Part shown: piece by piece, positions 1 to 64,000 of the stretch
Numbering within the stretch: position 1 is the first letter of the stretch
Layout of the letters: each line of letters starts with the position of its first letter
NCBI RefSeq assembly: GCF_963921235.1
Contig: NC_086097.1
Location: 172,362,001-172,426,000, forward strand
Source: Mobula hypostoma
Lineage: Eukaryota
Direction of reading: 5' to 3'
Length of the DNA: 64,000 nt
The notes under the pieces: model-generated
Told to the model about the DNA's origin: nothing
Database searches by the model: none
What the model saw: the letters and a program-made list of their open reading frames with translations, nothing else
Position numbers and translations under genes: made by a program

Positions 1-797
1 TTGAGTGCCAGGTTGTTGCCGTGGCACCATTCCACTAGATGGCATATCTCACTCCTGTATGCCCTCTCGTCACCACCTGAGATTCTACCAACAATGGTTG
101 TATTGTCAGCAAATTTATAGATGTTATTTGAGCCTAGCCACACAGTCATATGTATATAGAGAGTAGAGCAGTGGGCTAAGCACATACGCCTGAGGTGTGC
201 CAGTGTTGATCGTCAGCGAAGAGGATATGTTATCACCAATCCGCACAGACTGTGGTCTTCTGGTTAAGAAGTCAAGGATCCAATTGCAAAGGGAGGTACA
301 GAGGCCCAGGTTCTGCAACTTCTTAATCAGGATTGTGGGAATGATGGTATTAAATGCTGAGCTATAGTCAATGAACAGCATTCTGACATAGGTGTTTGTA
401 CTGTCCAGGTGGTCTAAAGCCATATGGAGAGTCATTGAGATTGCGTGTGCCATTGACCTATTGTGGTGATAGGCAAATTGCAATGGGTCCAGATCCTTGC
501 TGAGGCAGGAGTTCAGTCTAGTCATGACCAGCCTCTCAAAGCATTTCATCTCTGTCGATGTGAGTGCTACCAGGCGATAGTCATTAAGGCAGCCCACATT
601 ATTCTTCTTAGGCACTGGTATAATTGTTGCCTTTTTGAAGCAAGTGGGATCTTCCCCCTTAGCAGTGAGAGGTTGAGAATGTCCTTGAATACTCCCACTA
701 GTTGGTTGGCACAGGTTTTCAGAGCCTTACCAGGTACTCCATTGGGACTTTCTGGCTTGCAAGAGTTCACTCTCTTTAAAGACAGTCTAACATTGGC
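1..797 (-). mobile_element. Rex1/Babar-clade LINE fragment (RT region, frameshifted, 5'-truncated, continues left of window)
   Basis: ORFs 124..615 and 567..977 give RT motifs: [71 protein letters not shown]. Confidence 0.85.
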
Positions 798-1579
798 TTT
801 CTTGTAATTTATGGTAATCTTATATCTTTGTGCTGTACTGCAACTGCAAAGAAAAAATTTCACATTATATAAGTCAGTAATAATAACCTTATTCTGATTA
901 TGATTTAGACAGTTCTGATCACTCCACCTTGGAAGGCCCATAAGGGTCAAGGAGAGGGGGAAGAATATATTCACCAACAGACAACTTCAGACTGGAGAAT
1001 CTGTGTTTTTCTTTTTGATGTGGAAAAACAGATTGAATGAATTATTAGAGACATAGAAGATTCTAGTTGGTTTAACAAGGATAATCAGAGAAGTTATTTT
1101 CATTAGCAGATAGAGAATACATATTTAATATTTTGAACAGTATGTATAAGCTGGATGTTAGAAACAGATACAGAAGGGAAATAGGCTCTGAAATGCATGT
1201 CCACACTGATCATCACCTTACTACTAATGTGGAGAAAGCTCTTTTTACTCAGAGAGCTGTGATGGTCAGGAACTCACTGTTGTAGAGGTCATTCACAGCC
1301 TTCAGAAGGGAATCCAACGGACACTTGAGAAAGAATAATTTGTCAAGTTTGGCAAAGAGTGAATGAAAGGAATTGATGGGATTTTTCCACTTGACAGTGA
1401 CAGAGTGAAAGGAGCCGGCTAAACAGGCTGCGAAGCTGTGTTAGTTCAGTAATTGTATGATTCATCATAGTCTATAGATCCCGGTGCCACACTGTAACTG
1501 TGGCTAAGAGCAGGGCAGCACAGAAGTGGAAATGTTAACATTCGTTCACAGCTTTGTTCCAGTTGTGACAGATGACAGA

Positions 1580-2062
1580 TGATGCAGAAAAGATTCACAA
1601 GGATGGTGGCTGGTCAGGAGGGCTTGAGTTACAAGGAGGGACTAATTTGCCTGGGACTGCTTTCACCGGAGCGAAGGAAGCTGAGGGGCAGCCTTCAAGA
1701 GGTTTATAAAAACATGAAGGAAATACAGTGGATAAAATTGATTGTCACAGTCTTTGTGCAAAGGTAGGGGAGACTAAAACTAATGGGCATAGGTTTAAGC
1801 TGAGAGGTGAAAAATTTAAAGTGGATCTGAAGGGTAAGTTTTTCCACACAAAGTGTGGTGGATATGTGGGACAAGTTGCCAGAGGAAGTGGTAGACGCAA
1901 GTACCATTAGAATATTTAAAAGGCATTTGGACATTTTCATGGTTACGAAAAGTTCTGAGGGACATGGGCCAAGTTCAGGCAAATAGGACCAGTTCAGGAA
2001 GGCATGGACATGTAGGGCTGAAAGACCAGTTTGCATGCTATATAACTCTATGATTCCATAAC
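1580..2062 (+). mobile_element. Old CR1 LINE 3' fragment
   Basis: Degenerate QKRFTRMVAG..LSY.E.L..LGL, TNGHRFKL and FF....V motifs, ending in a CTCTATGA-type tail. Confidence 0.8.
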
Positions 2063-2687
2063 TAAAAGAGTTAATGACACCATTGTTTTATTCTTTGTTT
2101 TATTGACTAGGTGTGTGTGTTGCAGGCAAGCCTAAAGCTAGTGTCCAACTCTGATTGTTGTTCAGTTTGGTGGCAATTTAAACCCTTTCAGAGGGCAGGT
2201 AAGAATCAACTGCATTGAAGTTGTCCATTGAAGGCTGCCCCTCAGCTTCCTTCGCTCCAGGGAAAGCAGTCCCAGGCAAATTAGTCCCTCCTTGTAACTC
2301 AAGCCCTCCTGACCAGCCACCATCCTTGTCTGTCCAGAGTCACATGGATGATTGTTGTTTAAAAATTAATCTTTATGTTCTTCATGGAAGGAATTCTGTC
2401 ACAGATATTTGGGCTAAACAACAATCATCTTTAATAACCATGGACTTTCGAATTCTGATTATTAAGAATGGACTTTATTTATTTGGAGATACACTACGGA
2501 AACTGGCCCTTCTGGTCCCATGACCCCATGCTGCCCAATTACATCCACGTCTTGGAATGTGGGGGGAAAGCAGAGCGCCCAGAGAAGACCCACATGGTCT
2601 CAGGGTGAATCCATAAACTCCACACAGACAATGGCAGAATTGAACCTGGGTCACTGGTGCTGTCATAATGTTACGCTAACCATTACA

Positions 2688-3852
2688 GGTCCCACACAGG
2701 AGATTAGTGTGCAAACTTAAAGCACACGGTATTGGGGGTAAGGTATTGGTGTGGGTGGAGAATTGGTTAGCAGACAGGAAGCAAAGAGTGGGAATAAACG
2801 GGACCTTTTCAGAATGGCAGGCGGTGACTAGTGGGGTACCGCAAGGCTCAGTGCTGGGACCCCAGTTGTTTACAATATATATTAATGACTTGGATGAGGG
2901 AATTAAATGCAGCATCTCCAAGTTTGCGGATGACACAAAGCTGGGTGGCAGTGTTAGCAGTGAGGAGGATGCTAAGAGGATGCAGGGTGACTTGGATAGG
3001 TTGGGTGAGTGGGCAAACTCATGGCAGATGCAATTTAATGTGGATAAATGTGAAGTTATCCACTTTGGTGGCAAAAATAGGAAAACAGATTATTATCTGA
3101 ATGGTGGCCGATTAGGAAAAGGGGAGGTGCAACGAGACCTGGGTGTCATTATACACCAGTCATTGAAAGTGGGCATGCAGGTACAGCAGGCGGCGAAAAA
3201 GGCGAACGGTATGCTGGCATTTATAGCGAGAGGATTCAAGTACAGGAGCAGGGAGGTACTACTGCAGTTGTACAAGGCCTTGGTGAGACCACACCTGGAG
3301 TATTGTGTGCAGTTTTGGTCCCCTAATCTGAGGAAAGACATCTTTGCCATAGAGGGAGTACAAAGAAGGTTCACCAGATTGATTCCTGGGATGGCAGGTC
3401 TTTCATATGAAGAAAGACTGGATGAACTGGGCTTGTACTCGTTGGAATTTAGAAGATTGAGGGGGGATCTGATTGAAACGTATAAGATCCTAAAGGGATT
3501 GGACAGGCTAGATGCAGGAAGATTGTTCCCGATGTTGGGGAGGTCTAGAACGAGGGGTCACAGTTTGAGGATAGAGGGGAAGCCTTTTAGGACCGAGGTT
3601 AGGAAAAACTTCTTCACACAGAGAGTGGTGAATCTGTGGAATTCTCTGCCACAGCAAACTGTTGAGGCCAGTTCATTAGCTATGTTTAAAAGGAAGTTAG
3701 ATATGGCCCTTGTGGCTACAGGGGTCAGGGGGTATGGAGGGAAGGCTGGGTTCTGAGTTGGATGATCAGCCATGATCATAATAAATGGCGGTGCAGGCTC
3801 GAAGGGCCGAATGGCCTACTCCTGCACCTATTTTCTATGTTTCTATGTTTCT
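2688..3852 (+). mobile_element. Young CR1 (HER1-like) LINE, 5'-truncated
   Basis: Uninterrupted RT C-terminal frame, 3' stem-loop and (TTCTATGT)n tail; TSD ATTACA at 2682-2687 and 3853-3858. Confidence 0.95.
2689..3756 (+). CDS. CR1 ORF2 reverse transcriptase C-terminal fragment (transposon-derived, no native start)
   Basis: SGVPQGSVLGPQLF, KFADDTKL, QFNVDKC, LVRPHLEYCVQFWSP, RTRGHSL, FFTQRVVNLWNSLP. Confidence 0.85.
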   Translation, partial: VPHRRLVCKLKAHGIGGKVLVWVENWLADRKQRVGINGTFSEWQAVTSGVPQGSVLGPQLFTIYINDLDEGIKCSISKFADDTKLGGSVSSEEDAKRMQGDLDRLGEWANSWQMQFNVDKCEVIHFGGKNRKTDYYLNGGRLGKGEVQRDLGVIIHQSLKVGMQVQQAAKKANGMLAFIARGFKYRSREVLLQLYKALVRPHLEYCVQFWSPNLRKDIFAIEGVQRRFTRLIPGMAGLSYEERLDELGLYSLEFRRLRGDLIETYKILKGLDRLDAGRLFPMLGRSRTRGHSLRIEGKPFRTEVRKNFFTQRVVNLWNSLPQQTVEASSLAMFKRKLDMALVATGVRGYGGKAGF

Positions 3853-4289
3853 ATTACACTACTATGCTGCCCAATGCCGAATTTTAGTTCCCATCTATTG
3901 TGGGTTTATAATCTTCTTGCTTTAGACTTTTATGATCACATGTACCAGTAGACAAATCTGCAGTGACAGCAAAACCTGGAAAAAAATAGCTGAGGAACCA
4001 TGCCTCTGGAGTTATATAGCCCACAGAAATAGGTACTATGGCACAACTCGTATCTGCTGACCAAATGCCTTTATGAGCCAGTCCCACTTGCTTGTGCTTG
4101 GCCCACATCTCTAAACCTTTCCTATCCTGTCCAAGTGTCTTTTAAACATTTATTCACCTTTAACGCTTGCTCCTCCAGCTCATTCCACATACTGTGCCCA
4201 GCATCTTTTGTTGCCCCTCAGGTCTCTTTTAAATCCTTCCTCTCTCATTCAAACCTGTGACCTCTAGTTTTGCACTCCAGTGTAGTGGG

Positions 4290-6114
4290 AGGAAGGATAC
4301 CAAAAGTTTCTTCAGATACATGAAGTGTGAAAGAGAGGCGAGGCTGGATATCAGACCGCTGGAGAACAACACTGGAGAAATAGTAATGGGGGACAAGGAA
4401 ATGGCAGACAAACGGAATAAGTCTTTAGAGTCAGTCGTCACTGTGGAAGGCACTAGCAGTATGGTGGAATTACAGGTGTCAGGGATTATGAAGTGTGTGA
4501 AGTTACTATAACTAGAGAGAAGTTTCTTGGGAAAATGAAAGGTTTGAAGGTAGATAAGTCACCTGGACCAATTGGTTAACACTGCAGAGTTCTGAAAGAG
4601 GTAGCTGAAGAGATTGTGGAAGTATTAGTAATGATCTTTCAAGAATCACTAGGTTCTGGAATGTTCCCAGAAGACTGGAAAATTGCAGATGTCACTCTAC
4701 TCTTCAAAAAGGGAGAGAGGCAAAAGAAAGGACAGTTAGTCTGACCTCAGTGGTTGGGAAGATGTTGGAGCTGATTATCAAAGATGAGGTCTCAGGGTAT
4801 TTGGAGGCACATGATAAAATAGCTCAAAGTCAGCAAGGTTTCCTCAAGGGAAAATCTTGCCTGACAAATCTGTTAGAATTCTTTGAAAAAACAACAAGCA
4901 GGCTAGACAAAGGAGAATCTGTTAATATTGTGTACTTGGATTTCAGAAGGTCTTTGTAAAGGTGCTCAACAAGCTACAAGCCCATGGTATTACAGGAAAG
5001 GTTCCAGCCTGGATCAAGCAGTGGCTGATTGGCAGGAGGCAAAGAGTGGGAATAAAGGGAGCCTTTTCTGGTCAGTTGCAGTGACTAGTGGTGTTCCATG
5101 AGGGTCTGTGTGGGGACCAATTCTTTTTATGCTATATGTCAATGATTTGGAAGATGGAATTGATGGTATTGTTGCAAAGTTTGCAGACAATGTGAAGATA
5201 GGTGGAGGTGCTGGTAGCTTTGAGGAAGTAAAGAAGCTACAGAAGGACAGACAGATTCAGAGAATGGGCAAAGATGTGGCAAATGGAATGCAGTGTTGAG
5301 AAATGTATGGTCATTCACTTTTGTAGAAGAAATGAAAGGGTTGACTATTTTCTAAATGGAGAGAAAATACAAAAAACTGAAGCACAAAGGGACTTGGGAG
5401 TTCTTGTGCAGGATTTCCAAAAGTTTAATTTGCAGGTTGAGTCTGTGGTGAGGAAGGCAAATGTGATGTTAGCATTAATTTCAAGAGGACTAAAATATGA
5501 AAGCAAGGATGTAATGTTGAGATCTTATATAGCACTGGCGATGCTTCACTTGGAGTATTGTGAGCAGTTTTGGGCCCCTTATCCTCGAAAGGATGTGCTG
5601 AAATTGGAGAGGGTTTAAAGGAGGTTCACAAGAATGATACCAGGATAGAATGGCTTGTCATATGAGGAGCATTTGATGGGTCTGGGCCTGTATTCACCGG
5701 AATTCAGAAGAATGATGGCTGACCTCATTGAAACCTATTAAATGTTGAAAGGCCTTGATAGTGTGGATGCGAAGAAGATGTTTGGTATGGTGAAAGAGTC
5801 TAAGACTAGAGGACACAGTCTCAGAATAGAGGGGTGTCCTTTCAGAATGAAAATAATGAGGAATTTCTTTAGCCAGAGAGTGGTGAATCTATGGAATTCT
5901 TTGCCACAGGCAGCTGTGGAGGCAAAGTCTTAATGTATATTTAAGGCACAGATTGATAGATTCTTGATTAGTCAGGGAATGAAGGGATACAGGGAGAAGG
6001 CAGGAGATTAGGGCCGAGAGGAAAATTGGGAATCAGTCATGATGAAATGGTGGAGCAGACTCGATGGACCAAATGGCTTATTTCTGCTCCTATATCTTAT
6101 GGTCTTATGATCTT
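4290..6114 (+). mobile_element. Older degenerate CR1 LINE, inserted in a minus-strand CR1 fragment (~4030-6250)
   Basis: Broken ORFs 4257..5933 with GKSCLTNLLEFF, YLDF, KFADN, EYCEQFWAP; (TCTTATGG)n tail. Confidence 0.9.
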
Positions 6115-6399
6115 AAAAAGACTTAGGCATCTACCTAATCTCTAACCCTCATAATTTTGCAAACCACTTTAACATCACCCCCTCAGTCTCCTGCACTCCA
6201 ATGAAATAAAATCACCACTATTCCGCCCTCCAGTCCCAGCAACATCCTCATTCATGCAATTTTACAATGCTTCATGATTTACCTCATCACCCAATGAAAT
6301 ATTTTCACTTTCAGTCTTGCCTTTGCTTTCCAGCTTCTGGAAGTAAAAGTTAGAGCTCTCAGAAGGTTCAAGAGTTTGCTGGTTAGAATAATTGGTTAG

Positions 6400-7100
6400 A
6401 ATATGGAACCTAGAACAGCAGAGAAACAGGCCCTTCGTCCCACAATGCTGTGCCAAAAGAATCACATTGGTAATTAACAAATTTCACGTCACATGCCGGT
6501 GATAATAAACCTGATTCGGATTCTGAGTGCCCAGCTGAGCTAATCACTTCCTGCGTGTTGATTGGCTTATCTAAGAGCCTCTTGATCACCTCTATCGGAT
6601 CTGCCTCCACCACCCCGGTAGCACATACCGGGCACCAACCACTTGATGTGTAAGGACCTTGCTCCACACATATTTGAAATTATCCGCTCTCATCTTAAAT
6701 GCATGCTCTCTGCTATCAAACATTACAACCCTGGGGAAAAGATAGTGGCTGTTTCTCTATGCCTCTCATAATCTCTTTCTGATCTCCCTCAGCCTCACCC
6801 ACTGCACCGAAAACAACCCATGTGTGTCCAACCTCTCTTGATAGCACATGTTCTCTCAGCCAGGCAGCATCCTCGTAAACCTCCTTTGCACCCATTCCAA
6901 AGCCCTCACATCCCTCCTACAATGGGGAGACCAAAATTGAATGCATCATTCCACGTACAGCCTAACTAGAGTTTTATAAAGCTGCAACATAACTCATTCC
7001 CTCAGCTAATAAAGACAAGCATGCCAAATGCCTTCTTTATCACCCTATCAACCTGTGCCATCATTTTCTGGAAGCTATGGACTTAGATGCTAAGATCCCT
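6400..7100 (-). mobile_element. Old CR1 3' fragment with a short Rex-type 3' tail inserted at ~6470-6525
   Basis: Reverse-complement CR1 3' motifs; insert ACAAATTTCACG..GGTGATAATAAACCTGATTCGGATTCTG. Confidence 0.7.
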
Positions 7101-7649
7101 GTTAAAATTCTAGAGAATATAAGGTGAGATAGGTAAAATCAGAGGACATAAGTTGAGGTAAGTAAAGTCAGAGGATGTAGGCTAAGGATGAGGGGGAGGA
7201 GACTTAGAGGACACTTGAGATAAACCATTTTCATCCGGATAATGAAGTGACTGAGAGAATGGTTGAAGCTGAGCTATTGATAGAATTTAAGAAGTACTTA
7301 GATGCCCATGAGTATCATTTAAGTACAGACAGCTATGAATCAAAATCAGGGGCATTGGGACTAAAACAGAAGGGTCAATGTGGACGAGTTGGACTAAATG
7401 GTCTGTTTCCATGCTGTATGCTTCAATGATTCCATTGCCACCGGCAGGTCCCACTTCCTCCTCAGAAATATATCACGGCCTTTTGTCAGTGCTGGGTCTA
7501 GATCCTGGCATACTGGAGCAACATGTTCACCAAAATCCTTCTCAAGGGAAAATAAGAATGTGACTAATATGATTCAAAGGATTAAGAAAAAGGCTTGGAG
7601 ATATATATGAAGGAGAAGTTAGGCAGAAAGACCTAGGAAATTGATTTTT

Positions 7650-7853
7650 GTTTACTTAGCAATACAGTCCGGCCCTTCAGGCAGGGTCACCCCAACAAAC
7701 CTCAACAATGTGGGATGAAACAGGAACCGGGGGGAAACCCACGCACCACTGTGAGGACGTGCAGACTCCTTCCAGTGGTCACGAGGATTGAACTCCGAAC
7801 TACGACACCCTGAGCTATAATAGTGTTGTACTAACTGCCACGCTATCATGGTG
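7650..7853 (-). mobile_element. V-SINE (HE1-like)
   Basis: Minus strand has A-box-like TAGCGTGGCAGTTAG, B box GAGTTCAATCC and V-domain GGGTTTCCCCCCGGTTCCTGTTTCATCCCACA. Confidence 0.7.
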
Positions 7854-8429
7854 TAATTGTTTTCTGAGTTGCTCTTCCAAAGAGATGGCACAGCGACGAT
7901 AGGCTGAACGGTTCCGTTCTATGCCGTGTGACCGCATTCGATGCAGTCAAAACCCACACAGCAACAGAGTGGTGATAGTTTTCCCCTCGTTCCAAAGTAA
8001 TTTTGAAAGCTGTTGTTTTTTATGTAAAATTCTTTGATGACATAACCTAGACAGTGTCCAATGCAATTGCTTATTTCATTTCCTGTGTGCACTCACTCTA
8101 TAAATTGTTAAGCTTCTTAAATATTAAAAAGCAGGATTACAAGATATTATCTCTTTTCATAACATGAGTTGGCTGCCAGCCCTTTGTCCAGTTAAGATGT
8201 TCTTTATGCTTCCATAGTTCTCAAGGTATTCCACATGAAGACTGATACATTGCAGCACACAGTATTTGAGCCTAATTTCAGTGCAGTGTATTTCACAGCT
8301 GTTACTGGCAGGGTTTGACATTTGAACATTGGCAGCTCCCCCCACAATGTTGGTCAGTTCGATGTCTCTCTTTCAATTCTTGGTTCATGAATACTGTTCA
8401 GAGTCATAGAGCATAGAGAAGTAGCAGGA

Positions 8430-8960
8430 TCTAGACCTGATGGAAAAAAAGAGTTGAGAAATGGCAGCTAAGATTTAATGCAGACAAGTATGAGGTGTTG
8501 CACTTTGGGGAACATACCAGGGTAGGACTTAAACAGTGAACAGTAGGATACTAAGGAGTGCAGTAGAACAGAGGGATCTGGGACAACAGATCCAGAATTC
8601 CTTGAAATTGGCATCACAGATAGATAGGGCCGTAAAATTAGCTTTTGGCACATTGACCTTGAAAATTGAAAAAATCCAAAGAAAGTTTACAAGGGTGTTG
8701 CCAGGCCATGAGTTCCTGAGTTATAGGGAAAGGTCGAATAGGTTAGGACTTACTTCCTCGGAGCATAAGAGAACTGAGGGAAGATTTGATAGAAGTATAC
8801 AAAATCATGAGGGGTACAAGTAGGGTAAATGCAAGCAGGCTTTTTCCACTGAGGTCGAGGAGACTAAAATTAGAGGTCATGAGTTAAAGGTGAAAGGTAA
8901 AATTTTTCAGGGGAACATGAGGGGAATTTTCTTCACTCAGAGGGTGATGAGAGTGTGAAC
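8430..8960 (+). mobile_element. Old CR1 fragment with internal deletion
   Basis: FNADKYEVLHFG, EQRDLG, IQRKFTRVLPG, RGH.L, FFTQRV motifs. Confidence 0.8.
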
Positions 8961-9387
8961 GAAGTCTGTTCTTGAGTCTGGTTGTCCAGGTGTTCAATTA
9001 GAAAGTGACTAAAGAAATTGGATCTATATTATTTGGAGTTTAAAAGAATAAGGGGTGACCTTAAGAGGCACTTCTTTTGTTTCAAATGTCCTTAGAGAGC
9101 ACAGCAGGGTACATATTCCCATTTGCCAGCTGTCCTTGTCCTTTTTGATGTTAAAGTTCATATGTTTCTACTCTAAACCACTCATGGTCTTTGGAGAACA
9201 ATCTTAGACTCTCTACATAACCAAGCTCTGACTTTTTGCAGTAATCATGTAATTTTTTTTTCTGTACATCCTCCGAGCCGATGTAGTCCTGAGTCTAACG
9301 CTATAATAAACTGAAAAATATTAGCCTGTACGATAAATTGTAAAGTATTAGGAAAGCTTGGATAGGCCAGGGTTGTTTTTCTTTAAA

Positions 9388-10513
9388 GAGCTTGGGAAAA
9401 TGAGTGTGGCTGAAAATGGAGGGGAGGGAACGTCAACTCAGACCATGAGAGGCCTGCATCGTGTCATGGTCCAGTCTGTGAAGTCCGTATTCCGGTTCAC
9501 GGTCTGGTCCATCGACCCTTGCTCCAGGTTTTCCTGTCTACCCTGTTTCTGTTCTTGTTGAGCTCTAATTGAGACAGCTGATGCTCGTGGGGCTGGCTGC
9601 ATAAATACCTCCAGAGACCAGGGTGTGGCTGCTGGATTGTTCTTGTCCTTAGTCCTTGTATCCCTTCCTCTGCCTCCTGTTTCCTCGCCTGAAGCCCTGC
9701 CTTGTCTTGCCGGTAACTCTCGCCTCATCTGAAGTTCTTGTCTTGCCTTGCTTTGCCAAAAGCCTTGCCTTGTCTTGCCGGTAACTCTCGCCTCACCTGA
9801 AGTTCTCGTTTCGCCTTGCATTGCCTGAAGCCTTGCCTTGTCTTGCTGTCTTGTCCTGGAGCCACCCCGTACCTAGCTCCCTTCCTGTCCCTTGCCTCCG
9901 TCGGGTAAGCCAGGTCGTCTTGCCGTTACCTGCGGTTGGTTCTGACCCTTCCTGTCCCATGCCTCCGTCAGGTGGTGATCCGCGCCCTGCCCAGGAGGAG
10001 CCTGCCTAGCCTCAAGGCTGAAGACTCCAGCCTCCTGCCTCCTGCCAAGCCTCGTCTCTAGCCTCAAGCCTGAAGACTCCAGCTTCCTCTTGCCCGCCTG
10101 CCAAGCCTCGTCCTTGCCTAGTTCTGGGGTCCGAGCCAGAGGCGAGACCCAGGTACTGGGTCCTTGTCTAGTCTCTGGCTCAGAGTCCAAGCCCAGGCTC
10201 CTAGCTCTCTTGTCCAGTCCTGTTCCGGGTTCCCGGTTTTCGTGTCCATGTCCTTGCCCTCAGCCTGTATCCTAGTCCTGTCCCTAGTACTTCAGTGTCT
10301 GTATCTTGCACTTGGGTCCGTTCCCAGCCACCTCCTTATGACACATCGGGCATTTTCATGCCTTACAAGGCACAGATTGGAGGTCTGCGTGGGGCGCCAC
10401 TCCTCGTACAGACACGAGAGCAATGTGTGGTTAAGTGCCTTGCTCAAGGCCACAGCTGAGGCTCGATCTAGCCACCTTCAAATCACTAGGTGAATGCCTT
10501 AACCACTTGGCCA
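9388..10513 (-). mobile_element. tRNA-derived SINE (CORE-like), split by a solo LTR
   Basis: Minus strand starts TGGCCAAGTGGTTAAGG (A box), has B-box-like AGATCGAGCC, then CCTTGAGCAAGGCACTTAACC; resumes left of 9462. Confidence 0.65.
9462..10343 (+). mobile_element. Solo LTR (Gypsy-like) with internal tandem repeats
   Basis: TGTCA...TGACA termini; 5-bp TSD CATCG at 9457-9461 and 10344-10348; TATA-like CATAAATA near 9600. Confidence 0.9.
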
Positions 10514-11059
10514 ATGGAATTCAAGTTCAAATTCAACTTGAAGTTTACTTGTCATTTAACAATATATGCCAAATGAATCAGCATTCCTCCGGAACCAAGG
10601 TGACAGCACAGTGCCAACAGTCATACACAGCACAGGGCACATATAATTGCGATAGCAGTCACAAAGTCCATAAGTGTCATCTCCTGGAGATTGATGGTGT
10701 ATGGGGTGAGAAGGGCAAGAACAAGCCCGCAGCAATCCGATCATCATGTGCAGCCACAGACGAATGGAATTCAACTTGTCTTCCATTGAGTGAAAACTGG
10801 AGAGCTGCTCTGAAGGGAGGAACCAGCCTGCAATCTAGCATGGATGCCCACCACGCCATGCCACCCAGGCGTCTCCTCTCCTGGGTGGCTGCAACAAGCA
10901 ACCCCATGGCATGAGGGCCCGGTCCACACAACAACTGAAGCCATGCAGCTCCCCCACCATCCGTCTCACTAATGAACCAGTGAACCAGACCTGCAGGACT
11001 ACGTTACCAATGTCCAACAGGGTCTTGCAATCACAAGAAAAATGTCCAAGCCTATCATT

Positions 11060-11445
11060 TGACCCATTTGTTGGACCACGTAATCCCTAAATCAAAAATC
11101 TGTGAATCTCTGCAAATGTCTTGATGTCTACAGCTCTCTATAGCAGCAAATTTCATAGATTCACCATCCTCAGTCTGAAGAATTTCCTCCCCATCTCAGT
11201 TTTAAAGGGACCTCCCTTTATTCTGCGTCTGTGCCCTCAGATCCTGGTCTCTATTACTAATGGAAGCATCCTCTCCACACCCGCTCTATCCAGACCTTTC
11301 AATATGTGGTAGGTTTCAGTGTGATTCCCCCCTCATTCTTCTGAACTCCATCGAGCACAGGTCCAGAGACATCATGTGCTCCTAGTACATTAAACCTTTA
11401 ACTTCCAGGACCATTTTGGTGAACTTCCTCTGGACTCTCTTCAGG
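11060..11445 (-). mobile_element. Old CR1 fragment
   Basis: Reverse complement encodes degenerate RGHRRRIKG, FFRLRMVNLWNLL and VQRKFT motifs. Confidence 0.7.
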
Positions 11446-12053
11446 ATGTATGTCAAGAATGTGTTGATCTACACATTTCTGGAAGTGACAGATGGAAATG
11501 TGAACAACATCATCCATGGGGTTTTTAAAAGCTCAAGTGAGCAGGTTAAGGAACTAGGTAACCCTTTACCTATGAAACTAACATTGAAAGATAGAATAGG
11601 AACTGCAGATTAGGGTGGGTGAGTTCAATGACAAATCAGATAAAGAAAAGACAAATAACACACGATAGATTCTTCAGATGCTAGAAATCTTAAGCACACA
11701 CTCAAAATACTGGAGGAATTCAGCAGATCAAGCAGTATCTATGAGGGGAAATAAACAGTCAACCTTTTGGGCCGAGATCCTTCAACAGGACTGGAAACAA
11801 AAGGGCCAAAGCCAAAATAAAAAGGGGCAGGGAGGGGAAGGAGTACAAGCTGGCAGGTCATGGTTGAGACTAGGTGAGGTGGAAGATGGGTAGGTGGGGT
11901 AGGGGATATGAAGTAAGAAGCTGGGTGTCACAACCACGGATTTAGCAGCACAGCAGATTTGGCAATTGTGCTTGTGACCATGCATGTATCAGATAATTAT
12001 TATTAATAATTATTATTTCATAGTGATCGTATTTAACTCCATTTATTCCATCG

Positions 12054-14195
12054 CACTGCCCTCCACTCTCTCCGCACTAATCCAAACCTCACCATCAAGC
12101 CTGCTGACAAAGGTGGTGCCGTAGTAGTCTGGCGGACGGACCTGTACCTTACTGAGGCCAAACAGCAGCTCTCTGACACCTCCTCTTACTTACCCCTGGA
12201 ACAGGACCCCACCAAAAAACATCAAACCATTGTCTCCAGCACAATCACCGCCCTTATCAAATCCGGAGACCTTCCATCCTCAGCCAATAAACTCATAATT
12301 CCCACACCCCGTACCGCTCGGTTTTACCTCCTCCCAAAGATACACAAGCCTGACTGTCCCAGTAGACCCATAGTTTCTGCCTGCTCCTGTCCAACCAAAC
12401 TTGTATCTCCTACCTGGACTCCATTTTGTCACCCATAGTTCAGTCCCTCCCCACCTACATCCGCGATACATCCCATGCCCTCCATCTCTTCAATAACTTC
12501 CAGTTCCCCGGTCCCAACCGCTTCATTTTTACTATGGATGTCCAATCCTTATACACCTCCATTCCCCATCAAGAAGGCCTCAAAGCCCTCTGCTACTTCC
12601 TGGATAATAGACCTCACCAGTTCCCCACCACCACTACCCTCCTCCGGTTGGCGGAACTGGTTCTCACACTTAATAACTTCTCTTTTGGCTCTTCCCACTT
12701 TCTTCAGACTAACGGTGTAGCTATGGGAACTCGCATGGGACCCAGCTACGCCTGCCTCTTCGTTGGTTATGTGGAACAGTCTGTGCTCCAAACCTATTCT
12801 AGTACTGCTCCCCAACTTTTCCTTTGATACATTGACGACTACATTGGTGCTGCTTCCTGCACCCATGCTGAACTCGTCAATTTCATCAACTTTACTTCAA
12901 ACTTCCACCCAGCCCTCAAATTCACTTGGTCTATCTCGGACACTTCTCTCCCCTTTCTCGATATCCTGGTCTCCATCTCTGGAGACAGACTGTCCACTGA
13001 CATCTTCTACAAGCCCAGTGACTCTCATAACTACCTCAACTATACCTCTTCCCACCCCGCCTCATACAAAAATGACATTCCCTATTCCCAGTTCCTCCGT
13101 CTCCGCCGCATCTGCTCCCAGGATGAGGCTTTCCGTTCCAGGACATCTCAAATGTCCTCTTTCTTTAAGGATCGTGGTTTCCCTTCTACGGTGATCAATG
13201 ATGCTCTCACCCGCATCTCCTCCATTTCCCGCACTTCGGCCCTCACCCCATCTTCCCGCCACCACAACAGGGACAGAGTTCCCCTTGTCCTCACCTACCA
13301 CCCCACCAGCCTCCGGATCCAGCACATTATCCTCTGCAACTTCCACCACCTTCAACAGGACCCCACCATTAAGCACATCTTTCCCTCTCCACCCCCCTCT
13401 GCCTTCTGCAGGGATCGATCCTCCGCGACTCACTTGTCCGCACATTCATCCCCACGGATCTCCCACCTGGCACTTATCCCTGTAAGCTTAAGTGCTACAA
13501 CTGTCCCTACACCTCCTCTCTTGCCACCATTCAGGGCCCCAAACGGTCCTTCCAGGTGAGGCAACACTTCACTTGCGAATCTGTTGGGGTCATCTATTGC
13601 ATCCGGTGCTCCCGGTGCGGCCTCCTCTACATTGATGAAACCTAACGCAGATTGGGGGACCGTTTCGTCGAGCACCTCCACTCCGTCCGCCACAACAGGC
13701 AGGATCTCCCGGTTGCCACCCACTTCAACTCTGCTTCCCATTCCCATTCAGATATGTCCATACATGGCCTCCTCTACTGCCATGATGAGGCTAAACTCAG
13801 GTTGGAGGAGCAACACCTCATATACCATCTAGGTAGTCACCAGCCCCTTGGTATGAACATAGAATTCTCCAACTTCCGGTAATTCCCTCCCCCTCCCCTC
13901 CTCTATCCCTATCTCGCATCACCTCCCTCATAGTTCCATCTCCTTCCACTATTCTTCTCCTATCAATTACCTCCCTGCTTCCCATCCCCCACCCCTTTGT
14001 CTTAAAAATTACTGTTTTTTTCAACTACCAGCATTCTTCAATCCCTCCCCAAAGTTCTTCCTTCAGTCCTGACGAAGGGTTTCGGCCTGAAACATCGACT
14101 AATCTTTTCAACTGATGCTGACTGACCTGCTGAGTTCCTCCAGCGCATTGTGAGTGTTCCTTTGACAACAGCATCTGCAGATTATTTTGTGTTTA
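12054..14195 (+). mobile_element. Penelope-like element (Neptune-type), 5'-truncated, disrupted RT + GIY-YIG
   Basis: KPADKGGAVVV, FYLLPKIHK, FTMDVQSLYTSIP, GVAMGTRMGPSYA, FL*YIDD, GVIYCIRCSRCGLLYIDET, RFVEH; TSD CCATCG at 12048-12053 and 14196-14201. Confidence 0.93.
14065..14100 (+). ncRNA. Minimal type-I hammerhead ribozyme in the PLE 3' terminus (two substitutions versus copy 2)
   Basis: AGTC-CTGACGA-AGGGTTTCGGCCT-GAAA-CATC-GACT; CUGAnGA and GAAA cores and stem I AGTC/GACT are present, but the stem III palindrome ACGT is mutated to ACAT. Confidence 0.75.
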
Positions 14196-14773
14196 CCATC
14201 GTAGTGTCTGTCGAGACTTGAACCCAGGGCATAGCTACACTTCGTTATCTGCGTTCTGCCTTGCCTGAGAATCTGTGCTGTCGAGGAACTGACTCTGAAG
14301 AGTAGCGGTATTCGTTTTATTCTTAGTTGTTCTTTTCAGCCACAGTGTGGGCTTTGTTTTCCATTTGAGTGTTTTAGTCAGCGGTTCTGTTTGGCCTAGC
14401 GTTTATTGTTTTCTTTTCCCTATAATGTGGTTCACATTAAAGTCTGTGAAATATCAATCTGCTTCAGTGTCTATCACTCTGCACTTGGGCCATGTCCAAA
14501 CCTGGTGACACTGGGAAGTGATGGGAGTAAGATGTGAAGGGCTGAAGATGGAAGAATCTAATAGGAGAGAACGATGGACCAGGGAAGAAAGAGAAAGAAG
14601 GGAAACAGATGAAGGTGATGGGCAGGTGAGGAGAGAGAAAGGATGAGAGGGAAACCAGAATAGGGAATGGGAAAAAAGTGAAGGAAGAATAAAAAACGGA
14701 TGGAATGATATGCTTGTAGCTATCAATTTTCAATGGCAGGATGACAGGGATTATGATATGGCTACAGGGTTGA

Positions 14774-14980
14774 TGTTGTTGTTCCTTTCCATGCCTCGTG
14801 GAGGATCAGGCATCAGCCTTTCTGTTTCTTTAGCACTTGCCTGTTTTTTTATGATGCCAAGTTGCCAGCTCGACGCTCGATCCAGCACAGATGGAAAGTG
14901 TGCAAGGAGCCGGCCGAATTCAAAGCCAGGACCCCTCACAGCAAGGTGCAGTGTGGATGCCACTACACCACTGGTCGGCT
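14774..14980 (-). mobile_element. tRNA-derived SINE with (AAC)n tail
   Basis: Minus strand TGGTGTAGTGG A box, TTTGAATTC B-box-like, ends GGAAAGGAACAACAACA; second copy at 16980-17179. Confidence 0.7.
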
Positions 14981-15649
14981 AGTTCACAGGAGATCTCTGC
15001 ACAAACATACAAGTCCTTACATTTTCAAAAATCAGAAGCATTATGGACTTCATTAACCAGTTTTATCTGGCCCTTTCATGCTGCTTTGTCTAATGTTGTT
15101 CCGATTTCATGCAGTAACTCCCACTTCACCTCTGGAATCCAGCTCCTTGATCCAGTCTAGTTCCATCACTTTTATTAAGAATGGTAAAATCAGCACTGGA
15201 CTTGTCTCTATGCTGATGGGTGGCATTAGGCAGGCAGACTCATAATCCTTTATTTTATTTCATATCATTATGGACATTTTATTACATAGCTTAGAGATAG
15301 TTTGGATTTTACCTCAGGACAGAGAATTCTTTCTGTACTGCCCTGTCCTCTGCTGATGATATGAACCCTGTGAGTATTTTTTATAAGAACATTAATAAAA
15401 ACTTCAGGGTGTTAGAGAATTTTTGTAGAAAGCCAGTTCTTTGAGGCTAACCTTGAAAAAGACTGCTGTTTTTTGATATGACTTTAATCCTTGGATTGAG
15501 TGTTTGGCTTGTGGATGGAGGAATAAATTCAAGGATAAAGAAGGCCACTGGGCATGCTGGCTTTTAACATAGAACATAGAAATCTACAGCACATTACAGG
15601 CCCTTCAGCCCACAATGTTGCGCCGACCATGTAACCTACTCTAGAAACT

Positions 15650-16100
15650 GCTAAGTGCAGAGAAGATTTACAAGGATGCTGTCAGGATTTGAGGGACTGT
15701 GTTAAAGGGAGAGGTTGGATGGGCTGGAACTTGATTCCTTGGAGCGTCAGAGAATGAGAGATGATTTTGTAGAGGGTATATAAAGTCATGAGGGGCATAA
15801 ATAGGGTGAACGTACAAAGCCTTTTTCCCAAGGTTATGGAATCAAGAATTAGGTGGCTTAGGCTTAAGGTGAGAAAGAAAGAATTTGAGAGACAACAAAT
15901 ATTTTTAAACAAAGGATAGTATCTATGTGGAATGAGCTGCCAGAAGAAGTGATTGAGACAGGTACAATAATTACTTTTAAAAGACACTTGGACACGTACA
16001 TGGATTGGAAAAGTAGAAGGTTATTGACAAAACACAGGCAAATGGGACTCACTTAGATGGGACATCTTGGTCGGCAGGGACTGTATAAATGCTGTGTAAA
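15650..16100 (+). mobile_element. Old CR1 3' fragment
   Basis: VQRRFTRML, YKVMRGINRV, WNELPEEV motifs. Confidence 0.75.
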
Positions 16101-16884
16101 TCTTTGGGGTAAAGGTCAGATGAAAATATGAAACAGGACAGAAAATCACTCAGCAGGCCAGGCAGCATCCATGGGAAGATAAAGGGTTAATATTTCAGCT
16201 CGAACTAAGGGTTTTAAATCTGAAAGCTAAAGCATCCATAATTAGACACATCACTTTATGTACAGAATCACAAGCCCTACTCTTGTAATCAGGCCCTCTA
16301 TTAATAATATCCACAGCAACAATAACAACTGTTCCATCAGCTGGATGCACTTAAGTGTTAGTCTTCAGTGACTTGTTTACTTGCAGACCCACACCTTAAA
16401 GGCTGCAAACATTCAAGAAGGCAGTTTAACACCACAGGCGAAGGGGAGACCTGATAGTAGTATTTAAAATTATGAGAGGTTTAGATAGAGTGGACAGGCA
16501 CCATTATTTTCACAGGGAAGAAATGTTGAAAACTAGAGGGTATAGCTTTAAGGTGAGAAGGGCAAAGGAGATATTGGGACAAGTATTTTACACAGAGTGG
16601 TAGGTGCCCAGAATGGGCTGCCAGGGGTGGTGATGGAGGCGGATACAATAGTGATTTTAAGAGATATTTGAACAGGCACATTAGTATGCAGGGAATGTTG
16701 AGATATGGATCGTAGAAAGGCAGAAAGAATTCATTTCATATGGCATCACGATCAATTCATACATTGTGGGCCGAAAGACCTGTTCTTGAGCTATGCTCCA
16801 TATTCAATGTTTCCCAATTTCTCACCACTTTAAAAGAACACATTTAAAGTGTTGTTTTCTTTTATCAAAGTGGATGACTTCATC

Positions 16885-16978
16885 TTTTCTGACGTAAGGT
16901 CTTTGACCTGAAACACTAACTGCGCTCCTCTCTTCACAGCTATTGCCTGACCTGCTGAATGTTTCCAACATTTTCTGG
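16885..16978 (+). mobile_element. PLE-derived terminal fragment with decayed hammerhead
   Basis: CTGACGT-A-AGGTC-TTT-GACCT-GAAA then TGCCTGACCTGCTGAATGTTTCCAAC, matching the PLE 3' terminus. Confidence 0.6.
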
Positions 16979-16979
16979 G

Positions 16980-17179
16980 GTGTTGTTCCTTTCTGCATCT
17001 TGTGCCGCATTCGGTGGCAACCCTGCTGTTCCCTTAGCATTTTTGTTTGCTTTTTACGAGGCTGAGTTGCTAGCTCGACAGTCAACCCAGCACAGATGGA
17101 AAGTGTGCAAGGAACCGCAGATTCGAACCTGAGACGACTCACCTCAGAGTCTGGTATGGATTCCGCTACACCACTGGCC
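16980..17179 (-). mobile_element. tRNA-derived SINE, same family as 14774-14980
   Basis: Shares CCAGCACAGATGGAAAGTGTGCAAGGA; minus strand has A box TGGTGTAGCGG and B box GGTTCGAATC. Confidence 0.7.
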
Positions 17180-18177
17180 AAATATTGTTTTTTCTGGGGT
17201 GTAATTTCTTTATATCTACTGACCAAATGCAGTGCTTCACTGCATATGAATCAGTAGCCAGTCAACTAATGATATTTTTGTGGAGATAGTGGGAGAGTGC
17301 ACATGCCAGAACAGAAAGTACATGTTCTCAGTAATCAGTCCCTACTGCTAGCAGTTGCTCCAACAATTCTTATGTAATTAACCTTAGAGCACCATTATCT
17401 TCACTGCAGCTCATGTACCTATGAAGTCTTACTGATGACAGTAAGCACAGATGTACTCTTCATTGGGAGGGCAAACGTCGGTGCTCACTGTGATTGCCAT
17501 GTTTTTGAGTTATGGGCCTCTCAGCCGACTGGAAGACTGTTAACTTATCACTGCCTTTAGGAAAGGCTGACTGTCCTTTTTAATGATTAATGAGGATGTT
17601 TGAATGCATTATTGGGGAAGCAAGTAAGTAAATAGTCAATAGTGGAAAGCATACAGGTATTGAGAGAGAATTCTTTGACACATCAATCAATTAGAAAACT
17701 ACTGTACTTCTCGTGCTCTCAAAGCAGTGAGAAGCAAAAGTGATGGATAGATGTGTCCTGACATATTTCATCGATGCTCCCACATTGTTGCTATCAATAA
17801 TATGGCAAAAATGTGAAACAACTTTTCCATTCAGTGAAGATGTCCTCACGAGTGAACTCCAGGAGGTATCCAAAGTGAGATTACTTGCAAGGCATAACAA
17901 ACATAAGAGACGGGTGTAGGAAAGGGAGCCTGTTCCAATATTTAGTGAGATCGTGCCTGATCTTTTCCCTCGGAACTAATGAAAATATAGTTCACAAAGA
18001 TAAAAATAAGGCCACTCATTCCATAGTGAACACTATGGTACCACATTAATCATATTTTTGGATTAGTAATCCAAACATAAAGTCACAAAGTTGTAAATCA
18101 GTTTGTTATTGTCATTTGTACAGAAGTACAGCAATAAAACTTGGTTTTGCATACCTCCATACAGATCATTTCATTAT

Positions 18178-18500
18178 ATAAGACAATAAGACATGAGATC
18201 AGAATTCAGATTATTTGGCCCAAGAGGTCTGCTGCACCATTTCTTATGGCTGATTTATTATCCCTCTCAAACCCATTCTCCAGTCTTCCCCCTATAACCT
18301 TTGACATCCTGACCAATCAAGAGCCCATCAACCTCCACCTTAAATATATCCAATGATCTGACTCCACAGTTGTCTTTGGCAATGAATTCCACCAACCTCT
18401 GGCTAAAGAAATTCTTTAGTTCTCTGTTCTCTGTTCTAAATGGGTGTCCCTCTATTCTGAGCCATTGGACCTGTGAAGGAGCAGCTTCAACCCTGTCCAC
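18178..18500 (-). mobile_element. Old CR1 3' end
   Basis: LRIEGHPFRTE, FFSQRLVEF, FKVEVDGLL; (TCTTATNG)-type tail at ~18178-18197. Confidence 0.75.
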
Positions 18501-18614
18501 CCTTTACTACTGCAGTTTAAAAGTAGTTGCTTAAATAAATCTTGATGAAATCATTGCTAACGGTGATAGTGACCATGAAGCTGTCAGAAACACCTACTTT
18601 TCAGCACTTCTTTC

Positions 18615-19280
18615 AGCATGGACTTTAGGAAGGGTGGTGAGGAGAACACACATCAATTGTTGAGGTGTTAGGGGTGGAAAGAGTGAACAGCTTCAAGTTC
18701 TTGAACATCGACATCTTTAAGGATTTAACCTGGGCTCAGCACATTTATGCAATTATGAAGAAGGCGCCGCAGTGTCTATACTTCATTAGGAATTTGAGGA
18801 GATTTGGTATGTCACCAAAGATACTAGCGATTTCCTACAGATGGTCAGTGGAGAGCATTCTGAGTGGTTGCACTACAACCTGGTCTGGAGGATGCAATGT
18901 GCAGCATCACAAGAGGCTGCAATGGGTTGTGAGCTCAGCCACCTTCGTCTTGGGCACAAGCCTCCCCACCATCGAGGATGTCTTCAAAAGGCAATGTCCC
19001 GAAAAGGGCCCTCACCATCTGGAACATGCCCTCTTCTCATTACTACTATTAGAGTGGACCCAGGGCCTAAAGGCCCACACTGATCAGTTTAGGAACTGAG
19101 TCTTCCCTTCTAACATGAGACTTCTGAATGGTCTATGAACCCATGAGCACCACTTCACTTTTCCTCTTTTGCACTAAGTATTTATTTATTCATAACTTTT
19201 ATGTCTTCCACTATCCTACTACCAAAAAACCACAAATTTCAGGACATATTCTATTGATAATAAAACTGATTCGAATTCTG
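18615..19280 (+). mobile_element. Rex1/Babar-type LINE 3' fragment
   Basis: ORF 18665..19099 VERVNSFKFL, KKAPQCLYFIRNLRRFG, YRWSVESILSGC; GATAATAAAACTGATTC tail. Confidence 0.8.
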
Positions 19281-19576
19281 TACTTCATGAAGGAAACTTT
19301 GCAGGTTTTGCCCTGTCTGTGGGGTGTATTACTCCTCGTACACAGCTCCATTTCTAAATCCAAGATGCTGTCTGTAAAACTTGAACTTAAAGGGCAATTA
19401 GAAAGAGGCAATAAATGCTGGCCTAAACTAGTAATGGACACAGTTCATGAATGCATCATAAACAGTGATCCCTGACTTGGCATGATGTAATAGCAGTTTT
19501 AAATAAAATTAGAAAGATGACCTGTGTTGTTCACTCAGAGATGAATCTGACAAAACACGTTCACATCAAAGACTGA

Positions 19577-20443
19577 TGTAATGCACTGTAAGGTTTCACT
19601 GCTAATATAATGGTTTTTTTGTAATGTTCACTGCTGAAGTAACATTTCCCTGTAGCGGCAATGTCTGGGTTACTTTACTTCACTTTACCGTCGCCAAACA
19701 ATTGATACTAGTGCGTACAATCATCACAGCGATATCTGATTCTGCGCTTTGCGCTCCGTGGAGTACAAATTGATAGTAAATACTAAAAATTTAAATTATA
19801 AATCATAAATAGAAAATAGAAAAGGGAAAGTAAGGTAGTGCAAAAAAACCGAGAGGCAGGTCTAGATATTTGGAGGGTACCACCCAGATACGGGTCAGGA
19901 TCCGTGTTATGGCTGGAGATAACAGGACTGTGGATGCATGTTAGCCAATCAGGATTTTATTGCCCTGTCTGGTGGATCTGGAAGCAGTTGATTTCGCGGG
20001 CTTTTGCCAGAGATGGGGGGGGGGGGTGCGCGGAGAGAGAGAGAGAGAGAGAGGGATGACGAGAGAAGACACGAACGGAGAGATTTGGTAGACCGCCGGA
20101 TGGGCTGGACTCGAGCAAGGGTCTGAAGGGCAGCGACAATCGGAGGAGGTAGATGGGGATCGATTGGCCTACGTGTGAGCTCCAACTTTGTGCGCAGACT
20201 GTTTACTAAAATATGGGCCTTTTTTTAATATATATTTCATTTCTCAACTAACCATATAGTCAAAGTAAGAGTTATAAAGCTTAATTGTTTAATCGCATAT
20301 TGTGTGCTGTTTGTTATTTCGGGGTACTGATTTGTAACAAGGGACACATTGTGCAGCATCCACCCAAAAGAGATTTCTTAAGTTTGGCCGGGCAGGGAGT
20401 TATCACCCCCCATATTAAGCTGCTAGGTGAAGCGAGTGTTACG
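19577..20443 (+). mobile_element. Solo LTR (ERV-like, 4-bp TSD) containing a Rex 3'-end insertion at ~19670-19903
   Basis: TGTAA...TTACG termini (CA end mutated); TSD CTGA at 19573-19576 and 20444-20447; CCAATCAG box near 19945; (GA)n at ~20033-20053. Confidence 0.65.
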
Positions 20444-21289
20444 CTGAAATACAAAAACTGTTAAACTTGACCATTTGGAAAACTCACTTGGAAACTTGAC
20501 TGAGCTCAAAAGAGGTTGTCACTGTTTCAGACAGCGAGCATGCTAAAACCATGCTTTCCAGCAGTGACAGAGGGTGAGATTAAAGTGAAGACATCTGCCC
20601 TGCTGGCTTTGGAGAGAATGAATTGAAAACAGTCACAGAGGGAGACTAACAGGAAGCTGATTTGATGAATATGAAAAATATGCAACCTGATATTTTAAAA
20701 TTGAAGTCGACCCAATACAGAGAAAATGTAAGATCATTGGAATTGTTTCATTACTATCACATGCAGCAAGATACAGTGAAAAGCTTGCCTTGCATTCTGT
20801 TCATACAGAATTTAGATCATTGCACAGTGCAGTGAGGTAGGACAAAGTAAAACAATAACAGAGTGCAGAATAAAGTGTAAGAGATACAGGAAAAATGTAG
20901 TGCAGGAAGACAATAAAGTGTAAGATCATAATGAAGTAGACATCAAAGGTCCATCTTATTGTACTGGAGGATGATTCAATAGTCTTATAACAGTTCTACT
21001 TGCAGCTGGTTGCACGTGCTTTCTGGCTTTTCTGTTTTCTGCCAGAGGGAAGAGGGAGAAGAGGGAATGACCAGAGTTGGTGGGCCTGCTGATTTTCCTT
21101 TGCTGCTTTACTGTGACAGTGGACTGTGTATACGGTTCATGGACAGGAGGATGGTTTCCAAGAGGTGCTGAGCTGTATCCACAACTCTCTGTAGTTTCTT
21201 GTGGTCACAGAGAGATCATCAGTAAAGAATTAACCTCATGGATTTCCAAAGCAGAATAGTTATTTGAATTATGTTACTGATGTAGCTCT

Positions 21290-21620
21290 CCTCATGGAGT
21301 CAACATGGAAGCAGGCACTTTATCCCACCAAGTCTATACTGGCTGCCAAATATCAATCTATACCAAAACTAAATTCATCCTTTTTTTTTTGTTTTCCTTA
21401 CATTCTTGACCACTCCCCTCAATTCTATCTGAATGCTAGAGGCGTTTTACAGTGCTCAATTAACCTATCAACCCACACATCTTGCGCAGGGATGTGGGAG
21501 GAAACTGGAGCACCTGGAGGAAAGCATTATGGTCCCTGGGGGAAATTTTAAATTCCAAACAGACAGCACGCAGGTTTAAAAAGGAGCCTGCGTCCCTGAA
21601 GCCATGAGGAAACTGCACTA
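21290..21620 (-). mobile_element. V-SINE (degenerate)
   Basis: Plus strand GGATGTGGGAGGAAACTGGAGCACCTGGAGGAAAGC is the reverse complement of the V-domain. Confidence 0.7.
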
Positions 21621-22709
21621 ATATTCCACTTATTTCTCCTAACTGCTCCAGGGTCTTTATCTCCTTTCATCTTGATTCTTTGCATTCCTCCTTTCTGTGC
21701 TCCACTGCCTTCTCAAAGGTTTCTGCCAACTATTCTGCTGCCAGCTCCCCAAAATCAGTGCTTCATGGTTTTTCTCCTCTTGCCTGGATGAGTTCTCGTA
21801 TAACTACACTTGAAGCTTTCTGGATCAAGGCTTGATTAGACCTCTGATGTAACTATTCATTCCCTCTACCACTGGTGCAGTGTGCACCATCAGTGTGTAT
21901 GTTGCCATTATAATTTCGGTTTCTCCAACAGCAATTCCCTAACCTGTGATCTCAATTATTCAAAAAGACCAGAGCAGCTGCTGATTGGGAAGTGCTCTAG
22001 TGGTTCTTCTTCAAATCATACACCATCCAGACCTGAAGAATTATCATCATTCCTTCATTATAACTGGATCTAAATCCTGGAACGTTCTCCCTCATCTGAA
22101 TGACATTTAGATAAGCACATGGATATGAGGGTTTTAGAGCAAGAAAGGGAGTAGACAAGGTGCCACACATGAGGCTGCTTGCCAAGTAAAGAGCCCATGG
22201 TATTACAGGAAAGTTACTGGCATGGTTAGAGCATTGGCTGATTGGAAGGAGGCAGCAAGTGGGAATAAAAGGATCCTTGTCTGGTTGGCTGCCAGTGACT
22301 AGTGGTTTTCCACAGGGGTCGGTGTTGGGAACATTTCTTTATATGCTGTATATAGATGATTTTGATGATGGAATAGATAGCTTTTTGCCAAGTTTTCAGG
22401 TGGTATAAAGGTTGGTGGAGGGGCAGGTAGTGTTGAGGAAACAAGTAGGATGCAGAAGGACTTAGACAGATTAGAAGAATGGACAAGAAAGTGGCAAATG
22501 AAATATAATGTTGGAAAATGCATGGTCATGCACTTAGTCGTAGATATAAATGTACGGACTATTTTCTAAACAGGGAGAAAATACAGGAATCTGAGTTGCA
22601 GAGGGACTTGGGAGTCCTTGTGCAGAACACCCTGAAGGTTAACTTGCAGGTTGAGTCGGTGGTGAGGAAGGCAAATGACATGTTAGCATTCATATCAAGA
22701 GGTCTAGAA

Positions 22710-24417
22710 ACATAGAAACATAGAAACATAGAAAATAGGTGCAGGAGTAGGCCATTCGGCCCTTCGAGCCTGCACCACCATTTATTATGATCATGGCTGA
22801 TCATCCAACTCAGAACCCTGTACCAGCCTTCCCTCCATACCCCCTGACCCCCGTAGCCACAAGGGCCATATCTAACTCCCTCTTAAATATAGCCAATGAA
22901 CTGGCCTCAACTGTTTCCTGTGGCAGAGAATTCCACAGATTCACCACTCTCTGTGTGAAGAAGTTTTTCCTAATCTCGGTCCTAAAAGGCTTCCCCTCTA
23001 TCTTCAAACTGTGGCCCCTCGTTCTGGACTTCCCAAACATCGGGAACAATCTTCCTGCATCTAGCCTGTCCAATCCCTTTAGGATCTTATACGTTTCAAT
23101 CAGATCCCCCCTCAATCTTCTAAATTCCAACGAGTACAAGCCCAGTTCATCCAGTCTTTCTTCATATGAAAGTCCTGCCATCCCAGGAATCAATCTGGTG
23201 AACCTTCTTTGTACTCCCTCTATGGCAAAGATGTCTTTCCTCAGATTAGGGGACCAAAACTGCACACAATACTCCAGGTGTGGTCTCACCAAGGCCTTGT
23301 ACAACTGCAGTAGTACCTCCCTGCTCCTGTACTCGAATCCTCTCGCTATAAATGCCAGCATACCATTCGCCTTTTTCACCGCCTGCTGTACCTGCATGCC
23401 CACTTTCAATGACTGGTGTATAATGACACCCAGGTCTCGTTGCACCTCCCCTTTTCCTAATTGGCCACCATTCAGATAATAATCTGTTTTCCTATTTTTG
23501 CCACCAAAGTGGATAACTTCACATTTATCCACATTAAATTGCATCTGCCATGAATTTGCCCACTCACCTAACCTATCCAAGTCACCCTGCATCCTCTTAG
23601 CATCCTCCTCACTGCTAACACTGCCACCCAGCTTCGTGTCATCCGCAAACTTGGAGATGCTGCATTTAGTTCCCTCATCCAAGTCATTAATATATATTGT
23701 AAACAACTGGGGTCCCAGCACTGAGCCTTGCGGTACCCCACTAGTCACCGCCTGCCATTCTGAAAAGGTCCCGTTTATTCCCACTCTTTGCTTCCTGTCT
23801 GCCAACCAATTCTCCACCCACACCAATACCTTACCCCCAATACCGTGTGCTTTAAGTTTGCACACTAATCTCCTGTGTGGGACCTTGTCAAAAGCCTTTT
23901 GAAAATCCAAATATACCACATCCACTGGTTCTCCCCTATCTACTCTACTAGTTACATCCTCAAAAAATTCTATGAGATTCGTCAGACATGATTTTCCTTT
24001 CACAAATCCATGCTGACTTTGTCCGATCATTTCACCGCTTTCCAAATGTGCTGTTATCACATCCTTGATAACTGACTCCAGCAGTTTCCCCACCACCGAC
24101 GTTAGGCTAACCGCTCTATAATTCCCCGGTTTCTCTCTCCCTCCTTTTTTAAAAAGTGGAGTTACATTAGCCACTCTCCAATCCTCAGGAACTAGTCCAG
24201 AATCTAACGAGTTTTGAAAAATTATCACTAATGCATCCACTATTTCTTGGGCTACTTCCTTAAGCACTCTAGGATGCAGACCATCTGGCCCTGGGGATTT
24301 ATCTGCCTTCAATCCCTTCAATTTACCTAACACCACTTCCCTACTAACATGTATTTCCCTCAGTTCCTCCATCTCACTGGACCCTCTGTCCCCTACTATT
24401 TCTGGAAGATTATTTAT
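22710..24417 (-). mobile_element. Young CR1 (HER1-like) LINE, 5'-truncated, complete RT domain
   Basis: Open frame from INNLPEIV to GGKAGTGF*; (TTCTATGT)n tail; short TSD GAA at 22707-22709 and 24418-24420. Confidence 0.95.
22810..24417 (-). CDS. CR1 ORF2 reverse transcriptase (endonuclease lost by truncation; ORF-track start at 24558 reads in from the host element)
   Basis: KSPGPDGLHP, PGNYRAVSLTS, YLDFQKAFDKVPH, GVPQGSVLGP, FADD; no stops. Confidence 0.88.
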   Translation of the reverse strand: MNNLPEIVGDRGSSEMEELREIHVSREVVLGKLKGLKADKSPGPDGLHPRVLKEVAQEIVDALVIIFQNSLDSGLVPEDWRVANVTPLFKKGGREKPGNYRAVSLTSVVGKLLESVIKDVITAHLESGEMIGQSQHGFVKGKSCLTNLIEFFEDVTSRVDRGEPVDVVYLDFQKAFDKVPHRRLVCKLKAHGIGGKVLVWVENWLADRKQRVGINGTFSEWQAVTSGVPQGSVLGPQLFTIYINDLDEGTKCSISKFADDTKLGGSVSSEEDAKRMQGDLDRLGEWANSWQMQFNVDKCEVIHFGGKNRKTDYYLNGGQLGKGEVQRDLGVIIHQSLKVGMQVQQAVKKANGMLAFIARGFEYRSREVLLQLYKALVRPHLEYCVQFWSPNLRKDIFAIEGVQRRFTRLIPGMAGLSYEERLDELGLYSLEFRRLRGDLIETYKILKGLDRLDAGRLFPMFGKSRTRGHSLKIEGKPFRTEIRKNFFTQRVVNLWNSLPQETVEASSLAIFKRELDMALVATGVRGYGGKAGTGF

Positions 24418-25799
24418 GAATACAAGAGCAAAGATGTGATGCCAGTTTGTTGGTGTATTTAAGGCAGAGCTTGATAGGTTCTTGATTGGACGTGCATCAA
24501 TGGTTATGTGGAGAAGGCTGGGGAGTGAGGCTGAGGAGGGGAAAAAACCATCAGCCATGTTTGAATGGTGGAGCGTACTTAATGGCCAAGTGGCCTAACT
24601 TTGCTCCTGTGTCTTATGGTCTTCTGGTCTTCACTGTACCTCAGTACATGTGACAATAATGTTAATTAAAATATAGAACATAGAAAATTACAGCATAGTA
24701 CAGGCCCTCACCCTACAATGTTGTACATTTTAACCTATTACAAGAGCAATCTAGCCCTTCCCTCACACATTCTCCCCCTTTTTTTTTATCCATGTACCAT
24801 CAAAAATCAATTTCCAGAATTGTATTAAGCCTGGTCTGATTGTACTGTTGGTAAAATGTAATTCTACCAATCATGGCATTGATTATTAGAAAAGTAATTC
24901 AGAGTGAAGGATTTCAGCTTTAGATTCATTTGATAGATCCATTTGTCACCACGGAGTGATGAAGAAGTTACAAAATTTCTCTTGTTTGCCTTGGGTGCCC
25001 ACAATTACATGCTGAGGAGCTGCTACTTTATCACTGCTGCAAGAGCCAGTCACATAGTCATAAAGTCAAAGAGTAATATAGCACAGAAACAGGCCCTTCA
25101 GCCCAACTGGTCTTTACCAGATAAGGTGCCTAATCTAAGCTCGTCTATTTGCCAGCATTGACCCACATCCCTTTAAATCTTTTGTATCCATATATTTATC
25201 CAAATGTCATTATTGCACATGCGTCAATCACTTCACCTGGCAGCTCGCTGTATATACTCATTCCATTCTGCATGAACAGTTTGCCCCTTATATCCCTTTA
25301 AAAATTTTCCCCTCTCACCTTAACCCTATGCCCTCTAGTTTTTGAGTGAAAGATTGTGTGCTTTCATCCTATCTATACCCTTCATGACTTTATCCACCTC
25401 TCATAGCTAAGCATGTAAGTAACATCATCAGATGCAGTGCACTACAGGACATCCTGAAGCTCTGAGAAATCATATATAATTGCCCGGAGGCTTTAGAAAT
25501 CTAATTGCATTCCCATGACACTCCAGCAATATCAATATCGCCCTGTCCTCAGCCATTGATGGGATTTATAAACTCTGTCAATTTAAATCCCATATTTGTA
25601 ATTGAATACACATGTTGCTGCATGTGGCATTTATTATTACCATGTGTACTGTTTACAGGGTGATCTTCACATGAGCAAGGAATTTCACTGCACTCTGGTG
25701 TATGTGAAAACAGACTAGTCAGAATGTGAGTAGAGTGGAGACGTCGCTGCTTCTTTCTTGTCCATCTTAGCTACTGCACGTGCACCAAGCAGTTCTTTA

Positions 25800-26545
25800 T
25801 TCTGGGGTGGGTCACATGCCCTTGTATGCATAAGAAGTGCTGAGATGGAAGTGCCTGAGAGTTTCAAGTTCCGATGTATAACTATCACCGATAACTTGTA
25901 CTGGTCCAATCACATTGATGCTATGGTCAAGAAAGTGCACCAGCACTTCTGATCATTCAGAAGGCTAAGTAAATTGACCACCACCAATTTTGATAGACGT
26001 GCCGCAGAAAGCATCCTATCCAGATACATCGCAGTTCACTATGGCAACTACTCTGCCCAAAACTGCAAGAAATTCTAGAGTTGTGGACATAGTTCAGTCC
26101 ATCATGAAAACCGGTCCCCTCCATCAACTCTGTTTATATTTCCCACTGGCTCATTAAAGAGGCCAAACAGCAAAATCAAAGCCCCCTCCCACTCTAATCA
26201 TTCACTCTTCTTCCACACCCCACTCCATCAGATAAAAGATACAAAAACTAGAAAAGACAGACCACCAGGCTCAAAGAAAACTTTTCTTTCACTGATATAA
26301 AGTTCCTGAATGGACTTCTTGCACAATAAAGATAAATACTTGATTTCACAATATACCTCTCTGTCTACCTGAACTGGACTTTCTCTGTAATGGTAAATGT
26401 AACATTAAATTTTACATTCTGTTATTGCTCTTCTCTTCGTACTACCTCAAAGTACTTATAGTATAACCTGAACTGAGATGTGGAGATGGCAAACAAAATA
26501 AAGTTCTTAACTACTGTATATCAGTGCATGTCACAATAATGAACA
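25800..26545 (+). mobile_element. Old Rex1/Babar-type LINE 3' fragment
   Basis: ESFKFRCITITDNLYWSNHIDAMVKK, followed by degenerate ESILS and TTRLK.NF motifs. Confidence 0.7.
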
Positions 26546-26569
26546 ATTACTAATGGCGACCATTTAAAC

Positions 26570-28730
26570 TGCCTACTTCCATTGACCTGCACCAGGACCA
26601 GAGCCTGCCATACCCCTTCCATCCATGTACCTATCCAAACTTCAATGAAACATTGAAATAGAGCTCATATGTACCACTTGTACCGAAGCTTATTCCACAC
26701 TGTCATGACCCGCTGACTGAAGTTTCCCCTCATGTTCCCCTTAATTTCTCACCTTTCCACTTAATCCATCTCTAGCTGTATTCCCACCCAACCTTAGTGG
26801 AAAGAACCTGCTTGTATTTACCCTATCTATAGCCCTCATAATTTTGTATACCTACATCAAATCTCCCCTCAATCTTCTACGTTCCAAGGAATAAAGTCCT
26901 AACCTATTCAATCTTCCTTATAACTCAGGTCCCCCAGACCCTGCTACATCCTTGTAAATTTTCTCTGTACTCTTTCAACCTTATTTACATCTTTCCTTTA
27001 GGTTGGCAACCAAAACAGCACCCAATACCCAAAATTAGGCCTTACCATTGTCTTACACAACTTCAACATAACATCCTATCTCTTGTACTCAATACTTAGA
27101 TTTTTGAAGGCGAATGTGCCAAAAACTTTCTTTACGACTCTATCTAGCTGTGCTATCACTGTCAATGAATAATGGACCTGTATTCCCAGATCTCTTTGTT
27201 CCACAGAACTCCTCAGTGCCCTACCATTCACTGTGTAAGACCGACCCTGGTTGGTTCTACCAAAGTGCAATACCTCGCACTTGTCTGCATTAAATTCCTT
27301 CTGCCATTTTTCAGCCCATTTTTACAGATAGTTCAGATCCTGCTGCAAACTATGAAAGCCTTCCTTGCTGTTCACTTCACGCCCGATCTTGGTGCCATCC
27401 ACAAATTCGCAGATCCAGTTAATAGATAGATAGACATACTTTATTGATCCCGAGGGAGATTGGGTTTCGTTACAGCTGCACCAACTGAGAATAGAGCATA
27501 AATATAGCAATACAACAACCACAAACAATCAAACAACAATATGCAAACTATGCCGGATGGAAATAAGTCCAGGACCAGCCTATTGGCTCAGGGTGACTGA
27601 CCCTCCACGCAAGGAGCTGCAAAGTTCGATGTCCACAGGCAGGAACGCCCAGTGTTGTATCTCGGTGGAATATGGCCGGAGTCCAACAGCAAAAAGTTCA
27701 ATATCTGGGCTACAAGCACATTCTTCGATTGTAATATGACCAGGATTGCACCATCCATTGTTAACCAGAACAGCAAGCCCCCAACTTTTTTACGCTTACG
27801 GCTCTCAGTGCACTTCCGGTCAGCCCAAACGGTCTGGAAACCCTCCATGGAAAAGTTTTGGTTGGGTATGTCCTTGTGCAGCCCCATTCCAGTAAAACAC
27901 ATAACACTGCACTCCCGAAATTTTCTCTGACTCCCGGCTAGCGCCGTCAACTCATCCATTTTATTACCCACCGAACTCGTCTTCTCCATAAGTCTCTGTT
28001 GTCTCGACCCGTTCCTCTTTCCTCGCCTTTGTGATCCCCTTCTGCATCCTCTGTGTGTTTTCCTCCAGATTTCAGCAGGGGTGTCCACCGCTCTGTTCGC
28101 TAAACTTGCCGGCATGTGCAATCAGCTGGTCCCTGGAATAAACAATGCAACCATACTGCTGCCCCGCTAATGAGACGTGTCCGAATGTAACTATTTCCAG
28201 CGCTAAAAACCCAAATAAAACTCTCTCCGCCAGCATGTTAGCGAGGGTGCAGCTTCAATGTGTTACTGGGAAAAAAGATACAACAAATAACGTAAGTTAA
28301 AAAAGTAAGAAAACTAGTCAGAATGGCTGTAACAGGCTGTAACCTCATTATCATCCAGATCATTGACACAGATGGCAAACAACAGATCCAGCACCAATCC
28401 CTGTGGCACTCTGCTAGTTACAGACCTCCAGTCAAAGAAACAACCATCTACTATCACTCTCTGGAGTCTCTCACAAAGCCAATGCCTAATCCAATTTACT
28501 ACTTATCTTGAATGCCAAGCGACTGTGCATTCTTAACCAACCCTCCATGTGAGACTTTGTCAAATGTCCATGTAGACAACATCCACTACCTTGCCTTCAT
28601 CAAATTTCATGGTAACTGCCTCAAAAAACTGTATAAGATTGGTTAGACATGAGCTACCATGCACAAAGCTTTAATCAGTCGATGTCTATCCAAATACTTG
28701 TATATACAGTCCCTTAGAATACCTTCCATT
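26570..28730 (-). mobile_element. Old CR1, split by a Rex derivative at 27423-28339
   Basis: HFGRTNQGRSYTVNG, EQRDLGIQVH; GATCCAGTTAA|CCTCATTATCATCCAGATC rejoins across the insert. Confidence 0.8.
27423..28339 (-). mobile_element. Internally deleted Rex1/Babar derivative (5' UTR and start of APE endonuclease fused to the 3' end)
   Basis: SVGNKMDEL..RECSVMCFT, EGFQTVWADR, ELFAVGLRPY fused at ~27670 to sequence matching 37930-38167; (TCTA)n tail; TSD TAA. Confidence 0.8.
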
Positions 28731-29669
28731 AATCCTAAAGAAAACCATCAATGGGAAAGAGATGTTGGCCTTGTCAACCTTATCCATAACATGAATGTTA
28801 AAAAGAATATTTTTCGTGCCTTGGGTCTTATAGCCTTCAGTTCAAGAGATGATACAGTATAGTACAGAGATGATACTATATCCACTGGCCACAGCTCAGT
28901 GGATACAGTGAATGCTGCATTTGAAACTCAGCAATAGACAGCAATGAACAGCTCCAATGAGGTCTTCCCATATCTGTTGATGAGTTGCCCAATGACACTA
29001 CCAAATTAGAGGAGGACATTGACAAGGTACCAGAAAACATCTATCTCATTAGGCAACAGAAAACTAATGTTAGTTTTTGAACTCATACAAAACAAATAGG
29101 GTTGTCATCATTAATTGTACATGGTGCCTCCCCTACATCAGAATGGGAATTAGACATTTTAATTCATACTTTCCCCTAGATATTAAAAAATATATAATCA
29201 GTGATTTTACCTTTTCTTTGTTCTTTTGGATTTATAATTTGATCCAATTTGTATACTCACACATAGCAATTTAAAATTAGCAACATGACTGAAAATAATA
29301 TTCTCCATCCAAAATATCACTGAATTGTTTTAATGGTTCATTAAACTTGTTAACATTTAAATGCTCTGAGCAGCCTTAGTGCAAAGGCTACAATTCCAGA
29401 AAAGAATGATCAACAGTTAGAACATTAGCAACACACAACTGTCCAAAGAAAGATCACAGAAACAAGGATGTTGCAATCTTAAGCCTGAGTCTAACAACCT
29501 TTGACCAATATTTTCATTTTCTTTCAGGCTTTCTGTAATCATTACCCAGCCACTGAAGTTCTTTTTCTGTAGCTATCTTCCCTGCCCCCACCACCACTAA
29601 TTTATGAACCATCAACCAAGATTATTCATATCATCTCCCCACATTCAGGGACTTCTTCCAAAAGGCAGG

Positions 29670-31030
29670 ACTTCAAGAAGGCGACACCCAGACACTCAGA
29701 GCCCTCACCATCTGGGATATGTCCTCTTCTCATTACTATTATAAGGGATGAGATACAGGAGCCTGTACTCAATGCAAATACAAATATCTAGGTCAGGATG
29801 TTGTTTATCGATTATAACCCAGCGTTTAACACCATCATTCCTACAGTCCTGATTGAAAAGCTACAGAACCCAGGCCTCTGTACCTCCCTCTGCAATTGGA
29901 TCCTCAACTTCCTAACCAGAAGACCACAACCCATGACTATGTGACTAGGCATAGCTCATATGCCGTCAATCAATTTGCTGGTGACACAACTATTGTTGGC
30001 AGTATTTATGATGATGAGAGGATGTACAGGAGCGAGATACACCAGCTGGTTGAGTGGTGTCGCAGCAAAAAACCATGCACTCAGCGTCAGTAAGACCAAA
30101 GAGCTGATTGTGGACTTCAGAAGGGGTAAGATGAGGAAACACACACCAACCCTTATAGAGGAATCAGAAGTGGAGTGAGTGAACTGTTTCAAGTTCCTGG
30201 GTGTCAAGATCTCTGAGGATCTGACCTAGTCCCAACATATTGATGCAGCTATAAAGAAGGGAAGACAGTGGCTATAGTTCATTAGGAGTTTGAGGAAAAT
30301 TGGAATGACGACTAAAACATTAAAAGTTTCTACAGATGGAGAGTATTTTGACTGTCTGGTATAGGTGGGGGATGGGCTACTGCACAGGATTATAGTAAGC
30401 TGCTGAGGGTTTTAAAATTAGTCTGCTTCATCATGGGCACTAGGCTCTGTAGTATCCAAGACATCTTCAAGCAGCAGTGCCTCAGAAAGGTGGCCTCCAT
30501 TATTAAGGACCCCCATCACCCAGGACATGCCCTCTTCTCATTGTTACCGTCGGGAAGAAGTACAGAATCCTGAAGGCGCACCCTCAGCGATCAGGAACAG
30601 CTTCTTCTCCTCTGCCATCCGATTTTGAAACATGGAACACTACCTCACGATGTTTTTATTTCTATTTTTGCACTACTTATTTAATTTAACTACTTGATAT
30701 ACATATACATACTTACCGTAACTCACAGTTTTTTTTCTTTCTATACTGTATTAACATGTATTGCAATGTACTGCTGCCACAAAATGAACAAATTTCATGA
30801 CATATGCCGGCGATATAAGGCCTGATTCTCATTCTGATTCTGATTCAGTAACAGTTTCTTCCTCCTCCAACAACAGATTATTGAATGGTCCATGAACCCA
30901 CAAACACTACTTTGTTATTCCTTTTCTACTTTTTTTTTGTAATTTATAGTTACTTAATGTCATGCATGTACTACTGCAAAACAACACATTTCAAGTTATA
31001 TAGGACAGTGATAGTAAGCCTGATTTTGAT
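29670..31030 (+). mobile_element. Nested old Rex1/Babar-type fragments
   Basis: [38 protein letters not shown], two (CTGATT)n tails. Confidence 0.75.
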
Positions 31031-31680
31031 TATAATTCTGCTTCTGATGACTTGATTTCCTTCGGAAGTCAGAAGTGGGGATGTTCACTGACATTTGCAC
31101 AGTATTCAATTCCATTCATAGCTCATCAAATGAAGCAGACCATGACTGCACTGAGGAAGACCTAGATACATCCAGGCATGGGCTGACAGGTAGTCAATAT
31201 CATTTGCATCACAATCTGCCGGGTAATAGTAATTGTCAACAGGAGAGAATGTAACTACCTCTCCAGACATTCAATGTGGTTGAATATGCTATAATTAATA
31301 TTCTAGTGGCAGTCACCAGTGACCAAGGAATCCATTATACCAATAAGATGAATGCTGTATTTCACCTTGTGGCTCCCTAAAACTGTTCCATTGCCTTTAA
31401 AGCACAAGCCTGAAGTGTGACAAAATATTCCTCCAACAACACTCAGGATGGAATGAAATAAATTGTAAACTGGACATAAAGTTAGAGAATAAGAGGCACA
31501 GAATCGGAATCAGTGACATATGTGAAATTTGTTGTTTTGCAACAACAGTACAGTGCAAGACATAATATTACTATAAGTTCAAAAAATAAATAGTGCAAAA
31601 GATGAATAATGAGCTAGTGTTCAAGGGTTCATGAACTGTTCTGATTTCTGATGGTGGAGGGGAAGAAGCTGTTCCTAAAC

Positions 31681-31930
31681 CGCCGAGAGCCTCTGGTTCA
31701 CAGCTCTCAGGACTCGGGTTTGAATCCTGACCACAGATGCTCTCTGGTGAAGTTTGCACCTTGTGATCATATGGGTTTCCCCGGGCTGCTCCAGTTTCTC
31801 TCCCACGTGCCAAAGCTGGTCGAGCTGGGAGGTAGGTTGACATCTTTAAATTAGTCCTGGCTGGGGCATGATAGAATATTTGTAAATGACTGGGAGTCAG
31901 GAAGGGCGATAGTACAGTCAGGTGTTCCTG
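31681..31930 (+). mobile_element. V-SINE
   Basis: B box GGTTTGAATCC and V-domain GGGTTTCCCCGGGCTGCTCCAGTTTCTCTCCCAC. Confidence 0.65.
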
Positions 31931-33042
31931 TTGCTCTGGCAATTCCTTTTTCTCTATTCTGCTTTCTGGGAGAAGATATAGGAGCTTGAAAGTCCAAACA
32001 ATTAGACTCAAGAAAAGCTTCTTCCCTACTTCTGAACAAATGATCTCTTTCAAAGTTCAAAGTAAATTTATTATCAAAGTTATTATCAAATTTATTGTCA
32101 CCATATGCATACAACCCTGAGATTCATTTTCTTGCAGACATTCACAGTAAATTCAAGAAACACAACGGAATCGATAGAAGACCGCATACAATATGATGGA
32201 CAAATAACCAATGGGCAAAGAACAACAAACTGTGCAAATACAAAAGGAAGAAAATAATAATAATAAAACACAAATGACCCATCAAAATATCATCCTATTA
32301 CTTGATTAAAATCTATGTATAAAATTTTAACATCGTGCATCTCGCAACTAATCACCACTCACTTAGATAACCACAATATACTTACAGAAGAGCAGAAAGG
32401 ATGCCTTAAGGGTATGAAAAGATGTAAAGAACAACTGAAAATAGATACTGTATTCTAAATCAAGCCCAAAGGAAAAGCAGAAATCTTTCATGTTGGTATA
32501 TTGACTACCAAAAGCAATTTGATTCTATCCCACACTCATTGTTAATAGAAATTCTTTATATATATAAACTAAACCCAATACTTGTGAAATTCCTTCAACA
32601 TCTGAAGAAGCTTTGGCATATTATGATCACCCTAACTATTAACAAACAAAAAAGAACAACCACTGTTCTCAAAATAAATCGAGGCACTTTCCAGGGCGAC
32701 TCTCTAAGCCCACTATGGTTTTGTCTAGTTTTAAATCCACTCTCTAATTTAATGAATCAGATGAAAATTGGGTATCAAATCAGAAACAACCAAAAAAATT
32801 ATAGCTTGACACACGTTCTATACATGGACAATTTGAAATTATACCATCCTTCATCAGTGAAACTATAGCAATTAATTCAAATAGTAGAACTATTTTCTCA
32901 AAATATAAACATGAACTTTGGATTAGATAAGAGCACAACATTAAACATAAAGAAAGGTGCAATAGAGCTAGTAGAATATAAAACAGAGCAGCAGAATACA
33001 ATATAACCGATGGATGAATATGAAACTCATAAGTATTTGGGA

Positions 33043-33768
33043 TAGAAACATAGAAACATAGAAAATAGGTGCAGGAGTAGGCCATTCGGCCCTTCGAGCC
33101 TGCACCGCCATTTATTATGATCATGGCTGATCATCCAACTCAGAACCCAGCCTTCCCTCCATACCCCCTGACCCCTGTAGCCACAAGGGCCATATCTAAC
33201 TCCCTCTTAAACATAGCCAATGAACTGGCCTCAACAGTTTGCTGTGGCAGAGAATTCCACAGATTCACCACTCTCTGTGTGAAGAAGTTTTTCCTAATCT
33301 CGGTCCTAAAAGGCTTCCCCTCTATCCTCAAACTGTGACCCCTCGTTCTGGACCTCCCCAACATCGGGAACAATCTTCCCGCATCTAGCCTGTCCAATCC
33401 CTTTAGGATCTTATACGTTTCAATCAGATCCCCCCTCAATCTTCTAAATTCCAACGAGTACAAGCCCAGTTCATCCAGTCTTTCTTCATATGAAAGACCT
33501 GCCATCCCAGGAATCAATCTGGTGAACCTTCTTTGTACTCCCTCTATGGCAAAGATGTCTTTCCTCAGATTAGGGGACCAAAACTGCACACAATACTCCA
33601 GGTGTGGTCTCACCAAGGCCTTGTACAACTGCAGTAGTACCTCCCTGCTCCTGTACTCGAATCCTCTCGCTATAAATGCCAGCATACCGTTCGCCTTTTT
33701 CACCGCCTGCTGTACCTGCATGCCCACTTTCAATGACTGGTGTATAATGACACCCAGGTCTCGTTGCA
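33043..33768 (-). mobile_element. Young CR1 3' fragment (same subfamily as 2688-3852)
   Basis: Near-identical to 3128-3852; open frame QRDLG..GGKAGF*; (TTCTATGT)n tail. Confidence 0.95.
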
Positions 33769-34374
33769 AGGAAACGACAAGGAAAGAAAATAGATCATAC
33801 TGCGATAAAGGGAAAACTTCCAACAGAATTTACTTCAAGGCTTAAGAAAATCTGCCAAACAGAGCCCAATAGTAAAAATATAACAAAGGCAACAAACCCT
33901 TCCACTATACCCATATTAATGTATTCTTTTGGTATAATATCTTGGTCTGACACATCTGAAAAATTTACAAAGAAAAATAAGAACTGAAATAACAAATTTT
34001 AGAAAACACTATGTACACTCGAACACACTTAGGTTAACACTACGGAGGGCAAAAGGACGAAGAGGAATAACAGACATAGAAAGTTTGCACAACAGACAGA
34101 TAAAACTTCTAAAGATACATTTTCACCAACAATAATGGAATTTAGCACTCCACAGGAGCACATGCTGTTCTGATAAGTACACACCACTGAACTTAAATGA
34201 AAGCACAACCCAGAAAAATGAAGAAATTATCAGAATGGAAGGAAAAGTTAACCAATGAAGACCATGACCTTCCATGGAAATCAACCCCAGCATCTGAGCA
34301 GAGTAGGTGTTGCCAAGGAAGTATCAAGTGCCTGGTGCAGAGTTGGAGACCTCTTCCCAGAAACAGAGGGGTTC

Positions 34375-34796
34375 TGTCACCAGGTTTGGACATGGCCCAA
34401 AAGCAGAACGAGAGACACTGAAGCAGCTCGATAGTTTAATGCGAACAATGTTAAAGGGAAAATAAAACAATAAACGCTAGGCCAAACAGGGCCATTAACT
34501 AGAACTCTCAAACAGCAAATGAAGCCTACACTGCGGCTGAAAAGGACATCTAATTATTAAACGAATACCTCTAGTCTTCAGAGTCAGTTGACTCAACAGT
34601 CCAATTTTCTCAGGCAAGGCCGATGCAAACAAAGGCGAAACGTTGCTGTGCTCTGTCCTGAGTTCAAGTCTTGACCAATACTGCAACGGAATGAATGAAG
34701 TTAAATCTATCACAATGAAGTAATAATTAGCTGACATGTGCTATTCACAAGCGCAATTCCCGCATCTGATGCACTGCCAAATCCATGGTTGTGACA
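34375..34796 (-). mobile_element. Solo LTR (422 bp), same family as 11926-14510
   Basis: TGTCAC...GTGACA termini; TSD GGTTC/GGTTT at 34370-34374 and 34797-34801; interrupts the PETEGF-LVAI motif of the R4 element. Confidence 0.88.
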
Positions 34797-37700
34797 GGTT
34801 TCTTGTGGCAATACGCGACTAGGTGGTTAAGCAAAAAAAAAATCTCAAAAAAATACACAATAAAAGACCAACAAATTTAAGATGATAAATACAGAACATG
34901 CCAAGAGAAGCCAGATACAATCCAACACATTACAGGATCCTGCAGAAGTTTAAATCAATCTAATTATACAGGCACAATCAAGTGGCAAACGTCATTCACC
35001 AAAACCTTGCTTTAAAATACAAACCTATAAAAGACATCATACCTTACTATGAATGCAGGACTGATCCAGTTTTAGGGTCAAACTCCTACAAATTATATTA
35101 CAACCAATCCATTATTACAGATAGGACAATCCATAATAACCATCTGGATATAATATAACAGGATAAACGAGCAGGATATAGCAACTCTAAACACATGCAA
35201 CATACTGTAGTTAGTAAGTGAAAAACACCAAAAATATGCTGAATAAAAAGAGGAATTGAAAGACTATGGAACATGAACAGGGTATATATTATCCCAGTAG
35301 TAATATCTACATCTGATATCATCCCAAAGTCACTACAAAATAGCATTAAACAATTAGACCTACACAGCAATATTTATGTAAATCTCCAGAAATTCAAAAT
35401 ACAAAACATCACTAGAATAGTCTGAAAGTTCCATGCAATGAGAAATGAGTGTGCATCAGGTCTTACCAGACTGAGCTGAGAAAAAAATAAAAATATAGTA
35501 ATAAATAAGCAATAAATATTGACAACATGAGACGAAGAGTCCTTGAAAGTGAGTTCATAGGCTGCGGAACAGTTCAGTGATGGGTTGAGTGAGGTTATCC
35601 CCTTTGATTCAAGAACCTGAAGGTTGAGGAATAATAGCTGTTCCGAGGACAGATCCCTTGAAATGATAACACCAAGGAATTTAAAGTTTGCTGACCTTTC
35701 CCACCTCTGATCACCTGATGAGGACTGGCTCATGGATCTGTTCTCTTTCTCCTGAAGTCAATAATCAGCTCTTGGTCTTGCTAACATTGAGGGATAAGTT
35801 TTTGTTGTGGCACCACTCAACCAGATTTTCAATCTTTCTCCTATATGCTGATTTATGACCACCTTTGATTTAGCCAACAACAACAGTGTCGTCAGCAAAC
35901 TTATATACAGCATTGGAGCTGTGTTTAGGCTCAATGTCACAGGTATAATGTGAGCATAGCAGGGGGCTAATCACACAGCCTCATGGTGCATCCATGCTGA
36001 TGGAGATTATGGACAAGATGCTGTTGCCAATCCGAAATGGCTGGGGTCCACAAGTGAGGAAAATGCTTATACAGTTGCACAAGGAGGTACTTGAAGCCTA
36101 CCTCTTGAAGCTTATTGATCAGTTTTGAGGGATGATCCTATTGAATGCCAAGCTGTAATCAATGAAGAGCATCCTGATGTATGAATTGTTGCTGTCCTGA
36201 TGTTCCAGGGTTGAGTGAGGAGCCATGAAATCCAATCTGCTCTTCATTCCTTTCCCAATTGTGCAGCCATGTTCTCAGACACCTATATTGACCCCTCTCT
36301 GTTATTCCATTATTGTCATTCTAACATTTCTCATTTGTACACCTCAGCAGGTTATTCAACACCATTCTGCTGTTTTGCACTTGTCATTGTACTTATTGTT
36401 GTACTTACTATCACCATGTATTGCGTTTAATCTGTGAGTGTCAATGCAAATATGTTTTAAGATAGATGGGTACTTGATGGTTAGTATGAACACTGTGGGC
36501 TGAAGGGTCTGCTTGACTGCTGAATGACTCTATGAGCTCAACAATATCCAAGGTAAAGCAGGTTGATTAAGTGGCACCCTGTCCACTGCCCTGCACCAGG
36601 GTCTCTATGGGTATGCTGTGCACCACCTTCACCCATCTGACAGCACCTCCCAAACTTATGACTGCTAAAAGTGGAAGAATAGCAGCAGGTGATTGGAAAC
36701 ATGACCATGTGCAGGTTCCCCTCCAAGTCGTCACTACTCTGCCTTTATCATCAATGGAACTCCACACCTTTAGCTGAAAGAGTGAAGGGTCTCAAGAAGA
36801 TGGCTTACTAGTGCTTCCTGTGGTCAGTTAGGGACCAGGAATAAGTGCAATGCCAGCAATGTCAGATTCTGAGGAAAATATTAAATTCACTCCTTGCCTT
36901 TGTCTTATCATTATAGAAGGCATATTTGATCATTCCTGAATTGCCTTCACCTTCTCTCCCCGCCACTAAATCCATTCTTTTAAATTGCCTTTCAAGCTGC
37001 TTGTCAATTCTTCCCACTACCTGCTCTTCCCATCGATGCACCTGAACAGTTGAGGTTTCCCGTATGCTCCCTCTTTATGAACAGTCACCTCTCAATTGGA
37101 CCAGTACCAGACCTCAGTTGTTCAGTTGTTACTCACTTCACTGTTTCTCACATTCCTCTACACTGAAAGGAACGCTGATGATGAATTCTGATGAGAATAT
37201 GGCCTGTAGCAATTTATAAGTAATTTGTCAATGTATCCTTTCAAATTGCATTTTTATAGTTTTAAGTGGATCTACCTTTACCTTGTGCTGCAAAATTGTT
37301 TCTCCTGTTTAATACTCTTCCAATATTTATGGATTTTTGCCTTCAGGTGTCTTTATTAGAAAAGGTTAGACATTGTTGCTACAGCTTAATTTCTACTTCT
37401 TGATAAATACCACAAGGTTTGGTTGATTCTTCAGACTTAGTGTTTCTAGGAATGCTTCGTATTGTGCCTTTGGCTGGCATTTATTTAATACTCCCCTGTT
37501 TTATCCCCTGTCTCATCTATTTCCCTTTCACATTTGGTTTCAAATCCAGCTTACCTGTGACCTGCAAGCAACAGGATAGCAATTTGCTCTCTTGGACACC
37601 ACAATTTTACAAAAGCCCTGATCTGCCTCATACAGCAGAAATTAGAGACTATTTAGCCCATCACTGGAAAGGATAACAAATTCAGTTCATTCATGTGTGT

Positions 37701-37915
37701 TTCTTAAGTCTAAATCCCTGCATATTTCTCTCTTCTAAGTATTTATCCATTTTGAATTTATTTCCACCAGCCTTTCAGACAGGAAATCTTGCCAAACAAA
37801 TCTGTTGGAATTCCTTGAGGAAATAACAGGCAGGATAGACTAAGGAGAGTCAGTGGATGCTGCTTACTTGGATTTTCCAAGATCTTTGACAAAGTGCTGC
37901 ACATGAAGCTGCTTA

Positions 37916-39703
37916 GTCATAGTCATAGTCATAGCCATACTTTATTGATCCAGTGGGAAATTGGTTTTCGTTACAGTTGCACCATAAATAATAAATAGTA
38001 ATCGAACCATAAATAGTTAAATAAATTATGCCAGTAAATTATGAAATAAGTCCAGGACCAGCCTATCGGCTCTGGGTGTCTGACCCTCCAAGGGAGGAGT
38101 TGTAAAGTTTGATGGCCATAGGCAGGAATGACTTCCTATGACGCTCTGTGCTGCATCTCGGTGGAATGAGTCTCTGGCTGAATGTACTCCTGTGCCCACC
38201 CAGTATATTATGTAGTGGGTGGGAGACATTGACCAAGATGGCATGCAACTTAGACAGCATCCTCTTTTCAGACACCACCGTGAGAGAGTCCAGTTCCATC
38301 CCCACAACATCACTGGCCTTACAAATGAGTTTGTTGATTCTGTTGGTGTCTGCTACCCTCAGCCTGCTGCCCCAACACACAACAGCAAATATGATAGCAC
38401 TGGCCACCACAGACTCATAGAACATCCTCAGCATCGTCCAGCAGATGTTAAAGGACCTCAGTCTCCTCAGGAAATAGAGACGGCTCTGACCCTTCTTGTA
38501 GACAGCCTCAGTGTCCTTAGACCAGTCCAGCTTATTGTCAATTTGTATCCCCAGATATTTGGAATCCTCCACCATGTCCAAACTGACCCCCTGGATGGAA
38601 ACAGGGGTCACTGGTACCTTAGCTCTCCTCAGGTCTACCACCAGCTCCTTAGTCTTTTTCACATTAAGCTGCAGATAATTCTGCTCACACCATGTGACAA
38701 AGTTTCCTACCGTAGCCCTGTACTCAGTTTCATCTCCCTTGCTGATGCATCCAACTATCGCAGAGTCATCCGAAAACTTCTGAAGATGACAAGACTCTGT
38801 GCAATAGTTGAAGTCCGAGGTGTAAATGGTGAAGAGAAAGGGAGACAAGACAGTCCCCTGTGGAGCCCCAGTGCTGCTGATCACTCTGTCGGACACACAG
38901 TGTTGCAAGCACACGTACTGTGGTCTGCCAGTCAGGTAATCAAGGATCCATGATACCAGGGAAGCATCCACCTGCATCGCTGTCAGCTTCTCCCCCAGCA
39001 GAGCAGGGCAGATGGTGTTGAACGTACTGGAGAAGTCAAAAAACATGACCCTCACAGTGCTCGCTGGCTTGTCCAGGTGGGCGTAGACACAGTTCAGCAG
39101 GTGGACGATGGCATCCTCAACTCCTAGTTGTGGCTGGTAGGCGAACTGGAGGGGATCTAAGTGTGGCCTGGCCATAGGCCGGAGCAGCTCCAGAACAAGT
39201 CTCTCCAGGGTCTTCATGATGTGGGAGGTCAATGCCACCAGTCTGTAGCCATTGAGGCTGCTGGGGTGTGGCGTCTTTGGCACAGGGACAAGGCAGGATG
39301 TCTTCTACAGTACAGGAACCCTCCGGAGCCTCAGGCTCATGTTGAATACATGGCGAAGTACTCCACATAGCTGAGGGGCACAGGGTTTGAGCACCCTGGT
39401 ACTGATACCATCCGCTCCTGCAGCCTTGCTTGGGTTGAGACGTTTCAGCTGTCTTCTCACCTGTTCAGCCGTGAAGCCCACCATGGTGGTTTCCTGTGGG
39501 GGAGGGGTATAGTCATGAGAGCAGGGTGGGGGACTGTGAGGAGGGGTAGGAGGGGAGAGTGGAATATGTGTTGGTTGGGGGCCGACAACAGATGACTCAT
39601 GTGGGGGATGGGCAGGGGTCACAATGTCAAATCTGTTAAAGAACAGGTTAAGTTCGTTGGCCCTGTCCACACTGCCTTCAGCTCCTCTGTTGCTAGTTTC
39701 TGT
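37916..39703 (-). mobile_element. Rex1/Babar LINE, 5'-truncated
   Basis: ORFs 39305..39670 and 38063..39283; (TATGAC)n tail; TSD TGCTTA at 37910-37915 and 39704-39709. Confidence 0.93.
38063..39283 (-). CDS. Rex1/Babar reverse transcriptase and C-terminal domain (transposon-derived)
   Basis: [72 protein letters not shown]. Confidence 0.85.
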   Translation of the reverse strand: MPKTPHPSSLNGYRLVALTSHIMKTLERLVLELLRPMARPHLDPLQFAYQPQLGVEDAIVHLLNCVYAHLDKPASTVRVMFFDFSSTFNTICPALLGEKLTAMQVDASLVSWILDYLTGRPQYVCLQHCVSDRVISSTGAPQGTVLSPFLFTIYTSDFNYCTESCHLQKFSDDSAIVGCISKGDETEYRATVGNFVTWCEQNYLQLNVKKTKELVVDLRRAKVPVTPVSIQGVSLDMVEDSKYLGIQIDNKLDWSKDTEAVYKKGQSRLYFLRRLRSFNICWTMLRMFYESVVASAIIFAVVCWGSRLRVADTNRINKLICKASDVVGMELDSLTVVSEKRMLSKLHAILVNVSHPLHNILGGHRSTFSQRLIPPRCSTERHRKSFLPMAIKLYNSSLGGSDTQSR

Positions 39704-42700
39704 TGCTTAACAAGAGCCCATGGTATTATAGGGAAGATATTAGCATGGATAGAAAAGTGGCTGACAGGCAGGAGGCAGAGAGTGGGAATAAAGGGAGCCT
39801 TTTATGCTCGGCTGCCAGTGACTAGTGGTGTTCTGTAGGGATCGGTGTTGGGACCATGTCATTTCATGTTATATGTCAAGCATTTGGATGATGGAATTGA
39901 TGGCTTTGTGGCCATGTTTGAGAACAATATGAAGATAGGTCGATGGGCAGGTAGTGTTGAAGCAGGGAGCCTCAGAAGGATTTAGACAGATTGGAAAAAT
40001 TGACAAAGAAGTGTCAGACGGAATATGGTGTAGTTCAAGCACTTTGGTAGAAGAAATTAAACCGTAGACTATTAAACAGGGTGAAAATTCAACAATCAGA
40101 GGTGTAAAGGGGCTTGGGAGTCCAGGTGCAGGTTTCCTAAAAATTAACTTGCAGATTGAGTCAGTGTCAAGGAAAGCAAATACAATGTTAGCATTCATTT
40201 TGAGAGGACTAGAATACAAAGCAAGGATGTAATGCTCAGGCTTAATAAGGCATTGGACACATCACACTTGGAGTACTGTGAATGGTTTTGGGCCCCTTAT
40301 CGAAGAAAAAATGAGCTGTTTTGGACAGGGTCCAGAGGAAGTTCACAAGAATAGTTCCAGAAATGAAATGATTAACATTTAAGGAGCGCTTGATGGCTCT
40401 GAGCCTGTACTCGCCAGAGTTTAGAAGAACAGGGGGAATCTCATTGAAACCCATTGAATTTTAAAAGATCTGGATAGAATGGATGTATGAATATAGTTGC
40501 CTATAGTGGGTGAGTCTAGGACCAGAGGATGTAACCTCAGAATTAAGGGGATGCCCACTTAGAACAAAGATGAAGAGGAAGATTTTTTTGCCATAGGGTA
40601 GTGAATCTGTGGAATTCATTGCCATAGACAGCTGTGAAGGCCAAGTCATTGGGTATATTTAAAGCCGAAGTTGATAGGTTCTTATTAGTCAGGGTGATAT
40701 AAAGGTTATGGGGAGAAGGCAGGAGAATGGGATTGAGAGAGATAATAAGTCAGCCATGATGGAATGGCGGAGCAGACTCAATGGGCTGAATGGCCTAATT
40801 CTGCCCCTATGTCTTGTAGTCTAATAGGCATTTCTGACAATTGTGTCCATCCCTATTTGACAATGAACTGAGGAAACAGACATCAAGTTTAACAGAAAGA
40901 CACCTCAACAGGTAAATGGAGAGGAAAGGTTTAGAGGGATATGGGCAAAATGCAAGTAAATGGGACTAGTAGGCACCTTGGTTGGCATTGATGAGTTGGG
41001 ACAAAGGGCCTGCTTCCATAATGTATAGCTTGATGACTCTTGAGTTACCACAACAGTGCAATAGCATGGCCAGACCAGGTAGGAACTATACTTTTCCTTC
41101 CTGGAGGGAGATCAATGAATCAGGTGATATATTTTTAATATTATTCCAGTTGTTTCATAGTTATTGTTGATGAGACTAGATTTATTCAATTGTTAGAACT
41201 TTAGTTCCTGAGTTGCCATGACCTTAGTGCCATTTACATAGAATATAGGAAGAGTACAGTTCTATGCACCCATCACACTGTGTGTGAAAAAAATGCCCCA
41301 AGCATTTTCTTTAAATTTCCCCCTCTCACCCTAAATACATATCCTCTAGTATTTGACAATACTACCCTGGGAAAAAGATTCTGAATGTCCTTCCCTCTCA
41401 TATCTATGCCTCTCATTTTTTTATAAACATCTGTCAGGTCTCCCATACTCCAGAGAAAACAAGCCAAGTTAGTTCAACCTCTCCTTATGCTTATTTTTTT
41501 CCTAACCAGGACAACATCCTGGTAACCCTCTCCTTCATCCTTTTGGATACCCCCACATTGTTCCTGAAATGGGGCAACCAGAATTGCACAATACTTCAAC
41601 TGTGGCCTAACGGAAGATTTTTACAGCTACAAGAGTTGTTGACTCATATAGTCAATACCCTGATCTATGAAAACGAGCATCCCATGCACCTTCTTTACAA
41701 CTCCATCTCATTGTTTGGCCACTTTCAGGAAGCTATGGTCTTGGACCTTGATATGCTTCGGTACATCAAGTTCTATACAATTTCTCTGTTGCCTTGCAAA
41801 TTATTTTTATTAAACAGGAGATTAAGGGTTATAGAGCCAAGGCTGATAGGGTTAAGAGATGGGACTAACGGGATGGTTGCATATACTTGAGGGGCTGACT
41901 GGACACTTCTTCCAAGCAAAACTGAGAAAGAGATGGAAACGTTTTACGCTGCAAGATGTACAGCCCAGTGCTAGTATGATAGAATATTGACAGTGAACGA
42001 CATCAGTTGTCAACTCAGCAGGACCTTAGAAAGAAAGGTCACTTCTGTAAAGATTGCTGAGACACACAGATAAGAGAGTTTGGCGGGCTTCCGTTCCAAT
42101 GTACAACCAATTGTTTGGGAGCAAACTTACCGCAAAGGAAAAATCTCATTTCAAGCAGGCTGATGTTTGTCTCATGGATGGGTGCAGAGAAAACTTTTAT
42201 CGAAGGGACTTAACTGACAGGAAGTGTATGGCTGATGCCTCAATTTTCTTACACAGCAGGAGGATCTATTTTCCTTTGACCTGGATTCTTTGATATCTAT
42301 AATCCGTCCTGCCGAAAAAATTGTTTTCTAAATTTACAGCAGCAATCTTCATCTTGTGGATGGAGGTGGCTCTTTCTTTCGTGCAGCCAATTACACAGCA
42401 CGAAAGAGCTACTTTATTGGGTTCAGAAGCAATTTGGGGAAGCTTGAGACTTGAAGACTCTCAAGAAAATCACTTTGGAACCATCTATGCAGGAAGACAA
42501 ATACTCCTTTCACACTATTTTCTGTAAAATATCTTTTATGCTCTCCATAATTTCCAGTTGTGAGGAAGAAAGTTTTCAGATAAATGCAGAGAAGTTTGGC
42601 TCTCCCTCCTTCACAAACCATAAAGGCGTCCCATTCAACTGATTGGACTTGTGTCTACTCACTGAAAGAACTATTTTCCCCCCATTCCCAACACAATAGC

Positions 42701-42829
42701 TTACTTCTTGTTCTCTTCTTAATAAACAGAGTAATAATTCCCCTTTCTTTCAAAAGTAATGGCAGTATTTATTTTTATCATACTTTCAGGCAGTGAAGTT
42801 TAAATTATTACACCTCTCCTCAGACCACA

Positions 42830-43370
42830 AATCATCTCTGTTACATGCCTCACCATCACCTTCTCCTCTTTATGTGAGCCATGTTACCTCTTCACTCTTA
42901 TTCTGATGCAGGGTTTCAACCCAAAGCATCGACAGTTCCTTTCCTTCCACAGATGCTGCTCGGTCTGTTGAGTTCATCCAGCCGTTTGTTTGTTGCTTTA
43001 GATTCAGAAAGATGGCATCCATTATTCAGGACCCCATCAGCTAGGACATTATTACTGTAAAGATTTAGATACAGAAGGCACACACTCAACAATTCAGGAT
43101 CAGCTTCTTCCCCTCTGCCATCCAATGTTAAAATGGACATTGAACCCATGAACACTACCTCACTTTTTTAATACTTCTGTTTTTGCACTACTATTTTTAA
43201 ATTTAACTGCTTAATATACATATATATATTTTTACTGTAATTCTTTTGTTTACATTTAGCATAAATTACATTGTACTGCTGCTACTAAGTTAACAAATTT
43301 TACGACATATGCCAGTGGTATTAAATCTGATTCTGATTCCGATTTCAACATCTGCAGTCTCTTGTGACTC
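42830..43370 (+). mobile_element. PLE-derived terminal element with decayed hammerhead, split by a Rex 3' fragment (~43007-43340)
   Basis: CTGATGC-A-GGGTT-TC-AACCC-AAAG-CATC-GAC, CAGATGCTG..TGTTGAGTTCATCCAGC; resumes CAACATCTGCAGTCTC. Confidence 0.65.
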
Positions 43371-43541
43371 CTCTAAAATATTTTGTTGCATAAAAAGAAA
43401 TTCATCTCACCTTCCACTCTGGATTTCCCGACACTTATTTTATTTCCTCTACTGCCCTTCTTGGAAGTAATTTCAGAACTTTCAGTACTTTCTGGAAGAA
43501 CCATGGGAGTGGCAGCGGCAGTGGCAGTGTTAAACAAATAC

Positions 43542-43608
43542 ATGAATGAATGAATGAATGAATGAATGAATAAATAAATAAATAAATAAATGCATACATA
43601 CATAAATA
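43542..43608 (+). repeat. Compound microsatellite (ATGA)n(ATAA)n(ATAC)n
   Basis: Read directly from the sequence. Confidence 0.9.
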
Positions 43609-44394
43609 AGTAGAAATACTTCGCCCAACTGATATCCTGCGTCAGTTAGGCAGATGGGGGAAGGTAGACCAGGGTATCCAGTGGAAGGAATGTGTGGGTA
43701 ATGGACATAAAAAGTGGGTGGAAGACAGTAAAAGGAATAGGGAGACAGGGGCTGTGGTGGGTGTAGAAGGAAGTGGGTGATCAGAGGAGAGAAAAGAGAC
43801 AGAGAACAATATACTTTTATGTGCACAGGGCAAGAGCAGGTAGAAATTATAGGGGTACCAGAGCAATATTGTTTGTGCCATGGATAGGAGATAGTGCAGG
43901 GTTGAGGCACTATCAAGTTGTAGACAGTGGCGAGTTGGTCTGCAGTGATGAGATCTAGAATAAAAATCCAGTGGAGAAACTCAGCACATTGAGCATCTAG
44001 CTTGTGTGTAAGGAAGCTTCAGATCAAAATACAACATTAAAACATTATCCAAGTGGAATTTATGAAACAGGTCTGTGAAGTTGTTAGGTATTTAATTGAA
44101 GTTGGTGAGATGTAACACACTCGTGTAGTTCAAGTGATCTCTGCTGCACATCCACTAAGTCTGGCTGGTGGATCGCTTGTTCATGAAGTTGTGTCTGAGT
44201 TGGAGCCAGGGCAGACTTCAAGAAGTGAAGTTTCAAGTCCCAGTAAATCTGAAAAGCGAAGGGAATGGCCATTATGTTTAAATCCAGAACTAGAGTCCAG
44301 AATTGGATTCAGGAACAAAATTTTCTTGGCAATTAGAAAAACTCAGAAAATCAGTTTGTAGACTAGTGGTGTTTGTAGGATATATACAGACATT

Positions 44395-45145
44395 CGCTAT
44401 TTTGTGCTGGCAGCTCATTCCACACTCTCACAACTCTCTGAGTAAAGAGGTTTCCCCTCATCTTCCCCTTAAACTTCTCACCTTTCATCCTTAACCCATG
44501 AACTCCGGTTGCAGTCCCACTCAACCTCAGTGGAAAAAGCCTGCTTGTATTTTCCCTATTTATAGCCTTCATAATTTTGTGTACCTCTATCAAATCTCCT
44601 CTCAATCTTCTACATTCTAAAGAATACAGTCCTAATCTATTCAATCTTACCTTATTACTCAGGTCCTCCAGGGCCAGCTACATCCTTGTAGTTTTTCTCT
44701 GCAGTCTTTCAGCCATGTTTACGTCCTTCCTGTAGGTAGGTGATCAAAACTGCACAAAATACTCCAGATTACACCTCACTAATATTTTATACAACTTCAA
44801 CATAACATCCCATACATTGATTTATGGCCAATGTGCCAAAAACATTTCTTATGACTCTATCTACCTGTGACACCACTTTCAACAAATTAAGTGCCTGTAT
44901 TCCCAGGTCCCTTTGTTCTACTACACTCCTCAGTGTCCTACCATTCACTGTGTAAGACCTATCCTGGCTGGTCCTACCAAAGTGCACAACCTCACACCTG
45001 GCTGCACTAAGTTCCATCTGCCATTTTTCAGCCCATTTTTACAGATGATTCAGGTCACTCTGCAAGTCATCATAGCCTTCCTCACTGTCCACTACACCCA
45101 CAATCTTGGTGTCTTCTGCATATTTTCCATACGATTCATGTAGAT
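44395..45145 (-). mobile_element. Old CR1 fragment
   Basis: CEVVHFGRT, EQRDLGIQ, RLGLYSLECRRLRGDLIEV, FTQRVVRVWNELP. Confidence 0.85.
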
Positions 45146-46407
45146 CATTTCATCATATCAGTGCACTGAGGAGTGCACCAAGGGAAAAGGATACATAAAA
45201 TAGCACTACAGCCTTACTGGAGTTGTGAGGCAGTGGCTCCACAAGCTTTGCCGTAGCACCACTCCAATAGAGCTTGCAACAAGTCTGTAAAGTCTTAGTG
45301 TTATTATAATTGAAGTGATCTGCTTTGCAAATAAGTCTCCTCCTCTTTTGATATATTGATATACTGTGTCTTAATGCCTTTGTGAAAGCAGAACAGTGTC
45401 TCTTTCTTGGAAAAGTTTCAAACCCTTTAGTAATCTGCCCCGTAAATCATGGAAGTCCATAGACTAATAGTCTTCCTGTTTGTATTACTTTTGGAATTCA
45501 GCCAAGCACATTCCATCCTTCCATTTTAAATGTCATTTATAAACAAATGGGCCACCATGTGAAATTCTTGACATTCTCTCCACTAATTGCTTACATTGGC
45601 CTGAGTTTGGATTCATATCGATGCTGTGTTTGGCAGCTCGGAGCCCTTGGCCGACTTTCATGTGACTTTTGGTGCTGGATGTGCAGAGAATGATGCTCAG
45701 TTTCCTATTCCCTGCATGAATAGTCATCTTTATCACGAAAATCAATACCATCAGGAACAGATGTTATTGAAAGGAGACAGTGTAAAGTCATTAGGCTTTT
45801 GCCAGGGATAAAATTCTTCAGTTATGAGGAGAGACTGAAGGGGCAGGGCTTGTTTTCATTGTAGCAGAGGAAACTGAGTCCCAATAGAGACCCAAAATTA
45901 TGAGGAGTATAGATAGGTCAAATAATAATTTTTTCTCCATGGTAGATGTATCTAAGAACAGAGGGCACAACTTGAAGCTGAAGAGTAACTGGAATTGGAA
46001 CTGGTTTATAATTGTCACATGTATTGATTCAGATTCATATTCATTAATTTATCACATGTACATTAAAACTTATAGTAAAATTTGTCATTTGCATTAACAA
46101 CCAACACAACCAACTGTACGCATGTGCCTTCAGCCCCCCAGAACTGGCCACATATGGGCCCCCAACCTCCAATCTTTGGCCCCAGAATCCCAGACTTGCA
46201 GATAACAGGCCTCCAACTTCCAGACATGCTGACCAGGGGCCTCAGCCTCCAGACTCACTGACTTCTGTCTTTGACCTCCAGGATTTGACCCCAGGATCTG
46301 TCTGTCTGTCTGTATCTTGTTTTACGGCGGTTGGCATCCAGCTTAATGGTGCATTACCGCCACCCTCTGCTCCAGAATGTGCACTAAACATACATTCTAA
46401 ATCCCTT

Positions 46408-46434
<27 letters not shown>
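46408..46434 (+). repeat. (AC)n microsatellite in the Nimb 3' UTR
   Basis: Read directly from the sequence. Confidence 0.9.
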
Positions 46435-46443
<9 letters not shown>

Positions 46444-46503
46444 CAAACCTACACTTCACCCTCCCATCTTTGACCATCCTAGTATCCTATTCCTGTTTAT
46501 TCG

Positions 46504-49500
46504 TCATATTCTATAAAAAAACCCTGTACCCCTTAAAAACGCTAAAAATACCCGGACTTGTGCTCTCTCACCCATGCCCAGCAACCCTTTTAATGTGAAT
46601 TCCTGCATCCCCAATTCCCTTAATTTATTTCTCATCGTCTCTCTCTGTATCCCATACTTCCTGCAACTCAGAACTACATGTTCTACTGACTCCTCTTCCT
46701 GACATTCCTCACACAATCCTGTCTGGTGTTTCCCTATCATTTTTAATGTTTTGTTTAATGCACAATGCCCCAGCCTTAACCTAGTCCACACAATTTCCTC
46801 TCTTCTGTTTCCATTACCTACCCTAGTAACTGCAACACTCTTTTGTATTTGATATAAATGCCTCCCTTTCCCCTCCCTGTCCCATCTTTCTTGTCACATT
46901 CGGTTGACTTTTTCCCAGATTACACACTTAACCTCTGCTTTACTAATACTAATGTGCATTTCCACATTTTCTTTCTTTAACGCCCTCTTTGCCAACTCAT
47001 CCACCCTCTCATTCCCCTTCACCCCTACATGTGCTGGAACCCATAGAAATTTTATCTGACCTCCCTGATTTGCAATTCTTGTAACTAACTGAAGGACTTC
47101 ATAAAGTACATCTTGCCAACTGTTTGTGTGAAAAGAACTTAAACTTGCTAGAACTGAAGATGAATCGGAACATATCAATGCTTTGGCTTGTCTGGCTTTC
47201 TGCACCCATTGCAAAGCAACCAACACTGCCAGCATCTCCACTGTAAACACCCCTAACTTATTAGATGTTCTTCTGCTGATTCCAATTTCTTTTGCTGGTA
47301 TTACCACCCCAAACCCTGTCACTCCTGTTTCAGGTTCCTTCGCACCATCCATATAAATGTGAGTATAATCACTATACTTTTCCATCACATGACAGTTAAA
47401 TGCATTTACCAAATCTGTTTTATATCTTTCTTTCCTTTTTACCTCTAACAAATGCCAGTCTATGTCAGGCCATACAAGCTTCCATGGAGCTACAACCGGA
47501 TAAACTACTGAAGGACTTATCCTCAGATCAAACACTCCACATTCTTTCGCGATATCATTCCCTACCCGACTAAAGGTATCCCTCTGAAACCTCCCATTTT
47601 CCCAGCACTCCTGCAACACTCCTTTAGCAGGGTGAGAATCATTGTGCCCCTGCAAGTTAGCCCAGTAGTTTGCCATCAGTTGCATCCTTCTTAGATCCAA
47701 AGGCATTATTCCCATTTCTACCTGTAGTGCTGACACTGGTGACGTTTTAAAAGCCCCACTGCACACTCTCAAGGCCTGAGCCTGAATCACATCCAGTTTC
47801 CTTATAAGAGACCTAGATGCTGATCCATATACTATATTTCCATAATCCAATACAGATCTTACTAAAGCCACATACATTCTCTTCAAAGCTGAACAACTTG
47901 CTCCCCATTCCCTACCAGTCAAACATCTAATCACATTTATTACTTTTTTACATTTCTCCTCAACTTTCCTGATATGGTCTGCCCATGTTAATCGTGAATC
48001 AAATATAACTCCCAGAAATTTAAATGATGCAACCCTTTCTAATTCAACCCCATACATCCTTAACTTCCTCCCTACCTCAACCCTTTTCCTGGTAAAAAAT
48101 ACAGTTTGAGTTTTATCTACTGAAAATCTACATCCCCAATCATAACCCCATTCCACCACTTCATCAATTGCTTCTTGTAGTTTCCTGATTATACGGTCCA
48201 TGTGCCTGCCTATTTTCCACAAGGCCCCATCATCTGCAAACAGTGACCTACCTATATCCACTGGTACCTTTGTGAAGACATCATTGATCATAATGATGAA
48301 AAGTAATGGGCTAATCACACTACCTTGAGGTGTGCCATTTTCCACTACGTACTGTTTTGATAATTCTGATCCAATCCGAACTTGAATTTTTCTACCAAAC
48401 AAAAAATCTTTAATCCAATTAAAAACTCTCCCACCAACCCCCATCTTGTGCAGTTTAATTAATAATCCTTCCTTCCACATCATATCATAGGCTTTTTCAA
48501 CGTCAAAGAACACTGCCACTACTGACTCTCTATTTGCCTGGGCCTTCCTTATTTCAGTCTCTAACATAATTACTGAGTCCATGGAATTCCTTCCCTTTCT
48601 AAAACCACTCTGATAACTTGCCAGCATTCCCCTTTTCTCAAGCTCATATGATAACCTTTCTGTTATCATCCTTTCCATTATCTTAATGCAATGATGTTAA
48701 TGCAATTGGTCTGTAGCTAGTGGGTTTTGACAGATCCTTGCCAGGCTTCCTTATTGGAATTACTACTGCTTCTTTCCATGCACTTGGTAATCTTCCCTCC
48801 TCCCACACTCTGTTATAAAAATGCAGCAACTTCAAGAGCGCTCCTTCTCCTAGATTTTTTAGCATCACAGAGCATATCAGATCTTTCCCTGGGGAGGTTG
48901 GTCTCGATCTCTTTATTGCTCTCACCATTTCTGCTAATGTAAATGGATCATCAATTATATCATCTGTTCCTTCCCTCCTGCTTAACACACCTGGGTGTTG
49001 GCTCATTATTCTTTCCCTTCTTCTTCTCCCTCCTTCAGACAAATTTTCTGAACTGTGTATCAGTACAAATGACTTGGCCATGACCTCAGCCTTATCCCTA
49101 CTGGAGACTGCAGTTTCCTCCTCAGGTATCATTACTGGATATTCCCATTCCCTTCTATCTCCTCCCATACTCTTAATCATTCCCCATATCTCTCCCACAG
49201 GTGTTGTTCTTCCTACCTTGTCGCAAAAACTCCTCCAACTTGCCCTTTTAGCTTGACATATAGTTCTTCTCACCCCTGCCTGTGCTTTCTTATATTGAAC
49301 CAAATGCTGCATATTATGGGTTCTTTTAACTAGCCTGAATGCTCTATTTCTGTTTTTTACAGCCTGACAACGTTCCTCTGTCCACCATGGTACCAGTTTT
49401 CTATTCATCCTATTTTTACTCCTAGGTATAGATCCTTCTGCTGCCATGATAATTGCTGAAGTCACCTGACTGTTTAATTCATCTACATTTCCAGAAATAT

Positions 49501-49540
49501 CAATCTTTGTCAACCCTTCTTCACTCAATTTCTGGAACTT
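46504..49540 (-). pseudogene. LINE ORF2 (RT-RNase H-zinc knuckle) with one frameshift (~48680) and one in-frame TGA (46894-46896)
   Basis: ORFs 46894..48678 and 46504..46791 share a frame separated by a single stop (NRM*QERWD); 48683..49657 is frameshifted at ALTS. Confidence 0.85.
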
Positions 49541-49744
49541 ACCCTGCCTACTGTTTATACATATCAATTCTTTATACTGTACAGTGTATTGAGGTAGAAC
49601 AAGGTAAAACAATAATAGAATGCATGTGTAGCAGCTATAGAGAAAGTACAGTGGCAATAAAGTACAAGATCATAATGAAGTAGATTGTGAGATCAAGAGT
49701 ACTATACCAATATGGTGGTTCACATGGACATTCTGCGCTGAAGG

Positions 49745-50170
49745 GCGTCGCTGGAGCTTAGAGGAATAAAGGAGGATCTCATTGAAATCTACCAAATATA
49801 GAAAGGCCTAAATAGAATGAATGTGGACAGGATGGTTCCAATAGTAGAAAGGACTAGATCCAGAAAGCACAGCCACAGAATAGAAGGATGTTTCATCAGA
49901 GCAGAGATAAGGATCAATTTATTTAACAAGAGGGTGGTGAATTTATGAAACTCATTGCCAGAGATAGCTGTGGAAGCCAAGCCATTGGGCATACTTAAAG
50001 CAGAGGTTGATTGGTTTTTGATTAGTAAGGGTGTAAAAGATTATGGGGAGAAGGCAGGAGAATGGGACTGAGAAGGAAAGTAAATCAGCCATGTTCAAAT
50101 GGTGGACCAGACTCAATGGGCCAAATAGCCTCATTTTGCTCCTACATCTTTTGGTTTTATGGTTTTTCTG
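49745..50170 (+). mobile_element. Old CR1 3' fragment
   Basis: GDLIEIYQI, KRVVNL..LPE, 3' stem-loop and TTTTATGG-type tail. Confidence 0.75.
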
Positions 50171-50422
50171 ATTCTTTGATTTTATATCTCTAAAATGTAA
50201 CTTCACAGTACTTGAGTAGGTTAGACATCTAAGTAGTTTTTGACGTCTTTCTTTAAAATGTTGATCATCTGAGCAAAATAATATATAGTAGTTTTCTGTC
50301 CTTTAGTAATTTATGATCTGGGTAATAATAATTACATTGACTTAAACATAAGAACACTAAAATAAGATCAGTAGTAGGCTCTTAATCCTGCTACATCTAA
50401 CGGGATCAGAGGTGACCCAGTA

Positions 50423-50598
50423 TGTTGTGTCTGTACAACTACATATCAATTAAAATAATGCATGCACACAACGGTGAAGTTAACTGATGTATTCACTTTG
50501 CAGAGAGAGAACAGATCAATGTGCATGGGTAAGTTATCAGTCAATAAGTAGTGCTAAGGGGAGTCATTGCGCTAAAAGAAATAGATTCATACATTGCA
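50423..50598 (-). repeat. Gypsy 3' LTR (176 bp)
   Basis: TG...CA termini next to the polypurine tract; 50525-50598 matches 54774-54847. Confidence 0.85.
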
Positions 50599-52149
50599 CT
50601 TCCTCCCCCTTTAGATTAACGTAATAACAAACTGTATATGTAACAAAACATTCAATTCCCCTTTAGCAAACCATATTCATATAAAAATACATTCACAATA
50701 ACAATGCTCAACGAACTTCACATTTCTGAAGATTCAGTCCTTTCAGTGGTGCTCTGTTTCTTTGAGGATAGCACCGCTGAACCTATGGAGTGGCATCAGG
50801 TTTGGAAGATATCTTGGCAATGAGAACATTCTCTTTGCACCTCTGGACCTGTGGAGCGGAATCAGGTTTGGCAGATGTCTTGGTAAAGTCAACTTTCTCT
50901 GTTGCAGATGCCATGTTGCTGTTAGTGATATGATCATTACTGTGAGGTGATTTTAGTGTCTGTAATGTGTCCGTCTTGTTGGACGCAATTGACTCAGGTG
51001 TTTCCTTTGGTTGGGCATGGTCCACATGACATCTCCATGTCTGATCTCCAACATCCACTGTGTACATCAGTGGTCCAGTTCTTGTAGCTACCCTACCAGG
51101 TGTCCATTTGTCTTCTTGGTAATCATACACCAGGACTTCCTGTCCAACCTCAAAGTTCCTTGCTGATTTGCTTGGCAACAGGCTGAACTGTTTATTCTGC
51201 CCTTCCCTTCGTAAACTTTCTTTCAGGAGGTTTATGCGAGATCTCAGATTCTTATGAAAAGCATTGCAGGTGTTTGATTTCTCGTCGTATGAACAGAGTT
51301 CCAATATACAAAAAGGAAGTTGTCCACCTTATGCTGTAGAGAAATGTCCTCCTTGTCCATAGTTTTAAAGGACTTCTTGAAGGTTTGGACAAACCTTTCA
51401 GCTAACCCCTTCGTTGCTGGGTGGTGAGGAGCTCACTTGAAATGTTTGATGCCCTTTTTCTTCATGAACAGTCAGAGTTCTTCTGACTTGTGTCGTGGTC
51501 TGTTATCACTCACAATTTGTTCAGGCAAACCATTTCTGGTGTAGATAGTCCTTAGCGCAGAGAGAGTCTTTGCTGAGGTGGTTGACTTCATTGGTATAAC
51601 CTCCAGCCACTTCAAAAGAGCATCCACAGCAATCAGAAATATGGAGTCCAAAAATGGCCCAGCAAAGTCAATAGGTACTCTTTGCCATGGTGATAGCAGC
51701 CACTGCCACGGGTGTAACAGTGCCTGTGGGGGTGCATTTTGAACTTTGTGGCATCCTGAACAACTTTTGGTCAGGTCTTCATTCTGTCTATCTATTCCAG
51801 GCTACTGCACGTAGCTCCGGGTGAGACTCTTCATCTTGACTGTACCCAGGTGTCCTTCATGCAGGATTTCTAACACTCTGGTGTTCAGTTTAGAAGGAAC
51901 CACAACATGAGATCCACACATCAGATTTCTTTGACATACAGAATGTTGGTCTCGACTCACAGAGAACCCTAGAAACATAGGATTACCATGAGCTGGCCAT
52001 CCTTGCATGGTGATGTCATAGACTTTTGCCAATGCTTCTCTTTGTATTTCAGAATTTGTTACCAGCAACTGGTCCACCAATACTGTGTGGAACACCTCTG
52101 CTGTGTCACAGAATGAAGACTTTTCTTCTTCAATCCAATGAAGCACAAT

Positions 52150-53790
52150 TGGATGTCCAATCCTTATACACTTCCATTCCCCATCAAGAAGGCCTCAAAG
52201 CCCTCCGCTACTTCCTGGATAATAGACCTCACCAGTTCCCCACCACCACTACCCTCCTCCGGTTGGCGGAACTGGTTCTCACACTTAATAACTTCTCTTT
52301 TGGCTCTTCCCACTTTCTTCAGACTAAGGGTGTAGCTATGGGAACTCACATGGGACCCAGCTATGCATGCCTTTTCATTGGTTATGTGGAACAGTCTGTG
52401 CTCCAAACCTATTCTGGTACTGCTCCCCAACTTTTCCTTCGATATATTGACGACTACATTGGTGCTGCTTCCTGCACCCATGCTGAGCTCGTCAATTTCA
52501 TCGACTTTACCTCAAACTTCCACCCAGCCCTCAAATTCACTTGGTCTATCTCTGACACCTCTCGCCCCTTTTTCGATGTCTCGGTCTCCATCTCTGGAGA
52601 CAGACTGTCCACTGACATCTTCTACAAGCCCACTGACTCTCATAACTACCTCGACTATACCTCTTCCCACCCCGCCACATGTAAAAATGCCATTCCCTAT
52701 TCCCAGTTCCTTCGTCTCCGCCACAGCTGCTCCCAGGATGAGGCTTTCCGTTCCAGGATATCTCAAATGTCCTCTTTCTTTAAGGATCGTGGTTTCCCTT
52801 CTGCAGTGATCAATGACGCCCTCACCCGCATCTCCTCCATTTCCCGCACTTCGGCCCTCACCCCATCTTCCCGCCACCACAACAGGGACAGAGTTCCCCT
52901 TGTCCTCACCTACCACCCCACCAGCCTTTAGATTCGGCACATTATCCTCCGCAACTTCCGCCACCTTCAACAGGACCCCACCACTAAGCACATCTTTCCC
53001 TCTCCACCCCCTTCTGCCTTCCGCACAGATTGGTCCCTCCGCGACTCACTTATTCTCACGTCCATCCCCACGGATCTCCCGCCCGGCACTTATCCCTGTA
53101 AGCGTAAGTGCTACACCTGTCCCTACACCTCCTCTCTTGCCACCACTCAGGGCCCCAAACAGTCCTTCCAGGTGAGGCAACATTTCATTTGCGAATCTGT
53201 TGGGGTCATCTATTGCATCCGGTGCTCCCGGTGTGGCCTCCTCTACATGGATGAAACCCGACGCAGATTGGGGGACCGCTTCGTCGAGCACCTCCACTCC
53301 GTCCGCCACAACAAACAGGATATCCCGGTAGCCATCCACTTCAACTCTGCTTCCCATTCCCATTCAGATATGTCCATACATGGCCTCCTCTACTGCCATG
53401 ATGAGGCTAAACTCATATACCGTCTAGGTAGTCACCGGCCCCTTGGTATGAACATAGAATCCTCCAACGTCCAGTAATTCCCTCCACCTCCCTTCCTCTA
53501 TCCCTATTTCGCATCACCTCCTTCATAGTTCTGCCTCCTTCCACTATTCTTCTCCTACCAATCACCTCCCTGCTTCCCCTCCCCCACACCTTTGTCATAA
53601 AAATTACTGGTTTTTTTCAACTACCAGCATTCTTCAAACCCTCCCCAAAGTTCTTCCTTCAGTCCTGACGAAGGGTTTCGGCCCGAAACGTCGACTAATC
53701 TTTTCAACTGATGCTGACTGACCTGCTGAGTTCCTCCAGTGCATTGTGAGTGTTCCTTTGACAACAGCATCTGCAGATTATTTTGTGTTT
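52150..53790 (+). mobile_element. Penelope-like element (Neptune-type), copy 2, 5'-truncated
   Basis: DVQSLYTSIP, GVAMGTHMGPSYA, FLRYIDD, CKRKCYTC linker, GVIYCIRCSRCGLLYMDET; TSD ACTTTTCTTCTTC at 52119-52131 and 53791-53803. Confidence 0.93.
53661..53696 (+). ncRNA. Intact minimal type-I hammerhead ribozyme (dimer-dependent type)
   Basis: AGTC / CTGACGA / A-GGGT-TTCG-GCCC / GAAA / CG / TC / GACT; predicted GUC cleavage after 53692. Confidence 0.85.
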
Positions 53791-54773
53791 ACTTTTCTTC
53801 TTCTGTTGCCAGCGGTGGAAATGTGACAAGCATCAGTGCGGCTGTGTTGTTTGGTACCCTTGAACTCTATGTCATAAGTGCTTACATTGCAACCATGTAG
53901 CAGACATCACTGGGATTGTCTTCCTGGGATTCGAAATGGACACAAGGAGCTGGTGCCCTGTCAGTAGAGTAAACTTTTGTCCTTAGAGGTAGTGCTAGAA
54001 CTTCTTTATTCCTCATACTAGACTAAGACCTTCTCCATCGATCTGTACGTAGTTGCATTCTGTGCTCGTCAGTGATCTTGAAGTAAATGCAATCAGGCAT
54101 TCAGATCCATCTTTTCTAGTGTGTGACAAAACAGCACCAATACCATAAGGGGGCACATCACATGCCACTCTGATGGGCAGAGATGGTTCATAATGGGTTA
54201 GCGATTCATTGGATGTAATTAGTCTCTTTGTTTCCTTGAATGCTCTTTCACATCTTTCTGACCATTCCTTCTTTGCTCTTGTGTTCAATGGATGCAGCAC
54301 TGTAGCAATGTTTGGGAGAAACTGGTGGTGTTAGTTTACAAGGCCAAAGTATGACCTGAGTTGTGACACATTTTCTGGTTTGGGTTACTGAAGCACTGCT
54401 TCATTCTTCTCTTGTGACTTATCTAAGCCATGCTTGTCAATGACATGTCCACAATATGAGATTCCATTCTTGAAAACTCATATTTGTCTCTCTTTGTGCA
54501 CAGACCATTCTCACTCAGCCTGATGAGGTGTTCTTCATCATTCTTGCTATTTACAATTTGGCAGCATTGTGATCCTGAGATGTCTTTGAGCACTTGGTCC
54601 ATTGCCCTTTGCCAAATTGCTGGAACTGATACAAGCCAAAGACGAGACAATTATACCTGAACAGTTCCTTGTAAGTTTGATTGTGGGGAAATTCCTGCTT
54701 GATTCTTCAATCTCCATTTGAAGATAGGCTTGTGACAAGTCAACCTTTGAAAACCTCTCCCCGCCTACCAAAG

Positions 54774-54847
54774 ATGGGTAAGTTATCGGTCAATATGTAG
54801 TGCTAAGGGAAGTCACTGTGCTAAAAGAAATAGATCCATACGTTATA
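54774..54847 (-). repeat. Remnant of the Gypsy 5' LTR (first 74 bp)
   Basis: 65/74 identity by eye to 50525-50598; followed by TSD CAGTA. Confidence 0.85.
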
Positions 54848-54899
54848 CAGTAATTAATCATTTTTCTCATGATGGATGAGAAAATGGATGAATTACCAT

Positions 54900-56010
54900 T
54901 CAAATATGCCCTCTTTTCATTAGTAGCATTAGAGAGCAGGTACAGGAGCTTGAAGACCTATACTCAATGATTCAAGAGCAGTTTTTTCCTTTCCATTACC
55001 GGATTTCTGAATGGTTGATGAATCTATGAATACTACCTCAATATTCTTTTTTGCTCGATTTATTTATTTTGTAATGAATAGTAATTTTATTTCTTCACTC
55101 TATACTGCTGCTGTAAAACAAAAAAAATCACAACTTGTAAGGCAGTGATATTAAACATTGTTCTGATTTTGATTCTGATTCAACCCCCTCCGCCTTAATT
55201 ATACTCAATGTTGAAATATTTCCGTATCTCCTTCCTAGACGTGCAAATCTTATCCAAAGATCCTGTTTCTTGAAATTCTGGACTTGCCAGTCAGATGAAA
55301 AAGCCCCTGAATATCCACATCTGACCTTGTGTTTCTCAGTGAGATCAGCTTTCATCATACCAGACAAAAGGGAGTAACATGTGAAATGCTACGGTGAAGG
55401 ACTGGAGGATAGAGATTAATTGGATGGCTGGTTTCCATATCTAGATGAAACAGTTCCCTCTTTATTAGAAAAATAAATGGCCTTAAAATTCCATTGTACC
55501 CTTCAGGATGATATAGTCATGATGGGACAATAACCGAAATCCATGCACAAATTTAGAATTTAGAATCAGTTGTTAGAATCGGATTTAGGATATAAGGTTT
55601 GTTATCTCTGATATATGATATAAAATCTGTTGATTTGTGGCAATAATACAGTGCAAAGACAAAAAAATTGCTATAAGTTTACAAAAAAAAGTGTAAAAGT
55701 TGCAAAAGGAACAACAAGGCAGTGTTCATTGGTTTATGGACCATTCAGAATTCTTATGATTGAGGGAAAGGAGCTATTTCTGAATCATTGAGTACAGATC
55801 TTCAGGCTCCTATACCTTCTCCCTAATGACAGTAAGAAAAAGAGGGCGTGACTCGAACAGTGAGGGTTCTTAATGATGGACGCCGCCTTCTTGTGGCACT
55901 GCCTCTTGAACATGTCCTCAATAGTGGGGAGGGTTGTCCTGTGATGGAGCTGGCTGAGTCTTCGATTCTCTGAAGCCTTTTGTGATCCTACGCATTGGAG
56001 CCTCCATACC
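54900..56010. mobile_element. Two old Rex-type 3' fragments (+ ~54900-55180; - ~55560-56010)
   Basis: RYRSLKT..FK.SFF motif and (CTGATT)n tails in both orientations. Confidence 0.7.
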
Positions 56011-56699
56011 AGTTAACCTTGAGTAACAACCCCATAACCTTTAGTCAAATGAATTAATAAGAAATGTGAATCTTCCAGACTATGATGTCTCTTATAGTCA
56101 GTACTCCATCAACACTGTACTGGAGTGCTGGTATTCTTAGTATTCACCTCTGCAGAATGGTAAATGCACATTTAGAGATGTGAAAAAATCTCTAATATGC
56201 GTTCTTCTGAACAAGGCAGGTCATCCTAATGAAGGAAGTCACCCCGCTGTAGAAGAGATTGTAGTCTGATTTAAGCAATAGAGTTGATCAAAAGACAATG
56301 AGCAAGCAATTTATCTTCAGTGGACTGCATTAACGTGCTGTGTATGGTGAAACAGCCTTCAGTTCTCTCTGCTTCTGAATTTCAGTTTCATTGAAGTCAA
56401 TGGAATCAAATTTCTGAGGCAGAGCTCAGTGTTCTATTATGAGAGCTCTATCATGTGTGCAGCACATATAACGTAGGACATTCACGCCAGTATGATTTAA
56501 CCCACTAAACATAACATGATGTACAATTTTACAATTGTTTAACATTGCAGAGAATCTGATAGAAGTTAGAGGATGCAGAAATTTGTTGCAGCTGTCAGAT
56601 TTAAGGATTTGGAACCTGCCATCAGTCACTGAGCTATTAACCTTTCTGGCTGTCAGAGGATCAGAAAAGAAGAATGTAACGCCAAATGAGAAAATCAGA

Positions 56700-56985
56700 A
56701 TGGCACAATGGCGCAGTTAATCAAACTCCTGTCTCAGAGATCCAGCGACCTGTATCCAATCCAGTGCTGCCTATGTGGAGTTTCTGCTTTTTCCCAGAAA
56801 CTACATGAACACAACCCGAAGGATTGGTAGGGTAATCAGCGTTTGTAAATTGACTCTCATATGTAGCTGAATGGTGGAGGTTGAGAGAGATGATGGTAAT
56901 GTAGATAGGATAAAATGGGATGGGTGCCTGATGATTTATGTGGACTTGGTGAGTGGTAGGACCTGTTTCTATTTTGTATGACTCC
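56700..56985 (+). mobile_element. Degenerate V-SINE-like element
   Basis: TGGCGCAG A-box-like start, TGTGGAGTTT, TGTAAATTG, CR1-like 3' end GGACCTGTTTCTATTTTGTATGACTC. Confidence 0.55.
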
Positions 56986-57569
56986 AAGCTCTTTGATATT
57001 CAGCCCTGTATTCCCATAACACAAGGGAAATAATTGCTATGTAATATGCTTGCAGATTTTGGGAAGATATTGAGTTAATGCATCCTTGTCCATTTCTGAA
57101 GAATTCAGCAAGGACTTTCCACCAACATTCAGGTTGATCTAATCAGCATCTATAAGCACAGTACAACACTGTGGACTAGATCTCATGGTCATACTCAAGA
57201 ATGAGTAACACATAACTACCCAAACACATAATCTCCCCCACTAGTCACCCAGTCTATCTGCAAACACTTGTTCTTATATTCTAGACTGTTGGAAAGCAAT
57301 CTAATTCTTCATTGACCAACTGCCCTGAACTTGTCTGATTGGCCATCTTTGCTAGTGTCGTTCCCACAGTAAGTAAAAAGAGTTATTTGAAGAAACTAAA
57401 AAAGAAAGCACAGTATATTTTTAGAGGTTGAATGGTCTACACACGCTGTTCCTTCTGGCAACAATATCTTTTGTAGTAACATATTGAAGATCATCTGAAA
57501 GACCAAGGACACAGCTTCTCCATTTCCTCTCTCTCTAGTTACAGTATTAATTGCATAGCATTGGGACTG

Positions 57570-58028
57570 CGTGTGCAACGATGACAGGAAACCTGTGCAG
57601 GAGATCTTCTAAGGTGCAAATTCCTCCATCTCAACCTCAGAGTCCAGGTCCAGTGGTACAAACAGGCATCATAAACTGGATCCCAGTTTGCAATGGATAA
57701 CCATAACGTCTTCTGCACCTTCATGTCCCTTGCTCTGCATGAAGCGTTGCAGTACTACCTTCCTGGCAGTTGGTTATCACTGTAGATCTGATCCATCCAG
57801 TCTGCTGGAGATAACTTCCCATGCTAGGGCAAGCACATTCCTATCTCACCAGGGTACGAGTACGCCAGCTACTTCCCCGTGTGTGCTAAGGAGGGGCAGC
57901 TGCTGCTGGAGACATAGGTGAGAGCTGAGTGTCTGGTGGGGTCCAAGGGTAAGTGAGCTGCCCCGGAATGGACACAACCAGCTCCTTCACCAGAAGTGTT
58001 GCCCCTCCCTGGTCACCTCATATACCCC
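57570..58028 (-). mobile_element. Probable RTE-derived non-autonomous element
   Basis: Minus strand has RTE 5'-UTR-like GGTGAAGGAGCT and an ORF-end-like W-M-D-Q-I (TGGATGGATCAGATC); no RT. Confidence 0.45.
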
Positions 58029-59739
58029 AATGGTTGATTAACAGGTAGTCTAAAAGAATTGAAGCATTACCGATGAACAACGAAGAAGACAGAAACAAAG
58101 CAATGTCCAATACAGACATTCCACATTTTCACCAGTCTCTGCTGGTGAAGTTTTATTGAATTCCTTACTGGAGTACAGAAGCCTGAACAAACCATGTACA
58201 AGAACAATTACTTCCCTTCAGATCTTAAATCAACCAACACAGCCCTAATCAGTACCTCTGTAAACAACATAACAACCACTTTGACCACGTTGCACTATAA
58301 TGGACTTCGTTATTTTAATATAATTTCTGTTAATTTATGGTTTTCTTTTGAATTCTGCTGATGATGCTATTTGTCTGTGAGGCTGCTATGAGTACAATTT
58401 CTGCATACAAATGCATGTGCATATTACAATAAGCTCTTGGACTTGTGACTTTGGATTTATTGATTTTTATATAACATCATTGTGTGTTAACTTTGAACTA
58501 CAGTACCCGAGGTAACACACCCAACAGATCAAGCATACAGCCAGGTCAATCCTGGTCAATATTTATTCCTCAAACCTATGCAGCTAAGACGTTTACCTGG
58601 TCACAGCTGTCATATGGAATCTTGCTGTGTACAAATTTGCTGCTGCATTTCTACAACACAGCAGAAGTCACATTCCAAAAATGCTTCATTGACTTCAAAG
58701 AACTTGGGAGAATACCCTAAGACAACAAAAAATGCAACACAGCAGCAATTTATGGTTCTAATGCCCGTGGGAATATACAGTGGGCCAGTCACAATGTTTG
58801 TCAGACGGAATGTTGGTGGGTGAAATGCGGCTGACAGACTCCCTCCCAATGCTTCTCTCCTTCACACTCCCCTCTCCTAGATTGTCTTGAAACAAACAGA
58901 CATACAAATTAGGAACAGAATATTCTGGACTTATCCCATGAGCCTGTTCTGATATTTAAATAATATCGTAGCTGATCTGATTGTAACCTCAATTCTGCAT
59001 TCTAGTAACCATTCACTCCTTTGCTTTTCAGAAAGCTATCTTCCCTCTGCCTTAGAAATATTCAAAGACTGTTTCAACACCCTTTGAGGAAGAGAGTTCT
59101 CAAGATATACAGTATAAGCCTCAGGGAGTGAAAAAAAAATCATCTGATGTCACTTAAATGAGCGATCCCTTACTTTAAAACAATGACTGTACTTACAGAA
59201 TGAATTTTGGATTTTCAGTCCAAAGTTTTAAAAATTGTAGAGACACGAGACTGCAGATTGTTGAATCTGGAACCAAAAATCAAACCACTTATTAAGTCCT
59301 GACATGGGGTCTCAACTTGAACCATTGAACATCCTTTACACCCAACAATGCTATCTGACTCCCTGAGTTACTCTAGAATTTTATCTTTCATTCAAAAGTT
59401 GTGTGTTGGACAATTGTGCGAAATATAAACCATCTTGTAATATGTTCTGTTTATTGCCTCCATTAAAAATTAATTTGGCAAAGTGTTAAATGACTGACTT
59501 GCAGACTCAACAACAGATTAGCTTAATGTGGTCATATATTTGATTTGGCTCCAGTGTGTCCATCAGTTTAATTACCTGTGTGCTGGTTAGTCAGGAGGTG
59601 GAAAGATTATTCTTTGAACGTTCTTTAAAGGAATTTTACCTGAATAAACAGAATATAATGTAATCCGGTGTTTTCATTAAATATAAATGGTAATGGGATA
59701 TAGGTGAAATTTTTTTTATTATTATTATTATTATCCCAA

Positions 59740-60960
59740 GGTTATCCTTCAGCCCAAGACGTCTGTGCTGTTCATGAATCTAAATTAAACTGAAACTGTC
59801 TGCATTCACATGGTCTATATCCCTCTATTTCCTGCATGTACTTTTGCCTCTCTCCCCTCACGTTCCAACAGTCTGGAGAAAATAATCAAAGACTGCCCAA
59901 CCTCTCTTTTCTGCTCATACCCTTTAATCCAGGCAGCATCCTAGTAAACCTTTTCTGCACCTTATCCATTGCCTCCACATCCTTCTTGTATAATAGGGTA
60001 ACTAGAAGAGCACACAATAGTCCAAGTGTGGCCTTACAAAACCTTAGAAGAATCTTACCTTTGATAAGATCTGCTCTTATATTTCGAAACTCTAAAGAAC
60101 AACCTCACCCTATTCATTTTTCCTCATATGAAATGAGTGGGGAGGAAGGGATGTTTCCAGGAGTGGGAGAGTCTAGGACCAGAAAGCACAGCATCAGAAT
60201 AAAAGCCTACCACTTTTGAGGAAGAAGTTCTTTATCCAGAGGGTGGTGAATCTGTGGAATTCATTGCCACGTTCAGCTGCGTAAGTGCAAATTGTTGGGT
60301 ATATTTAAAGTGGAGGTTGATTGGTTCCTTGACGAGTAAAGGTGTCAAAGGTTATGGGGAGAAGGTGAGAGAATGGGGCTGTCAGCCATGGCAGAGTTGG
60401 CTCACTAGGCTGAATGACCTAATTCTGCACCCATGTCTTACGGTCTTACAGAACATAGACCAGTACAGCACAGTACAAACCCTTCAGCCCATGATGTTTT
60501 GCTAACCTTTAACCTACTGCAAGATCAATCTAACCCTTCCCTCCCACAGAACCCTTCATTTTGCTTTGATCTGTGTGCCAATATAAGAGCCTCTTAAATA
60601 TTCCTAATGTATCTGCCTCTACCACCACCTCATGTTTCACGCACCCACCAGTTTCTGTGTAAGCAATTTACATCTGACATCCCCTCATTACTTTCCTCCA
60701 ATCACCATAAAATCAAGTCCTCTTGTATTAGCCTTTTCCACCTCGAGAGAAAGTCACTGGTTGTCCATTCCATTAATGCCACTTAACATCTTGTACACCT
60801 CTATCAAGTCACCCCTCACTCTCTTTTACTCTAAAGAGAAAAGCCTTAGCTCACTCGACCTATCCTTAGAAGGCATATTTTCTAATCCAGGCATCAGCCT
60901 GGTAAATCTCCTCTGCATCCTCCCTAAGGCTTCCAAATCCTTCTTATAATGAGTTGACTG
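59740..60960. mobile_element. Cluster of old CR1 3' fragments in both orientations
   Basis: FPGVGESRTRKHS, QRVVNLWNSLP on +; reverse-complement CR1 motifs at 59740-60030 and 60450-60960. Confidence 0.75.
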
Positions 60961-61334
60961 GAACTTACGGTCTTATGCTCTTCATAATGATGAGGTTACA
61001 GGTTTGGGGGATACTGTCAGGAGGACCGAGGTAGATAATTGCACGGAATTCTGTAGCTGGTGCACACTGTAGCCACAGGTAGTGGTGGGAATGAATGTTC
61101 AGGGTTAAATTAGTTCTGGTTAGTTTATTGTCATATATACCAGGATGCAATGAAAGTCCTTGCATATGAAAAGCTTACAGAGTAAACATAAATACAACAA
61201 AAATAAAAACAACAACCAGCACAAAACAACAGAATGGTGCAAAGTATAGTCATAAAAACTGAAGTATAGAAGTGAAAAATAAATGCACGTGTAGATGTAG
61301 AATGGGTCTGGGAGTATTCGTCAAGTCAACTCTT

Positions 61335-61770
61335 TGAGGAGAGCTAATGCAAAGGATCAAAATAAATTGCAGAGAATTGTAAACTTAGTCAGCTCCAGCA
61401 TGGACACTAGCCTCCATAGCATCCAGCATATCTTCAAGGAGCAATGCCTCAAAAAGGGGTCATCGATCATTAAGGAATCCCATTACCCAGGACATGCCCT
61501 GTTCTTATTGCTACCATCAGGAAGGGTGTACAGGAGCCTGAAGACACACATTCAATGGTTCATGAACAACTTCTTCCCTACTGCCATCCAATTTCTAAAT
61601 GGACTTTCAACCCATGAACACTACCTCAATAATTTTTTTTTAAATCTTGATTTTAACTATTTGCTGTAATTCACAGTTTTTTTCTCTATTATTATGTATT
61701 GCATTGTACTACTGCCACAAAGACAACAAATTTCACGACATATGCCGGTGATATTAACCTTGATTCTGAA
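61335..61770 (+). mobile_element. Rex-type LINE 3' fragment
   Basis: KLQRIVN, HYPGHALFLLLPSGRVYRSLKT..NNFFPTAI; GGTGATATTAACCTTGATTCTG tail. Confidence 0.8.
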
Positions 61771-63370
61771 ATAGATTGTAAAACACTGTGTCATTTAATT
61801 CAGTAGCTGGTTGAATGAATCCATTGTTCATGCAAAATTCTGATTTTCAATGAGACAATCACACCTCCTTTATGTACTAATTTTGAGGTTGGGATAATGA
61901 CTAAACATGTCCTGAAGACAGATAACCAAAGGGGAAAAACTGTTCCTTGGAGAATAAGGGAGCACAATGTGTCTTGACTTCCCTGTATAGTGGGACATAG
62001 GAACATGCCCCAACAAGCCATTGAGTTTGGGACTCATTTGAAACTTTTACCAATGAGATTGGCAAATGGTTATAATTCTAATATGTGAAACCTTTGCAAG
62101 TGAAATAGGGATCAATCATGATCTAAGACAGTTGTTCAAGAAGCTGAGTGGCTTGTTCCTCTGACTCCGTTGTTAACCTCCAAGTTTGGGTTGACAAAGC
62201 TGAGTGCTGAACTCCATCTAGTAAAGAATGAATTATTAATTAGCAGCTTATTGGGTTTGCGTAATTTGACAGATATGAAAAGATGTGTATTTTAAAGCTC
62301 AGAAGACGTTGATGATCTGTATACTATGTTAACAGCTAATTTTTCTCAAGCTTGCACTCATGGTGAGGAAAGATTTGCTGGGATGTTCGTGACTTCTTCT
62401 CTTCGAATAAAGATCAATTTGGTCAGGCCATTTGTGTGACTTAGGGCATGTTTTAACATTTCTCATCGTTTTATACTGGCAGTCTTTCATTGTCAATGGC
62501 ATTCTATATCTGCCACAGAAATGCTGTGCAATTAAAATAATGCCCTTTTCCTTGAGATGTTATTAAGCAGGGAATAAAGGGCAGGCTTTAGTGAAGGTCA
62601 GAACCATGAACAAAGTTCTGAACTCTTAATTGTAAAGTTTCGTTGAAGATTTTCTGATCTCCGGCCCTACGAAAAGAAACTCATGAGCCAAGAACCAGGA
62701 TGTCAGTTTTAACATGGGTCATAGACATGGAACATATTTTCAATAGGTCATAGTTTCATAGAAACAAACCCAAAGGAGTCTATGCTGAACACAAACCATT
62801 AATCTCATTTCATTCTCCACTCATTCCCATCAACTCCCTCCCAATTTTGCAGGAGGCAAACAGAACTTAGAATACACAACTTGAGGGGGTGATGGATGCA
62901 GATACCCTCACAGAATTTCAGCAGCATTTAGAGGAGAAATTTAATTATCATGAACGGGGTTTGTTTCTGTGCTGTCTGACACTGACACTGTGATGAACTG
63001 AATGACTTCATTTAGCATCCTAGCTTACCTACTATTTAATGTCTTACAACAGGAATCTTGAAAAAGAAGTTGGAGTATTTGGCAAATTGAGAAAATATAT
63101 GCCAGAGAATGTTGATCAAAATGTTACATGATGCAAAGAGGTTGAACAGTTGGGACTGATTCTGATTTTATGAAATCAACATTCAAGGTACCTTAAATGG
63201 GAATCTTGGTCGCCGAATGTTTTATTACCTCTGGATTTGGCTCCAATCATCTTCCATTCACAACCCTCTTTAATTGTCCTGTTCATATCCACAACATGTC
63301 CCTCTCACTCATTCCTTTAGTCCCTGCTTAGTTGATCCAAAGCTTCATACTTGCAGTCTTCACCTTGCTT

Positions 63371-63652
63371 ATAACTCTCTCTGTTTCTCTGTGACTCCTC
63401 CTGAAACTTGCACACCAAAACCCCATCTCCAATCCACTTTATAAACTTCCGCTGTTTCTCAATGACTCCTTCCGAAACTTTCACACCAAAACCCCATCTC
63501 CAATCCACTTTATAAACGTCCTCTATTTCTCTGTGACTCCTTCTGGAACTATCACACCAAAACCCCATCTCTAATCCACTTTATAAACTTCCTCTGTTCC
63601 TCTGTGACTCCTCCCAAAACTTTAACACTAACACCCCACCCACCAATCCACC
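63371..63652 (+). repeat. Minisatellite, ~71-bp unit x4
   Basis: Units start at 63371, 63441, 63512, 63583; core GACTCCT..AAACT..CACACCAAAACCCCATCTC.AATCCACTTT. Confidence 0.9.
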
Positions 63653-63904
63653 TTATTTTTACACTATTTATTTCTGTTGATAATTTATAGTAATTTAATG
63701 TCTCTGAACGGTACTGCTGCCACAAAACAATGAATTTCACATGAGCCAAATTAGTGATAATAAATCTGATTTTTAATCCAATTCAGGGACCTTCAGAGAA
63801 GGAAGCAATTGCCCTTCCCCAGTCCAGTAGGTGTGTGCCTCCAGAACCATTAATGTGAGTCACATTAGCTGCCTTCTCTGTTCAGGGCAGTGTGGTAGCA
63901 TTTT

Positions 63905-64000
63905 AGGGAGGTATAGTAGTGTAGGGTTAGCAAAACGCTATTACAGCACCAGCAACCTGGGTTCAAGTTCTGTCATTGTCTGTAAGGAGTTTGTATATCC
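63905..64000 (+). mobile_element. 5' part of a V-SINE (runs off window)
   Basis: TAGTGTAGGGTTAGC A box, GGTTCAAGTTC B box, TGTAAGGAGTTTGTA; same family as 2475-3870. Confidence 0.7.

Follow-up and report, generated by a model that had tools for sequence, protein, structure and literature searches.

Minimal hammerhead ribozymes (min-HHRs) have been described in metazoan Penelope-like elements (PLEs), where they are located in the pseudo-LTR (pLTR) (Cervera and De la Pena 2014, PMC4209133). The published consensus, NNN CUGANGAH G...C GAAAN-palindrome-NUH NNN, includes an extra nucleotide that is the hallmark of the min-HHR. The one min-HHR tested in that study was inactive as a monomer and displayed low activity as a dimer, and in its Table S1 5′-truncated PLEs with a single 3′ HHR were the usual case. 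Dimer cleavage was also treated by Lunse et al. 2017, as summarised in the review PMC6765202. In the Poseidon element of Anolis carolinensis (Frangieh et al. 2024, PMC11167929), hammerhead cleavage in vitro required the protein of the element, the hammerhead was dispensable for insertion in vitro, and an internal start of reverse transcription defined the tail. Type-I HHRs also occur in non-LTR retrozymes of one chondrichthyan genome (bioRxiv 10.64898/2026.07.22.740005). A published Penelope hammerhead family from a ray or shark was not found in the open literature covered, and supplement file 2 of PMC4209133 gave no matches for shark, Callorhinchus, skate or Leucoraja. The word 'shark' in one Penelope/hammerhead paper denotes the shape of a motif.

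Here, the window, which is the whole 64-kb stretch of Mobula hypostoma DNA that was analysed, was found to hold one intact motif of this kind, made up as follows.

53661-53696, + strand: minimal type-I hammerhead motif with all core positions intact (sequence, shuffles, independent covariance model)
53661-53664, + strand: stem I 5′ strand AGUC, partner of GACU at 53693-53696
53665-53672, + strand: core CUGACGA (53665-53671) and an extra A (53672) between positions 9 and 10.1
53673-53684, + strand: stem-loop II GGGU-UUCG-GCCC, 4 bp, with closing pair G10.1-C11.1 (G53673-C53684)
53685-53692, + strand: GAA (53685-53687), self-complementary ACGU (53688-53691) and C17 (53692)
53693-53696, + strand: stem I 3′ strand GACU

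The predicted cut site lies 3′ of C53692, which is where established hammerhead chemistry places the cut. All the motif elements named in the first-pass annotation were found in place, as was its predicted scissile bond after 53692, but its description had left out the unpaired A53672 and had counted A53688 in both 'GAAA' and 'ACGU'. The core CUGANGA...GAAA...UH, the extra nucleotide, the G10.1-C11.1 pair and the palindrome at 15.1-16.1 make every defining sequence feature of the PLE min-HHR present at 53661-53696, with cleavage itself as a prediction; by its letters this is an undamaged PLE-type minimal type-I hammerhead motif. It does not form the canonical (Rfam-type) hammerhead with helix III in cis.

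A relaxed pattern matched once in the 64-kb window and not at all in 100 shuffles, and a descriptor that checks the stems gave one window match against none in 30 shuffles. The fold z-score of the motif was only −0.96. The first-pass annotation had looked to covariance models for confirmation. Rfam, searched over 48000-60000 at E<=10, returned three unrelated weak matches, none of them to a hammerhead family, a silence that would be expected because the motif is devoid of helix III. An independent model, built on 16 motifs from related elements elsewhere and on none of the window sequence, gave 53661-53696 a score of 43.3 bits, with a rough E-value of 9.7e-9.

Compared with the published min-HHRs (PMC4209133), the motif fits the consensus and is likewise of type I with a short helix I and no helix III. 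It has the same CUGACGAA, 4-bp helix II and GAAACGUC as the motif of the Acropora digitifera Neptune element in the same paper. It differs in its stem letters, as all families do from each other, and in its host, which is a cartilaginous fish. The non-LTR retrozymes of the bioRxiv report (10.64898/2026.07.22.740005) resemble it in carrying a type-I HHR derived from PLE pLTRs, but they are tandem non-coding units, whereas here a single intact motif in 64 kb is attached to an ORF remnant.

The motif sits in a copy of a Penelope-like element that spans 52150-53790 on the + strand and has lost its 5′ end by a break inside the reverse transcriptase (RT). The ORF remnant, the protein matches and the element boundaries agree with the earlier placement of the hammerhead at the 3′ end of such an element. 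The copy and its insertion site are composed as follows.

52119-52131, no strand: target-site duplication, left copy, perfect 13 bp
52132-52149, no strand: 18-nt filler at the 5′ junction, with no match of more than 10 nt elsewhere in the window
52150-53477, + strand: broken RT and GIY-YIG ORF remnant, fitting a Neptune-type PLE (Pfam, protein matches, translation)
53478-53660, + strand: pyrimidine-rich 3′ non-coding part of the pseudo-LTR, subfamily-specific, 5′ of the ribozyme
53693-53790, + strand: 98-nt tail between the predicted cut site and the element 3′ end, with a predicted stem-loop
53791-53803, no strand: target-site duplication, right copy, of which the first two bases may instead belong to the element end
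53804-54789, − strand: decayed LTR-retrotransposon pol (RNase H and RT pieces), the insertion target

The closest named protein relatives of the ORF were from Hypanus sabinus (84% identity) and the sharks Rhincodon (73%) and Chiloscyllium (71%), followed at about 50-60% by unnamed and marine-invertebrate proteins; these matches by themselves make a ray the likely host. Its RT part matched RVT_1 with E 3.4e-6 and 27.3 bits, under the cut-off of 29.6. The C-terminal piece had no Pfam match, but it shares 40% identity (E 6e-36) with the C-terminal end of the protein P0049, which carries PF01541 (GIY-YIG). The translation contains CKRKCYTC, a CX3CxxC linker that fits the CX2-5CxxC definition of the RT-EN linker, and the Neptune/Nematis-type arrangement of RT followed by a C-terminal GIY-YIG in one ORF is present in a frame that is broken here. 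By ORF layout and linker the element would fit the Neptune/Nematis-type EN+ PLEs. Likenesses to the PLEs of that type in PMC8557442 (Craig et al. 2021) are the RT with a C-terminal GIY-YIG-type region and CX2-5CxxC linker, the CxxC and two His of the CCHH motif, the HHR in a terminal repeat and the tail, whereas the copy here is truncated and broken, has a tail of 98 nt and has no inverted or tandem partner attached.

An in-frame stop at 52929-52931, a 21-nt deletion after 53415 and a YIG motif that reads YMD are the lesions of the ORF; as it reads, the copy 52150-53790 cannot make a working protein, and the upstream terminal repeat is absent. The hammerhead is located about 185 nt past the ORF stop codon at 53475-53477. 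By analogy with the Anolis element (PMC11167929), the 98-nt tail likely holds the start of reverse transcription. To the right of the insertion, the LTR-retrotransposon relic gave an RT_RNaseH_2 match (E 1.6e-21) at 54013-54330, and it resumes left of the element at about 51472-52118, where integrase-like pieces were recognised by eye without a Pfam match; the relic is presumably Gypsy-type. The filler at 52132-52149 makes a 6-bp inverted repeat with the first bases of the element.

Conservation of the motif was followed in 86 related loci. The descriptor found 27 motifs in 22 of these loci, against 0-1 per shuffle in 10 shuffles. The extra nucleotide between 9 and 10.1 was present in 26 of the 27 matches, and the palindrome was ACGT in 22 and another one in the remaining 5. 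In 15 aligned motifs 95.3% of the cells pair, 8 of the 10 pairs change on both sides and the 10.1-11.1 pair is G-C throughout (15/15), covariation counts that are partly circular because these motifs were picked by a descriptor demanding the stems. A count at the ORF ends was not selected on stems; it required at least 450 nt downstream and left out 8 loci with short flanks and 35 of the 86 with no matched ORF end. A strict core in sense orientation was found within 450 nt past 23 of 43 related ORF ends (25 of 45 with the window copies included) and on the opposite strand in one of 45 regions, while 20 of the 43 related ends had none within that distance. The 23 strict cores comprised 16 of the extra-A type, 6 without the extra A and 1 that is probably spurious, and in the 16 related elements the extra-A motif sits 92-209 nt after the ORF end. 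Core and stems are thus conserved in the related elements, on which the first-pass annotation had staked its identification of a PLE minimal type-I hammerhead with a palindrome in place of stem III, and that identification stands.

One full-length relative (L006) has a 964-aa ORF flanked by two identical hammerheads, which belong to a 201-nt direct repeat and are separated by 3066 nt. These hammerheads are at 1024-1061 and 4090-4127, and the first in-frame ATG (1057-1059) starts at hammerhead position 17, so that cleavage would split it after the A. This clean two-hammerhead element would be a better object for cis-dimer tests than 53661-53696. In locus L021 the motif is identical to the min-HHR that Fig. 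S3 of PMC4209133 gives for the Acropora Neptune element. Upstream in L001, L021, L036 and L083 a further hammerhead was seen on the other strand, the inverted 5′ partner that PLE insertions typically have. In one 'bacterium' assembly, five contigs (L081-L085) contain Penelope-like elements, at least two of them with hammerheads, and are likely eukaryotic host contamination.

The motif had been called a lone copy. It is the sole intact one in 64 kb, but three further, damaged modules were detected in the window, and contigs of the family are abundant.

12050-14194 (left edge approximate), + strand: sister copy of the same subfamily, also broken, 94.3% identity over 1639 columns
14065-14100, + strand: sister hammerhead with G10.1-C11.1 changed to G-U and ACGU to ACAU (two CpG-type changes), 33.6 bits
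11757-11792, − strand: decayed hammerhead and tail module of a related subfamily, 72.5% over 153 nt, E 1e-12; 14.9 bits, E 0.2
42899-42934, + strand: heavily decayed hammerhead and tail module, E 0.008; 12.1 bits, E 1.1 (weak)

The sister copy is located 39.6 kb upstream, and 34 of the 93 differences between the two copies are CpG-type. Both copies share the 3′ end position (53790 and 14194), 98 nt beyond the cut site. A convincing target-site duplication was not found for the sister copy, the best candidates being 6-7 nt. In both copies Asp replaces the Gly of the endonuclease YIG motif (53245-53255 and 13630-13640); since it is common to both, the change may predate both insertions, as would be the case for a defective master mobilised in trans.

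At 80% likeness, 53330-53830 matched 20,416 and 26,541 contigs in two public DNA runs and 3,190 and 2,191 contigs in two public runs guessed to be RNA. RNA ends at the cut site were not among the features listed for these runs, whose contigs are unable to show such ends. Contig depth had its maximum over the ribozyme and tail and was roughly 10- to 100-fold lower over 53478-53660. The change C53684T (C11.1 to U) made up 21-47% of the summed depth in four runs, and among the variants listed (40 of 84), a share too small to give a consensus, the motif varies only at C53684T and T53696C. From the contig counts and the share of C11.1 to U, the family is very abundant and decays at CpG sites. Among the motifs of the window the usual life history is displayed, from intact over two CpG hits to heavily decayed. 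The neutral chance of all 36 bases being unchanged was estimated at about 0.12 from the two copies of the window, assuming that 53661-53696 equals the ancestor, and one intact motif among four in the window therefore needs no selection. A 30-nt tail pattern gave no stretches in metagenome contigs, and none of 19 candidates in a viral collection was related. Single contigs of run X5 had joints from the tail back to the ribozyme start (a 134-nt unit, 53661-53794, and shorter ones), hinting that a related genome may elsewhere contain this module in tandem, retrozyme-like arrays.

The palindrome ACGU cannot build helix III within one strand, and therefore a second copy must supply it. In the folding model of the 36-mer monomer, GACG of the core pairs with CGUC with a probability of 0.98-1.0. 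The active dimer came to −14.7 kcal/mol, compared with −23.8 for two self-folded monomers and −28.7 for the best dimer fold, i.e. 9 and 14 kcal/mol above these, in energies that ignore tertiary core contacts. Within 326- and 600-nt contexts stems I and II form with a modelled probability of about 0.05. The same self-pairing trap is present in 5 of 16 natural relatives; given this and the omitted tertiary contacts, the folding results make activity less likely and fall short of proving inertness. The sister copy 39.6 kb upstream was rejected as partner in a cis-dimer by reason of a C-A mismatch in helix III. All 416 ORFs of at least 55 aa in the window were without a host protein domain in Pfam, giving retroelement-type matches only, in a scan that would miss short exons and non-coding RNAs, and a long intron or ncRNA over the locus is possible.

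The first-pass annotation had held that the copy could cleave only in trans with another transcript, and that any host RNA reading through would carry a latent cleavage site. The former is not supported by the published cases, in which the Anolis hammerhead needed the protein of its element for cleavage (PMC11167929) and the tested min-HHR dimer was weakly active (PMC4209133). The latter is not supported either, given the lack of a host domain in the 416 ORFs and folding models that disfavour the active dimer.

Observed directly are the sequence, the architecture, the duplication, the broken ORF, the sister copies and the conservation across families. The intact hammerhead in this truncated and broken PLE is very probably a passive passenger, a chance survivor with little or no cleavage at the locus. 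By analogy with the described elements, the history of the copy may be depicted as follows. In the active parent element each of the terminal repeats on either side of the ORF would have carried a hammerhead, and the cut after GUC would have occurred only when helix III was formed from the paired ACGU palindromes of two copies, probably aided by the element's own protein as published relatives suggest. Reverse transcription likely started some 98 nt downstream of the cut site, with RNA uncut at the hammerhead as template, would have halted early inside the RT, and integration would have produced the 13-bp duplication. The template RNAs were likely uncut at the hammerhead because both copies continue for 98 nt beyond the cleavage position; the shared 3′ end would also be in keeping with a circular or multimeric template. 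The inactivity at the locus, the activity of the family motif, the cleavage chemistry, the dimer mode and the uncut template are inferred. In the Anolis Poseidon element (PMC11167929) a hammerhead is likewise located 5′ of a fixed 3′ end, with insertion from uncut RNA into an AT-rich target; that element belongs to another PLE clade, and its cleavage and start of reverse transcription were measured, whereas here they are deduced.

A different reading concerns what the motif does for the family, which might keep it as a structural or protein-binding signal, or harbour it as a parasite, any cleavage needing the element protein. The Anolis hammerhead was cleaved only with protein, and its mutants left insertion unchanged (PMC11167929), PLE clades that lack canonical HHRs multiply successfully and HHRs are possibly parasites of PLEs (PMC8557442), and both window copies likely derive from uncut templates. 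However, the catalytic letters do not vary even between distant relatives, whose stems covary, a pattern consistent with selection on catalysis, and we consider this reading possible but rather unlikely. As it addresses the function of the family, it is compatible with a passively surviving motif at the locus.

Far less probable is that 53661-53696 is a working half-ribozyme, which cleaves read-through host RNA at 53692 by trans pairing with a family transcript. All 36 positions are intact, an active dimer with fully Watson-Crick stems I and III can be drawn, and the 3,190 and 2,191 contigs in the RNA-guess runs suggest that partners may exist in this abundant family. Such activity is nevertheless opposed by the missing host domains, by the energy of the active dimer above monomers and best dimer with the stems at about 0.05 in context, and by the C-A mismatch in helix III with the nearest same-strand partner. 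Published min-HHR dimers are moreover poor cleavers even in cis (PMC4209133), and the Anolis element yielded no reads that end at its cut site (PMC11167929).

Still more doubtful is an extension of this idea to a genome-wide, retroelement-triggered network in cartilaginous fish, with 53661-53696 as one node, in which the very many intact half-ribozymes seeded by the family would cause read-through host RNAs to be cut in vivo at the GUC via another family transcript or the element protein. That the motif is a chance look-alike, as the weak fold z-score (−0.96) and the missing Rfam hammerhead match might suggest, carries practically no weight given the empty shuffles, and it was ruled out by the E-value of about 1e-8 from the independent covariance model and by the conserved placement after the ORF in related elements.

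With the motif taken as a passive survivor, the locus adds a further example of an already described motif, carried by a dead element, and matters little, and for the in-vivo role of PLE hammerheads 53661-53696 is no more informative than any other copy. Proof that host RNAs are cleaved in trans or with the help of the protein would change this. The published list of min-HHRs likely gains a ray subfamily.

Possible intron signals were noticed around the 3′ non-coding part. A pyrimidine tract reaches into stem I with its terminal CAG (53660-53662), and at 53474 a GT shares sequence with the stop codon; in the Penelope element of Drosophila virilis an intron end overlaps hammerhead stem I in a similar way (PMC4209133). 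Among the joints listed (15 of 16) none was a GT..AG joint, in a region where the cover by RNA-guess contigs is thin, and most related motifs are without a YAG at the stem I position. Splicing across 53474-53662 is not supported. In the Hypanus gene model P0002 the protein continues beyond the corresponding stop into unrelated residues, as might be expected if this GT donor were used.

Other repeats were also present in the window. Three copies with 97-99% identity, at 2687-3854, 22712-23885 and 33042-33768, represent a young RT-bearing repeat. A long non-LTR retrotransposon remnant on the − strand (46504-49669) has a 600-aa frame with RVT_1 (E 4.9e-30) and a C-terminal RNase_H (E 2.2e-14).
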